Numbered from the stretch's first letter, positions 1 to 58,186 are shown. The stretch: DNA of 58,186 bases from Rhizomicrobium sp. (GCA_035255625.1 DATEZM010000448.1:1-58186), one strand, 5' to 3'. Notes: generated by a model from the sequence alone, not told the origin. Numbers and translations are program-made.

Positions 1-1
1 C

Positions 2-244
2 ATCGATCTGCAGCCGCGCGAATTCCGCCTGCTCGAATACCTGATGCGTCATGCGAGCCAGGTCGTGACCCGTACCATGCTGCTCGAAAGCGTGTGGGAG
101 TATCACTTCGATCCGCAGACTAACGTCATCGACGTTCACATCTCGCGTCTGCGCGCAAAGATCGATAAGGGTTTCGATACGGCGCTGCTGCACACAGTGC
201 GTGGCGCGGGGTATATGATCCGTGCGGCGCGCCCGGCGGCGTGA
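2..244 (+). CDS. OmpR-family response regulator, C-terminal winged-helix part (5'-truncated by window edge)
   Basis: Frame from base 2 reads IDLQPREFRLLEYLMRH...NVIDVHISRLRAKID...LHTVRGAGY, the Trans_reg_C signature; directly upstream of a sensor kinase. Confidence 0.95.
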   Translation: MDLQPREFRLLEYLMRHASQVVTRTMLLESVWEYHFDPQTNVIDVHISRLRAKIDKGFDTALLHTVRGAGYMIRAARPAA

Positions 245-247
245 TCC

Positions 248-1630
248 GTGCGCGCACCGGGCATTCTACGCACTCAGGCCTACCGAATCGTCCTTGTCTA
301 TGTCGCGGTCTTCGCGATCTCGGTGACGGCGTTGCTCGCCTTCACCTACTGGAACACCAAGCGCGCGCTCGACCAGCAGACCGACCAGATCATCGAAGCC
401 GAAATTGCCGGTCTGTCAGAGCAGTACCAGCAGCTTGGTCTGCGCGGCCTGGCCGACGTCGTCATCAGCCGTTCGGCGCATGGCGGACCTGGGCTCTATC
501 TGCTTGCCAATCGTTTCAAGCAGCCGATCGTCGGCAATCTTGACGCTTGGCCGGCCAACAGTGACGGACCGAACAGCTGGATTGATTTTGACTATCAGCG
601 GCGGACGGAGAACCGGCTCGAGACCCGCGAGGCGCGCGGTCGCGTCTTCGCGCTCGCCGGCGGGTTCAACCTGCTCGTCGCCCAGGATGTTCATGAACGC
701 TATCTGACAGAACGGCTGTTCACCACGACGCTTCCATGGACGGTCGGTCTCGTGCTTCTTCTTGGACTCGTCGGTGGCGCCTTTATGAGCCGCAACATGT
801 TGGCGCGCCTGGACCAGATCAACCGGACCAGCGCCGAGATCATCGACGGCGACCTGACCCGCCGCATACCGTTAAGCGACGCGCACGACGAGTTCGACGC
901 GTTGGCGGAGAACCTCAATGCCATGCTGGACCGCATCGAGCGGCTGATGAAAGGCGTGCGCGAAGTGACGGACTCGGTGGCGCATGATCTGCGCACGCCG
1001 CTCAACCGGTTGCGAAACCGGCTGGAGGCGACGCAGCGACATCTCGACCCCGCGAGCAACGAGGCCCCCGAAATCGAGGCTGCGGTGGCGGAGATCGATC
1101 AGCTCATCAACACTTTCAATGCGTTGCTCCTGATTGCCGAGGCCGATGCCGGTGTGACCCGGGGTGAGATGGTGCCGATGGACCTCGCTCCCATCGCCGA
1201 GGACATGGCCGAGCTTTACGCCCCGCTCGCCGAGGAAAACGGCGTGAGCTTGCGCATCGAACCTGCTGGCGCCACGCTGATCGACGGCAACCGCAGTCTG
1301 ATATCGCAGGCGCTGGCCAATCTGGTCGACAACGCGATCAAATACACGCCGGCTGGCGGCGCCGTCACCGTGACGGCATCGGAAACGCCGCAAGGGGTCG
1401 AGCTGCGTGTGGCAGACAGCGGCCCCGGTATTCCGCGAGAGGAGCGCCAACGGGTGGTGGAACGATTCGTCCGCCTCGATGCCAGCCGCAATGCGCCAGG
1501 CACCGGCCTGGGCCTTAGTCTCGTGGCCGCCGTGGCACGCTTGCACGACGCCACTCTTTTGCTGGACGATAACCGCCCCGGCCTGCGCGCCACCATCCGC
1601 TTCCCAAGGCTCGCGCTGCGAACGCGATAA
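248..1630 (+). CDS. Membrane sensor histidine kinase (HAMP-HisKA-HATPase)
   Basis: Two TM segments, H-box VAHDLRTPL, N-box NLVDNAIKY, G-boxes DSGPG and GTGLGL. Confidence 0.95.
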   Translation: MRAPGILRTQAYRIVLVYVAVFAISVTALLAFTYWNTKRALDQQTDQIIEAEIAGLSEQYQQLGLRGLADVVISRSAHGGPGLYLLANRFKQPIVGNLDAWPANSDGPNSWIDFDYQRRTENRLETREARGRVFALAGGFNLLVAQDVHERYLTERLFTTTLPWTVGLVLLLGLVGGAFMSRNMLARLDQINRTSAEIIDGDLTRRIPLSDAHDEFDALAENLNAMLDRIERLMKGVREVTDSVAHDLRTPLNRLRNRLEATQRHLDPASNEAPEIEAAVAEIDQLINTFNALLLIAEADAGVTRGEMVPMDLAPIAEDMAELYAPLAEENGVSLRIEPAGATLIDGNRSLISQALANLVDNAIKYTPAGGAVTVTASETPQGVELRVADSGPGIPREERQRVVERFVRLDASRNAPGTGLGLSLVAAVARLHDATLLLDDNRPGLRATIRFPRLALRTR

Positions 1631-1679
1631 ATCTTCATCTCAGCGTGCCGCTTAGGCCAAACGACTCTAGACTACGCCC

Positions 1680-4547
1680 ATGAATCTTCCCCGCCCCTTC
1701 GATTCCGCGCGCGTGTCGCGCACTTTCGATACGCTGGCCGAGCGTGGCTTCGTTCCCTCCGAAGCAGACCGGCCGGTTCTTGCGGCGATGTTCGGCAACA
1801 GTCCGTTTCTGGCCCGCCTCGCGGTTCGCGAGGTTACCCTGCTGGCGCAATTGCTCGCTGACGGGGCCGGTCCGATACTCGCGACGGCGATCGAGGACGC
1901 GCTTACCGCCGCTGATGCGGCAAATGAAGGCGATGCGATGGTTCGTTTGCGCGCCGCCAAGCGCCGTGCCGCGCTCGCTATCGCGCTGGCCGACATTGCC
2001 GGGCATTGGCCGCTCGGGCGCGTCACGCGTGCGCTGACGGAATTCGCCGATGCCTGCGTGAAGGGCGCGCTGCGCTTCGTTCTGCGCGATGCGGCGCGAC
2101 GCGCCGAAATGGGTGAGAGCGATGGGGCCGTTCTGGAACAGACCACCGGGTTGACGGTGCTCGCGATGGGCAAATGCGGCGCCTACGAGTTGAACTATTC
2201 ATCCGACATCGATCTCGTCGTGTTCTACGATCCACGCCGCTTTCCTTTCCTGAAACGCGACGATCCGCGGGGGGCGGCGGTCGATCTCGTACGCGGGATG
2301 GTCAAACTGCTGACCGAGATCACTGCGGACGGCTACGTCTTCCGCGTCGATCTGCGTCTCAGGCCAGACGCCGGCGCCACCCAGGTCGCGATCTCGACTG
2401 ATGCGGCGGAATCCTACTACGAGGGCATGGGTCAAAACTGGGAGCGCGCGGCGTTCATCAAGGCACGCGCCTGTGCCGGCGATCCCGCCATCGGCGAGCA
2501 ATTTCTCAAGACGCTCGAACCGTTCATATGGCGGCGCTATCTCGACTTCGCGGCGATCGAGGACATCCATTCCATAAAACGGCAGATCCATGCCCATGGT
2601 GGCCATGGTGCCATCGCCGTCGCCGGCCACAACATCAAGCTCGGCAAGGGCGGCATACGGGAGATCGAATTCTTCGCACAAACGCAGCAGCTGATCCTTG
2701 GCGGCCGAATACCCGAATTGCGCCGGCGCGGTACGGTCGATGCGATCGACGCGCTCTGTGCCCGCGGCCTGGTGAGCGAGCCAACGGCCGCCGATCTCAA
2801 GGCCGCTTATCGCTTCCTGCGTACGCTGGAGCACCGGCTGCAAATGATAGAGGACGAGCAGACTCACTCCGTTCCGAAATCTGCAGAGGCCATCGCGCAC
2901 ATCGCTTGTTTCATGGGTTTTCCGGATGCCGCCACATTCGGCGCCGCGCTTACGGCCCACCTCGAAACCGTCCAGCGTCACTACGCCCGTCTGTTCGAGC
3001 GTGGGCAGGACCTCGCGGCATCGGAGGGCAACCTCGTTTTCACCGGCGTCGAAGAGGATCCGGAGACCGTCAAGACGTTACACAAAATGGGCTTTCGCGA
3101 GGCGGCGCACGTTTCGGCTGCGATCCGCGGCTGGCATCACGGCCGCATTCGCGCCACGCGCAGTGCGCGCGCGCGCGAGCTTCTGACCAAGCTGGTGCCG
3201 GCTCTTCTACCAGCACTGGCCAAGACCGCCGACCCCGATGTTGCCTTCATGCAGTTCGACCGCTTTCTCACCAATCTGCCGGCTGGTGTGCAGCTCTTTT
3301 CGCAGTTTCTCGCACGTCCTGAGTTCCTGCACCTCATCGCGAATATTGCTGGGTCGGCACCCAGATTGGCACAGCATCTGGCGCGCGCGCCGGCGACGTT
3401 GGACGCGCTGATCGACGCCGACTTTTTGCGCAGCCTGCCGACACGCGAATCGCTCGACATCGCGTTTGCCGGTCAGCTTGCGCGCGCCAGCAGTTACGAA
3501 GACACGCTCGACGCCGCGCGTCGTTTCGCCAAGGAGCAGGTCTTTCGCGTCGGTGTGCAGATCATCCAAGGCATCGCCAAGCCGGATGCGGCCGGTCCGG
3601 CGCTCGCCAATGTTGCCGAAGCGGTGATCGGGGGCCTCCTTCCGGTGGTCCAAGATGAACTCGCCGAAACTGCGGGCCAGATGCCGGGCGGCCAGTTCGC
3701 TGTCGTGGCCATGGGAAAACTCGGCGGGCGGGAGATGACTGCGGGCTCCGACCTCGACCTGATTTTCGTCTATGACCTGCCCGGCGAGATCGAAGCGAGC
3801 GACGGACCCAAGCCACTGCCAGTCATCGTCTATTACGCGAGGCTGGCGCAGCGCTTCATATCCGCGCTGACGACGCCTACCGCGGCGGGCGGGCTCTACG
3901 AAGTCGACATGAGGCTTCGGCCGAGCGGCAATAAAGGACCGGCCGCGGTCAGTCTGGCCTCGTTCGAACGCTATCACGCGGCGGACGCTTGGACCTGGGA
4001 GCGCATGGCGCTGACCCGCGCGCGAGTGGTGCATGCACCGCCCGCCTTCGCACCGCGGGTGGAGGCTGCGATCCGGGCCTCGCTCGTCGCGCCCTCGAAC
4101 CCTGCAAAGATCAAAGGCGATGCGCGCGATATGCGCGAAAGGCTGGCGACGCAATTCCCCGGCCAGAATCGCTGGGATCTCAAATTTGCCCCTGGCGGCC
4201 TCGTCGACATCGAATTCGTGGCGCAAACGCTCCAGCTTTGCGCCGCGTCGTCACGACCCGGCGTGCTTAACGCCAACACCGTGCAGGCGTTGCGCAATCT
4301 GGTCGCGACGGGGGTGCTTCCCGCCGATCGTGCGCAAACCTTGATCGATGCGGCGCTGCTAGAGCATGCGCTGACCCAGGTTCTGCGCATCGCGCTGGAC
4401 GGAACGCTCGAGCCCGACAAGGCGACGCCCGGCTTGAAGTTGCTGCTCCTGCGCGTCGCCGGTCTCATGGATTTCGAAACACTCGAGCGACAGCTCGTTG
4501 CCTCGCAGCAGGCCGTGCGCGCGATCCTCAGAGACCTGCTACGCTGA
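1680..4547 (+). CDS. glnE: Bifunctional glutamine synthetase adenylyltransferase/adenylyl-removing enzyme
   Basis: 955 aa with two nucleotidyltransferase repeats (MGKCGAYELNYSSDIDL; MGKLGGREMTAGSDLDL), VDLRLRP/VDMRLRP, GGIREIEF/GGLVDIEF. Confidence 0.97.
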   Translation: MNLPRPFDSARVSRTFDTLAERGFVPSEADRPVLAAMFGNSPFLARLAVREVTLLAQLLADGAGPILATAIEDALTAADAANEGDAMVRLRAAKRRAALAIALADIAGHWPLGRVTRALTEFADACVKGALRFVLRDAARRAEMGESDGAVLEQTTGLTVLAMGKCGAYELNYSSDIDLVVFYDPRRFPFLKRDDPRGAAVDLVRGMVKLLTEITADGYVFRVDLRLRPDAGATQVAISTDAAESYYEGMGQNWERAAFIKARACAGDPAIGEQFLKTLEPFIWRRYLDFAAIEDIHSIKRQIHAHGGHGAIAVAGHNIKLGKGGIREIEFFAQTQQLILGGRIPELRRRGTVDAIDALCARGLVSEPTAADLKAAYRFLRTLEHRLQMIEDEQTHSVPKSAEAIAHIACFMGFPDAATFGAALTAHLETVQRHYARLFERGQDLAASEGNLVFTGVEEDPETVKTLHKMGFREAAHVSAAIRGWHHGRIRATRSARARELLTKLVPALLPALAKTADPDVAFMQFDRFLTNLPAGVQLFSQFLARPEFLHLIANIAGSAPRLAQHLARAPATLDALIDADFLRSLPTRESLDIAFAGQLARASSYEDTLDAARRFAKEQVFRVGVQIIQGIAKPDAAGPALANVAEAVIGGLLPVVQDELAETAGQMPGGQFAVVAMGKLGGREMTAGSDLDLIFVYDLPGEIEASDGPKPLPVIVYYARLAQRFISALTTPTAAGGLYEVDMRLRPSGNKGPAAVSLASFERYHAADAWTWERMALTRARVVHAPPAFAPRVEAAIRASLVAPSNPAKIKGDARDMRERLATQFPGQNRWDLKFAPGGLVDIEFVAQTLQLCAASSRPGVLNANTVQALRNLVATGVLPADRAQTLIDAALLEHALTQVLRIALDGTLEPDKATPGLKLLLLRVAGLMDFETLERQLVASQQAVRAILRDLLR

Positions 4548-4560
4548 ACTGCTGTAGGGC

Positions 4561-4731
4561 CTACTGGTCCGTGACCGGTACGCAGTCGCGACGCCGCTCT
4601 TCAAGACATCGCTCCGTCTTCAGATGGGAGGACAGAAAGCTCATCAGAATGACACCCAGGACCACGACGATGGCGACGGCGACGAGTACCGCGATGTTTG
4701 CGCTCTTCCGGTTGTCTTCGTCGTCGCTCAT
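4561..4731 (-). CDS. Small single-TM hypothetical protein
   Basis: MSDDEDNRKSANIAVLVAVAIVVVLG...CLEERRRDC; GGAG/GAG-like RBS upstream; fills the gap between glnE and EamA. Confidence 0.6.
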   Translation of the reverse strand: MSDDEDNRKSANIAVLVAVAIVVVLGVILMSFLSSHLKTERCLEERRRDCVPVTDQ

Positions 4732-4805
4732 CGTCTCACCAGTCCTTCGCCCGGCGCGCAAGGGTTGCGCGGCCTACGCGGGTTAGAGCTTGCTATATCT
4801 GCACC

Positions 4806-5705
4806 ATGTCCAACAAGCAGACACACTTGCCGATTGCCCACATCCTCTTGGCGACAATGGTCGCCCTGGTTTGGGGTTCGAATTTTGTGGTCATCAAGAT
4901 CGCGCTGGCGCATCTGCCACCGCTGCTGTTCGCGGCGTTGCGGTTCACTTTCGCCTTCCTGCCCGCGGCGTTCTTCATCCCGAGGCCGGCGGTCCCATGG
5001 CGTAACCTTGCAGCCTATGGGCTTTTGATTGGTGCCGGGCAGTTCGGGCTGCTCTATATCGCGATGAAAGGCAGCATATCGCCCGGCTCGGCCTCGCTGG
5101 TGATCCAGCTTCAGGTCTTTTTCACCATCGCGCTCGCTGCCCACCTCACCAGTGAACGCCTGCATGCCTTCCAGGGAGTTGCGCTGGTGCTTGCAGCGGT
5201 TGGTTTGGCACTCATCGCCATGCACGGCGGCAGCGATGCGACACCGCTGGGTCTGTGTCTGACGGTACTCGCGGCGTTGTGCTGGGCATCGGGCAACATC
5301 GTCGCTAGGGCAAGCGGAGGGGCGGGCATGCTGGGTTACGTCGTCTGGTCGAGTCTGTTCGCGATCCCGCCTCTGATCGCGTTGTCGCTTGTGTTTGAAG
5401 GTCGCACTGCGATTGCACAGGGCTTGTCTTCGGCGGACGCGACAACCTGGGCTGCCGTGCTCTACCAATCGTTCGGCAACACGTTACTCGGCTACGGCAG
5501 TTGGGCCTATCTGCTCGCGCGCCATCCGGCGGCCACCATTTCGCCGTTCGCACTTCTCGTGCCGGTAGTCGGCTTGGCGTCTTCGGCATTGTTGACCGGA
5601 GAGCCCTTGCAATCCTGGAAGCTCGCGGCCGCCGGTCTCGTATTGAGTGGGCTTGCGCTCAACCTTGTCTGGGCGTCGCTGGTGCGCTGGCAAGGGTCGC
5701 GCTAA
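4806..5705 (+). CDS. EamA/DMT family transporter
   Basis: ~10 TM helices, VWGSNFVVIK and PPLLFAALRF motifs; ATG at 4806 preferred over the longer ORF start. Confidence 0.92.
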   Translation: MSNKQTHLPIAHILLATMVALVWGSNFVVIKIALAHLPPLLFAALRFTFAFLPAAFFIPRPAVPWRNLAAYGLLIGAGQFGLLYIAMKGSISPGSASLVIQLQVFFTIALAAHLTSERLHAFQGVALVLAAVGLALIAMHGGSDATPLGLCLTVLAALCWASGNIVARASGGAGMLGYVVWSSLFAIPPLIALSLVFEGRTAIAQGLSSADATTWAAVLYQSFGNTLLGYGSWAYLLARHPAATISPFALLVPVVGLASSALLTGEPLQSWKLAAAGLVLSGLALNLVWASLVRWQGSR

Positions 5706-5728
5706 TCCTGACGGTCGCGTCCGGGAGT

Positions 5729-6655
5729 ATGCCTTCGGTGAAGATAACGCACGCGGTCTATGGCGCGATTCCGCCCGAGCTCATCGCTGTCCGGTCGGAC
5801 GCCATCCAGCTCTCGCCCTTCGTGCCTGGCGCGACCGCGCTGGAAGACATCGCCGATGCGAGCTTGGCTTCGATCGCAATCTTCGCGCCGCCTGGCACCC
5901 TGGAGCGTCGCTTCGTTCTCGCACACGCTCTTCGGGCGCTCGGTGCTGCCGGCGATTTCACGGCGCTGGCGCCGCGCAACCGCGGCGGCGCCCGCCTGCG
6001 TGGCGAGCTTGCGGAATTCGGCCTCGAAACGGAGGAGATCGCGAAATCTCATTTTCGCGTATGTGCCGGATCGCGGCCTGCCGCTCTCCCGAGTCTCGAA
6101 TCGCCGATCGCTGCCGGAGGCCAGCAATTCGTCCCGGCCACTGGGCTATGGTCTCAGCCCGGAATTTTCAGCTGGGACCGGATCGATCCGGGTAGCCGTC
6201 TGCTCGTGGAACATCTGCCGAACCTCACCGGAAGCGGCGCCGATCTGGGCTGCGGCGCCGGCTTTCTTTCGCGGCATATCCTGGCGGCCCCCGGCGTGAA
6301 GGTGCTCGCGCTCGTGGACATCGACCGCCGCGCCATCGCTGCCGCACGCCGCAATGTCACGGACGAGCGCGCGAGCTTTCATTGGCTGGACGTGGCATTG
6401 CCGTTGCCCTTTCCGGGCGCTATCGATTTTGTCGTGACAAACCCGCCCTTTCACAGAGAAGGAAGCGAAGATCGCACGCTGGGGGTCGCCGTCGCGCGAC
6501 GGGCAGCGCACCTTTTGAAGGCCGGCGGCGAGCTCTGGCTTGTGGCAAACCGGCATCTCTCCTATGCGCCGGCGCTGCACGACGACTTCGCGCAGGTCAC
6601 GCTCGTGGCGCAAAGCAAAGAATTCCGTGTCTATCGCGCAGTCAGAGGGCGGTGA
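5729..6655 (+). CDS. Class I SAM-dependent methyltransferase, RsmC/MTS-like
   Basis: PGIFSWDRIDPGS, DLGCGAG, NPPFH, LWLVANRHLSY motifs; GGGAG RBS before ATG 5729. Confidence 0.88.
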   Translation: MPSVKITHAVYGAIPPELIAVRSDAIQLSPFVPGATALEDIADASLASIAIFAPPGTLERRFVLAHALRALGAAGDFTALAPRNRGGARLRGELAEFGLETEEIAKSHFRVCAGSRPAALPSLESPIAAGGQQFVPATGLWSQPGIFSWDRIDPGSRLLVEHLPNLTGSGADLGCGAGFLSRHILAAPGVKVLALVDIDRRAIAAARRNVTDERASFHWLDVALPLPFPGAIDFVVTNPPFHREGSEDRTLGVAVARRAAHLLKAGGELWLVANRHLSYAPALHDDFAQVTLVAQSKEFRVYRAVRGR

Positions 6656-6732
6656 AGCAAACGGTTCGGAATCGAGTCGGGCAAAACGCGTCAGCCGGGC
6701 TCGTTCAATGACTCTCTCAAGATCGTCGGGAA

Positions 6733-7161
6733 CTATTGCGATCTGGTCCGCGAAGCAGCTGCATTTCGTCGAGAACTGCGCTTTGGATTCGAATGTTTGG
6801 CGCGCTTTAACGTCCCCGACAAGAGATAGTCGCGCAACGCGACCGCTTGGTTGTGTTTCGCGTCGCGCGCGGAAAAGAGCAACGTCACAACGTCCGTCCT
6901 CGTAAGGTTGCGTAGTTTGGCGACTATCTCCGGCATTCTGTCGAGTTCTGCCCAATACCGTTTGCGGAACTCCGCCCACCGATCAGGTCTGTGGCCGAAC
7001 CAGCGCCGCAATTCGGTACTTGGTCCGATTTCCTTGAGCCAAATTACGTTGTGAAGTTTTTCCTTCCGGATGCCGCGCGGCCATATCCGGTCGACTAGGG
7101 CGCGATGGCCGTCACCTCCGGCGTGCGGCTCATAGACTCGTTTGACCTTCAGCCTCGTCAT
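6733..7161 (-). CDS. DUF488 (YeaO-like) protein
   Basis: KRVYE...LVDRIWPRGIRKE...WLKEIGPSTELRRWFGH...HNQAVAL. Confidence 0.9.
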   Translation of the reverse strand: MTRLKVKRVYEPHAGGDGHRALVDRIWPRGIRKEKLHNVIWLKEIGPSTELRRWFGHRPDRWAEFRKRYWAELDRMPEIVAKLRNLTRTDVVTLLFSARDAKHNQAVALRDYLLSGTLKRAKHSNPKRSSRRNAAASRTRSQ

Positions 7162-7346
7162 CCAATACCTCTTGCGAGGCGATATCATTGCCAAAGGTAA
7201 GCTGTCGTCGACCCCATTCTTATTCTCTTTAGCGGTGCATCATCGAACTGATCGCTCGGCGATGCAGGGCACGAACTGGGTTTTGCCTATTGATGTAAAT
7301 GCACTTCGCAAAAAAGAAAGACACTAAATCGCTGAATCTATTTGAA

Positions 7347-7398
7347 GAAACCTGGAGCGGGCGAGGCGAATCGAACGCCCGACCCTAACCTTGGCAAG
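7347..7398. repeat. Island attachment site: 52-bp direct repeat containing the displaced 3' half of tRNA-Gly
   Basis: GAAACCTGGAGCGGGCGAGGCGAATCGAACGCCCGACCCTAACCTTGGCAAG is identical to 48161-48212. Confidence 0.97.
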
Positions 7399-7516
7399 TG
7401 TGCAGCCGGGTGTCTGACGACGTCCACCAACGGCTAACCACCATCTTAAGTCCTTGTGGAAATTGACTCTGTCTTCCATCATCGTCCGAAGGCGTCCAGG
7501 GGCAGCCGGTCGTTCC

Positions 7517-7604
7517 TGAGACCTTTTTGAGACCTAGAGCGACCACAACCCTATTTTTGGCGACCGCAACCGTGGAAGACGCGTCTAGCACCGTCCTGAG
7601 ACCT
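7517..7604 (+). repeat. Candidate integrase arm-type sites (TGAGACCT at 7517, 7528, 7597)
   Basis: Exact octamer three times just inside the left att; matching pair at 48082/48093 inside the right att. Confidence 0.7.
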
Positions 7605-8867
7605 GAGGCCCCGAAACGGCGCGCGCGTGCGCTCCTGACGGACGTGGCACTGCAGGCGTATATAAAGTCGCCGCCAGCTAGGCAAACCGACATCAAGGAC
7701 CCCTCTGTCCCCGGTCTCTCGGCGCGCATCACCCCCAAGGGCCATGTCACTTGGAGCCTGCGCTTGCGGGTCGCCGGCGAGGGCGGACAGTCCTCGCGCG
7801 GCCGTCGCGTGAAGGGCCAGCAATATCGCCTGACACTGGGCAAGTACCCGACGGTGTCGATCAAAAAGGCCCGGGCCAAAGCCAGCGAGTATTTGCGCCA
7901 GGCAGAGGACGGCGCGCATCCTGTCCGAGCGCTCGAGAAGCAGGCCGTCGGCCGGCACGACACTGTCGAGAATCTCATCGACACATTCATTGCTGACTAC
8001 GCGACCCCCAATCTGCGTAGCTGGAAGAATGCCCAATCAACTCTGAAGCGCCATGTCGTACCGGCCTGGGGAAAGCTCCCGGCAGACTCGATTGATGCTC
8101 GGGAAGCCGCGCGCCTTCTGAGCGACGTCGCGCGCGGACCGCTCCACGAAAAGACCGGTAAACGGATCCCACGCCCAGGCGCAGCTGGCGAAGTGCGCAA
8201 ATGGGGCTCGCTGCTGTTCTCCTGGGCCGTGCGCAATGGGTTGGCGCAAGCGAACCCGTTCGAGAAGTCCAAGAATCCCGCAAAACTTAAGCCTCGCCAG
8301 CGGTTCCTGGATATGGCCGAAATACGCGCCGTCTGGCTTGCCGCGGCTTCTCTGGAGTATCCCTGGCGTGAGCTGATCCAGCTCTTGATCCTGACTGCCT
8401 GCCGCTTGCGTGAGATCGCGCATGCCCGCTGGTCTTGGATCGACGCAAAAGAGATGCGCGTTGTGATCCCGCCGGACGCGTACAAGACGGAGCGTCCGTT
8501 CCTGGTCGCACTGCCGCCGCAGGCGATCGAGATCCTCGCTATCATCAAGCGGTGGAATGAGGGCGACTGCGTGTTTTCGACCACGAACGGCAAAAGCCCC
8601 GTCTGGAGCGTGTCGCGCAAGATCGTCGATCGACTGCATGCACGGGCCGAGAAGAACCTCGGCCGCAAGATCGAGCATTTTGTGGTGCACGACTTCCGCC
8701 GCACCGTGCGCACGCATCTGTCGCGGCTCGGTGTCAGTGATGTGGTCGGTGAACTCGCTCTCGGGCATGCGCTGCGCGGCGTCAGCAAGACGTACAATGT
8801 CTACGACTTCGAGGCTGAGAAGCGCGAGGCGCTGGCGCGGTGGGCGAGCGAGGTGCTGCAAAGCTAG
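7572..8867 (+). CDS. Tyrosine integrase with N-terminal arm-binding (DUF4102-like) domain
   Basis: DPSVPGLSARITPKGHVTW...LGKYPTVSIKKAR arm domain; catalytic LTACRLREI, HDFRRT, LGH, YN; start uncertain (7527/7572). Confidence 0.95.
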   Translation: MEDASSTVLRPEAPKRRARALLTDVALQAYIKSPPARQTDIKDPSVPGLSARITPKGHVTWSLRLRVAGEGGQSSRGRRVKGQQYRLTLGKYPTVSIKKARAKASEYLRQAEDGAHPVRALEKQAVGRHDTVENLIDTFIADYATPNLRSWKNAQSTLKRHVVPAWGKLPADSIDAREAARLLSDVARGPLHEKTGKRIPRPGAAGEVRKWGSLLFSWAVRNGLAQANPFEKSKNPAKLKPRQRFLDMAEIRAVWLAAASLEYPWRELIQLLILTACRLREIAHARWSWIDAKEMRVVIPPDAYKTERPFLVALPPQAIEILAIIKRWNEGDCVFSTTNGKSPVWSVSRKIVDRLHARAEKNLGRKIEHFVVHDFRRTVRTHLSRLGVSDVVGELALGHALRGVSKTYNVYDFEAEKREALARWASEVLQS

Positions 8868-9221
8868 ACCAACGCCCACCGGCATAAACCCGAAACCCGG
8901 CTGAGACACCCCCGGGGAGGGGGCACGTCCTTCTCACAATTGGCCCCGAATTTGAGCTCCAATATTTTGGGGTTTCGAATTTTGAGTCAGCGCACGTGTG
9001 TTAACGGTTCAGTAACGACGCTTCGCACTTCGACTTTGAAAAACGCCGATGTTGTGAGAGCGTTCACGCAATCGGTTCCATCTGCGCCCAGCGCGCGTTT
9101 TGAACCGACAGGCTCCCCGAGCATTGCCTCGGGAGCTCGGCAAAACCACCGAAGCCGGACGACCAGCGGGGGCCAGGACAGAATCCTGCCGCCACAGTCG
9201 TTGAGGAATTCGGTGGATACC

Positions 9222-9527
9222 ATGAACCGCAACACACAAGCGCCCGACATCGTCGGGTGTGAAGACGCACGCCCACCTCTGCGTAGCCGCGATCTCCTTT
9301 CTGAAGGCCAGCCCGGTGGCCTTCAAACCCTTCCCGTCGCGCCGGTCCGGTTGATTTGCATGCAAGAAGTCGAACAGCTGACGTCGCTCAAGCGCAGCAC
9401 CTTGTACGGACTGATGCGCGATGGCGGGTTCCCGCCGCAGGTAAAGATCACGACCCGCCGCAGCGCGTGGATTCTCGGCGAAGTCGTCTCCTGGATAGAA
9501 CAGCGGCGCATGGGTGGCGTGCCATGA
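9222..9527 (+). CDS. alpA: AlpA-family phage regulator/excisionase
   Basis: RLICMQEVEQLTSLKRSTLYGLMRDGGFPPQVKITTRRSAWILGEVVSWI; ATGA overlap with the next gene. Confidence 0.9.
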   Translation: MNRNTQAPDIVGCEDARPPLRSRDLLSEGQPGGLQTLPVAPVRLICMQEVEQLTSLKRSTLYGLMRDGGFPPQVKITTRRSAWILGEVVSWIEQRRMGGVP

Positions 9528-11815
9528 GCGATAGTTCAAACGTGTCCCTGTTTGACGGATTCGCCGCACCGCTGCGCGGCGAAGCGGCAGCGCACAAATT
9601 CTGCTCTCTGCTGGGTGACGGTGAAGCCTTCATCTTTGAGGGGTACTTCCCCAAATGCGATGCCCGACGCAAGGACGCGGCGGTCGCGACGCGACGCTTC
9701 CGGGGGACATTTGCGGCGGCGCTGCCCGCTCTGCGTGCCTGGCAAGACGATCGTCGGAGCGTGTACCTGCGCATCAATGAAGGCGGCTCGGTCAGGGACG
9801 ACATCACCCGTGTGCGAGCGATTTCGATCGAGTTCGATGCAGCGGAACAACATCATCAACAACATCAAAGTCTTCCGGATGGCTGGCATCTCACACCGAG
9901 CCTCCTCGTGCGACGCGGGAACTCCCTACACGCACATTGGATTGTGGACGACTGTCCGGTCGAACGTTTCGAGGAGGTTCAGCAACGCCTGCAACGCCAA
10001 TATCAATCCGACCCCAAGCCGATCGGGATCGAACGCATCTGGCGATGCCCCGGTTTTGCTCACCCGCTTTTTCCGGACCAGGAGGTCGAATTGCTTGTCC
10101 GCGACTGTGAGGACTGGGAGTCCTCGTACAAGCTTTCGGCGATCGAGGCCGGGTTGTCACCTCTCGCGCCGCCTGAGCCGGAATTGGTCGTGAGCGAGCC
10201 TTGGGGCGAACAAATCATCTCGGAGGCCGAATTCCGCGTCATCCTCAGTCACATTGATCCCACGTTTGCGGATGATTATCGCCAGTGGATCGGTCTCACC
10301 AAGACCATTCGCTTCGGCCAGGTTCCACTCGTCGACGCGGACAGTGTCGATTGGATCGGGCTGGTCGATGATTGGTGCAGCGGAAGGCTCTGGTGCGCGC
10401 GGACGGGAGATAAGGATTTTGTGGTCCCGACTTATGAGGGGTGCGAGCAGACCATCCAACATTGCGGTAGCAAGCCGCGCACGTCTGGCCACCGGTTTAC
10501 TCTTGGTTCGTTCGTCCGGCGGGCCAAGGCGACAGGATATGCCGGTCCCGCACTCACCATCCTGAACGCCGCCGCTTCGTCACGGTCCGACTTCACGAGC
10601 TTTGTCCTCAGTTCGACGACCCAGCGCCCGCTCAAGAATTTCGAAAACACCCTGGTTGCAGTGAACCTGATGCCGGCGAAACCTGAGTTCAACGCGTTCA
10701 CCCGTCAGGTGGTGTTCCGCGACGCCGAATTACCCTGGGGGGAGGAACTGGGCCGCGTGTTCGACGACAGCGTACAGCGAGCGATCCGCGCCTATTTCAT
10801 TGCACACTTCGGTCTCGACGTCTCGAAGGACCACGTCATAGAGGCGGTTCAGACGCGGGCAGACTTCAACCAGTATCACCCGGTCAAGGAGTACTTTGCC
10901 AGTCTGGTGTGGGATGGTGTGAAACGCATAGATTCATGGTTGGTCGAAATGTGCGGTGCTGCCGATACGGCATTCACGCGCGCTGCGGGACGCAAATTCT
11001 TGGTGGGAGCAGTCGCCCGAATCATGTCGCCCGGCTGCAAGTTCGACCATGTTCTCGCTTTGGAAGGAACTCAAGGCATCGGCAAGAGCAGCGTGTTTAG
11101 GATACTCGCGTCTGATGACTATTTCACCGACTGCCTTCCGACCGACGTGACCAAGGTGGATACGATCCAGGCCCTTCAAGGCAAATGGATCATCGAAATG
11201 CCGGAACTCGAAGGGCTCTCGCGCGGTGAGGTTTCGGCGGTGAAGGCCTTTGTGACACGTCAGGTGGATCGCGGACGCTTTGCCTACGGACGGCTGACTG
11301 GCGATTATCCGAGGCAGTGTGTGTTTGGCGCGACGACCAACGAGTCAGGCTATCTGCGTGATCAGACAGGCGGCCGCCGCTTCTGGCCGGTCAAGGTGGC
11401 CACGATTGATCTGGAACGGTTGTGTCGCGTCCGCGACCAGATTTGGGCTGAGGCTTTCGTCGCTTTTTCGCGAGGTGAGGTTCTCGAGCTCCCGCCAGAG
11501 GCTGCGGGTGAGGCACTGATCGCGCAAGAAGGCAGCTTCACCGCCCACCCTTGGGAGGAATCCATACGACACTTTGTGGCCGAGAAGAGTCTGACCCGTG
11601 TTCACTCGTCGACGTTGCTCACAGGGGCGCTCGGCCTCCTACCAGCCTCGCAGACGTCTACGCACGCCCGGACCGTGCGTAACATCATGGAAAAACGCCT
11701 GGACTGGACTTACAAGAAATCAATCCGGATCGGCACCCGAGTTAACTCCGGATATGAACGAGTGCAAGAGCTCGAAGATTGGGAGATTGCGGCCATGCAA
11801 CGAGAGGACGGCTAA
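9524..11815 (+). CDS. Primase-helicase: RepB-like primase domain + VapE/VirE-type SF3-like ATPase
   Basis: N-terminal PSLLVRRGNSLHAHW...DP...ERIWRCPG; C-terminal HPVKEY..LVWDG..RID, Walker A EGTQGIGKS, IIEMPEL, RQCVFGATTN, GGRRFWPV. Confidence 0.9.
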   Translation: MSDSSNVSLFDGFAAPLRGEAAAHKFCSLLGDGEAFIFEGYFPKCDARRKDAAVATRRFRGTFAAALPALRAWQDDRRSVYLRINEGGSVRDDITRVRAISIEFDAAEQHHQQHQSLPDGWHLTPSLLVRRGNSLHAHWIVDDCPVERFEEVQQRLQRQYQSDPKPIGIERIWRCPGFAHPLFPDQEVELLVRDCEDWESSYKLSAIEAGLSPLAPPEPELVVSEPWGEQIISEAEFRVILSHIDPTFADDYRQWIGLTKTIRFGQVPLVDADSVDWIGLVDDWCSGRLWCARTGDKDFVVPTYEGCEQTIQHCGSKPRTSGHRFTLGSFVRRAKATGYAGPALTILNAAASSRSDFTSFVLSSTTQRPLKNFENTLVAVNLMPAKPEFNAFTRQVVFRDAELPWGEELGRVFDDSVQRAIRAYFIAHFGLDVSKDHVIEAVQTRADFNQYHPVKEYFASLVWDGVKRIDSWLVEMCGAADTAFTRAAGRKFLVGAVARIMSPGCKFDHVLALEGTQGIGKSSVFRILASDDYFTDCLPTDVTKVDTIQALQGKWIIEMPELEGLSRGEVSAVKAFVTRQVDRGRFAYGRLTGDYPRQCVFGATTNESGYLRDQTGGRRFWPVKVATIDLERLCRVRDQIWAEAFVAFSRGEVLELPPEAAGEALIAQEGSFTAHPWEESIRHFVAEKSLTRVHSSTLLTGALGLLPASQTSTHARTVRNIMEKRLDWTYKKSIRIGTRVNSGYERVQELEDWEIAAMQREDG

Positions 11816-11880
11816 TGACCGAATAGGCGCCAGGACTGTTTCGAAGCCGCACTTGGTCCCAGCCTCGTCGGACGGGCGCA

Positions 11881-12042
11881 GCGGTTCCTTCGGGGGCAGG
11901 AACCGCCGTCGATGGGCGAGCAGCGTAGGCGTTGTAGCCAGTGTTGATGTCCATCGTCCGAGGTCAGTTCAGGTCCAGTCGATAGCGCCTGCTTTTCTGC
12001 CACTTCCTCTGTTCGCAACACTACATCTCCTACAAGACTACA
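11881..12042. repeat. Hairpin plus opposed pentamer arrays (candidate replication origin)
   Basis: 9-bp stem GCGGTTCCT/AGGAACCGC (11881-11906); CGTAG/TGTAG/TGTTG at 11924, 11933, 11942; CTACA at 12021, 12030, 12038. Confidence 0.45.
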
Positions 12043-12746
12043 GAGCGTCGGTTTTCGGCAGATTTTTCTTGTGACGCTGGTCGAGCTTCAGGCCATGCCG
12101 CTCGAGTAGTCATGCCATGTTCTTCGCCGCGGGCCTAAGCTCAGCTCAAAAAGTCACGTATGAAGTGTCCGAAATTGCTCAACGGGATTCCGCGTTTAGC
12201 ATCATCAGGTGCTCGGCCTGCCACAAATCAACTATCTAAAGAAAAAGTCGGGCCCGCGACTGTCCCACTCATTTGTAGGTTCCGACCGGATCGGGGACGC
12301 AGCGATTTCGCCGGGTTTCGAATGCCAAGCTGATACCTGACGGCCACAACAAGCCGACATCCGGGCATTGCCAGACATGCGCGCCCAAAACTCGGAAAAA
12401 CGCCTAACCGTCCAGGGGCCATCCACGGACCGGCGGGCGGATTGCCACCTACCCGTGCATCTCTCTGAGCGGTATTTCGCAGTCTAAATTGTAAGAGTCG
12501 CCGGCCCGCCAATAGGCAGCGGATCGCAGTTCCTTGCATCCCGGGTTTGCATGCCGACATCCGCCGGTCGCGTCGCGCGCCCAGGCGGCGGAACGTCTCG
12601 GCGCGAACTCGATGACTGGTTCATCCGGCAGGTGCTTCTCTGCCGACCAGCGATGGCTTCCACGAACATCAATGCCAAACCCGCATTGCGATCGGATCAC
12701 TTCGTGAGGGCGCAGATTACGAAGCGCGCCCCAGCTATGGATGTTT

Positions 12747-12767
12747 GCTTGCTCTTCTCAAGTAAAT
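12747..12767. promoter_or_regulatory. 21-bp operator-like site (copy 1 of 5)
   Basis: GCTTGCTCTTCTCAAGTAAAT, related to consensus ACTTGCTTG-N3-CAAGCAAGT. Confidence 0.5.
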
Positions 12768-12861
12768 ACTCGCCGAGCTGTCCATCACTAGCGACCATCA
12801 AGCCTCATAACCCAATTGGGCGGCATGCCCTAGGTCTCTCGCTCGGTGGCTGACGCACAGT

Positions 12862-13578
12862 CTACTTGCGCGGCCCCTGATCGAGAGCGATTGCCGCTAG
12901 CAAGAGCGCCTTGTATTCGGAAAACGCGCGCGGAATGTCGATTCGACTTGGATTGATGAGCCACTGATAAACCGTCCCAAATACGAAGGAGGAGTACTGT
13001 ATTGCAACTTGTGCTGGCACGGCGTCCGGCCTGACAGAGCCGTCAACGATCGCCTCCGCAATCCATTTTTCGACCGGCCGGCGTTGTGCATCCAAGAGAG
13101 ACGCGAGAGGCACACGAACAACCTTGCTGCCACCGAGCGCGTCATACCACAGTATATACAAGGCCTTCAGATGGGCCGGCTGCGTTGCAATAAAGTCTTC
13201 TGCGGCACGCATTGCTGCGTTGAAGGCGTCGAGGCCCGTTTTGTCGGCGACGAACGAGTGAATCTCATTCGACCACTGCTGGCTCACGAAGTTCAATAAG
13301 TCCCGCAGCAAAGCTTCCTTTGATCCAAAGCGATTGCTCGCGAGGCCGCGGCTGTATCCTGCGAGCTCGCCGATCTCGCGCAGCGTCGTATTTGTGACGC
13401 CCTGTGTGCTAATGAGTTCGCACGCGGCCTCGAACATCCGCCGATCTGACAGCGCCGTTCGCTCGGCCTGAGTCAGTTTCCGCTTGAGGCTCGAAAGGTT
13501 CGCTGCCGAACGCTTGGAGCCGGCCTTACTCGAAAAGGTCGTGCTTAGGCGCACTCGATCAATCTCCGTTTGTGCCAC
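12862..13578 (-). CDS. TetR/AcrR family transcriptional regulator
   Basis: TQAERTALSDRRMFEAACELISTQGVTNTTLREIGELAGYSRGLASNRFGSKEALL HTH; start uncertain. Confidence 0.93.
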   Translation of the reverse strand: MAQTEIDRVRLSTTFSSKAGSKRSAANLSSLKRKLTQAERTALSDRRMFEAACELISTQGVTNTTLREIGELAGYSRGLASNRFGSKEALLRDLLNFVSQQWSNEIHSFVADKTGLDAFNAAMRAAEDFIATQPAHLKALYILWYDALGGSKVVRVPLASLLDAQRRPVEKWIAEAIVDGSVRPDAVPAQVAIQYSSFVFGTVYQWLINPSRIDIPRAFSEYKALLLAAIALDQGPRK

Positions 13579-13629
13579 ACGCCCTCTACTACTTCGTCTG
13601 CCATCCAAGACATACCAAAAAATAGCTTC

Positions 13630-13650
13630 ACTTGTTCCTGACAAGCAAGT
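13630..13650. promoter_or_regulatory. 21-bp operator-like site in the tetR/TonB-receptor divergent promoter
   Basis: ACTTGTTCCTGACAAGCAAGT. Confidence 0.7.
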
Positions 13651-13708
13651 AGTTTATGTGTCAGTACGCCGATGGGGGACAAACTCGGCGCGAGAGGGAG
13701 GACCAAAA

Positions 13709-16057
13709 ATGAGCAATTTGACCAAGAAGACGCGTGCGAGGGGTGTTCGCCTGCTTTCTTCGAGCGCCATAGCGGCGGCGATCATCGCGACCGGACAAGC
13801 AAAGGCGGCCGACCCCGATGCCGCGCCGCCTGCCGGTTCGTCAGCACCGGCTCCGAGCGCCTCGCCAAGCGGGGACAAAATCGAAATGATTGTCGTGACG
13901 GCAAGAAGGCGCGCGGAGCAATCGCAGGACGTGCCGGAGGCGATCACCGCCTTTAGCCAAGACGACATTCGAAACATGAATCTCGTAAGTCCTTTCGATC
14001 TCAGCCACCAGGTTCCCAGCCTGTCGGTCTCGAACAGCAACGCGAGCAGAAACGCGCCCGTCTATTATATTCGCGGCCAGGGCCAGGCTCTCGCGAATAC
14101 CGAAGGCGGCGTCGTTTCATATTTCGATGAGGTGCCGACACTGACATCGGGCCCGGGCCTCCTCTTCGATTTGGAGAACATTCAGGTCCTAAAAGGGCCG
14201 CAAGGAACGCTCTTCGGTCGAAACACCACCGGGGGCGCCGTTCTGTTCCAGCCGCAGCGGCCACAAGACCAGTTTGGAGGCTATTTGGATGTCGATCTCG
14301 GCGACTACAATCTCCGCAGAGTCGAGGGCGCCGTCAACGTGCCGGTCGTCGACAACACGCTGCTCGCAAGATTTTCCTTCGACATAAACTCGCGGGATGG
14401 CTTTACAAAGGATCTCACGAACAACGTCGATCTCGACGACACGAACTACGGATCGTATCGGTTCTCCCTGCAATATCAGCCCAACGACCAATTCCAGAAT
14501 TATCTGGACGTCTTTTACGAAAACAGCGACACGAACGGGACGTCGGTCATCCTCAATGCGCTAAAGCCCGGAGGACTGGCGCTCACGCTCTTTCCGGCGC
14601 TGGCAGCTGACCTTGCAACTCAAAATGCGCTCGGAATTCGAAAGGTCGATAATACGGTCGGCCCGGAGTACGACCGCTACACAAATCTTGGTGCGACCGA
14701 CATCATCACTTACGCGATTAACGATGGGCTCACCATCAAGACGATACTCGGCTACCGTGCCTATGAAGAGAGACAGGCGATCGATGATGACGGCACGCCG
14801 GCGGTTCTCGTCGGGTATCCAGCCGCCCTTCAGTACAAAGCCGGCGGCGCAGGCCCCCCCTCGCAGGAGCAGTTCTCCGGGGAATTCCAGCTCCAAGGCA
14901 ATTCGTTCGATGATCAGTTGAAATGGATTGGCGGTCTCTACGCAGAGCGCCGCGATCCGTGGCCGAACGGCGATACGCTCCTCGTGCAGGACATTCTGAC
15001 GACGGTTCCAACTTTCAATGCCCAGCGCCGGTTCGACAACAGTTATGCGGTGTACGGAGAAGGCACGTTCGATGCGTCTCGCTGGATCAATGGGCTTGCG
15101 ATAACCGCCGGCGTTCGTTTCACCTGGGACAAACGCACCTTCACAAGCGGCACGACGCATGGCGTTCAGCCTACGCCCGCACAATTGACCACAAACAGTG
15201 CCAACTTCAGCGCGCCGACCTGGAACGTCAATGTGTCCTACAAAGTCGACGACGGGATCATGGCGTATGCAGCGGCCCGCAGGGGCTACAAGACGGGCGG
15301 CTTCAACACACCCAACGCCGTCTCCGACACATTCCAGCCCGAATATCTGACGGACTTCGAAATTGGCCTGAAGACCGAGCACAATTTTGACTGGGGCGCC
15401 CTGCGATTCAATGTCGATGGCTACTCCGACCAATATAGCAATGTTCAGGTCAACCAGAATGTGGCGACCCCGCCGCCTGCTCCCACGTTTGTCATGATCG
15501 TGACGAACGCCGCGGGCGCCAGAATTAATGGCCTAGAGGCCGAAGCCGACATGGTGTCGGGGGGACTTGAGCTATCGGGCTTCTACTCCTACACGGACTC
15601 TTGGTACACCCGATACATCAGTCCGATATCCTCGGGCGGCGTCACGAATTTCACGGGCCTGCCGCTCGCGATCACGCCAAAGAACAAAGTCGGGGTGTCG
15701 CTCTCTTACGGCTATCCCCTGAGCGGCGACGAAGAGCGACTCGTGGGGCGCGTGAATTATACATACCAATCGTCTGAGCAGTTCCGAACGACCGAACAAG
15801 CTGACCCGTTCAATACTGCCCCCGGATACGGTTTGCTGAACTTGAGGGTCGATTGGGAACACTTCCTCAGTCATCCGCTGACGGCGTCCCTTTTCATGAC
15901 GAATGCGACCGATCAAAAATACATCGTCTATCGGGTCGGCCCCTACAACGAGTTGGGATACAGCGGTAGCCTATACGGCGAGCCGCGGATGTTTGGCGTT
16001 GAGCTCAGATATGACTTCAGCGAGGAGGCGGGAGATGGCGGATCCCTTCATCATTAG
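13709..16057 (+). CDS. TonB-dependent outer-membrane receptor
   Basis: Signal peptide, IVVTARRRAE TonB-box region, DLENIQVLKGPQGTLFGRNTTGGAV plug motif, GEPRMFGVELRYDF barrel end; GGAGG RBS. Confidence 0.96.
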   Translation: MSNLTKKTRARGVRLLSSSAIAAAIIATGQAKAADPDAAPPAGSSAPAPSASPSGDKIEMIVVTARRRAEQSQDVPEAITAFSQDDIRNMNLVSPFDLSHQVPSLSVSNSNASRNAPVYYIRGQGQALANTEGGVVSYFDEVPTLTSGPGLLFDLENIQVLKGPQGTLFGRNTTGGAVLFQPQRPQDQFGGYLDVDLGDYNLRRVEGAVNVPVVDNTLLARFSFDINSRDGFTKDLTNNVDLDDTNYGSYRFSLQYQPNDQFQNYLDVFYENSDTNGTSVILNALKPGGLALTLFPALAADLATQNALGIRKVDNTVGPEYDRYTNLGATDIITYAINDGLTIKTILGYRAYEERQAIDDDGTPAVLVGYPAALQYKAGGAGPPSQEQFSGEFQLQGNSFDDQLKWIGGLYAERRDPWPNGDTLLVQDILTTVPTFNAQRRFDNSYAVYGEGTFDASRWINGLAITAGVRFTWDKRTFTSGTTHGVQPTPAQLTTNSANFSAPTWNVNVSYKVDDGIMAYAAARRGYKTGGFNTPNAVSDTFQPEYLTDFEIGLKTEHNFDWGALRFNVDGYSDQYSNVQVNQNVATPPPAPTFVMIVTNAAGARINGLEAEADMVSGGLELSGFYSYTDSWYTRYISPISSGGVTNFTGLPLAITPKNKVGVSLSYGYPLSGDEERLVGRVNYTYQSSEQFRTTEQADPFNTAPGYGLLNLRVDWEHFLSHPLTASLFMTNATDQKYIVYRVGPYNELGYSGSLYGEPRMFGVELRYDFSEEAGDGGSLHH

Positions 16058-16451
16058 CGTTGAGGATCGCACGGACGTTATGGCGGATCCCGGAACGGGC
16101 ATCGCGATAATACCCGGCATCGGAGAATTTCCGCTCAAGCTCAAGGGGAATCTGGACGGCGAAACGCGATACCTTGGGCGCGGCGGCGCTGCCGACGCGT
16201 CAGGGCCATGGGTTTACTGGAACCGCTTCAGAAAGGGTTCCGTCATCAAGTACCACAGCCACAACGCTAACCGGATCGAATATCTGCTGGGGGGCAAGAT
16301 CGAGTTTCGCCAACCTGGGAAAGAACCGCGCGTGTTCGGCGCAGGCAATATGACCTATGTCGAAGCCGGGACCGTCTACGGCTTCGAGGTGCTCGAAGAC
16401 GTCACCATCCTTCTCGTCTACGACAAGGCCCCTGGCTACTCGATGCTCTGA
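16035..16451 (+). CDS. Cupin-like protein, 138 aa (paralog 1)
   Basis: KGSVIKYHSHNANRIEYLLGG...GNMTYVEAGTVYGFEV; RBS GAGGAGG inside the receptor 3' end; same length as paralog 2. Confidence 0.8.
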   Translation: MADPFIISVEDRTDVMADPGTGIAIIPGIGEFPLKLKGNLDGETRYLGRGGAADASGPWVYWNRFRKGSVIKYHSHNANRIEYLLGGKIEFRQPGKEPRVFGAGNMTYVEAGTVYGFEVLEDVTILLVYDKAPGYSML

Positions 16452-16631
16452 GCCGCCAGGTTCGGCGAGCCTGGTCCTCAGCGTGTGCGACCGTGCCAGT
16501 CCGGCAGGCGTCCTTGAGAAGCAGCGCGGAATCGTTGTCGGTCGGAGCGACAGCGATCTTTCTACGGCATGAAAATGAACCGCACCCAAGCACCCAAGGC
16601 GCGCTGAGGATGTCGTGATCGTCGCGGCGGA

Positions 16632-17510
16632 CTAGGTGTTCGGGACGCTTGCAAAACGGGGATTGTTTTTCCTTACCGTCTCCGCCACGCCATTCATATC
16701 GACCAGAGCGCCATGGAGAGAAATATTGTGGGCATGGCAGAGCTGGTGCAGCGCAAATGACGCGTTCTGTGCGGCGAGCCTGCCTTGGACATCCTGAGCG
16801 CCGTTGACCGCCTCCTTGATCATGCGCAGCGCGAAGCTCGGCTTCGCCGCGATCCGCAAGGCCAAATCCAGAGTGAAACGCTCCAGATCTGCGCGCGCGA
16901 CGACATGATTGACCATGCCGAGCGCCTTGGCGTCTGCCGCGGAAATGTAGTCGGCTGTGAACAGCATTTCTTTTGCTTTTCGAACGCCCAGCTCCCACGG
17001 ATGGTTGAAGAACTCGACACCGCATACCCCCATCGCGCCCGTGTTGTCCTGGAACTTGGCGTCGTCCGAGGCAATGATAATATCGCACGGCCAAACGAGC
17101 ATCAGACCGCCTGCAATGACCCGGCCGTGGACTTGGGCAATGGTCGGCTTTGGAATGCTGCGCCAACGCTCGCAGAAGCCGATATAGACCTCCTTTTCCA
17201 TCGCCATGCGTCCTTCGGCGCCTGCGCTTTCGTAGCCACCCCACACGCCTACCGGGCCGCGATCGCGAAGGGTATCGAGCTGTTGCGTGTCTTTGAGGTC
17301 GTGGCCGGCCGAGAAGTCGGGCCCTTCCGCGGCCAAGATGATGACGGAGGTGCTGTCGTCGTGCGCGGCGTCCGAAAAGGCGTCATTCAGTTCATACAAG
17401 AGCTGATAGCTCTGCGCATTGCGCTGCTTGGGGCGGTTAAGCAGGATCTTTGTGACTTTTGGCGCGGGTTTCGAGACTTCGATGAACTCTGCATTCCGTT
17501 GCGCACTCAT
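16632..17510 (-). CDS. Enoyl-CoA hydratase/isomerase (EchA13-like crotonase)
   Basis: LNRPKQRNAQ, FSAGHDL, PKPTIAQVHGRVIAGGLMLVWPCDIIIAS, HPWELGVRKAKEMLFT. Confidence 0.93.
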   Translation of the reverse strand: MSAQRNAEFIEVSKPAPKVTKILLNRPKQRNAQSYQLLYELNDAFSDAAHDDSTSVIILAAEGPDFSAGHDLKDTQQLDTLRDRGPVGVWGGYESAGAEGRMAMEKEVYIGFCERWRSIPKPTIAQVHGRVIAGGLMLVWPCDIIIASDDAKFQDNTGAMGVCGVEFFNHPWELGVRKAKEMLFTADYISAADAKALGMVNHVVARADLERFTLDLALRIAAKPSFALRMIKEAVNGAQDVQGRLAAQNASFALHQLCHAHNISLHGALVDMNGVAETVRKNNPRFASVPNT

Positions 17511-17590
17511 GTGATGGTCTCCTAGCTGTCTGGCCGGCTCGCAAGGGCACGACTCCGCACCCAAGGGTGGCGCGGAACACCGTGGAAGAT

Positions 17591-17611
17591 ACTTGTTCGT
17601 GCATAGCAAAT
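17591..17611. promoter_or_regulatory. 21-bp operator-like site in the crotonase/cupin-2 divergent promoter
   Basis: ACTTGTTCGTGCATAGCAAAT. Confidence 0.6.
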
Positions 17612-17666
17612 AAGATACGCTGCCGCCAGGGTCAATGATCCCACCTGCCGGGCGAAGGAGTCGATC

Positions 17667-18083
17667 ATGTCCGACGTGTTTCTCGCTAACTCGGCAGATC
17701 GCGGCGACGTCATGAAGGACAGGGGCGACGGCATCGCCAACATCCCCGGCATTGGTGAGTATAGGCTGTCGCGCAAGGGAAATCTCCAGGGCATCACGCG
17801 GTACCTGGGACGGGGCGAGGGGCTAGATGCCAGCGGTCCTTGGGTCTACCTCAATGAGTTCGAGAAGGGTTCGGTTATCAAATTTCATCAGCACAATGCC
17901 GCGCGCATTGAGTTCATCATCGAAGGCGAGATCGAGTGGCGCGAACCAGGCAAGACACCTCAAAGGTTCGGTGCCAATCACATGAGCTACGTCGATGCGG
18001 GAACGGTCTACGGCTATGAAGTGCTCGAAGACGTCAAAATCCTTCTCGTCTTTAATGCTGCTCCAACGCTCTCGTCGCTTTGA
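17667..18083 (+). CDS. Cupin-like protein, 138 aa (paralog 2)
   Basis: KGSVIKFHQHNAARIEFIIEGE...YVDAGTVYGYEV; AAGGAG RBS; collinear with 16035-16451. Confidence 0.85.
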   Translation: MSDVFLANSADRGDVMKDRGDGIANIPGIGEYRLSRKGNLQGITRYLGRGEGLDASGPWVYLNEFEKGSVIKFHQHNAARIEFIIEGEIEWREPGKTPQRFGANHMSYVDAGTVYGYEVLEDVKILLVFNAAPTLSSL

Positions 18084-18130
18084 AGCAAGGTCGCCGCAGG
18101 CGTGCGAAAAGTAAAAAGGGAACGTGAAGA

Positions 18131-19867
18131 ATGGGCGACAAATTCGACTTGGTGATACGGGGGGGAACGATCGTCGACGGCTCCGGCAGCCAACCCTTCA
18201 GGGCGGACCTGGCCGTTGCCAATGGAACCATCGCAGAGATCGGCATCGTCACCAAGACCGGGCGCACCGAGATCGATGCCCGCGGCCGGCTTGTGACGCC
18301 AGGTTTCGTCGATCTGCATACGCATTTCGACGGGCAAGCCATATGGTCCGACAGGTTCATGCCATCGTCGTTGCATGGCGCGACGACCGTCGTCATGGGC
18401 AATTGCGGTGTTGGATTTGCGCCATGCCGGCCCAACGATCACGACCGCCTCGTCAGCCTGATGGAAGGGGTCGAAGATATTCCGGAAATCGTAATGACGA
18501 CCGGTCTGACATGGGATTGGGAGACGTTCCCGCAATATCTTGATGCCGTCGCGAGCCAGCCTCACGACATCGACGTCGCCGCCTATATCCCGCATTCGCC
18601 GATCCGGGTCTACGTCATGGGCGAACGCGGTCTCAACCGCGAACCCGCGACCACCGACGATATAGAGGCGATGAAGGCCCTGGTTCGCGAAGCCCTCACT
18701 GTGGGGGCGCTGGGATTTGCGACCTCGAGAACGACGTTTCATCGCACCAGCGAAGGCCACCATATTCCGAGCTTCGACACGGCCGAACGCGAGCTTCAAG
18801 GTATCGCCTCGGTGCTCGCCGAAAGAAAAGCAGGCGTCATTCAGATGGTTCCGATCGCCTCCCATCGAGACGGATGGCGCGAGGAACTGGACATGCTGGT
18901 CCGTCTGGCCGAGACCTCGGGCCGTCCGCTGACATTTACCTTCGCCCAGCACAACGAAGATCCCGAGGAGTGGCGGTCCACGCTCGCCTTCATCCAGAAG
19001 GCGAACGAGACGCTCGGCCTGCAGATCAGCATGCAGATGCTTCCCCGCCCCGTCGGCGTTATTTTGGGATTTTACACGACGTTCAATCCGTTCATGGATT
19101 GCCCATCATTCGCTCCGCTCAAAGACCTCCCGGTCCAAGAGCGTGTCGCGGCGTTGCAGGCGCCCGAGCTCCGCAACCGTCTCATTCGCGAGCGTCCTCT
19201 TGCCGGCGTGCCGACCCATGCGCTCGCGCGACAATTCGATCGCATGTTCCCGCTCGACGATCCGCCAGACTATGAGCCGTCGCTGGAAACCAGCGTCGGC
19301 GCTATCGCCGCTCGCAAGGGCGTGTCTCCTGAAGAGGTCGCATATGATTTGCTCTTGGAGGGCGAAGGACGCCGCTTCCTCTATGTGGCGATGGCGAACT
19401 ATGCGGACGGCAATCTCGAATTTCTCCAGCGCATGATCGGCCAAGACACAACAGTGCTCGCGCTTGGTGACGCCGGCGCGCATTACGGCGTCGTCTGCGA
19501 TGCGAGTTATTCCACTTATGCGCTCACCCATTGGTCGCGGGATCGCTACAAGGGGCGCTTCCCGGTCGAGATGATCATAAGGAAGCTCACGCAAGTGCCG
19601 GCGGCTTTCGCGGGATTGAACGACCGCGGCGTACTCAAGAAAGGATATAAGGCCGATATCAACGTCATCGACTACGATGCTTTGAGACTGCACAAGCCTT
19701 ATCTGGTCCGAGATATGCCGGGTAATGGGCAGCGCCTCATTCAGCGCGCCGACGGATACGCCGCGACGATCGTCAGTGGCGTACCGGTGTATCTTGAGGG
19801 GATACCGACCGGCATGCTTCCGGGCAAGCTCGTACGGGGCCCGCAATCTGCCAAGAGCAACGCATAG
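18131..19867 (+). CDS. Amidohydrolase, N-acyl-D-amino-acid deacylase family
   Basis: DLVIRGGTIVDGSG, PGFVDLHTHFD, GNCGVGFAP, GDAGAH, DRGVLKKGYKADINV. Confidence 0.92.
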   Translation: MGDKFDLVIRGGTIVDGSGSQPFRADLAVANGTIAEIGIVTKTGRTEIDARGRLVTPGFVDLHTHFDGQAIWSDRFMPSSLHGATTVVMGNCGVGFAPCRPNDHDRLVSLMEGVEDIPEIVMTTGLTWDWETFPQYLDAVASQPHDIDVAAYIPHSPIRVYVMGERGLNREPATTDDIEAMKALVREALTVGALGFATSRTTFHRTSEGHHIPSFDTAERELQGIASVLAERKAGVIQMVPIASHRDGWREELDMLVRLAETSGRPLTFTFAQHNEDPEEWRSTLAFIQKANETLGLQISMQMLPRPVGVILGFYTTFNPFMDCPSFAPLKDLPVQERVAALQAPELRNRLIRERPLAGVPTHALARQFDRMFPLDDPPDYEPSLETSVGAIAARKGVSPEEVAYDLLLEGEGRRFLYVAMANYADGNLEFLQRMIGQDTTVLALGDAGAHYGVVCDASYSTYALTHWSRDRYKGRFPVEMIIRKLTQVPAAFAGLNDRGVLKKGYKADINVIDYDALRLHKPYLVRDMPGNGQRLIQRADGYAATIVSGVPVYLEGIPTGMLPGKLVRGPQSAKSNA

Positions 19868-19878
19868 GAGGGCGCTGT

Positions 19879-21168
19879 TTGCGCGATGAACTCGGCGTTG
19901 GCGTCGTGAGCTCGACAGAGCGATTTCTCGGTTGGCGGATAGCGGCGATCGGCGCTTTGTCGATGAACTGCACGATCGGGCTCGCATGGGGATCCTATGG
20001 GGCGATTCTCGTTCAGGTGCAGCACGAGTTCGCCACAAGCCGGGCTCTCGCATCAGCAGTGCTGGGGCTCGAGACTCTCGCCATTGCCGCTTTGAGCCCC
20101 CTGGTTGGAGCAATGCTGAACCGGGTCTCGATACGCATCGCGATGATGGTAGGCGCGACCCTCAACGTCGTCGGCTACTTGGCCGTAAGCCTCGTTCATT
20201 CGATCTGGCCAGCCCTTTTTATCTTCAGCTTTATCGTCGGACCGGGAATGTGCCTCCTCACCATGGTGCCTGTGAACACGCTCGTGACGCGCTGGTTTGA
20301 GAGGGATCGCGGCAGGATCTTGGGCCTGGTTCACATGCCCATATTTCTTATGTTGGGCGCGCCGATCTCCGCCTTTGTAGCGTCATCATATGGGCCGCGC
20401 GGCGTCTTTCTGATGCTCGCCTGCGTGTTCGCTTGTCTCGTGCCGGTATTTTTGCTCGTCGTTGATCGGCCGGAAATGGTCGGGCAACGACCTTTGGCCG
20501 CCGGTAAGCGCGACGATGCCCCGCTATCCGACCTGAAATCGGTAACCGAGATTCCACTGGCCGGGATCCTTTGGAGCGCCGATTTCTGGCTGTTGAGCCT
20601 TGGCGCGGCGGTCCTGTCGGCAGGCTCGGCTGCGTTCACCGGGCATATCGTCGCCAACGGCATCGCACTGGGACTGTCTTTGCAGACAGCTTCCTTCCTG
20701 CTGACCGCCTATGGTGCGGGGACAATCTGCGGCTCGCTGATACTTGGCTGGCTGTCAGATCGCGTGGGATCGATACGGCTTCTGATCGTCCTTGGTATCG
20801 TGCAAGCTGGTACTTGGTGGCTCCTCTCAGCTCTATCCCATTTCAATCCGTTGATTGCGGCTTCCTTTGTCATCGGAACCGGAACGGGCGCGATCATACC
20901 GCTTCACAGTGTGACCCTTGCACGGATCTTTGGCCAGGCAAGCTTCAGCAAGGCTTTGGGTTGGAGCTATCTCGTAAAAATGCCGTTCACCTTTGCAGCG
21001 GCGCCTCTTGCTGGCGCCGTCTTTGACGCTACGGGCTCATACCGGCTCGGCATTGACGCACAAGCCTGTCTGTACGGGTTCGCGGCTTTGTTGTTTGCGT
21101 TTTTGCTAATAAGGCCGCAGGCCCTCGCGAAGGCGGAGATCGGCCGGGAGGGACTTGAGATCCACTAG
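19879..21168 (+). CDS. MFS transporter
   Basis: 12 hydrophobic segments, TRWFERDRG and GWLSDRVG loop motifs; start uncertain. Confidence 0.92.
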   Translation: MRDELGVGVVSSTERFLGWRIAAIGALSMNCTIGLAWGSYGAILVQVQHEFATSRALASAVLGLETLAIAALSPLVGAMLNRVSIRIAMMVGATLNVVGYLAVSLVHSIWPALFIFSFIVGPGMCLLTMVPVNTLVTRWFERDRGRILGLVHMPIFLMLGAPISAFVASSYGPRGVFLMLACVFACLVPVFLLVVDRPEMVGQRPLAAGKRDDAPLSDLKSVTEIPLAGILWSADFWLLSLGAAVLSAGSAAFTGHIVANGIALGLSLQTASFLLTAYGAGTICGSLILGWLSDRVGSIRLLIVLGIVQAGTWWLLSALSHFNPLIAASFVIGTGTGAIIPLHSVTLARIFGQASFSKALGWSYLVKMPFTFAAAPLAGAVFDATGSYRLGIDAQACLYGFAALLFAFLLIRPQALAKAEIGREGLEIH

Positions 21169-21184
21169 TCGAGGAGTTTGCAGA

Positions 21185-21475
21185 ATGCCAATCGGATTGG
21201 TTGTTACGATTGAAGTGTCGCCCGGGCAGAACGATGCGTTCGAGTCCATCGTGCGGGAGCTCATGAACGCCGTCAGAACAAATGAGCCCGGAAACATATT
21301 CTACCAATTTTGCAAGTCGCGCACCGAAGAGAACGTCTATGTCGTCATGGAGTGCTACAAAGATGAAGCCGCTCGTGAGAGCCATATGAATTCGGGCCAC
21401 ATGAAAGCGTTCGGCCCTAAGCTTCGACCACTCATGCGCTCGCCATCACGTGTGCAATATTTCGACGCAGTTTGA
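21185..21475 (+). CDS. Antibiotic biosynthesis monooxygenase (ABM)/putative quinol monooxygenase
   Basis: VSPGQNDAFE...NEPGNIFYQF...YVVMECYKDEAARESHMNSGHM; GAGGAG RBS. Confidence 0.9.
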   Translation: MPIGLVVTIEVSPGQNDAFESIVRELMNAVRTNEPGNIFYQFCKSRTEENVYVVMECYKDEAARESHMNSGHMKAFGPKLRPLMRSPSRVQYFDAV

Positions 21476-21489
21476 TGCGCCGCTTGGCC

Positions 21490-22254
21490 TCAAAAGCGGT
21501 CGAGAGCCGAGAAAACGGCGTGTGCAAGTCCAAAGCCGAGATTCTCATGAAAAAGGCGCTTAAGCTCATGTGTCAGCAGAATGCGTGCATAGCGACGGGC
21601 AAGGGGCGGGCGCGCAGCAATTTCCCGAGCAACTTCCCAAGCGCGTGTTAGCAGCCGGTCGTGAGGTACCACTTCGCCGACAATCCCGAGATCTTGCGCT
21701 TGCTTCGCATCGAGAATCTGCCCGGTGAGCAGGAAATAGCGACCGCGATTGGGCCCCAGAAGTGCCGGCCAAACAATTTGCACGCCATCTCCTGGAACGC
21801 GACCGGCGAGAAAATGGCCTGAGTCCTGAAATGACGAACGCTCGGATGCAATCACGATATCGGAGAGAACGGGAATTTCGGCGTGCATGTGAGCAGGTCC
21901 GTTAACGGCCCCGATGATCGGGATTTCGATGCTCAGCAGGCTCGTGAGCAGCCTTTTGGCGTCGGAGTAGATCAGATCAAACGTCCCAGTTCCCACTTCA
22001 CCGAAGCTTTTGCCGTCAAACTCCGTACAGAATACGTCTCCGGTGCCGACGATTATCGCTACCTTGTTTTCGCGGTCCGTGGCGACGTCTGCAAAGCAAT
22101 AGCCGAGCTCCTCATGGACGAGTGAGCCCCATATAAGCGGGCCGTCATCCGTGTGGAGCCGCATCTCGAGGATGCCGTCCTCGCGTCGCATCGCGATGTG
22201 CTTATATTTGCCGCGATAGCTGTCAAATTTCGGCGCCACCTGAGCCTGAAGCAT
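21490..22254 (-). CDS. Crotonase-superfamily protein resembling 6-oxocamphor/beta-diketone hydrolases
   Basis: GILEMRLHTDDGPLIW...HEEL, AVNGPAHMHAE, FQDSGHF..GRVPGDG, LLGPNRGRYFLLTGQ. Confidence 0.85.
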   Translation of the reverse strand: MLQAQVAPKFDSYRGKYKHIAMRREDGILEMRLHTDDGPLIWGSLVHEELGYCFADVATDRENKVAIIVGTGDVFCTEFDGKSFGEVGTGTFDLIYSDAKRLLTSLLSIEIPIIGAVNGPAHMHAEIPVLSDIVIASERSSFQDSGHFLAGRVPGDGVQIVWPALLGPNRGRYFLLTGQILDAKQAQDLGIVGEVVPHDRLLTRAWEVAREIAARPPLARRYARILLTHELKRLFHENLGFGLAHAVFSALDRF

Positions 22255-22284
22255 GAGATGAATCCTCTACCAAATGTGGCCCAT

Positions 22285-22433
22285 ACTTTTTAGCCGCAAG
22301 CAAGTGAGAAGGTCAAACAAATATACTAAGCCTTTTCTGGCTCCTGCAACCCAGCCACGTGACCTAGCTCCCGGTACGGGCTTTGAGAGATTTTCTCGTA
22401 AAGGAATGAAAAACTTATTTGAGGCAAGCAAGC
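22285..22433. promoter_or_regulatory. Two 21-bp operator-like sites in the crotonase/CMD divergent promoter
   Basis: ACTTTTTAGCCGCAAGCAAGT (22285-22305) and ACTTATTTGAGGCAAGCAAGC (22413-22433). Confidence 0.7.
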
Positions 22434-22543
22434 AAGTTGACAGCCTGGCACGATTTCGAGACTATCGAGCGACCGCGATTGACCGACGGTGGCGCCCGCT
22501 GGGCGCCATGAAGCGCCTGACATCCATGTCGTGGGAGCGACCA

Positions 22544-23107
22544 ATGGCGATATTGGACTATGCCGATCCGCAGAAATTGAACGGCAGATACCTCGAAATC
22601 TACGAGGAATTGCCGACGAAGCCTCGTTTGAACATCGGCAAGATGTGGGCCAACGCGCCCCATCTCTACGTGTCTGGGCAGCCGCTCGTTCGCGCCATCC
22701 TCCATGACGGCAAGCTAGAGCACGACCTGCGCGAGCTTATGATTTTGACCATCGCGCGCATCGAAGGCGGCCTCTATGTCTTTGTTCAACACATCGCATG
22801 GGCGCTTCGTGTGGGATGCAGCCAGGCGAAAATTGCAGCAGTCGAAAAAGGCGAATTCAGCAGCGATCTTTTTAGCGAACGCGAAGCCATGGCACTGCGC
22901 GTCGCCGAAGAGGTCATAAGAGAGGTCCGCGTTAGCGAGGCGACGATGCTCGCAGCAAAAGCTTTGTTCACCGATCTCGAACTTGTCGAAATGATATTCA
23001 CCACGGGTTTCTACATGATGATGATCCGCCTGTCGGAATCCACGCGCGTCGACATCGATGCACCGGAAGGTATCGAGGTGCCGAAGAGCTTCAGTCGCTT
23101 AACCTGA
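22544..23107 (+). CDS. Carboxymuconolactone decarboxylase/AhpD-like protein
   Basis: LNIGKMWANAP...LRELMILTIA...YVFVQH...FSERE...ELVEMIFTTGFY; GGGAG RBS before ATG 22544. Confidence 0.85.
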   Translation: MAILDYADPQKLNGRYLEIYEELPTKPRLNIGKMWANAPHLYVSGQPLVRAILHDGKLEHDLRELMILTIARIEGGLYVFVQHIAWALRVGCSQAKIAAVEKGEFSSDLFSEREAMALRVAEEVIREVRVSEATMLAAKALFTDLELVEMIFTTGFYMMMIRLSESTRVDIDAPEGIEVPKSFSRLT

Positions 23108-23170
23108 AGCTGCGCTTTCGTTTCCAGACCGAAAAGACTCGGAAATGCCCAAAGAAAACTCGGCCGCCCG

Positions 23171-24283
23171 ATGAATTTCGCCCTCGATGAGACGCAGATC
23201 GCCGTTCGAGATGCGATCGAACGGCTTTTTGGAGATTTGCATCGCCGCACGGCCTCGGCCGAAATCGCGTGGAATGCTCTCGCAGGCGGAGGATGGCTAT
23301 CGTTCCCCTTGCCTGAGAATTGTGGCGGAACCGGCGTAACCCTGTTCGACATCGGGATGCTCATGCGAGCTGCCGGGCGCAATGCCCTGATCACCCCTTT
23401 CTTTTCGAGCTCGGTGTCCGGTTCGCTCTTGGTTCGGCAATTGCCAAATTCCGCGTTTGCCGCGAGCGTGATGGCAGACACGGCCGCAGGGTCGGTCAGG
23501 GTCGCCTTTGCCCATCAGGAAGGCGCCGATTACGATCCGGCACGCCTCACGACAACCGCTTGCCAGAAGGATGGCAAGTGGGTCGTCTCCGGCGCGAAAC
23601 AATTGAGCCTTGGTGCCGATGACGCCGACTGGCTGTTTGTGTCGGCCAGGACGCCCGAGGGCACCGGTGTCTTTCTTCTCGAAAAAGCGCGCGACGGTGT
23701 CGAGCTTAGCCGGGTAAGAACGCTGCGCGGCGAAGACGCGGCCGACATCATCATGCGAAGCGTCGCGCTTGACCCCGCGCGGTGCCTAGGGTGCGGTAGC
23801 GACGTTGGTGCCGCGTTGAGCAAGACCGTCGATGAGCTCGTTCTTTGCCTCTGTTGGGAGGCCGTCGGTGCGATGGAGGACCTCCTTCAACAGACGATCG
23901 GTTATGTGAAGTTGCGTGAGCAGTTCGGAAAGCCGCTCGCCTCTTTCCAGACCGTCCAGCACCGCATCGCCGAAATGGCGGTGCGCTGCGAAGAGGCGCA
24001 CTCAATGACCGAGCTTGCGACGCTTCGTGCGCAGGAGACGGGCCAACGCAGGTCGGTTTCGGCCGCCAAGGTACAAGTGGCGCGCAACGCCAAATATGTT
24101 GCTGAGGCGGCCGTCCAGCTTCACGGTGCCGTCGGATTCGCGCAGGAGTTGGCGGTATCGCGGTACTTCCATCTGCTGACGTCTTTCCAGCACTTGTACG
24201 GCACGGTCGAAAACCACCTGCTCGCCTATGCCGACGCGACCTTGCCGTCCAGAAGACACTTGACGAGCGCCGTCCTGTCCTAG
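23171..24283 (+). CDS. Acyl-CoA dehydrogenase family, short subunit (PimD/FadE-pair type)
   Basis: MNFALDETQ, YVKLREQFGKPLASFQTVQHRIAEM, AVQLHGAVG. Confidence 0.93.
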   Translation: MNFALDETQIAVRDAIERLFGDLHRRTASAEIAWNALAGGGWLSFPLPENCGGTGVTLFDIGMLMRAAGRNALITPFFSSSVSGSLLVRQLPNSAFAASVMADTAAGSVRVAFAHQEGADYDPARLTTTACQKDGKWVVSGAKQLSLGADDADWLFVSARTPEGTGVFLLEKARDGVELSRVRTLRGEDAADIIMRSVALDPARCLGCGSDVGAALSKTVDELVLCLCWEAVGAMEDLLQQTIGYVKLREQFGKPLASFQTVQHRIAEMAVRCEEAHSMTELATLRAQETGQRRSVSAAKVQVARNAKYVAEAAVQLHGAVGFAQELAVSRYFHLLTSFQHLYGTVENHLLAYADATLPSRRHLTSAVLS

Positions 24284-24298
24284 CGCGAGGGGGACGTC

Positions 24299-25489
24299 AT
24301 GGATGTGAAATTGAACGCCACGGACGGCGCGTTCCGCGAGGAGGTGCGCGCGTTTCTGCGGGAGAACTTGACCGCGGAGCTGCGCGACAGCCAACTCTAC
24401 TCGGTCGGGATCTACACGCCGCCGTCCATATGGCTGACTTGGTACCGAAAGCTGGCCGCGCGCGGCTGGGCCGCGCCGCTTTGGCCGAAAGAATTCGGCG
24501 GCACGGGCTGGACGCCTATCCAGCGCTTTATCTTTGACCTTGAGTGTGCGGATGCTGGCTCACCCGTTGTGTATCCCATGGGTGTGCGGCTACTCGGTCC
24601 AGTACTCATCAAGTTCGGGAGCGAACGGCAGAAGGCGGCGTTTCTGCCGAAGATCCTGAGTGGCGAGCACTATTGGTGTCAGGGATATTCTGAGCCCAAT
24701 GCCGGCTCCGATCTCACTTCATTGAAAACCTCGGCGAAGCTCAACGGCGATGAATATGTCGTGAACGGCAGCAAGATTTGGACGACGCACGCCCACTATG
24801 CGAACTGGATCTTTATGCTTGTTCGGACGAGCACAACGGGCAAACGCAGCGGCGGCATAACATTTTTGATGGTGGATTTGAGTTCTCCCGGAATCTCGAT
24901 ACGCCCTATCCTTTCTTTGAACGGCGAGCGCGATCTCAATCAGGTTTTTTTCGAAGACGTCGTGGTTCCGGTCGGCAATCGCGTTGGCGACGAGAATCGC
25001 GGCTGGGAGTACGCGCGATCCCTCTTGGAATTCGAGCGCGGCGCCGCATTCTATGCCCCGCGAATGCGAGCTGCGCTCGCCAGAATCCAAGCGGTCGCGG
25101 ATTCGTTCGCGGCAGCAGGCCGCGACCCTCTCAACAATCCGCTTATTCGGCTTCGTCTGGCGGAGGTGTCGCTCGAAATCGATGCACTTGAAATCTTGGA
25201 ATTTCGAGCGCTCGCGAGTATTGCAGGGGAGGGCCAAGTAGGCCTTATATCTTCAGTGTTGAAGCTGCAGGTCAGTCGTACGAAGCAGCGGATCGCCGAG
25301 TTTGGCGTCTCTTTACTCGGCTCAGACGCGCTGCGTTGGACTTTGCCCGCCGACAGCGGAAGCATGGCGAGTACGCGATCGTTGCAGGACACGCTGCTGC
25401 CGGACTATCTCGGAAGCCGTGCTGTCACCATATATGGCGGTGCAACTGAGATCCAACTCGGACTTATTGCGAAAAGCTTGGGCCTATGA
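24299..25489 (+). CDS. Acyl-CoA dehydrogenase family, catalytic-type subunit (PimC/FadE-pair type)
   Basis: WCQGYSEPNAGSDL, VNGSKIWTT, NQVFFEDV, TIYGGATEIQ. Confidence 0.95.
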   Translation: MDVKLNATDGAFREEVRAFLRENLTAELRDSQLYSVGIYTPPSIWLTWYRKLAARGWAAPLWPKEFGGTGWTPIQRFIFDLECADAGSPVVYPMGVRLLGPVLIKFGSERQKAAFLPKILSGEHYWCQGYSEPNAGSDLTSLKTSAKLNGDEYVVNGSKIWTTHAHYANWIFMLVRTSTTGKRSGGITFLMVDLSSPGISIRPILSLNGERDLNQVFFEDVVVPVGNRVGDENRGWEYARSLLEFERGAAFYAPRMRAALARIQAVADSFAAAGRDPLNNPLIRLRLAEVSLEIDALEILEFRALASIAGEGQVGLISSVLKLQVSRTKQRIAEFGVSLLGSDALRWTLPADSGSMASTRSLQDTLLPDYLGSRAVTIYGGATEIQLGLIAKSLGL

Positions 25490-25878
25490 CCTCGTGAACG
25501 ACCGCGTCATCAGCTCTTCGCGGTAGCCGAACTCGGCGTCTGGGAATCGTCAAAAATTTGCAATTCCGATTGCCACTCCTTGCGTTGGCGTAGCGCGCGG
25601 GAGGTAGGCCGATCGTTGGCTCCCGGGCTGGCTGGCGTTTCCACTCAGGGGTTGCGGGGTTGGTGTGTCCAGCCTGGCTGCTTCCGGGGCGAAGAAGCTG
25701 CTTCGCCGGAAGGGAGCGGAGGGCCGGGGCCCCGCAGTCTCCGCCGCCCGGCCTTCCTCTGATTCGGTTCCACTCAGACAGAAAATTGCTGCGCAAGCGC
25801 TTGAAAGGTACGTGCACCGTTCCTACATCGCGATGGCGCGGCATTTTTCGCTGCTTGTGCGAGCGAGGAACATTCGAA

Positions 25879-26094
25879 ATGACTGGTAAAAGCAAGGATC
25901 AGCTTTACATCGAGCGCCGCGATAGCGGTGATTATGCCGTCCGGCGCGGCGGGGCGGATCGCGCCAGCGCCGTCGAGCAGACGCAGAGAGAGGCGATCGA
26001 CCGAGCGCGCCAGATCGCGCCGAACGCGCCCGTGCATGTCGAACGCGTCCGCAACACCGACGTTGGTGGCCGCGACAAGTGGCGGAAGCCGTAG
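25879..26094 (+). CDS. DUF2188-like small protein
   Basis: YAVRRGGADRASAVEQTQREAIDRARQIA pattern; GAGGA RBS. Confidence 0.8.
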   Translation: MTGKSKDQLYIERRDSGDYAVRRGGADRASAVEQTQREAIDRARQIAPNAPVHVERVRNTDVGGRDKWRKP

Positions 26095-26176
26095 GACGTT
26101 TGGCTAACGCGGCCGAGAGCACGCTTTGAGAGGGCGTCAGCTTTGTGTGCGGTCTTTGTCGAGATAGTATCGATTC

Positions 26177-26383
26177 ATGAACATGACCGAAGACTATCGC
26201 GGGTTCGTTATCTCCTGGCAGGAACCGCCGCGGACCAGCGCAGCTTGGACCGCCAACGTGGCGTCCGAGGAGCCGGATCTATACGCGCTGATGGGTGGCC
26301 GAGGCGCAAAAGTCATCGACGGTCAAACGCGTGGAGACATGATCGCCGCGTCCAAGAAGTACGTCGATGGCTTGCTCGGTTGA
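26177..26383 (+). CDS. Small hypothetical protein (68 aa)
   Basis: Co-oriented ORF with protein-like composition; no family recognised. Confidence 0.6.
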   Translation: MNMTEDYRGFVISWQEPPRTSAAWTANVASEEPDLYALMGGRGAKVIDGQTRGDMIAASKKYVDGLLG

Positions 26384-26416
26384 ATTTTACGGCGGAATTG
26401 CCGCGAGAGAGATAAA

Positions 26417-26650
26417 GTGAGCAGGGTCACAATTTATCGGTTCAGCCTCTACGACATCCAAGCTGACGGGATGCACAGGTCGCGCCGTTGGGCTACCCGC
26501 GAAGCCATCGACAGTGTACATGGCGAGGTGTTGGAGGAAACTGCGACCGAAGTTGACGCGGCGGTGGTCAACACGGGCATCCAAGGCATGACCGAAAGGG
26601 GTTTTGATCCTCATCGGCGCACGGGTTTCCAGCGGGTCGTAACGATCTAG
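26417..26650 (+). CDS. Small hypothetical protein (77 aa)
   Basis: Co-oriented ORF (RVTIYRFSLYDIQAD...SRRWATREAI); GAGAG upstream of GTG. Confidence 0.65.
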   Translation: MSRVTIYRFSLYDIQADGMHRSRRWATREAIDSVHGEVLEETATEVDAAVVNTGIQGMTERGFDPHRRTGFQRVVTI

Positions 26651-26675
26651 CGGATACCGTACCAAAAGAGCACCG

Positions 26676-27608
26676 ATGCCGACCAACGCCTTCATCTCCT
26701 ATTCGCACGCAGACGAAAGGGTCTTAGACCGCCTGCACAAGCATCTTGCGATGCTGCAGAGGGACGGCGATCTCAGCGCTTGGTCGGATCACAAGCTTCT
26801 CCCTGGAGCGAAATTTGGTTCCGAGATCAGCGCGGTTCTCGAGGCAAGTGGGCTCTTTCTGGCGCTGGTGAGCCCCGATTACCTTGCATCAAATTATTGC
26901 TACGAAAAAGAATTTGAGTGCGCGCTGCGAATGGCGGATGCGGGCAAGATTCGGATCGTCCCAATTGTCATTGAACCGTGCGACTGGCAGGCATCGCCAC
27001 TCGGTCAATTTGTTGCGCTCCCAAAAGACGGGAAGCCAGTTTCGGAGTGGACCAACCAGAATAACGCCTTCTTGGACGTCGTCACCGGCCTGCGGCGGCT
27101 CTTAGCGACTCCATCGATCGAAGGGGAACGATCGGGCGGCACGCCGGCACGACGTCCGCGCATCAAGCAGGATTTCGACGCAATTCAAAAAAGCGAATTT
27201 GCGGATCAGGCATACGAGGTCATCATGAGCTACTTCCAAGCGTCGTGCAGCGAGCTGAATGACATCGCAGATACGAATCTCAAGGCCAAATTTGAGCAAA
27301 TGAGCAACACCGCGTTCACCTGCACCGTCGTTAATCGAGCGAAACGGAGCGGCGGCGAAGCACATATCACCGTCAAAAACTCAAAACAGTCGGGTCATTT
27401 TGGTGATATCAACTTCGTGTACCAACGCCATGCCGCGGACAACAACTCGAACGGCTCAATCCGCGTAGGAGCGGATGACTACGAACTCCATCTAACGTTG
27501 GATAGCTTCGGCAATTCCAGAAAAGGAGAGGCGAAGTCGACTCCCCTGCAGGCGGCGAGCCTGCTCTGGCTCGACTTTGTCAAACAAGCTGGCGTCGAAT
27601 ATGAGTGA
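26676..27608 (+). CDS. TIR-domain protein with uncharacterised C-terminal domain
   Basis: AFISYSHAD...WSDHKLLPG...LVSPDYLASNYCYEKE...IVPIVIEPCDW (TIR_2 type, Glu retained). Confidence 0.92.
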   Translation: MPTNAFISYSHADERVLDRLHKHLAMLQRDGDLSAWSDHKLLPGAKFGSEISAVLEASGLFLALVSPDYLASNYCYEKEFECALRMADAGKIRIVPIVIEPCDWQASPLGQFVALPKDGKPVSEWTNQNNAFLDVVTGLRRLLATPSIEGERSGGTPARRPRIKQDFDAIQKSEFADQAYEVIMSYFQASCSELNDIADTNLKAKFEQMSNTAFTCTVVNRAKRSGGEAHITVKNSKQSGHFGDINFVYQRHAADNNSNGSIRVGADDYELHLTLDSFGNSRKGEAKSTPLQAASLLWLDFVKQAGVEYE

Positions 27609-27650
27609 TGTGGCGCGTTCGAATTATTTGCAGTCCGTCCGCGAGGTCAT

Positions 27651-27887
27651 ATGAGCCGGAGAAAGATCCTGAGACTGGGGCAGCAATGGCCCGACCCGGT
27701 GGCGGACAACAAATACTGGATCGGCGCAGATCCTATGGCATCCGGAATTCAACATGGTGACGGCTGGCTCGTTCTCGGGCGTGAGTGCAGTTCGTTAGAC
27801 GACATCGAACGTGTGGCGGCTGAAATCAGGTCTGACTTAGACGCGGTTCTTGCCGAGGCTCGGGCCAAACTCGCCACGCGAGAATAG
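27651..27887 (+). CDS. Small hypothetical protein (78 aa)
   Basis: GAGG RBS; amphipathic C-terminal helix. Confidence 0.6.
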   Translation: MSRRKILRLGQQWPDPVADNKYWIGADPMASGIQHGDGWLVLGRECSSLDDIERVAAEIRSDLDAVLAEARAKLATRE

Positions 27888-27914
27888 ACATAGCAACGAC
27901 CTTTTGGTCACTAC

Positions 27915-28043
27915 TCAAATCATGATTTTCTCGATTTCATCGAATGTGATGCCCTCGGCGCGGTCGTAGAGTTGCGTCGTCCGAAGGCTTTCGTGCGCCC
28001 CCATATCCCGGGCGTTCTCAAGTGTGCCACCGTTCTCGAGCTA
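27915..28043 (-). pseudogene. C-terminal fragment of a tyrosine recombinase
   Basis: Minus-strand frame reads *LENGGTLENARDMGAHESLRTTQLYDRAEGITFDEIEKIMI*; H...TT.LY catalytic box; not in the ORF track. Confidence 0.8.
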
Positions 28044-28105
28044 GACCGTGGGGAGGGTAGGGCGGCGACCGGTACGACGATGGCCAGCGCGGCTCTTTGC
28101 ATCGT

Positions 28106-28726
28106 TCATGATCTTCTTCCATCGAGAATCGGCTTGCAGAGAGCTTCCAGTTCGGCGAAAGCAGAGCCAATTGCGCGGTCCATCGCGTCTGGGCGAGGTG
28201 CGTCGGCCCAGCCAAGTTCCGAGAGAAGGGCCAGCCGCCGAACTCCTTCGTCGCCTTCGACAGCGTTTGAGCCTGTGAAAAGGGCCTGTCCTGCATTGCG
28301 AAGCTCAATCGCCAGGTTAGTCAACTTGTCGAATGGAGCGACAGCAGTGGCGCCAAAATAGATGCGAAAAAGTGCGCGTCGCTGCCCTATGGTTGAAATC
28401 AACGAGCCCCGCGGATCTCCGACGAGCAGATATTTGTTGTAGTACGGACTACGCTTCTTCTCGAACGTCAGGAGTTGTGTCGCTTCTTCGTCGCCGACGA
28501 GGCGTCGCCGCATGAGCGAGAGCCGTTCGACAGCATCGTAGAAATCCATCATCGCCTGCTCGGCAATCTCGGCTTTGCGCTTACCTCGATTTTGTATCCG
28601 CCAGGTGTTCAAGGTTAAGAAGGTCAGCGCTGCGGCGGCTGTCACAGCGCCAGCTTCAACGATCGATAAGATCAGACCAGCGTGCGCGACACTGGACCAG
28701 AGATCCGGTGCGGTTGAAGCGCTCAC
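28106..28726 (-). CDS. Hypothetical protein with N-terminal TM helix (paralog B)
   Basis: TM then WRIQNRGKRKAEIAE...FRIYFG...LGW...RPDAMDR...CKPILDGR; GTGA overlap with the upstream paralog. Confidence 0.8.
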   Translation of the reverse strand: MSASTAPDLWSSVAHAGLILSIVEAGAVTAAAALTFLTLNTWRIQNRGKRKAEIAEQAMMDFYDAVERLSLMRRRLVGDEEATQLLTFEKKRSPYYNKYLLVGDPRGSLISTIGQRRALFRIYFGATAVAPFDKLTNLAIELRNAGQALFTGSNAVEGDEGVRRLALLSELGWADAPRPDAMDRAIGSAFAELEALCKPILDGRRS

Positions 28727-29364
28727 GCGCTACGTCCTTCGAGGATCGGTTTGCAAGTTGCTTCGATATTGGCAACAGCTTTGTCGATCAACCGATCCAT
28801 ATCATCCGGCCGCTCGCGTCGCCCCCAGCCCAGATCGTCGAGGAGGTTGTCCCTTGCGCTCGCGACCGCTCGGCTCGCGCCATCGAACTGTGCTTGTCGA
28901 ACAAGCACGCTGGACGTGATGATGAGATCGTTGTGGACTTTAGAGATCGCGTCGAAGGGTTTGGCTGCATCATCGCCAAAGTATGCGCGGAATTGATAGC
29001 GCTGAGCATGCAAGCGGCTAAACAGCTCCTTTTCCCTGTGGAGTCGCTCAATCGGTATGAAATAGGTGTTGCGCATGGCTCGCACCTGCTCGCCTTCGCC
29101 GTCCTCGGCCTTCCTGGATTCGCCTTCACCGGTATGAAAGGCACCCGTTCGGACCCACTTGAAGACGTCGCGGGCCTCGTAGATTGCCGTCAGTGCGACC
29201 TCAGCCAGCTCAGCCTTGCGTTTTCCTACGAGCTGACGCCGCCAGGCGTTGATGCCCCAGAGACCAGCGATACCGGCGGCAGAAACAATCAGCGTCTGAA
29301 TGAGCGATGCGACCTCACCCAGCCAGGCGAGCGAGAACATCTCAGGTGAAGGCAGAACGGTCAC
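28723..29364 (-). CDS. Hypothetical protein with N-terminal TM helix (paralog A)
   Basis: TM then WRRQLVGKRKAELAE...FRAYFG...LGW...RPDDMDR...CKPILEGR; start may be 29340. Confidence 0.8.
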   Translation of the reverse strand: MTVLPSPEMFSLAWLGEVASLIQTLIVSAAGIAGLWGINAWRRQLVGKRKAELAEVALTAIYEARDVFKWVRTGAFHTGEGESRKAEDGEGEQVRAMRNTYFIPIERLHREKELFSRLHAQRYQFRAYFGDDAAKPFDAISKVHNDLIITSSVLVRQAQFDGASRAVASARDNLLDDLGWGRRERPDDMDRLIDKAVANIEATCKPILEGRSA

Positions 29365-29371
29365 GACGATA

Positions 29372-29399
29372 AAGTAACAAAACGTCCTTTATGTTGCAC
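29372..29399. other. dif-like 11-6-11 tyrosine-recombinase core site
   Basis: AAGTAACAAAA-CGTCCT-TTATGTTGCAC: imperfect inverted arms around a 6-bp spacer. Confidence 0.5.
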
Positions 29400-29647
29400 C
29401 ATAATTCCTTGAGAGGGACCGTGAGATTCAACTCTAACGTCGCGCTCAGGAAATATTTTGAGGGTCAGGGTCTTTGGCCCGCGGGCGTGCGTTGTTTACA
29501 AAAATGAATGACGCTCCATCTCTCGTTTGTCGCTTTCGAATGTTTCCGTCAACTCGTTGGTGGCGACGAAGGGGGTCAAGCGCCCGGTTTTGTGATAGAA
29601 AAGGCTTCGTGAACCTCTGACGGTGTCAGCCGCGCCAAGCTCATCCG

Positions 29648-30259
29648 ATGAAACGCAGGCCGAATGAAGATCCCGATCTGGCAATGGTCGAAGAGCTAAT
29701 CTTCGCCCCCCGTGCGCTTGCCCTCGAGCGGTTCACGCGCGAGGAAACACTCAGGGGGCGGACCCCGGATTTTCGAGTGCGCCGGCAGCAAGAACTCGTA
29801 GCCTTCTGTGAGGTGAAATCACCCCGCGACGACTGGCTTGATGAACAGCTCGACGCTGCGCAGCCAGGCCAGATAGTCGGTGGAGCGCGCAACGACCCGA
29901 TATTCAATCGCATCGCGCGGCATGTGGAAAAGGCCGTCACGCAGTTTGATGCGGTTAATCCAGACTGCGCGCTCCTCAACATTCTCGTTTTCGTAAACCA
30001 CGACGACGCATCGCATTATGGCGACTTGCACGAAACGATCACAGGTTTACTTCTCACCGACGATGGCGGCAGACACCCCACGATGATGCACATCGCCCAA
30101 GGTCGACTCGGTCAGGCCAGGCAGCGCATCGATCTTTACGCCTGGGTGGATGCAAAGACTCGACGCGTGCAAGGTTACATTTTCAATGACGCCGATCGGG
30201 ACCGCGCGGAATTTGCCTCTGGTCTACTCGGCTTGGATCACGGGAAAATCAAACGCTAG
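29648..30259 (+). CDS. Hypothetical protein, PD-(D/E)XK nuclease-like
   Basis: RTPDFRV...AFCEVKS motif. Confidence 0.75.
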   Translation: MKRRPNEDPDLAMVEELIFAPRALALERFTREETLRGRTPDFRVRRQQELVAFCEVKSPRDDWLDEQLDAAQPGQIVGGARNDPIFNRIARHVEKAVTQFDAVNPDCALLNILVFVNHDDASHYGDLHETITGLLLTDDGGRHPTMMHIAQGRLGQARQRIDLYAWVDAKTRRVQGYIFNDADRDRAEFASGLLGLDHGKIKR

Positions 30260-31116
30260 CGTCCTGTGATCGCCACCAGGTCGCGCGGATCAATTTCCAA
30301 GGCGGCATATTCGAGGTCGAAATAGGACGTCCGATCGACCAGCATTGGGACGATGTACCAAGGCTCAGTGCAGGTTATCACCAACCAGATTTCGTCGGGC
30401 CGATCAGCCGCCGCGAGCGCGAGCGGCACGACCACTTCCGCAACCGTGGCTTGATTGGTCAGTTGGATGTCGTCGTCCTCCAGGATAAGAACGGATCGCG
30501 CGCCGGCGACGCGTTTCCAGTGATTGAGCTTTGGAAACTTATCCCGGCATGCTTTGGCGAGTCGCTGTAGGCGGGCCTCGTCACGGCCCTCCTCAGGCAG
30601 AATGTGTACGACTTTGGCCGCTCCGGGATAGCCACCGGCATCGTGGCAATGAAGCGCAACCGGAAACGGCACGCCGGGAAGATCAACGTATTCGCTTCGA
30701 AACTGCCTTCCGATCGGCGCGATTGGCAGCGTCGGCGCCGTTGCAATGATCCAAGAAATCATCGCCTCCTGAATGCGTCGGATGTCCTTGTTCTTCAGTC
30801 CGCGCAACGCATGCACCGGAACGTGGAACTGAATGTACTCCCGCGGCCGAAGCGCGGCTGTGACAGCCTCCTCAATCGGCCCGAAGCCTCGGCGGGAGTC
30901 CGCCTCTAGCTCGATCTGTCCATCGAATGGCTCGATGCCGGTGTGTTCAAACGCAAAGAGTGCGCCGTTGAGCGTGCAGGTCAGCTCGATTGGTGCCGCC
31001 TTGTGGCCCGCCTTTTCGGGAAATTCCAGGTTCTCTCGTGCTGCTTTCTCGCGCCCCTCCAGGTGACGTAAGACAGCATCGCAGGCTTTGCCTTCATTGA
31101 ACCGCCGGCCGCTCAT
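30256..31116 (-). CDS. Hypothetical protein, possible restriction-endonuclease fold
   Basis: PIELTC...FAFEHT N-terminal motif; KFPKL...SVLILEDDD...PDEIWLV; ATGA overlap with the DUF1488-like gene. Confidence 0.7.
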   Translation of the reverse strand: MSGRRFNEGKACDAVLRHLEGREKAARENLEFPEKAGHKAAPIELTCTLNGALFAFEHTGIEPFDGQIELEADSRRGFGPIEEAVTAALRPREYIQFHVPVHALRGLKNKDIRRIQEAMISWIIATAPTLPIAPIGRQFRSEYVDLPGVPFPVALHCHDAGGYPGAAKVVHILPEEGRDEARLQRLAKACRDKFPKLNHWKRVAGARSVLILEDDDIQLTNQATVAEVVVPLALAAADRPDEIWLVITCTEPWYIVPMLVDRTSYFDLEYAALEIDPRDLVAITGR

Positions 31117-31469
31117 TGGCCAGTCATGGGATCGACCCAAAATCCATTCGCGATCTTGTGATGCGTGCCGTGCTTCCCATGCTCAGCGGCGAGCTCGTCA
31201 GTACGCACGACAACACCGCCGTTCTCGAGTTGGCCCCGCCTGAATTTTTCCCCAGCGATGATTTGGATAGGGCGGCGGCACCGCTCGTATATCGCGACGT
31301 AGTCGATCGGCTCCAGGATTGGGTCATCGACGCCGATCTCGACGAGATCCTCGAGTGCGGTTGTCGGCACCCAACATGGCTTCAGATCGCGATCGACGAA
31401 GGCGAGGAATTGCACCTGCCCCTTGTTGGCGTCCCAAAATCCGGCCTGCGAACTGAATACGACGTTCAT
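31113..31469 (-). CDS. DUF1488-like protein
   Basis: WDANKGQVQFLAFVD...CWVPTTALED...IYERCRRPIQIIAGEK pattern. Confidence 0.75.
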   Translation of the reverse strand: MNVVFSSQAGFWDANKGQVQFLAFVDRDLKPCWVPTTALEDLVEIGVDDPILEPIDYVAIYERCRRPIQIIAGEKFRRGQLENGGVVVRTDELAAEHGKHGTHHKIANGFWVDPMTGQ

Positions 31470-31565
31470 GGTAACAGCTTCTCTAAGGGTATTTTGGGTA
31501 GATAAGCTTGACGGGCAAAAACAACAAGGCTCGGTGTGTAAGATATTGCCCGCTTGGGCATCCTG

Positions 31566-32249
31566 TCAGGGCGTCTCCCAGATGAACTTGTCGTCGACGA
31601 CGCACACTCGCTCGAATGACTGCGCATCAGCGTCCCGCACAGCGCCGGCGACCAACTCGGTCATATCGAAGTCGATCAACAAGAAGCGATGCCCACGCGC
31701 ATAGATGACGAGCGTTGTACCTTTGCCCTCATGCGATCTCTTACGTTCGATCGCTTCAACGAGGCGCCGCCGGCAGGCCGTCAGATCATCAAGCGCGTCG
31801 CGGGCGTGCGGTTCAGAGATGATTGTGCCGTCAATCTTGCAGGTATTCCCGCCTCCAAAGGCGGGTCCCCCCTGGCGCAGCTGCTCCATACGCAGGTGGT
31901 GCAAATAGCTGCCGCTGCTTCCCGGACCTGTCTCCGACCAGGCCGGATCGGCAACGGTTACCTGGCACGCAACGCGCCGATTCTCGGCAAGAATTTCGAC
32001 GTCCGTCGAGTGACCCTCCGGCATGAGCCGGAAGGCATCGCGGTCGGCGTAGCACTTCTGATTCGCCATTAGCGCGATCGGGACGAGTTCTTCGTTCCAG
32101 GCTTTGGCCCAAGGAAGTCGGTTACTGCGCAACTCGCCGCTAAACTCCTGATCTCTTTGGCGGTAGGTCGCGAGCTCCAGCTCGAACGCGCGCAGCGCAC
32201 CTATTGAATAGTACTGATCGCGGACGAAGGGAAATTCAAGTTTGGTCAC
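31566..32249 (-). CDS. Hypothetical protein, possible restriction-endonuclease fold
   Basis: WNEELVP...STDVEI...ACQVT motif; GGGGAG RBS before GTG 32249. Confidence 0.7.
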   Translation of the reverse strand: MTKLEFPFVRDQYYSIGALRAFELELATYRQRDQEFSGELRSNRLPWAKAWNEELVPIALMANQKCYADRDAFRLMPEGHSTDVEILAENRRVACQVTVADPAWSETGPGSSGSYLHHLRMEQLRQGGPAFGGGNTCKIDGTIISEPHARDALDDLTACRRRLVEAIERKRSHEGKGTTLVIYARGHRFLLIDFDMTELVAGAVRDADAQSFERVCVVDDKFIWETP

Positions 32250-32536
32250 TGGCCGTCTCCCCGCTGATAACTGACTCAAGATGCAAGGCGAGCCGGGCAA
32301 ACGAGACGTCCCGATCGCGTTTTACTTTCGCCACCACTCGCCGTGCGACCAGCGCGGGATCGCCGGGCCTTCCAAATTAGGTTTTCCAGTATTCATCGGC
32401 AGGCTAGCCAGCTCTCCCAGGAAACCTTCAATTCGCTGCCCGCAGTTGCGTCGCAGATGGCGCCGACACGTTGGAATTGTTTGGCGGGCTTATATCGCTC
32501 AATGCGAGGCCATCTTTATCCACGGCTCGGCGCCTG

Positions 32537-34387
32537 TCACAAATTGAACAATTCGGCCCGTGACTGATCGAGCGTCTCGACGAGCAGCGCACGATCCAAG
32601 AAGACATTTCGAGCTTCGCAACTTGTTTCTGGAACCAACAAGCAGGCGTGACAGGCGGCTCCGTGCAGAGATCGCTCGTCGCCGGACATTGATGGATCGT
32701 GGTCGGCGCAAATCGGATCGTTTGAGCAAAGCCGCAAACGCTCCAACCCCGAGTTAATCAGCTCCGGGATTCGACGCGCCATTTCAACCAGGCCGCCTAG
32801 GGTGCCCTGCGCACCTGCGCCTGCGGTATAGATAAGGATACCGAAACGGTCCTGCCCGGTCGCGTTTGGTGACGCAATGGCATAGACGCGCTCTCTGAGC
32901 GAGCTAAAGGGATATCCGCTTTCAAGTGCTATCTGGTCCATGATCGCGTGGGCAAGCGTATGAAGCGCAACATACGCGATCCCAGGCCTTTCGGGATTGA
33001 TCTCGTACTTGTCCCGATAGCGATCCAAGCCTCTGTCAAGTAGCAGGCCCCTTGCGACGACTTCATTCCCTCCAAGCCATGATCGTATCGCCCCCGGATT
33101 GAGTTTGACAAATATTCCCTCGCCCTTCTGTTCCAATGCCGGCAGCCAGTCGGCTCCCTCGGACAATGGCGCGCCGTCCACAGCAAGGCGCACTTCTTCT
33201 AGCAATGCCTCGCTCATGGTTGCAGCAGGCTCCAGACGCGTAAAGCCATAGAGACATGTAACTGCGCGCAGTCGGTGCACTGCGACAACCGACTCTAAGA
33301 ATTCTTGTCCAAGTGCTGTCGTGCAATTCGCGAGCACAGCTCTGGGTAAAGTCTCGGCAAACAGCGGCTCATCATCGGCGTCGCGCCCTATTTGGTCTCG
33401 TCCACTGCCCAACAAATCGAACTCTTCAATCTTGGGATGGATAGATGCCGCTCGAACATCTTGCTCTCGCATTTGCTGAATACGCGCAAACACAGCCTCG
33501 TCGGAATAACCTTGGAGTACCGCTCCAATCTCGGGAACATTCCGGAGCACCCCAACGAATTCCTTTCCGGTGGCGGATTGCAAAGACGACCAGTGCTTTC
33601 GAATGGCGTCGCCCAACGCGTCGTCGTGGATAGGAAGAGAGATGACTGTGACGGTCTGTGCAAAGTATGTGTTGGTCGCAGCGCGCGACAGGAAGTGAAG
33701 ATTTTCCTCGCACCCCGGTTGGGGAGAATCCAGCCAGGGACGCTGGCCTCGACATCGTCCGAGGAACCCCGGCTTAAATGCATCAGCCAAGGAAAGCGCC
33801 GGTCTGCCGCACTGGCATCCGATTCTGATGTTCGCGGGGTCGGCGCTCGTCCCTTCTTCTTCGATCCACATCGGCTCGCTGCACGCGGCGCCGCGATGCA
33901 TGAGGCGACGCCAATCTATGTCTTGGAGATGACCGTTCTTGCAAGCTGCGACGAACCGAATTGGCGTTACATCGACTTTCTTGCCATCGTCCCGTTGATA
34001 CTTCGCACGGCCGCCGCTCGCTTCAAGGTCCGACCAGGGCACAAGTCGCCGCCTAGCCGTCGGACCGCCGGCGTTGTCCTCACATGTAAACCAGGTAGGG
34101 AACACGCGGACGGCGACGCCAGCAGGATCGTTATCGTCTCTCGTCTCTTGCGCGATTGGTGGGGTTCGAAGGCGAACCGGTTTGCCGGCCTCCCAGCGAC
34201 CGCCCTGCACAAGCTGCTGTTGCAGAAGCGCCGCTAATCTCGGTTCCTCCACAGTCTTGAATCTACCCTTCTGTGTGTCCCAATGCTCCAGTCCGGCAAC
34301 GATCACGGAGCGTGTGGGAAGGTCCATCATCGCGCCCGGACCGAAGGATGTCAGCAATTGGCTGACGCTTTGAGTGATGCGGGTCAT
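32537..34387 (-). CDS. drmB: DISARM DUF1998 protein DrmB
   Basis: SQLLTSFGPGAMMDLP start, RFVAACKNGHLQD, GEGIF, LHTLAHA, GTLGGL, CSNDPIC...GAACHAC..VPETSCE DUF1998 cysteine motif. Confidence 0.95.
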   Translation of the reverse strand: MTRITQSVSQLLTSFGPGAMMDLPTRSVIVAGLEHWDTQKGRFKTVEEPRLAALLQQQLVQGGRWEAGKPVRLRTPPIAQETRDDNDPAGVAVRVFPTWFTCEDNAGGPTARRRLVPWSDLEASGGRAKYQRDDGKKVDVTPIRFVAACKNGHLQDIDWRRLMHRGAACSEPMWIEEEGTSADPANIRIGCQCGRPALSLADAFKPGFLGRCRGQRPWLDSPQPGCEENLHFLSRAATNTYFAQTVTVISLPIHDDALGDAIRKHWSSLQSATGKEFVGVLRNVPEIGAVLQGYSDEAVFARIQQMREQDVRAASIHPKIEEFDLLGSGRDQIGRDADDEPLFAETLPRAVLANCTTALGQEFLESVVAVHRLRAVTCLYGFTRLEPAATMSEALLEEVRLAVDGAPLSEGADWLPALEQKGEGIFVKLNPGAIRSWLGGNEVVARGLLLDRGLDRYRDKYEINPERPGIAYVALHTLAHAIMDQIALESGYPFSSLRERVYAIASPNATGQDRFGILIYTAGAGAQGTLGGLVEMARRIPELINSGLERLRLCSNDPICADHDPSMSGDERSLHGAACHACLLVPETSCEARNVFLDRALLVETLDQSRAELFNL

Positions 34388-37300
34388 TCTACGTCCGTCG
34401 CTCCTCGAATTATATTTCCGAAGGGATCGCGAACTTTGAGGAAAGACCCATACTCGACATCCCGCATAGAGCGAGCCGCGACGAATTCCTTGTGCTCGAC
34501 GGACAAGTTGTCGGTGCTGGGATCGAGGGGAATTTGCAGAAGGCGGCGTTGAGCCGAGCCCTCGTCATAGCTGAAAGGGCTCCCCCCACTCGACTGCTGA
34601 GCGACCACGTCTTCCCATGCAGTAAACAGCTCCTCCGCTCGCTCTACAGCTCGGGTAGTACTGCGGGCGTTCACACCCATGCCGATGGCTCTGCTACGCA
34701 AAGCCTCGATGACCCGCGTCTTGACGCTTACGCTGCCGCCGAGTTCGCCCACCGAGCCCGATGGTGTCATTTCCGACTCGATGTGCCGTGCCGAGGCGAC
34801 AAGAAGGCCGGCAAGCGCTCGATCTAGGGCGCGCGAAGCAAAGGGTGTGATGCTTGAAGCTTCGACCGCACGGTAGAAAGATGAATGATACGCGCGAAAA
34901 TGCTCGTAGTGAGTTCGGTCCCGTGGCTTGTGCATGTTTAGTAATGTGATGACGAGCCCAGGCCTGTCACTGTCTCGACCAACACGGCTCGTTGCTTGGA
35001 TGTATTCAGCGGTGGTCTTGGGCTGGCCTTGCACCATCATCAGACCGAGTCTCGTAATGTCGAGACCTACCGAGATCATGTTTGTCGCCAATGCGACATC
35101 GACGCTTTGTTCAATTGCCTCGCCGCCAACGCCCTTAAAAGGCATTCCTAGATTTTCTTTAGCTTGGGCAACATCATCCGTTGAGACGCGCGAAGTCAGT
35201 TCCAGCGGAAGCCGCAGGGAGCGATTGGCGAAAGGAGTATCCGACGGGCTAATTCTTCGGCGCTCGGTCCCGTACTTTGCTACATGCTCGTGCACTTCGC
35301 CTTCTACAATGCGCCGCGCGCCGCCCAACTCCCGGAGGGCATTGAAGTACGCGAGAACCGTAAGGTAGGGGTCGGCTGGATCATGATGATTGCCTGCTGG
35401 TAACTCGCTCAAGGCTTCAGCGCCGGCGAGGACCGTCTGCAAGGTCCTCAGGAAAAGGAGTTTTGGACCGCGTCCCTGGCTCGCGATCCCAATATAGAGC
35501 CGCGCGGCCTCGTCCGAAGCAGAAACCGTCCTTGCAAAAAAGCTGTTTCGACGGTCAACGCCGGGCGGTGGAAATATCGCAGTCGCGCTACGGTCGAACA
35601 GGCGCTGGATTTGACCTTCCGCTCGACGAACTGTAGCGGTCGATGCAATGATCTTGGCGCGGATCCGCTGGCCGCTGCGTTGGCGTGAGCCCAAGAGGTC
35701 GATGGCTATTTCGTAGAGGCCGGCGACCGTCCCCAGCGGCCCCGAAATAAGGTGAAGCTCGTCCTGAATGATAAGGTCGGGTGGATCGAGTTCATGGCCG
35801 TTGTCGAGCGGTTGGCCTTGTCCCGGTTCGGCGGCGCCATAAAAGCCCGTCACCGGGTCGAACCGGTTTACATGACCGAAGAATGCCCCGCTTTGCCCAA
35901 CCCAAGGCAATGCGGCGAACTTGTCCACGGTGGCAATCAAAAAGGCGGGCAGCCTCCGGTATACCGGCTCGTCCACCACAAGAATCGGCAAGCTGCGATC
36001 CCGTGTGAAATCGCATTCGGCATTCTCGCATTTGATCGCCAGATTGTGGGCAGCCGTCCGATTAGGCTCGATGCGAAAGCTATCGGGTGTAAATGGCGTT
36101 CCACACCATGGGCAGGCCTTCAATGGCACCGGCGACTTGTTACGCTTCGGGTCTCTCTTGTAGCGGTTCAACCAGGTCGTGGCCGCTTCGGGGTCAGTCT
36201 TGCCCGTGCGAGGTTTCATCCTGTTGGGCGAGGCCCCGCTGCCAACCCAAAGGCCGATCTCGATAGGCCATGTTCCCAAAGCTTTGATCCCGCCTGCATC
36301 GCGCGTGCGGATCATTTCCAGCGCGCAAATCAAGCCAGCCGCACGAGACAACTGATCGAGTGTCAAAAGACGCAGCGTGTAGCGCATGATCACGCTGACA
36401 CCCGCGCCTAGAACGCCAGCAGCACCCAGCCTCCGCATGGAAATCGTATAGGCAGCCAGACCGAGATAGGCTTCTGTTTTTCCGCCGCCCGTCGGGAAGA
36501 ACAGGAGGTCGACGATTTCGCGTTCTGGGCTGAGCTTGTCCGTCAATCCGACAAGATTGAGAAGAATGAAGGCGAGCTGGAACGGCCGCCACGGATAGAC
36601 CTTCACTTCGTCCAGTTTCTTGCGTTCGATGCTGGCTAGGCGTCGCCGCGCAGCCATCGCCATGGCTTCGTTCATGATCGCGAATGCTTCTCGCGCCATG
36701 GAGTCAGTCTTAAGCAGATTGATGCCTCGTTGGATGCGGTCGTGCGCCTTGTCCACGTTGGACAGGAGGTTCAGCGCGGTTTCGCGTCTGCGAGGCGCCA
36801 ATCCGTTGAGAAACGACTCCTGGGACTTCCGCCACGCAGCGTATTGTGCAGGAAGACCCGCGAGCGCGCTCGCGAGATCATCCGCTCCCTTCTGGGCAAG
36901 CTCTGATAGAGCCTCCATTCCGAATTCGACATCCGGAATTGGGCAAGGCGATACTTTCTCTACTTCTTGCGTGGGCATCGGCTCTGTCCACACCTTTGTG
37001 ACCGGCAGCCGCTCGGCCTCCTCGGCGACGCGCTCGTCCCATCCACCGGATGTGTTGCGGCCGACGGCGTATTCGCAAACGTCACGGTAGTGAAGGTCGG
37101 CGAGCCTCAAGTCGGAGTCGTCGGACCTATAAGTTGAATGATCTTGCCTTGCGTGAAAGCCCGGCTTGCAAGCAAGTTCGATACGAGCCTGAAACGCGTA
37201 AGCTACGTCAGTGTAGGGTGCTCGCGCCCGTTTGCGCCGATTGACGAGAAACACAGTAACGACGCGCAGCTTTTCAACGATACCCTCCGGAGTGGTCTGT

Positions 37301-37911
37301 TCGAGCACGCGCTGATGCAGGGCGACCTCCAAGCCACCGCCCGGTCGCTGCGGAGCGGCACTTCCTGGCAATGCCTTGCCCGGGATGTTCTTGGTCACGT
37401 CAAGCGACAGCCTTGCCTCGCCTGGAATGCGAACCCAATGCAGCCCCGTCGGCCGTTCAGGCTTCTTCTCGCTGCCGGTCTCGGCTTCTGGAAGCAGCAG
37501 TACATCCGGGAGCGGCGGCTCCGTTTTGTAGTCACCCCAAGTCACACGCAGGTCAACGGTGCGCACCTCTTCTGGGAGCATGACGGTAAGGCCGAGAGAC
37601 GACGGTAGATAACGATCTTTTGGAGGTTGGTCCGGCATCTCCTGCTCGTCGGCATCGCTATCGACAGGCGACTCCAGTGTCTCACTGGCCAAGAGATCGT
37701 CTTGCGCTCGTTCGGCAATCTCTTCTTCATCGGGAGCAGCGGCGCCAACGCCATCGAACGCGGGCACGATGAACCCGCCGACGTACCAGCGCGAGGGCTT
37801 CTCGGAGAGAACTTCGCGAGCCAGATCGGCGTCGGCCTCGGGATGAGGGCCAAACAGGTCACGTCGCAGCAGATCGACGAGCCCGGAGCGAACTTGCAGG
37901 GACGTTGTCAC
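34384..37911 (-). CDS. drmA: DISARM SF2 helicase DrmA
   Basis: WRPFQLAF, FPTGGGKTEAYL, RYTLRLLT, IIQDELHLISGPLG, ATNMISVGLD, EYIQATSRVGR; GTG start overlaps the PIN stop (GTGA). Confidence 0.95.
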   Translation of the reverse strand: MTTSLQVRSGLVDLLRRDLFGPHPEADADLAREVLSEKPSRWYVGGFIVPAFDGVGAAAPDEEEIAERAQDDLLASETLESPVDSDADEQEMPDQPPKDRYLPSSLGLTVMLPEEVRTVDLRVTWGDYKTEPPLPDVLLLPEAETGSEKKPERPTGLHWVRIPGEARLSLDVTKNIPGKALPGSAAPQRPGGGLEVALHQRVLEQTTPEGIVEKLRVVTVFLVNRRKRARAPYTDVAYAFQARIELACKPGFHARQDHSTYRSDDSDLRLADLHYRDVCEYAVGRNTSGGWDERVAEEAERLPVTKVWTEPMPTQEVEKVSPCPIPDVEFGMEALSELAQKGADDLASALAGLPAQYAAWRKSQESFLNGLAPRRRETALNLLSNVDKAHDRIQRGINLLKTDSMAREAFAIMNEAMAMAARRRLASIERKKLDEVKVYPWRPFQLAFILLNLVGLTDKLSPEREIVDLLFFPTGGGKTEAYLGLAAYTISMRRLGAAGVLGAGVSVIMRYTLRLLTLDQLSRAAGLICALEMIRTRDAGGIKALGTWPIEIGLWVGSGASPNRMKPRTGKTDPEAATTWLNRYKRDPKRNKSPVPLKACPWCGTPFTPDSFRIEPNRTAAHNLAIKCENAECDFTRDRSLPILVVDEPVYRRLPAFLIATVDKFAALPWVGQSGAFFGHVNRFDPVTGFYGAAEPGQGQPLDNGHELDPPDLIIQDELHLISGPLGTVAGLYEIAIDLLGSRQRSGQRIRAKIIASTATVRRAEGQIQRLFDRSATAIFPPPGVDRRNSFFARTVSASDEAARLYIGIASQGRGPKLLFLRTLQTVLAGAEALSELPAGNHHDPADPYLTVLAYFNALRELGGARRIVEGEVHEHVAKYGTERRRISPSDTPFANRSLRLPLELTSRVSTDDVAQAKENLGMPFKGVGGEAIEQSVDVALATNMISVGLDITRLGLMMVQGQPKTTAEYIQATSRVGRDSDRPGLVITLLNMHKPRDRTHYEHFRAYHSSFYRAVEASSITPFASRALDRALAGLLVASARHIESEMTPSGSVGELGGSVSVKTRVIEALRSRAIGMGVNARSTTRAVERAEELFTAWEDVVAQQSSGGSPFSYDEGSAQRRLLQIPLDPSTDNLSVEHKEFVAARSMRDVEYGSFLKVRDPFGNIIRGATDVE

Positions 37912-38423
37912 GGCCGCTTTCCTTCCAACTGGTCCAACTGCGCCAACGCCATTTCGAGCCACTTCTGCGTGTAGTTCGCGCGCAGTGCGATCTTAGCTTT
38001 GGAGCCAACATCGGTGAGGAGACGCTCCAGCGAAACCAGCCGGTCTTTGAACCCCAAACGGATACCAATCCGAAGGCTCGCCTTGTCCGGTCCACAGAGA
38101 ATCCACGCATCGGTGCGAGTGAGAGCGTGAGCCCACAACATAAGCTCGCCGGGGTCGAGAAAACGGACCTGATCATCGGCAATAATTGCGCGCGCTTTCT
38201 CTGCGTCGCTGACGGCATGAACCGCCTTCAACGTACTCCGCAGCACTTGGGGATCGATACGATCCTCGGGTCGCCGGTTCTGCGCGCCGGTTTGGGTTTC
38301 GATCTCGCACATCTGGACCGTTTCAACCCTGTATGCGCCGACAAAAGCTTTCCAGCTTGAGGTGCGCCAGCATTCGATGATGACGTTCGTATCGACCAAA
38401 ATCGGTCCTTGATGGCGAGCCAT
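37908..38423 (-). CDS. PIN-domain (VapC/DUF3368-like) putative RNase toxin
   Basis: ILVDTNVIIE...CEIE...LDPGE...ILCGPDKA acidic PIN motifs. Confidence 0.8.
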   Translation of the reverse strand: MARHQGPILVDTNVIIECWRTSSWKAFVGAYRVETVQMCEIETQTGAQNRRPEDRIDPQVLRSTLKAVHAVSDAEKARAIIADDQVRFLDPGELMLWAHALTRTDAWILCGPDKASLRIGIRLGFKDRLVSLERLLTDVGSKAKIALRANYTQKWLEMALAQLDQLEGKRP

Positions 38424-38430
38424 TGGCGCC

Positions 38431-39540
38431 TCACAGATCGAAGGGCGCTTCGACGCCGTGAACCGCGAACAACCCGCCAAGCTCCTCCATCGGGAGTCCG
38501 AGCAAGTACGACACTCTCCGAACTGCGACGCGACCTTCATCGATAGCGCGGGCGATTACTTCGACGAATGCCTTTGAAAGGAGCGGCGGAAGGGCCTCCT
38601 TGACCGCTTTGGCGCGACCGTTGTTTCGCAGTCGATCTTCTGGAAGTCGGCCAGCAATGATCTTTCCGATCCGGCCCATTGCCACGAGGCGCCAACGTAA
38701 CGCAGACGCCGTTACCAAGAGCGCATCGGCAGCTCTATTGATTTGCAACACCAACGCCTCGCCATCAAGCGAGGGCCAATCGGCGAGATCATCCACGATC
38801 TTCGCAGGCATCAGCACAGCGGAAGCGAAATTGTCCGCAAGTTGTTCGACGCGATTTCTCTTATTTGGCGCAACATCTTCCACATGCTCCGGTGGCATCG
38901 CGTCCCAAGTGAGGATGTGGAAGAGTTCATGCGCGAGATCGAAGTGGCGCCGACCGACTACTTCACGCCGGTTTATCAGCACAACGTCGAGGTCCGGTAG
39001 ACGGCACGCTGCGCCCGAAACACCCTCGATGGGATCGACCATCAGCACCAAATGATGCAGATGCCGTTCCATAACTTCAGCGAGGCGACTTGCAGGAACA
39101 TTTCCCAGTTTGCATTCGACCACGAAGCGCTCGCCTGCTTCCGTTGCGGCCTCGAAATCGGATCGTTCGGTGAGCGTCAAAGCGGGCCGAAACAAAGGCC
39201 TTTCGCGTCCCACCTGTGGAGCAAGCTCGCGGAACGCTGCGATCAGGCGGCCTGCATCGACTTCATAGTCGTTCAGCGCCTTGCCGATGACGCCGTTCTG
39301 TCGCCAGGAAAACCGACCTTCGCCGGCGAGCAAGAAGGGATCGGTGAAGTATTCGAGTGGCGTACCGAACAGCTCCACCGCGCGGAGCAGCTCGTCGGCC
39401 GTTACTCGGCGCTCGCCTGTTTCGATGGCCGAGAGGGTCTGGCGATCCCTGAAGCCAAAGCCGCGCGCGACTTCGTCCTGTGAGAGATTTCCCTTCTCTC
39501 GCAATGCCTTAATCCGAATTCCAATGGTCGCAGCGGACAT
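38431..39540 (-). CDS. XRE HTH + ImmA/IrrE (COG2856/M78) metallopeptidase + C-terminal helical domain
   Basis: IGIRIKALRE..LSQDEVA...TLSAIETGERR HTH; RRHFDLAHELFH HExxH; EQLADNFASAVLMP; AAGGAGG RBS. Confidence 0.93.
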   Translation of the reverse strand: MSAATIGIRIKALREKGNLSQDEVARGFGFRDRQTLSAIETGERRVTADELLRAVELFGTPLEYFTDPFLLAGEGRFSWRQNGVIGKALNDYEVDAGRLIAAFRELAPQVGRERPLFRPALTLTERSDFEAATEAGERFVVECKLGNVPASRLAEVMERHLHHLVLMVDPIEGVSGAACRLPDLDVVLINRREVVGRRHFDLAHELFHILTWDAMPPEHVEDVAPNKRNRVEQLADNFASAVLMPAKIVDDLADWPSLDGEALVLQINRAADALLVTASALRWRLVAMGRIGKIIAGRLPEDRLRNNGRAKAVKEALPPLLSKAFVEVIARAIDEGRVAVRRVSYLLGLPMEELGGLFAVHGVEAPFDL

Positions 39541-39569
39541 GCAGAGCCTCCTTCGGGAGACTATCTACC

Positions 39570-39602
39570 CTTGCAAAATACGTTTTGCAAGAAATTCTTG
39601 CA
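39570..39602. promoter_or_regulatory. Overlapping palindromic operators upstream of the XRE-peptidase gene
   Basis: CTTGCAAAA-TACG-TTTTGCAAG (39570-39591) and TGCAAGAA-A-TTCTTGCA (39586-39602). Confidence 0.75.
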
Positions 39603-39643
39603 TTGTATCTACTTGGCATCGAGATTCAGCCGCGCTCATATTC

Positions 39644-40699
39644 TCAGCGAATCCCTGGAATTGCAGTCAGTCTGGCCGCCTTGCGCTCTTCGAATTGTAA
39701 CTGGAGGTGCCCATCGAGGGTCCACCAGGAGCTATCAGCCAGCGTTCGTCCCCGCACCAGCACGAACTCGCGGATTAGAGGCCTTACGAGTGCGTCAGTT
39801 ACTATAGCGATCCTGTAATGCGCTTTCGGATTCCGCTCGCCGTGATAGTGGCGCAAACAATTGAACTCGTTGACCGACAGCTCCGCAGCCACCTCGTTGC
39901 CGGAACGACCTTTGACTTCGACATGCAATATTTCGTCAGCGTGAGACGCAACCAGGTCGTAGCCCAGGTTGTCGTTCTCTACCGACTCCACGGTGTATCC
40001 TAAACCTTCCAAATGTAGGCCTACAGCTTTCACGGCAGCCACCTCGACTTGCCGGCGCTTCTCTACATCAGCCTGCCAACCTGAACGTCCCTTATTCCCC
40101 CTTTGGGCTTGCGCATTGACGGCCGATAACCTTCGCACATCGATAGCCCGCAAAATCTCGTTGAGCCGCATGAGCGCCTGTGATTTCGGCTTTGGATAGA
40201 AAACCTTTTGTTGTCCAGGCCAAGACTCGCCTCCGCGCGATTGACCTTGCGACACGAAGATCGGCCTAGCATCTGGCTGTAGCAGTATGCAGTTCTTCGT
40301 TTCTGCCACACAACGATAGCCAGCAATCTCTTTCCCAATCTTTCGACGGTGCACCAGCTTGCCGTGCGACTCTTGATCATTTCGATAGACCGTCGCGTCG
40401 CGCCAGATGCCGACCACAGCCCGCCCGCCTTGCTCCGGGTGTGGAGCGGTCCACACTACAGTCACGCCCTCCAAGACATCGGTCCGTCTTGGAACGGCGA
40501 AGTGATTTTCGAAATGCAGCGTACCCGTCGGTGGCACATAGCCATAGTAACGGCCACCTATATTGCGGAAGTTGTACATCTCATGGCCGTAGCCGTGCTC
40601 AGCGGCAAACTTGAATCCGCCGGCGCTCAAGCTGCCGCGATCACCATCGTATTGGGCCATCCACGCCGTATGAAAGACAATGATGTTAGCCATCATCAT
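39644..40699 (-). CDS. DUF3883 (PD-(D/E)XK) domain protein with uncharacterised N-terminal domain
   Basis: C-terminal VEVAAVKAV...GYTVESVENDNLGYDL...HVEVKG...LSVNE; overlaps the drmMI stop. Confidence 0.88.
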   Translation of the reverse strand: MMMANIIVFHTAWMAQYDGDRGSLSAGGFKFAAEHGYGHEMYNFRNIGGRYYGYVPPTGTLHFENHFAVPRRTDVLEGVTVVWTAPHPEQGGRAVVGIWRDATVYRNDQESHGKLVHRRKIGKEIAGYRCVAETKNCILLQPDARPIFVSQGQSRGGESWPGQQKVFYPKPKSQALMRLNEILRAIDVRRLSAVNAQAQRGNKGRSGWQADVEKRRQVEVAAVKAVGLHLEGLGYTVESVENDNLGYDLVASHADEILHVEVKGRSGNEVAAELSVNEFNCLRHYHGERNPKAHYRIAIVTDALVRPLIREFVLVRGRTLADSSWWTLDGHLQLQFEERKAARLTAIPGIR

Positions 40700-43600
40700 C
40701 CGCCAGGTCGGCTAATTCTTCATCTTCTCCGACATCGCGCAAAAGCTTGTCACCTGGCTTCACAAGACCGAGGCGGACTTCTTCCTCGTGGCGTTCGGCG
40801 TTGAGTTTCAGGAGGCGGGCGAGGACCTCGTCGCGGAGGTCGGAGGGCCAGAAGAAGCGGCCCTGATAGGTGTGGTCGTCTTCGGTTTCGGCGTTGAGGA
40901 AGCGCGGCTCCGCCCGCTCCGCCAGATCGTTCCAGCCATACGCGCGCAGCACGGCGCGATCCATCTCCGCATGCAGCTCCCGCAGCCGCACGATGTCAGG
41001 CGCGTGCTCGTTCACATCGTGGAACCGGTTGTAGGTTTTGGTCATGCCTTCGTTGCGCGCAATCATCAGCTCGGCGCGGTGGCTGTGATAGGCTCGCCCT
41101 GTGGTTCCCAGTTCGGGCGAAATCTCGAAGTCATTTGGTAGCGCAAAGGTTTGGAAGGAATCGGATGGAGTGTAGCTGAGATCGTCCTTCATTGTTGACG
41201 CGAAAAAGCGCGCCCAAATCTCGTGCGCACGAGACTGTATCAAGCAAAGGACAGCGTCCAATTCTGTCGCAACGACAACCAGTTTCTGATCGAACACTTG
41301 CTTCGAAGGAAGCCAGGACACTGCCAAGTGCGGTGATGTCTGCGTTATTGCGAGCACTTGCTGCAATTCTTCAATTGCCTTGTACAGTCCCGGTTGCCGA
41401 TCGCCAAATCGCCACCACCGCTTCCTTCTAGCAGGACGGTTATCTTGATCGCGCTGCGGTTTAACAAGTCTCTTTACAATGGAAAGTAGGTCGGGCCAGT
41501 CGGCAGCAACCCAGCCAGGATAGTCAGGCGGCACAATACCCTCTCTAGTGCAAACGAGACGTTCCTCTTCATTCATCGCAGTCCATCGCCGTCCCGATTG
41601 CTGGCGCTCTAGGGGTGCCGATGCAAAATCAATGATGTAGCGACGGTTCAAATGGCGTGGATCGTTGCTGAATTCCTCCCCGCCAATGTACGGAAAGATG
41701 CGATCCCCATTGCGTGGATTGGCGCGAACGAGGCTTTCCATATCTTTGAGCGAGAGGGACTTCCCCTTAGACGCCATCTCATCATCAAAGGTGAAGCCCG
41801 CACCGAGAATAACCGAACCTTTGAATGCGACCTTCAAATTTGCGAGGAGTCGGTTAGGGGAAGCGTCGAAGTCCCCGTCAACGAGATACGCCGAAATGCG
41901 GTTCACTGACCGATGGTCGACGATGAGCCGATTAGCCTCACCCTTCGCAACGTGGACAACACATACCACTACGGCTGCTTCACCAGGCCACCGTATACGA
42001 CGGTTGACCCGGAATATCGTCCCGCCGGTGGCTATGATGGCACGGAGCCCAGTTTCGCGCGTATCGCCTTGGCGAATAGTCTTCGTCGCGAGCAGGCCAA
42101 AAACGCCGTCTTGTCGCAGCAGATTAAAGGCCCGCCGAAAGAAATGCGAAACCACATCAGCATTTCCGTGGGCGTTCTGATGTAAGGTCTGCAGCCAGTC
42201 GATAAATCCCGTTCTATTGCCTTTGCTCGTTGTGACCATTCCACCAAATGGAGGATTACCCACGATCGCATCGAAGCCACCGTTGTCTCGTGCGAACACC
42301 TCCGGAAACTCCAGCTCCCAATGGAACGGGCTGACCGGATGCTCGCCGACCTTCAGCGTAGCGGCAATGGCCTCGATCTTGTCCCAGTGGGCGGGGCCGC
42401 CGCCGGCGAGGATGCTTTCGACTTCGGCGCGCCTTTTCTCGCGCTCCCTTGGTTTGTCCGATGAAAAGAACGCCGCAACGATGGCGTCGCCGTAGACGCG
42501 CGGCTGTTTCAGCCGGTCTTCGATTACCTTGTGACGCGCCTCCTGGATGGCGCGCTTCACGTCGTCGGATGCAAACTGGATTTCGCGGCGGCCGGCCACG
42601 ACCTCGTTCACGCGGTCGCGCACCAATCCGCTTAGCAACGGCAAGCCCTGTCTGGACATGTCCCAATTGACGGCCTGAATCTGCGCCCGGGTCAGACCTA
42701 CCAGGCTGTCGCCGCTCTTGATGGCGTGGTCGAGGAAGGTGAACTCGTGCTCGCGCGCCAGCGTTGCCAGCCAGAGCGACAGGCGCGCCAGGTCGACCGC
42801 CATCGGGTTCTTGTCCACGCCGTACAGGCAGCGCTGCGCCACCAGGCGGGAAGCATGAATGTCGTCGTCTTCGTCCGATGGGATAGCGGGTTTGAGTGCA
42901 GGATAACGCGCCCAAGCCTTTTGCAAGCGTTGGCCGAGCTGACGACTGGCCTCGACCAGGAAGGCGCCGGAGCCGCAGGCAGGATCGCAGACCTTGATCT
43001 CCAGCACCTGGTCGGGTGTTGCGGTCTCTCCGAGGCGCTCAAATACGGACTCCAACGCATGACGGACAATCGGTTCGGTCAGCGAACGTGGGGTGTAGTG
43101 GCTGCCGGAGCGGCGGCGCTCATCCGTCGGCTGAAGGACTGGTGCACCCTCCTGAGATATATGGCCGCCGGGCGAGCCGCGCTCATCTCTGATCTCCAGC
43201 AGCGCCGCTTTCAACTCGTCGATACCGTTGGCTTTCTTGATCGTCTCCAGCCGCTTGCCCGATGGCTCGACATCGACCTCCTTGAGCAATTTCTGACGAT
43301 TAGCACCTTTCGCCAACGCCAAAGCTTCGATTTCCACAAAGACAGGAAGTCTCTTCTTGCTCCGAACTGCCATCATTGGCCCAGGCGCACGTATTACGGT
43401 GAAGCCCATCACCGTTTCATAGACCGAGCCGATCTGCTCCACATCCAGCGAACGATAGGAGAGGCGCTCGCGCACCTTCTCGCCGGAGATCGCTTTCGCC
43501 TCTAGGGTCATCAGTCCTTCGAGGACGCGCAGGATGGCGCCGTCGCGGATGGGCAGAACCCTGGCTTCCTTGAGCGGCTGATCGGGATCGCGGCCCTCAA

Positions 43601-44711
43601 CGAAGGCGAATTCATTCGGATCGAACAGCTTCCCACCGCGCGGCGTGATCCAGCCCGAACGATGACCGCCATGCAACAGCCGGAACAGCGCCAGGAGCTG
43701 GCCCCAGCCGCCCTGGCGCTCATCCATGGTATCGGGGTTGAGCGCCCGATCTCGAACCAGCCGGACGTAGAGCCCTCGCACAGAATAGCTCTGCTCGTAA
43801 ATCTCCACGCCCTCGGTTGTGCGGCGGGTCGGCATCAACTCGCGATCTTCCGCATAGAGCAGGAAGACGAGCCGCATCAGCGTGGTGAGCAGCCCTTCGT
43901 AAAGATGATGCGGATTGGAAGCTACCAGGCGTTCGATGCGCTCAGGGTCCGCCGCGTGAAACGCTCTCAGCAGTTCATGCAGCGCGCCGAGCACCTGCTC
44001 TGCGAGTTCGGCGGAGACCTTGTTCTGCGCTTCGCGCGACCGCGCGAGCAGCTTCGGCAGACGGCGATTCTCCGGCTCGGTGAACAGCCGCGCATGGCCC
44101 AGGAGCAGCTTGAGACCGCCGAGCATGGGCCGACCGGCAACGGCAGCAAGACTACGGATCGGGAAGGACTGCCAACCCGAGGTTTCGCCGCGCGGGGCAT
44201 AGACTATGCGAATGTGATCGCGATCCACCAGCACGCCGATGGTCACGCCGATTTCACGCAGGAGGCGCTCAAGCTGTTGGTGCGGCGTGGCTTCCCACCC
44301 GGCAAGCGCGCCACGCTGGTCTGCGTCCTCATTCGGATGAAACTTCACCAGGATTTGGAAGCCGTCGGCCGCTCCCAGATCGCACACGGCCCAGTCCGGC
44401 GACAGCACGACCTCATGCTCGGGTATTGAGACGGTGAGCGTCGCGGGCAGCTCCGGTCCGCCCGGTACACCGGCGATGTACTTGGCTTCCCAACCTAAGA
44501 TCTTGGCGAAGAACGCCCAATGATCAGCAAGCGCCGAACCCTCTTCCGAGTCACGCAACAGCGCCGCCACAGCAGCATTGTCCACGGCCGATTGCGGCGG
44601 TGGAATCAGGCCCTCTTCCCGGATGATGTTTGGCCCGAGCACAAGTCCGACAGGCGGCGCGTGATAGAGCCACTCGGTCTGCGGATCGGCGGTTTCGATC
44701 AGGCCGGTCAT
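40686..44711 (-). CDS. drmMI: DISARM class I adenine methyltransferase DrmMI (Eco57I/type IIG-like)
   Basis: RLVFLLYAE, VEQIGSVYE, GSHYTP, motif I DPACGSGAFL, FHWELEFPEVF, motif IV NPPF; ATGA overlap with the drmD stop. Confidence 0.93.
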   Translation of the reverse strand: MTGLIETADPQTEWLYHAPPVGLVLGPNIIREEGLIPPPQSAVDNAAVAALLRDSEEGSALADHWAFFAKILGWEAKYIAGVPGGPELPATLTVSIPEHEVVLSPDWAVCDLGAADGFQILVKFHPNEDADQRGALAGWEATPHQQLERLLREIGVTIGVLVDRDHIRIVYAPRGETSGWQSFPIRSLAAVAGRPMLGGLKLLLGHARLFTEPENRRLPKLLARSREAQNKVSAELAEQVLGALHELLRAFHAADPERIERLVASNPHHLYEGLLTTLMRLVFLLYAEDRELMPTRRTTEGVEIYEQSYSVRGLYVRLVRDRALNPDTMDERQGGWGQLLALFRLLHGGHRSGWITPRGGKLFDPNEFAFVEGRDPDQPLKEARVLPIRDGAILRVLEGLMTLEAKAISGEKVRERLSYRSLDVEQIGSVYETVMGFTVIRAPGPMMAVRSKKRLPVFVEIEALALAKGANRQKLLKEVDVEPSGKRLETIKKANGIDELKAALLEIRDERGSPGGHISQEGAPVLQPTDERRRSGSHYTPRSLTEPIVRHALESVFERLGETATPDQVLEIKVCDPACGSGAFLVEASRQLGQRLQKAWARYPALKPAIPSDEDDDIHASRLVAQRCLYGVDKNPMAVDLARLSLWLATLAREHEFTFLDHAIKSGDSLVGLTRAQIQAVNWDMSRQGLPLLSGLVRDRVNEVVAGRREIQFASDDVKRAIQEARHKVIEDRLKQPRVYGDAIVAAFFSSDKPREREKRRAEVESILAGGGPAHWDKIEAIAATLKVGEHPVSPFHWELEFPEVFARDNGGFDAIVGNPPFGGMVTTSKGNRTGFIDWLQTLHQNAHGNADVVSHFFRRAFNLLRQDGVFGLLATKTIRQGDTRETGLRAIIATGGTIFRVNRRIRWPGEAAVVVCVVHVAKGEANRLIVDHRSVNRISAYLVDGDFDASPNRLLANLKVAFKGSVILGAGFTFDDEMASKGKSLSLKDMESLVRANPRNGDRIFPYIGGEEFSNDPRHLNRRYIIDFASAPLERQQSGRRWTAMNEEERLVCTREGIVPPDYPGWVAADWPDLLSIVKRLVKPQRDQDNRPARRKRWWRFGDRQPGLYKAIEELQQVLAITQTSPHLAVSWLPSKQVFDQKLVVVATELDAVLCLIQSRAHEIWARFFASTMKDDLSYTPSDSFQTFALPNDFEISPELGTTGRAYHSHRAELMIARNEGMTKTYNRFHDVNEHAPDIVRLRELHAEMDRAVLRAYGWNDLAERAEPRFLNAETEDDHTYQGRFFWPSDLRDEVLARLLKLNAERHEEEVRLGLVKPGDKLLRDVGEDEELADLADDDG

Positions 44712-47700
44712 GACTTCGGCCACAAATAGACGATGCCGACCGGTTCAAGCCGGCTGGCGCGGACTTCATAGGAGGCCGCGACGCGGGCGGGCTCGGTACG
44801 GAGTTCCGCCCCGATATCGGTGAGCCGTTGCGCCCAGCGACGGCGGTCCGCTTCTCGCTGCCGTCTCTCCGCCGGTTCAGTGAGGTCGAGTTCCAACTGA
44901 TCTGGCTGATCCTGCTCCTTGCGAATCTGTTCGCGCTGCGCGCGCAGCAGAGCTTCGAGACTTGCCGCCTCCTTCTTCGCGATGTCAGCGAGATCGGTAT
45001 TGGCTTTCGAGGACGCTGTTGCCGCGCGCTGTTCCAGGATCGGGCGCAGTTCAGAAATGTCGCGCTGTGCGCTCGATAGCAGCCGCTTGACTACGTCGGG
45101 TGCCGGCATGACGGCAGCCTTCAGTGCCTCATTCAGTTCGGCAAGCGTCGTTTCTTCGCCGGCGCGCCCATAGATACGCAGCGTGCGGGTTGCCGCATCC
45201 GTCCAACCTGCGGTGATCGGAATGATCTCTTCGTGCAGCCGAGCCGCGCCCGGACCGTAAAGCGCAAGCCGACCAATCAGCACGACGCGCGGTTGACCGC
45301 CTGAGGTTACAATTGCCGTCGCGCGATTAAGGCCGGATTGGAAACCCTGCGAAACGAAACGGGCGAGCAGTCGGCGAACCAGCCGGTGCTCCAGATGGAC
45401 CTGCACGACGCCATCGGCGTCTCGCCCATCCGCCAAGATCGGAGGCTCGAAGGTAATTGCGCGCACCGGATGTTCGGCGCGCCATTCGGCGAGCTTTTTA
45501 CGACCCGGCGGCCGGCCTTCGCGCAATTCATCGAAGAGCTGCGCCCAGGACGGGTCCTTGGTGAATGCCGGCAGCGTGGGATCGAGGCGAAATCCTCCCG
45601 CGATCTCCAGTTCGGGCGCCGGCACGAGAGGGACGTGGTCGCGGTCCAACGCGGTTCTCAGCACTGCCCTCAGATCAGCCGGGTCGATACCGACCTGGCG
45701 CCTGGAGTCATCCATTTCGCGTTTCAGGTGCTGGAGTTCGCGGTCGATGCGGGCGAGGCGGCGATCCTCGTCGTCGTCCATTTCCTTCTTGGCGTTGCGG
45801 GCGCGGACAGTGCCGTCTTCCTTGCCGATGCTGTCAGCAAGCGCGGTGGCTGAGGCGCGCGAGATTCCCCCGCTGGCCAGGCGATGATGGATGCTTTCGA
45901 GCAACACCTCTCCCGCCGAACCAAGCTGTTCGCGAATTGTCTCCGTCTTGCGAACGAGCGCATCGAGGACCTTGTCCTCTTCGCGTTGCGCATAGATGAA
46001 GTACCGGCACGTGACGGTTGGCGATGGTTGCAGCTTGCGATCAATGCGGCCATTACGCTGTTCTAGCCGCGACGGATTCCAAGGCAGATCAAAATGAATG
46101 AGGTCATGGCAGCGGGTCTGGAGGTTAATGCCTTCGCGCGCAGCGTCCGTGCAGATCAGAATGCGTAGCGGCTCCTTCTTCGGATCGGCGTTGAAGGCGC
46201 TCTTCACATCGTCACGACGATGTTGTCCGGTGATTCCTGTGAAGATCGCGATGCGCTCGTCGGCCTGATCCGAACCGGAAATTTCCTCCTTCAAACGCTT
46301 TTCGAGCCAGAGGCGCGTATCCTCCCACTCGGTGAAGATAAGTAATCGGCGCTGGTTCCAGTGCCCTGACTTGTCCAACAGGTTCTGCTTGATCCAGTTG
46401 ATCAACCAATTCACGCGCGCGTCGGACCTGCGCTCATAGCGCGTCGAGATTTCCAGCATCTTCTCGACGATGGCGATTGCCTCGTCAAAGCTGCGCAGGG
46501 CACCGGCGACAGCGCTAGTCGCACCGTCGGCCAGCTCATCGTCCTGGCTCTGCAAGAGCGCAAGCTGTTCCTCTTCGTCTCCGTGCGCGGAGACATCGGC
46601 CTCAGCGGCTCCCTTCGCGAGCAGAGCTGCCGCGTCACTACCTGCGTTTACCGACACGACGCCGTCTCGATGACGCTTCAGCGTGCTGAGATGACGCCGC
46701 AGTGTCCGCGCGAAAGCTGGAATCGAAGAGAAAAGACGCTGCTGCAAGCCGGAGAACAGGAACCGGGCTTGGCCCAGCGGCGTGCCCTCCAGTCCGTGCT
46801 CGCTCCAGGTGCGATAGTCCTGTAGCAGCGACGACAGAACGAGTTCCGGTGTATCCGTCTGAAGATTATCGAGGACGACGGGCTCAATCTCGCGCTTCGG
46901 GAAGCTAGAAACATTGAGCTTAAGGAGATCGCTCTTGAGGCGGCGCACCATGACCGCGTTGAGCGCCTCGGGTGTAACCGGCACGCCGCGCATAAACCGC
47001 TGCGGGTCAAGCAGTTCCAGCAGAGACGAAAAGCTGTTCGAGTGACCGTTGTGCGGCGTGGCTGACAAAAAGAGCCGATGCTCAAACCGGGCGGCTAAGC
47101 CCCGCACTGCGCGTGTAAACTGGCTGTCGGTCGCATAAGCGGTGCCACTAGCCGGTGCCGCGTGATGCGCCTCGTCAAGAATGAGCAGTGCACGCGGCCT
47201 GAATTCGCCGAGAGCGACCTTCAAGTCGCCGGCGTAGGTCTCGTCGCCAAGCAGGCTATGGGAGACAATAAACCGGGAGCCGGTACGCCAAGGGTTGGCG
47301 CTGAAACCTTGGCTGCGCCTGATCGCGGCGAGAAATTCGCGGTCGATGATCGTGAAGTTGAGACCGAACTTCTGTGCAAGCTCATCCTGCCATTGACCCG
47401 TCATCGCAGCTGGCGCGGACACGACCACGAAGTCCACACGCCTGCGCAGCAACATCTCGCGCAGTACCAGGCCCGCTTCAACCGTTTTGCCGAGGCCGAC
47501 ATCGTCGGCAATTAGCAGGTTCACACGCGGCAGTTTGAGTGCTTTTGAGAGCGGCAGAAGTTGATACGGCTCCAGGCGAATGCCGGCGCGAAAGGGCGCT
47601 TGGAATAGTTCTCGATCTGCGGCGGTCGCCGACCGCCACGTCACCGCGCGCAGGTGGGCGGCCAGAACGTCCGGATCGTCGCTACCCTCTCGCGCGATCT

Positions 47701-47908
47701 GCTTCCAAAGGTCCTCTTCGACGCGAACGACATCGATTTCAGAGTCCAGGAGAAGCCTCAGTTCCTCACCCTGCGCGTCGTCAGCGATACACGCCAAGTC
47801 AACGAATTTGAGATCAGTGCCATCGATCGAGTGGCCCTCGACCAGCCACTCGCGACTGCGGACGCGGATCAGTGAACCGGTTTCTGGAGAGTCGGAAGAA
47901 GGGGCCAT
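44708..47908 (-). CDS. drmD: DISARM SNF2-like helicase DrmD
   Basis: PRVNLLIADDVGLGKTVEAG, ILDEAHH, LSATPHNGH, TDAAREGINLQ, DLPWNPSRLEQRNGRIDR. Confidence 0.95.
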   Translation of the reverse strand: MAPSSDSPETGSLIRVRSREWLVEGHSIDGTDLKFVDLACIADDAQGEELRLLLDSEIDVVRVEEDLWKQIAREGSDDPDVLAAHLRAVTWRSATAADRELFQAPFRAGIRLEPYQLLPLSKALKLPRVNLLIADDVGLGKTVEAGLVLREMLLRRRVDFVVVSAPAAMTGQWQDELAQKFGLNFTIIDREFLAAIRRSQGFSANPWRTGSRFIVSHSLLGDETYAGDLKVALGEFRPRALLILDEAHHAAPASGTAYATDSQFTRAVRGLAARFEHRLFLSATPHNGHSNSFSSLLELLDPQRFMRGVPVTPEALNAVMVRRLKSDLLKLNVSSFPKREIEPVVLDNLQTDTPELVLSSLLQDYRTWSEHGLEGTPLGQARFLFSGLQQRLFSSIPAFARTLRRHLSTLKRHRDGVVSVNAGSDAAALLAKGAAEADVSAHGDEEEQLALLQSQDDELADGATSAVAGALRSFDEAIAIVEKMLEISTRYERRSDARVNWLINWIKQNLLDKSGHWNQRRLLIFTEWEDTRLWLEKRLKEEISGSDQADERIAIFTGITGQHRRDDVKSAFNADPKKEPLRILICTDAAREGINLQTRCHDLIHFDLPWNPSRLEQRNGRIDRKLQPSPTVTCRYFIYAQREEDKVLDALVRKTETIREQLGSAGEVLLESIHHRLASGGISRASATALADSIGKEDGTVRARNAKKEMDDDEDRRLARIDRELQHLKREMDDSRRQVGIDPADLRAVLRTALDRDHVPLVPAPELEIAGGFRLDPTLPAFTKDPSWAQLFDELREGRPPGRKKLAEWRAEHPVRAITFEPPILADGRDADGVVQVHLEHRLVRRLLARFVSQGFQSGLNRATAIVTSGGQPRVVLIGRLALYGPGAARLHEEIIPITAGWTDAATRTLRIYGRAGEETTLAELNEALKAAVMPAPDVVKRLLSSAQRDISELRPILEQRAATASSKANTDLADIAKKEAASLEALLRAQREQIRKEQDQPDQLELDLTEPAERRQREADRRRWAQRLTDIGAELRTEPARVAASYEVRASRLEPVGIVYLWPKS

Positions 47909-48081
47909 GTATCCAACGAACGTCAACACCGCTGAAGCGATGTCTTAATGTGATGTCTTTGTCGGGACCGCAGTGGCACTTCGCGGACGCCCATTTCAAC
48001 CTTAACTCGGCTCGGGCAGAACGCACCGTGGCTCGACTAGATCATCGCCTACCAAAAGCTGTCCGCCCAGCATCCGTCCTG

Positions 48082-48100
48082 TGTGACCTGGCTGAGACCT
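48082..48100 (+). repeat. Candidate integrase arm-type sites at the right end
   Basis: TGTGACCT (48082) and TGAGACCT (48093), with the same 11-bp period as 7517/7528. Confidence 0.7.
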
Positions 48101-48160
48101 AGAAGCCAGAAAGGCGGCCCCACCAATTTGTGACGCCGCCTAACCATTTGAATTATTTGC

Positions 48161-48212
48161 GAAACCTGGAGCGGGCGAGGCGAATCGAACGCCCGACCCT
48201 AACCTTGGCAAG
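48161..48212. repeat. Island attachment site: second copy of the 52-bp direct repeat
   Basis: Identical to 7347-7398; overlaps the 3' half of the intact tRNA. Confidence 0.97.
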
Positions 48213-48241
48213 GTTATGCTCTACCCCTGAGCTACGCCCGC
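48167..48241 (-). tRNA. tRNA-Gly(GCC)
   Basis: GCGGGCGTAGCTCAGGGGTAGAGCATAACCTTGCCAAGGTTAGGGTCGGGCGTTCGATTCGCCTCGCCCGCTCCA; 75 nt cloverleaf with encoded CCA. Confidence 0.97.
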
Positions 48242-48260
48242 GTTCCAAGTTTGGGCGGCG

Positions 48261-48289
48261 GTTATGGCCCATGGCGGGGTACGATTCAA
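48261..48289 (-). promoter_or_regulatory. Sigma70-like promoter of tRNA-Gly
   Basis: Minus strand TTGAAT-17 nt-CATAAC followed by a GC-rich discriminator. Confidence 0.6.
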
Positions 48290-48411
48290 GCCAGTTAAGG
48301 CCGGGTCCCTGACGGCGGGTTCCATCGCCGGCGGTAGGGGCGCTGCGGCGCTTTCGTGGCAACGGAACCGCGGCCGACTCGACGTTCAATGATCGTCAGG
48401 AGGGCGCGCCC

Positions 48412-49926
48412 ATGTCCATCGAAGGTGTCATCGCTGCCAACCGCTTTGGGCTCGGCGCCCGGCCCGGCGAGGTCGCCGTGGTTTCGTCCGATCCCAAGGG
48501 CTGGCTCAAGGCTCAGTTGACGGCGGAACGGGAATTGCCAAAGCCGCTAATGGCGCTGCCCTCGACCGTCGACGACATGAGCGCCTTCTTCAAATGGATC
48601 CGCCAGATCGCCGACGAGGCGAAGGCGCACGGCATGGACCCCTATCATCTGAAGCCGCAAGGCACGCCCGGAAATGCCATGACTGGCGGCGGCATGTCCG
48701 GCGGCGACAATGGCTTCAGTATCGAGCGCGAATATCTGAAGGCGTTCTTGCCACGCTACGCGGTGGCGGTGAAGGCCCGCTACGACGTCGCGGTCGCGAC
48801 CGAGCGGCCGTTTTTCGAGCGCCTTGTTCATTTCTGGACAAATCACTTCGTCGTGTCGGGTGCGAAGCCCGGCGCGATCACCATGCCGCCGTCCTTCGAG
48901 CGCGACGTGATCCGGCCCAACGTAGCCGGGCGCTTCGCCGATAAGTTGATCGCTTCGTCCAAACATCCGGCAATGCTCTACTATCTCGACAATTACCATT
49001 CCATCGGGCCGAACTCGAAAGTCGGCAAGGATCCATCTCTCCGCATACCGAAGGAACAGCAGGCCTTCGCTATTCCGCAGGTCGCTGGCCTCAACGAGAA
49101 TCTGGCGCGCGAGATCATGGAACTGCAGACGCTCGGCGTGCGCAGCGGCTACAGCCAGGCCGACGTCACCAGCTTCGCGCGCGTCATCACCGGATGGACG
49201 ATCGCGGGGCCGCCCCGAGTGCCGCTCTACAAGCTCGTGCTGCAGGGTCGCCTGAACGGACGCGGCCTCTTCGAGTTCGATGACGAGGAGCACGAGCCGG
49301 GTCCGCAGACGATCATGGGCAGGGTCTACGACCAGGCCGGCGTCGACCAAGGCGAGGCCGTGCTCAACGATTTCGCGCGCCATCCCGCAACAGCGCATTT
49401 CATCGCAACCAAGCTCGCACGCCATTTCATCGCCGACGATCCCCCGCCGGCAGTGGTGGATCGCTTGGCGCGGACCTTCCACGAAAGCGACGGCGACCTC
49501 AAAGCGGTGTGCAGCGCCTTGGTCGACAGTCCGGAAGCGTTCGATCCCAAGCCGCGCAAGTTCAAGCAGCCTGAGGACTATGTGATCTCTGCGGCCCGGG
49601 CGCTTCCGGCATTGCAGTCCGATCCCGGGTCCCTGCTGCGCGCCTATGGCAGCATGGGCCAGACACCCTACAACCCACCGGGGCCGAATGGCTGGCCCGA
49701 CATCGAGGCCGAATGGCTCGGCGCCGATGCCGTATGGAAGCGCTTCGAATGGGCGAACCAGGCGGCGCAGAGCGTCGCGACGACTACCATGAATCCGGTG
49801 GAGCTGGCGAAGGATGTGCTGGGTCCTACGCTGTCGCGCTCGACCGAACAGGCGATCAGCCGGGCGCAAAGCCCAGCGCAAGGGTTGACGCTGTTGCTGG
49901 CATCGGCCGAGTTTCAGAGGAGATGA
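48412..49926 (+). CDS. DUF1800 family protein
   Basis: NRFGLGARPG, ERLVHFWTNHF, HPAMLYYLDN, NENLAREIMELQTLG, PPGPNGWPD, SAEFQRR. Confidence 0.93.
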   Translation: MSIEGVIAANRFGLGARPGEVAVVSSDPKGWLKAQLTAERELPKPLMALPSTVDDMSAFFKWIRQIADEAKAHGMDPYHLKPQGTPGNAMTGGGMSGGDNGFSIEREYLKAFLPRYAVAVKARYDVAVATERPFFERLVHFWTNHFVVSGAKPGAITMPPSFERDVIRPNVAGRFADKLIASSKHPAMLYYLDNYHSIGPNSKVGKDPSLRIPKEQQAFAIPQVAGLNENLAREIMELQTLGVRSGYSQADVTSFARVITGWTIAGPPRVPLYKLVLQGRLNGRGLFEFDDEEHEPGPQTIMGRVYDQAGVDQGEAVLNDFARHPATAHFIATKLARHFIADDPPPAVVDRLARTFHESDGDLKAVCSALVDSPEAFDPKPRKFKQPEDYVISAARALPALQSDPGSLLRAYGSMGQTPYNPPGPNGWPDIEAEWLGADAVWKRFEWANQAAQSVATTTMNPVELAKDVLGPTLSRSTEQAISRAQSPAQGLTLLLASAEFQRR

Positions 49927-51089
49927 CGATGGTCACTCGCAGACATGCTCTCGGACTCGTGGGTGGCGGTCTCGTCACCGCCGGGCTGCCACATCTGGCG
50001 TTTGCCGCGGCGGAAACCGACAAGCGACTCGTCGTCGTGCTGTTGCGCGGTGCCATGGATGGGCTTTCCGCCGTCCCTGCCATCGGCGATCCGGATTACG
50101 AGCGCGCGCGCAACGGCCTGGCGCAGGAGGGTGTGCTGAAGCTCGACAGCACCTTTGGCCTCCATCCCAATCTTGCCGGCATGAAGGTGCTCTACGATTC
50201 CGGCGAGCTGATCGTCGTGCATGCCGTGGCTACGCCCTATCGCGACCGGTCGCACTTCGACGGCCAGAACCTGCTCGAGAACGGCTCGGAAAAGCCCTAT
50301 GGGCTCGACACCGGCTGGCTTAACCGCGCTTTGGCGCAGATGCCGGGATCGGGAAAGCCGCTCGGCGTCGCGCTCAACTCGCATATGCCGCTAATGATGC
50401 GCGGTCCGGCTCCGGTGACATCCTGGGCACCTTCCCTGCTTGCGCCACCTGACGGCGACACCGTGCAGAGGCTGGCTGCGCTCTATGGCGAGACCGATCC
50501 GCTGCTCGCGAGGGATTTCGCCAATGCGCAGGGCGCCAACAGCGTGGCGATGGGTGCCGGAGGCGACGGCGGCTACCAGGCTTTCGCTGGGTTGATGACT
50601 GCTGCCGCGAAATTTTTGAGGACGCCCGATGGCGAGCGCGTCGCCATGGTCGAGATCGGCGGGTGGGACACGCATGTGAACCAGGCGGGTGCGTTCAGTC
50701 CGCTATCGACCAACCTTCTCACGCTCGACAAGGGCATCACCGCGCTCAGGACGGCGCTCGGTCCGGTGTGGAAAGACACCGCCGTGCTCATTGTGAGCGA
50801 GTTTGGGCGCACCGTCGCGATGAACGGCACGCAGGGTACTGACCATGGCACAGCGGGCGCGGTGTTCGTCGCCGGCGGCGCGATCAAGGGCGGCGGCGTG
50901 ATCGCCGATTGGCCGGGGCTTAAGCCGGCATCGCTCTACCAAGCGCGCGACCTGATGCCGACAACCGATTTCCGCACGATCGCGACCGGAGTGCTGCGCG
51001 ATCACATGGGGCTTCAGGGCATGCAGCTTGCCGCAGTCTTCCCATCTAGCGCACCGATCATGCCGCGCGACGGTCTCATTCGCGCTTGA
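49923..51089 (+). CDS. DUF1501 family protein (Tat signal)
   Basis: TRRHAL Tat-like signal, LRGAMDGLS, RSHFDGQ, GGWDTH, SEFGRT...GTDHG. Confidence 0.93.
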   Translation: MTMVTRRHALGLVGGGLVTAGLPHLAFAAAETDKRLVVVLLRGAMDGLSAVPAIGDPDYERARNGLAQEGVLKLDSTFGLHPNLAGMKVLYDSGELIVVHAVATPYRDRSHFDGQNLLENGSEKPYGLDTGWLNRALAQMPGSGKPLGVALNSHMPLMMRGPAPVTSWAPSLLAPPDGDTVQRLAALYGETDPLLARDFANAQGANSVAMGAGGDGGYQAFAGLMTAAAKFLRTPDGERVAMVEIGGWDTHVNQAGAFSPLSTNLLTLDKGITALRTALGPVWKDTAVLIVSEFGRTVAMNGTQGTDHGTAGAVFVAGGAIKGGGVIADWPGLKPASLYQARDLMPTTDFRTIATGVLRDHMGLQGMQLAAVFPSSAPIMPRDGLIRA

Positions 51090-51855
51090 AGTGCGGCTCG
51101 CGCTTCTCGGCGAAGGCGACCAACGCCTCCTTGTGATCGGTGCTGCGGCCGAGCACGGCAACTTCCTTCGCACTCAATGCGGCCGCCTCAGCCATTGTCA
51201 GGTTCGGCGCCAGCGACGCCATGCGCTTGACTGCTTCGACTGACAACGGCGCGCGGCTGGCGATGCGCCCGGTGAGATTGACCGCTTCCGTCACAAGAGC
51301 GTCCGGCGGGTGGACCGCCGTCACGAGACCGAAGCGTTCGGCAGTCGCCGCGTCGCACGGCAGGCCGGTCAGCAGCATGTGTTTGGCGCGCGCTACGCCG
51401 ATCAGACGGGGTAGGCGATAAGCCGAAGCCAAAAGCCCGACATTGACGCCGGAGCAGACGAAACTTGCCGCGGTCGAAGCTATGCGGATGTCGCAGACAG
51501 AGGCCAGCTCCAGACCGCCGCCGAGACAGTGGCCGTTGACCGCCGCGATCACGGGAAGCCGGAAGTTCTCGATGCGATCGAGCACACGGCCGAACTCGCC
51601 AAGATGAGCGCTGCTCTTTGCTTTCTGCGCCTCAGCTTGCTCCTTGAGATCGTCGCCGCTGCAGAAGGCTCGGCCTCGGCCCGTCAGAACGACGGCTCGG
51701 ACGAGTTTGTCGGCATCGATTGTATCCAGGCGCTCAAGGAGTTCTGCACGCGGCACACGACCGAGCGCGTTCATCGGCGGATTGTCGATCTCCAGCAGCG
51801 CCACGCCTGCGGCGGGGCGGCTGATATGGATGGTCGCTGCGCTCACTTGGCCCAC
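51076..51855 (-). CDS. Enoyl-CoA hydratase/isomerase
   Basis: NPPMNAL, FCSGDDL, PVIAAVNGHCLGGGLELASVCDIRIA, AFAEKREPHF. Confidence 0.93.
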   Translation of the reverse strand: MGQVSAATIHISRPAAGVALLEIDNPPMNALGRVPRAELLERLDTIDADKLVRAVVLTGRGRAFCSGDDLKEQAEAQKAKSSAHLGEFGRVLDRIENFRLPVIAAVNGHCLGGGLELASVCDIRIASTAASFVCSGVNVGLLASAYRLPRLIGVARAKHMLLTGLPCDAATAERFGLVTAVHPPDALVTEAVNLTGRIASRAPLSVEAVKRMASLAPNLTMAEAAALSAKEVAVLGRSTDHKEALVAFAEKREPHFKRE

Positions 51856-52352
51856 TGCGCAAGCCAGTCGACGATACCTTGCGGTGTCATGTGCCGCGCA
51901 TCTTCCAGCGCCGCGATGTGACCCGCATCGACCAGCGTCTTGCCATTCGGTTCGACCACCAGCACTGTCGGCACACCGCCTTTGAGGTCGACACCGAAGC
52001 GCGCCGGGATCTGCAGGTTCTTGTTCTCGCGCCCGACGTCGACGCTCACCACCTCATAGTGCGCCACGACGAATGACTTGACCTCGGGCAGCGCCATGAT
52101 GTTCGCCAGCACGACGCAGTCTCCACACCAATTGCCGCCCAGGTCGATCAGCACGCGCTTGCCGCTCCTGCGCGCCCGTGCGAACGCAGCCGCGACATCT
52201 TTGTCGCCGTTCGCCATCTCGTCGTAGGGCACGCGCGTCACCACGGGCAGATCCGCCATGGTTGCGATCGCCACCTTTGGCGCGGGGACCGCCGCCAATG
52301 CAACGCCCACGCTCGCGATGCTCGCAAGTAGAACAAGACTGAGTGTTTTCAT
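51843..52352 (-). CDS. Exported thioredoxin-family protein
   Basis: Signal peptide, GGNWCGDC, GVPT cis-Pro loop. Confidence 0.92.
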   Translation of the reverse strand: MKTLSLVLLASIASVGVALAAVPAPKVAIATMADLPVVTRVPYDEMANGDKDVAAAFARARRSGKRVLIDLGGNWCGDCVVLANIMALPEVKSFVVAHYEVVSVDVGRENKNLQIPARFGVDLKGGVPTVLVVEPNGKTLVDAGHIAALEDARHMTPQGIVDWLAQWAK

Positions 52353-54376
52353 GCAGCCAATCCTCGTCCTTCGAGCAATGCATCGATCTTCGGATCGCGG
52401 CCCCGGAACAGCCGATAGGCTAGGGCAAAATCGCGCGTGCTGCCGGCGGAATAGATGAAGTCATGCAGGCGCTTTGCCGTCGCCGGATCGAAGGAGTCTT
52501 TCGCTTCCTTGAAAGCATCGAAGCCGTCGGCGTCGAGCACTTCGGACCACAGATAGGAGTAATAGCCCGCCGAATAACCATCGCCGCCAAAGATGTGCAG
52601 GAAATGCGGGCTCGCATGCCGCATGACGATTTCCTTCGGCATGCCGATGCGCGCGAGCGCTTTCGCCTGGAAGGCGGCGGGGTCGATGTCAGCTCCATCA
52701 CCCAGCGCGTGAAAATCGAGATCGACGAGCGCCGATGCCAAGAATTCGACGGTAGAGAAGCCCTGGTTGAAATTCCGCGCCGCGGCCAGCTTGTCGAGGA
52801 GCGCTTTGGGAATCGGGTTTCCGGTCTGCGCATGCGCCGCGAAACGCTCCAACGTCTGCGGCACTTCCAGCCAGTGCTCGAAGATCTGCGACGGTAGTTC
52901 CACGAAGTCCCGCGCCACATTCGTTCCAGCGAGGCGGGGGTAACGCACCTGGCTCAACAGCCCGTGCAACGCATGCCCGAACTCGTGGAACAGGGTCTTG
53001 GCCTCGTCGAATGACAGCAGCGCCGGATCGGACTTCGGGAAATTGCAGTTGTTGACAATAAGCGGCGTGACCGGACGTTTCAGATTCTCCTGGTCGCGGA
53101 AGGAACTCATCCACGCGCCGCCACGCTTGGAGGCCCGCGCGAAATAGTCGCCGTAAAACAGCCCGACATGCACGCCGCTGCGCGCCACCTCCCATACCCG
53201 GACGTCGGGATGGTAGATGGGGATATCCTTGCGCTCGTGGAAGTCGAGGCCGAACAGGCGATGTGCCGTATCGAAGGCGGCCGCGATCATCCGGTCCAGC
53301 TGGAAATAGGGCATGAGCTCCGCCTCATCCAGGTCATAGCGTTCCTTGCGCAGCTTTTCGGCGTAATAACGCCAATCCCAGGCCGCGAGCGCGAAATTGC
53401 CGCCCTCGCGCGCGATCCCCTCCTGCAGCGCGTCGCGCTCCTCTAGCGCTCGCCGCCGTGCCGGCGTCCACACCTGATCGAGCAGGTCGCGTGCCGTGTC
53501 GGGCGTCTTGGCCATCGTGTCGGCGAGTTTGTAGTGAGCGAAGGTCGGATAGCCGAGCAGCTTTGCCCGCTCCATGCGCAACGCGACCATCTCCCGAATG
53601 ATTGCCGCATTGTCGTGCGCGTTGCGGTTTGCGCCACGTGAGACCCAGGCGGTGAAGATCTTTTCGCGCAAGTTGCGGTCGTCGGCGAAGGTCAGGAACG
53701 GCTCGACGCTCGAGCGCGCCGTGGTCAATGCATAAGGCGCGGCAACTCCACGCCCCTTTGCAGTCTCGGCTGCAGCCTCACGCGCGAAGGCTGGAACGCC
53801 TGCCATAGCGGCTTCGTCCAGCGGAAGGACGAAACCTTGCTCATCGGCCAGTACGTTCTGCGCAAAGGCGGTGCCGAGGCTTGCAAGTTCTTCGACGATC
53901 ACCGCCAGCTTTTCCTTGTCCCTGCCCTGGAGTTTTGCGCCGGCACGGACAAAATCCAGATGATAGCGCTCCAACACGCGCGCCGCTTCGGGGTCGAGGC
54001 CGAGCCGGTCACGCTTGGTCTGGAGTGTGTCGATTCGCGCGAACAGATTAGTGTTGAGATGGACGTCGTTCCAATGCTTCGCCAGAAGCGGGGCCATGTC
54101 GCGCTCGACGGCCTGCAACGTGTCGTTGGTGTGCGACGCCGCCAGATTGCCGAACACCGCCTCGACCTTGCTCAACAGTCTCCCTGAATCCTCCAGCGCT
54201 TCGATCGTATTCGCGAAGGTCGGGGCGTCCGGATTGTTCGCGATTGCCACGATCTCCCGGTCATGCTCCGCGAGCGCGCGCGCATAGGCGGGACGAAAAT
54301 GCTCATCCCGGATGCGATCGAAAGGCGGCGCCCCGAACGCTGTGGTCCAAATCTCGAAAAACGGGTTGGTGGACAT
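52349..54376 (-). CDS. dcp: M3A peptidyl-dipeptidase Dcp
   Basis: NPFF..W...FGAPPF, SKRGGAWMSS, FHEFGHALH, DFVELPSQ, GYSAGYYSYLWSEVLDAD. Confidence 0.92.
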   Translation of the reverse strand: MSTNPFFEIWTTAFGAPPFDRIRDEHFRPAYARALAEHDREIVAIANNPDAPTFANTIEALEDSGRLLSKVEAVFGNLAASHTNDTLQAVERDMAPLLAKHWNDVHLNTNLFARIDTLQTKRDRLGLDPEAARVLERYHLDFVRAGAKLQGRDKEKLAVIVEELASLGTAFAQNVLADEQGFVLPLDEAAMAGVPAFAREAAAETAKGRGVAAPYALTTARSSVEPFLTFADDRNLREKIFTAWVSRGANRNAHDNAAIIREMVALRMERAKLLGYPTFAHYKLADTMAKTPDTARDLLDQVWTPARRRALEERDALQEGIAREGGNFALAAWDWRYYAEKLRKERYDLDEAELMPYFQLDRMIAAAFDTAHRLFGLDFHERKDIPIYHPDVRVWEVARSGVHVGLFYGDYFARASKRGGAWMSSFRDQENLKRPVTPLIVNNCNFPKSDPALLSFDEAKTLFHEFGHALHGLLSQVRYPRLAGTNVARDFVELPSQIFEHWLEVPQTLERFAAHAQTGNPIPKALLDKLAAARNFNQGFSTVEFLASALVDLDFHALGDGADIDPAAFQAKALARIGMPKEIVMRHASPHFLHIFGGDGYSAGYYSYLWSEVLDADGFDAFKEAKDSFDPATAKRLHDFIYSAGSTRDFALAYRLFRGRDPKIDALLEGRGLAA

Positions 54377-54508
54377 CGCGGATGCTTCATGAATCGAGCC
54401 ATCCTAGCAAGCACCGGTCATCCCGCAACTCTTCACGGCCGCGTGTGGACTGCTGGCTAGGATCGCGCAATATGCTAAGGATATTTTCGTCATCGGATGG
54501 GGAAGTGC

Positions 54509-56410
54509 ATGAAAGCGACAAGAATCATCGCGCTCGCATTGCTGGCGGGCGCATGCGCCGGAACGCTCGCGCTGGCGAAACCGTCGGCCACGCCCGCAAC
54601 CCCGACTGCGCCTGTCGATCCCGCTTATATGTGGGATCTCGGCGATCTGTATGCCTCGCCTGAGGCCTGGACCACCGAACATGATCGCGTGAAGGCCGTT
54701 ACCGAGGGCTTCGACAAATACAAGGGCACGTTGGGCAAAAGCGCCAACGACATGCTTGCAGCGCTCAGTGCCTTCTCCGACGCCCAGCGCACGCTCGCAC
54801 GCCTCACCACCTATGCCGGTCTCAAGGCCGACGAGGACGTCCGGATCGCCGAGAACCAGGAGCGCCAGCAGCTCGCTGCATCGCTGGGCACGCTGTATAA
54901 CGAGAAGACGGCATGGGTGACGCCGGAAATTCTCGCGGTCGGCGCCGACAAGGTACGCGCGTTTGAAGCAGCCGAGCCCGAGTTGGCGCGCCGCTTCTCC
55001 TTCTATCTCGGCAACACGTTGCGCCAGGCGCCGCATACGTTGTCAAACGAGTCCGAAGCGGTGCTGGCCTCGGCTGGCGACGTGCTGGCGCAGCCCGACG
55101 CCATCTATAGCGTGCTCGCGAACGCCGAGCTGCCGTTCCCGACTGTGAAGCTGTCCGACGGCCAGACCGTGACCATTGGACAAGGAACCTATTCCAAGTA
55201 CCGCCAAGCGGCCAACCGCGATGACCGCAAGAAGGTGTTCGATGCCTTCTGGGGCATGTGGAAGAAGTATGAGGGTACGCTGGGCGCCACGCTCACGACG
55301 CAGGTCATGGGCGAAGTCTTCAACGCAAAGGTTCGCCACTATCCGAATTCGCTGGCGGCGGCTGTGTTCGCCGACAATATGCCCGAAGCGGTCTACCGCC
55401 AGCTTGTGTCGCAGGCAAACGCCGGCCTCCCGACGATGTATCGCTACCTGAGGCTGCGCAAAAAACTGCTCGGCATCCAGGGCGACCTCGCCTACTACGA
55501 TATCTATCCGACGATGTTCAAAATGGAGAACCCGCCGCACTTCACGATCGCGGACGCGGAGCGCATCGGGCTTGCGGTCGACTCCGCCTATGGTCCGGAA
55601 TATATCGCCAAGCTGAAAGACGCATTCGCGCATCGCTGGATGGACGTTCTGCCGCGCGAGGGCAAGGCCGGTGGCGCCTATATGTCAGGTTCGGCCTACG
55701 ACGTTCATCCGTACCTCCATCTCAACTACAACAGCGACTATGAGGCGCTTTCGCAGTTCATCCACGAATGGGGACATGGCGTTCACACCATGCTGACGCA
55801 TGACGCGCAGCCCTTCGAGAATTCGAACTATTCGACGTTCACTGCCGAGACCGCGTCGATCACCAACGAGATGCTGCTTAACGACTACATGGTCGCCCAC
55901 GCGCAGAACAACCAGGAGAAGCTCTACTATCTCGGCGAGGCGCTGGAGCTCATGCGTGGCACATTCTTCCGCCAGACCATGTTTGCCGAGTTCCAGCTCG
56001 CGCTGCATGAAGAGGTGGAAGCCGGCCGCGCGCTCTCCGGCAAACGGATGTCCGAGATCTATTGCGGCCTGCTCAAGAAGTACCACGGCGACGCGCAGGG
56101 CGTGATGAAGATCGATCCGGCCTATTGCACGGAGTGGGAATTCATCCCGCACTTCTATTACGGCTTCTATGTCTGGCAATACGCGACCTCGATGGCGGGT
56201 GCGGCGAGTTTCGCCGATGCGATCGAGCATGAGGGCAAGCCTGCGCAGGAACGCTTCATCGCGCTGTTGAAGGCGGGCGGCTCGGATTATCCCTACAACA
56301 TCTACAAGAAGGCCGGTCTCGACATGGCGACGCCGGCGCCCTACCAGGCGCTGCTTGCCCGCATGAATCGCACCATGGATCAGATCGACGCGCTGGAGGC
56401 GAAACACTAG
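54509..56410 (+). CDS. M3B oligoendopeptidase F-like, with signal peptide
   Basis: WDLGDLY, GKAGGAY, HPYLHLN, HEWGH, AETAS, FRQTMFAEFQ, IPHFY. Confidence 0.92.
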   Translation: MKATRIIALALLAGACAGTLALAKPSATPATPTAPVDPAYMWDLGDLYASPEAWTTEHDRVKAVTEGFDKYKGTLGKSANDMLAALSAFSDAQRTLARLTTYAGLKADEDVRIAENQERQQLAASLGTLYNEKTAWVTPEILAVGADKVRAFEAAEPELARRFSFYLGNTLRQAPHTLSNESEAVLASAGDVLAQPDAIYSVLANAELPFPTVKLSDGQTVTIGQGTYSKYRQAANRDDRKKVFDAFWGMWKKYEGTLGATLTTQVMGEVFNAKVRHYPNSLAAAVFADNMPEAVYRQLVSQANAGLPTMYRYLRLRKKLLGIQGDLAYYDIYPTMFKMENPPHFTIADAERIGLAVDSAYGPEYIAKLKDAFAHRWMDVLPREGKAGGAYMSGSAYDVHPYLHLNYNSDYEALSQFIHEWGHGVHTMLTHDAQPFENSNYSTFTAETASITNEMLLNDYMVAHAQNNQEKLYYLGEALELMRGTFFRQTMFAEFQLALHEEVEAGRALSGKRMSEIYCGLLKKYHGDAQGVMKIDPAYCTEWEFIPHFYYGFYVWQYATSMAGAASFADAIEHEGKPAQERFIALLKAGGSDYPYNIYKKAGLDMATPAPYQALLARMNRTMDQIDALEAKH

Positions 56411-56418
56411 GCCGCAGC

Positions 56419-57132
56419 CTATTTGAGCTCGAACACCACGCTGACATCGGCCGTCACCGTCATTTCTCCAGCTGCGGTCGGTGTCGGCGCTCCTGCCAGG
56501 CCTTCGAACTTCATCATGCGCATGTTCGGTCTCGGTGCATCGCCGCCGGTCTCCTGGATCGAAACGACGGAACCTAGGCCGACGCCGCCGGCGCGGGCAT
56601 AAGTCTGGGCGCGGTTCTGCGTATCTGCCATTGCGGCCGCGCGGGCCTTGGCTTGCAGTGCGGCCGGATCGGAGATGTCGAAGCCGACGGAATTGATCTG
56701 GTTGGCGCCCGCCGCCACCAACGTGTCGAGCGCGCCGCCGAGCTTCTTGGTGTCGTCGAGCGTCACGTCAACTTCGTTCGACACCTGATAGCCGGTAATG
56801 CGTGGCGCTCCTTTGCCGCGCGTTGTGTCGGCATATTGCGGCTGAACAGAGAAGTTCGATGTCTGGATCGCACGGTCCGCTATGCCGAGCCGTTTGAGCG
56901 CATCGAACACCGCGGTCATCTTGCGCGCATTGTCTGCAAGCGCTGCGTTCGCAGTCGGTCCAACGGCTGAAACTCCGGCGCTCAATTCCGCGCGGTCCGG
57001 CACGCCACGCGCTTCGCCCTGACCATTCACGGTGATGGTGCGCGTCGGATCAGCGGCCATAGCGGGCAACGCTGCCGTGGTGGCAGCGACGGTCCCGCAT
57101 AGCAGAAGGACGAAGAGCTTCGGGTGGTTCAT
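56419..57132 (-). CDS. SIMPL (DUF541) periplasmic protein
   Basis: ITVNGQGE..GVPD, IQTSNFSVQPQY, GYQVSN, AGANQI. Confidence 0.92.
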   Translation of the reverse strand: MNHPKLFVLLLCGTVAATTAALPAMAADPTRTITVNGQGEARGVPDRAELSAGVSAVGPTANAALADNARKMTAVFDALKRLGIADRAIQTSNFSVQPQYADTTRGKGAPRITGYQVSNEVDVTLDDTKKLGGALDTLVAAGANQINSVGFDISDPAALQAKARAAAMADTQNRAQTYARAGGVGLGSVVSIQETGGDAPRPNMRMMKFEGLAGAPTPTAAGEMTVTADVSVVFELK

Positions 57133-57282
57133 GTCGGCAGTCCTTTTCAAAATGCGTTGCGAACGTTCGATGTTGCGTGAGGCCGAATTGCGGCCAGCCG
57201 GCAGCGAATCGTTGGACGTTCGACACAAGGTCGCGAGCCGCCCGTTTCGGCGGCGCCTTTTTCCTGCTATTGGCGGCAATTG

Positions 57283-57359
57283 GGGCCTGTAGCTCAGTTG
57301 GTTAGAGCTGACCGCTCATAACGGTTAGGTCGCAGGTTCGAGTCCTGCCGGGCCCACCA
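57283..57359 (+). tRNA. tRNA with CAT anticodon, most likely tRNA-Ile2 (lysidine type) rather than Met
   Basis: GGGCCTGTAGCTCAGTTGGTTAGAGCTGACCGCTCATAACGGTTAGGTCGCAGGTTCGAGTCCTGCCGGGCCCACCA; paired G1-C72 excludes fMet; C4 and C5 in the acceptor stem fit TilS substrates. Confidence 0.9.
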
Positions 57360-57747
57360 GCCTTCACGCGCTTCGCGAGCTGCGACTCGGCAAGCCAAAC
57401 GCGAGCACGCGCCAATTTCAGTCGGCTCGCGTCTGCTTACACTTGTGGGGATGTGGGGCATTTGGTGCGTAGACCGACTCGGTTCAAGGGGCTGCCGAAA
57501 ATATTTTTCGCGGGCGTCGGAGGGGTACTTATCCAACAGCGGACATCGCGAAAAGCCGCATAGCGCGCGGAAATTTCACTTTTGCTGCGTGGATAAGTTT
57601 TCTCGCTGCACTGCCGCGAACGATATTATATTTCAACGAAAATATTTTCTGCGGCGCACGAGGCAAGTGGCACGCTCGTTTGCCACCGCGGTGGTAGCTA
57701 TCTAGTCCGCCACTGACGTCGGCCGCTCGCTGCGTTTGCGCAACCAA

Positions 57748-57761
57748 TTGACTTCGATCAA
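57748..57761. promoter_or_regulatory. FNR/FixK-like box
   Basis: TTGAC-TTCG-ATCAA, one mismatch to TTGAT-N4-ATCAA, ~55 bp before GTG 57816. Confidence 0.65.
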
Positions 57762-57815
57762 ACGGGGATCGTGCGCGTAGTCGTACGATTTTGACGCGAA
57801 TAGGGAGTGGCTGTC

Positions 57816-58186
57816 GTGTCAATACGCAGGACTTTTGCGTGCTTTGTCACACTGGTGCTTGGCGGCGCCATGGCATCGCCTGCCGAGGCCGTTCCCGCTT
57901 TCGCGGAGCAGACCGGCCAGCCGTGTAGTGCTTGTCATGTCGGTGCGTTCGGGCCACAGCTCACACCGTTCGGCCGTGCATTCAAAATGGGCGGATACAC
58001 GATGCGCGCAAGTACTGGCTTTACCAATCCCCTGTCGGCGATGGCAATCGCCTCATTTGTCAATTCGGCGAAGGACCAATCCGCGCCGCCAGCGCCACAC
58101 TACGACGTCAACAACAATGCCACCATTGACCAGATCAGCGTGTTCGTTGCCGGCGGCATTGACGACAACTTCGGTGGCTTCGCGCA
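57816..58186 (+). CDS. Cyc2-like monoheme cytochrome c/porin fusion, N-terminal part (3'-truncated by window edge)
   Basis: Not in the ORF track. GGGAG RBS, signal peptide ending AEA, then VPAFAEQTGQPCSACHVGAFGPQLTPFGRAFKMGGY (CxxCH). Confidence 0.85.
   Translation, partial: MSIRRTFACFVTLVLGGAMASPAEAVPAFAEQTGQPCSACHVGAFGPQLTPFGRAFKMGGYTMRASTGFTNPLSAMAIASFVNSAKDQSAPPAPHYDVNNNATIDQISVFVAGGIDDNFGGFA

Follow-up and report, generated by a model that had tools for sequence, protein, structure and literature searches.

In the published descriptions of class I DISARM from Serratia sp. SCBI (10.1101/2021.12.28.474362, 10.1101/2021.12.26.474123), drmD and drmMI lie upstream of adjacent drmA and drmB genes, and drmC follows drmB. 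According to Bravo et al. (10.1101/2021.12.26.474123), DrmAB is a methylation sensor that binds single-stranded 5' overhangs and can work without DrmC; their text also describes drmC-less DISARM, notes that drmC is often missing and treats phage arrest by DISARM without DrmC as an open question. DrmC was reported by Aparicio-Maldonado et al. (10.1101/2021.12.28.474362) to be dispensable in the systems tested, and in the account of Bell et al. class 1 DrmA carries an EVE-like reader. ARMADA is described as lacking a DrmC-like gene.

Gene pairs of a second kind are also relevant here. An HTH-DUF955 (COG2856/ImmA)-PIN arrangement was predicted to be a three-component toxin-antitoxin (TA) system in the accounts of Makarova 2009 (PMC2701414) and Matelska 2017 (PMC5499597). 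Ernits 2023 (PMC10440598) reports HTH-COG2856 + PIN pairs from the Rosmer zone and presents RmrA as an antitoxin validated in phage defence. In published work, CapP and IrrE peptidases cleave HTH repressors once bound to ssDNA, and CapP/CapH induce immune operons via ssDNA. For the class I DISARM locus of Nocardia wallacei, Lau et al. (10.1101/2022.04.27.489752) list a vapC-like gene and a CapH-CapP fusion before drmD, upstream and on the opposite strand, with drmC present. The PUA-superfamily/DUF3883 enzymes YenY4I and McaZI are described as modification-dependent restriction enzymes (Lutz 2019, PMC6765204).

The locus described here lies within a 58,186-nt stretch of DNA from Rhizomicrobium sp. 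(the window). It shares the drmD-drmMI-drmA-drmB order of class I DISARM but has no drmC, its DrmA lacks about 130 N-terminal residues, and drmMI is parted from drmA by an xre/M78-pin pair and a variable slot with a putative internal promoter. As in the HTH-DUF955-PIN and RosmerTA systems, a fused XRE HTH-HExxH peptidase gene is followed by a VapC-fold gene; here, however, the PIN family has no Pfam model, and the validated RmrT toxins named in the RosmerTA account (PMC10440598) are not PIN proteins. The likeness to the Nocardia pair is one of description, and the pair here differs in being internal, co-oriented and coupled to drmA, in the absence of drmC. CapH and CapP are encoded by two genes, one for the HTH and one for the peptidase-GAF protein, located upstream of the operon and divergent from it; here, a single fused gene without a GAF match lies internally and co-oriented. 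The third inserted gene resembles YenY4I and McaZI in placing a DUF3883 PD-(D/E)XK domain behind a putative reader, but this reader has no Pfam family and a weak EVE/YTH fold match, and DUF3427 is lacking. Shield ShdA is likewise an accessory defence gene carried inside a DISARM-like operon; in its description (PMC10270631) it is an RmuC gene, found in Pseudomonas only. DISARM without drmC, pairs of the HTH-M78/PIN kind and another DISARM-associated pair are already in print. No description of the fixed xre/M78-pin-drmA-drmB unit with its motif and hotspot was found in the literature searched; supplementary tables may list drmC-less or xre-pin loci.

Anatomy of the locus and absence of drmC

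The features of the locus and of the island around it were as follows.

44708..47908, minus strand: drmD, SNF2-like helicase; start ATG at 47908 (NF038317 and PADLOC DrmD)
40686..44723, minus strand: drmMI, N6-adenine methyltransferase (PADLOC DrmMI; motifs)
39644..40699, minus strand: DUF3883 protein, 351 aa; PF13020 (DUF3883/NOV_C) at residues 219-303
39570..39601, minus strand: palindromic motif upstream of xre, candidate promoter/operator
38431..39540, minus strand: xre/M78, 369 aa; XRE HTH fused to an ImmA/IrrE-type zinc peptidase, RmrA-like (HTH_3 and Peptidase_M78)
37908..38423, minus strand: pin, 171 aa, VapC/PIN-fold (fold and invariant acidic residues)
34384..37911, minus strand: drmA, helicase, short form (NF038325)
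32537..34387, minus strand: drmB, DUF1998/MZB (NF038324)
48161..48212, no strand: island end 1, 52-bp repeat in the 3' part of a tRNA-Gly gene (48167-48241, minus strand)
7347..7398, no strand: island end 2, perfect 52-bp copy beside the tyrosine integrase
7527-8867: tyrosine integrase, far island end
9356-11815: VapE-like primase/helicase, far island end

Seven ORFs were called on the minus strand in the order drmD-drmMI-DUF3883-xre/M78-pin-drmA-drmB, as the earlier note on this DNA had claimed. Against the NCBIfam models, DrmD scored 1004.7 bits (NF038317, cut-off 610), DrmA 1082.7 bits (NF038325, cut-off 950) and DrmB 508.6 bits (NF038324, cut-off 240). DrmMI scored 1194 bits against the PADLOC DrmMI model and has both the DPACGSGAF and the GNPPF motif. 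PADLOC, which the note had recommended running, recognised DrmD and DrmMI, and the adjacency of drmA and drmB was confirmed with PADLOC and NCBIfam. For drmD, a GTG at 47929, further upstream, is also open as an alternative start. The whole locus is contained in a 40.8-kb tRNA-Gly island, with DISARM at one end.

The note had further claimed that start/stop overlaps join four gene pairs into one operon. The overlaps are real: from the DNA itself, the DUF3883 start overlaps the drmMI stop codon and pin and drmA share a GTGA in which the pin stop lies on the drmA start, and the ORF coordinates give overlaps for drmD/drmMI and drmA/drmB. An unbroken operon, in contrast, was not found. While xre and pin are 7 nt apart, DUF3883 is split from xre by a gap of 103 nt that houses the conserved palindromic motif.

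No drmC or PLD-like gene was detected 3' of drmB with Pfam, PADLOC or NCBIfam models. Across the organism's own genome, which is 84.7% complete, the DrmC model NF038319 had no match and PF13091 a single sub-cut-off match, on another contig. The lack of an HKD/PLD gene after drmB, as proposed earlier, was thus borne out at both scales, and relocation of drmC elsewhere in this 84.7% complete genome was rejected because the profile searches found none. With drmA and drmB adjacent and drmD and drmMI upstream, but no drmC, a member of the original core triplet, after drmB, the locus was classed as a DISARM variant rather than as canonical class I; it is a class I DISARM variant plus a defence-gene hotspot. 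Its DrmA is about 130 N-terminal residues shorter than the DrmA of drmC-bearing alphaproteobacterial loci, and we infer that the absent segment is the EVE-like reader domain. The N-terminal domain of DrmMI is nuclease-like, but no PD-(D/E)xK motif is conserved in it. As the motif was not conserved across 43 aligned N-termini, which include those of drmC-bearing loci, DrmMI was rejected as a self-sufficient type IIG nuclease that would account for the loss of drmC.

The slot between drmMI and xre

In 51 other loci in which it was visible, the drmMI-xre interval was between about 120 bp and 4 kb long. Its occupants included dual-OB + DUF488 trios, an HD-domain pair, NucS-like/DUF4268 and DUF2188 genes, a protein annotated as PLD-family and several recurring families without a Pfam match; in a further locus (L149), a MqsA-SecB TA type occupied the drmMI-drmA interval. 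DUF3883 was present in one of the 51, L119, at 77% identity. The slot is a defence-gene hotspot with exchangeable content in which DUF3883 is a passenger, and a fixed part played by DUF3883 in the system was rejected on this count. As a well-bounded hotspot with recurring unannotated genes, the slot also provides a list of candidate new defence genes.

The earlier note had seen a composite system with a PD-(D/E)XK nuclease and an abortive PIN toxin as alternative effectors. That the DUF3883 start overlaps the drmMI stop codon and that the gene recurs in L119 would fit such a composite. Its absence from 50 of the 51 other visible slots contradicts the claim, however, as do the many unrelated genes filling the slot and the five viral-contig DUF3883 homologs, none of which had a drm gene in the flanks fetched. 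A three-gene composite with DUF3883 as its fixed effector is accordingly very improbable.

The DUF3883 protein itself has an intact catalytic domain. Its C-terminal domain is an Hjc-like PD-(D/E)XK fold (Z 9.0), and E217, D246, E259 and K261 (numbered from the ATG at 40693) were invariant in 67 homologs. The N-terminal domain had no Pfam family, and an Atlas search gave unnamed clusters. Its best fold matches, to EVE, VcaM4I, YTH and McrB-N, reached only Z 5.1-6.8 (EVE 1wmm, Z 6.8; VcaM4I, Z 5.9), with several EVE and YTH alignments covering residues 2-190. The same domain was also seen in a homolog, H59, annotated as an HNH endonuclease. From these models and the enzymes of Lutz 2019 (PMC6765204), the DUF3883 protein is likely to be a modification-dependent restriction enzyme composed of a putative modified-base reader and a PD-(D/E)XK nuclease.

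The xre/M78-pin cassette and its upstream motif

The PIN ORF had no match among the Pfam, PADLOC and NCBIfam models, and its identity was therefore taken from its fold. A structure model (pLDDT 92) matched VapC/PIN structures with a best E value of 3e-4 in Foldseek, and structure comparison gave a best Z of 10.9 with an rmsd of 3.4 over 132 residues, the top rows being nearly all PIN proteins. The PIN call of the earlier note was thus upheld by the fold but not by family models. The family comprised 1460 homologs (723 representatives at 50% clustering) and has no Pfam model, PF01850 being weakly matched by the best 6 of 84 members. Residues D11, E42, D90, E93 and D113 were invariant in an alignment of 114 close homologs; among 84 distant ones, D11, E42 and E93 were invariant and D113 nearly so. 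The protein is a predicted RNase with a VapC fold and a retained acidic active site. In Alphaproteobacteria, the family is mostly fixed inside DISARM.

In the XRE/M78 protein, H204, E205, H208 and E232 were kept in all 93 aligned homologs, so that the HExxH motif and the third ligand are intact. The protein weakly matched the PADLOC models RmrA (E 2e-16) and capP (E 2e-14), with RmrA scores of 20-58 bits, and the PIN ORF had no match to the RmrT model, the PADLOC 2.0 criterion for RosmerTA. No GAF family was found in XRE/M78 with Pfam; the ssDNA groove of CapP and IrrE includes a GAF domain. Three traits of HTH-M78/PIN modules were observed, namely a fused HTH-zincin, an adjacent PIN-fold gene and a mobile two-gene unit with an operator-like motif.

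Stand-alone xre-pin copies outside DISARM came from plasmids of Burkholderia and of Rhizobium (L106, L180), from a viral contig on which methylase and terminase-like genes flank the pair (L159), and from a different class of the phylum (L171). On plasmids, three of five PIN matches lay within DISARM and two stood alone. Because the pair also occurs alone, it is a captured, mobile, TA-like cassette of the HTH-COG2856 + PIN kind. In the decayed Mesorhizobium loci L006 and L018, pin and drmA are broken and xre is whole, the pattern expected of an antitoxin. The reverse was seen in L059, where xre looks frameshifted and pin is whole, possibly through a metagenome assembly error.

The motif in the 103-nt gap, GCAAGA-N3-TCTTGCA-N11-GCAAG, was found upstream of xre throughout the loci displayed. 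At up to 2 mismatches it occurred in 77 of 173 loci, two of the matches (L112, L146) not being at xre, and the full motif had a single match in the organism's own genome. None of 100 shuffles yielded the full three-part motif; for the short inner palindrome by itself, 42 of 100 did so, no excess over chance for the window. The motif had no match in the five clade loci without the pair, and the inner palindrome was retained in the stand-alone copies. Homologs contain TTGCA(A/T) and a TAT-rich hexamer at 17 nt spacing within the motif, and a generic sigma-70 scan of the window did not flag it as a promoter. It is likely, judging from sequence, to be a promoter overlapped by autoregulatory operators, and as such would divide the locus in two, with the methylase in one unit and xre-pin-drmA-drmB in the other. 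Since pin overlaps or abuts drmA, the putative promoter would drive drmA-drmB too. On the coding strand, the scan listed no terminator-like site separating pin from drmA, and the cassette promoter would therefore read into drmA.

Distribution of the pair and proposed mechanism

The neighbourhood of pin was surveyed in 80 of 317 confirmed loci kept from a metagenome scan for the PIN family. Upstream, xre was present in 72, the remaining 8 beginning no more than 180 bp from a contig end. Downstream, drmA came next in 71 (in L071 as a piece of only 195 bp), 8 loci ended within about 200 bp of pin, and L059 was the one true exception. To sample independently of PIN, three draws of 401 genomes were screened for DrmB, and 10, 18 and 18 genomes were positive; 40 regions were analysed, with three fragment matches and L173 outside the analysis. 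In the Rhizobiales draw (401 genomes), DrmB was found in 18 and the PIN profile in 8. All 8 PIN matches directly precede drmA and lie in DrmB-positive genomes, one of them the seed genome. Among those 18 genomes the pair was present in 8 and drmC in 2, and pair-bearing loci thus outnumber drmC-bearing canonical loci in this draw.

In clade loci reached through DrmA or DrmB queries, the pair was present in 15 of 20 and drmC in none. These comprised 8 loci from the draws, 6 distinct plasmids (from 9 opened among 43 matches) and 6 intact loci (of 18), with the fragmented loci L114, L115, L009, L006-L007 and L010-L018 excluded. As related loci are not independent, such counts are descriptions rather than tests. 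The note had suggested counting how often xre-M78/PIN and DUF3883 lie between drmMI and drmA where drmC is absent, and had held that the inserted genes are no random insertion. For the pair, directly before drmA in 15 of the 20 drmC-less loci, this view stood; for DUF3883, in 1 of 51 slots, it did not.

A DrmB tree was built from 76 proteins (quick IQ-TREE, SH-aLRT support only, midpoint root). This locus fell in a 44-row clade (SH-aLRT 97) with pin in 38 rows, 23 of which originate from the PIN query, no pin in 5 and one row of unknown state. The five rows without pin (L001, L123, L147, L148 and L151) lie on separate branches, and in L123, L147 and L148 drmMI abuts drmA directly. DrmC had no match in the clade, where 37 rows offer at least 900 bp downstream. 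The sister pair L111/L112 has neither drmC nor the xre-pin pair, and the same holds for L108 and L149. DrmC was seen in six alphaproteobacterial loci, with the longer DrmA, and on two cyanobacterial plasmids; it occurred together with the pair in none of the loci examined. The pair is hence typical of the clade, yet dispensable, as drmA stands without it in five members, and it is no strict DrmC substitute, as some loci lack both. The simplest reading of these sequences is that drmC would have been lost first, followed by one capture of xre-pin and later by scattered losses.

A stronger form of the replacement idea holds that PIN is the effector in place of DrmC, with active DrmAB triggering XRE/M78 cleavage or PIN release in a sensor-coupled abortive system. 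PIN is the sole conserved nuclease-fold protein of a clade that has no drmC and whose DrmMI lacks an intact PD-(D/E)xK, drmC and the pair never occur together in the loci examined, and the text of Bravo et al. (10.1101/2021.12.26.474123) proposes that DrmAB recruits other nucleases. This reading is nonetheless quite unlikely. Both genes are missing in the five clade loci and in L111, L112, L108 and L149, and with loci lacking both so common, the loss of drmC appears independent of the gain of PIN. Moreover, DrmC was reported to be dispensable in the tested systems (10.1101/2021.12.28.474362), and the Nocardia locus has a vapC-like gene and a CapH-CapP fusion alongside drmC in the description by Lau et al. 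(10.1101/2022.04.27.489752).

The reading towards which we lean slightly is that a drmC-less DISARM lineage captured xre-pin, whose putative promoter and repressor make pin-drmA-drmB inducible, with PIN as an abortive or addiction back-up. The drmD-drmMI-slot part would then be a marking unit, from which DrmMI would mark host DNA. XRE/M78 would bind the palindromes and repress its own promoter until a damage or infection signal, which by analogy with CapP and IrrE may be ssDNA, relieved the repression and freed PIN. DrmAB would next load onto unmethylated phage DNA and block replication, PIN would halt translation if that block failed, and the putative modification-dependent nuclease of the slot would cover phages with modified DNA.

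Alternatively, xre-pin may do no more than stabilise the mobile island as an addiction module, inserted once before drmA and inherited, with no role in DISARM control or killing. The pair occurs alone on plasmids, in a prophage and in a defence island, it is missing from the five clade members, and its fixed position could be explained by one insertion and descent; in L149, this interval is occupied by a different type of TA, MqsA-SecB. We consider this rather unlikely, as cargo varies upstream of xre but hardly ever between pin and drmA (maximum gap about 500 bp, L084), the overlap or near-contact of pin and drmA persists at 50-55% protein identity, and transcription would meet no listed terminator-like site between the two on the coding strand.

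This subtype provides naturally drmC-less systems, some that have the one conserved nuclease-fold partner and some that do not, and such contrasts make the DISARM effector question and its regulation directly testable. A more extensive rewiring of a widespread alphaproteobacterial subtype into a two-tier, sensor-coupled system, in which ssDNA produced or exposed by DrmAB on phage genomes would activate XRE/M78, positive feedback would derepress pin-drmA-drmB, PIN would be released to kill and the slot would supply interchangeable readers and nucleases, is unlikely. In such a subtype DrmAB would lack DrmC as well as an N-terminal reader of its own, and many of the slot readers and nucleases would be undescribed defence genes.

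Occupants of the drmMI-drmA interval

Three families of unannotated proteins, defined solely by common N-terminal sequence, recur in the slot, the variable interval between drmMI and the XRE/M78 gene (xre) of the collected loci. The first (~218 aa) was found in L001, L003 to L005, L008, and L036, the second (~460 to 470 aa), which carries an N-terminal Cys motif, in L050, L061, L065, L067, and L085, and the third (~270 to 330 aa) in L051, L062, L067, and L119. All three families are candidates for new defence genes. In the Methylocystis locus, the slot encodes a protein (L105:8246-9379) with a phospholipase D family annotation, for which no match to the DrmC model was obtained.

In a drmC-less Thiodictyon locus, the drmMI-drmA interval is filled by an MqsA-SecB (TAC-type) module (L149:7970-9447), a second TA type at this position. 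The drmC-less DISARM of a Sphingomonas plasmid (L147:2432-14878) lacks the XRE/M78-PIN pair and is flanked by cas3 and cse1, parts of a type I-E CRISPR-Cas locus. In the Mesorhizobium remnants L006, L007, L010, and L018, xre is intact, pin and drmA are disrupted, and drmB is lost.

A DrmB clade with a UvrD-like helicase

A distinct DrmB clade (L125 to L127, L136 to L140, and L146; example, L125:8899-17991) was frequent in the Rhizobiales and Rhodobacteraceae genome draws. Its gene order is UvrD-like helicase, DrmA, DrmB, and NERD/UvrD protein, with no match to a methylase or drmC in the vicinity. The clade may constitute a DISARM-like class so far undescribed.

Island and cargo in the window

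A 40.8-kb tRNA-Gly integrative island encodes an integrase and a VapE-like primase/helicase, and its catabolic genes are intermixed with defence genes. Additional defence-like cargo lies downstream of drmB and includes a TIR protein that matches ThsB; no ThsA was detected among the ORFs scanned.

Features of the island and the cargo downstream of drmB (window coordinates)
7347-48212, integrative island
within 7347-48212, catabolic cargo: TonB receptor, acyl-CoA dehydrogenases, enoyl-CoA hydratases, amidohydrolase, MFS
25660-32300, defence-like cargo
26676-27608, TIR protein (PADLOC ThsB match, 177 bits)
28106-29364, neighbouring ORF pair, ~210 aa each, alike in appearance
within 25660-32300, DUF2188 match
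within 25660-32300, three ORFs of 203 to 294 aa without a family
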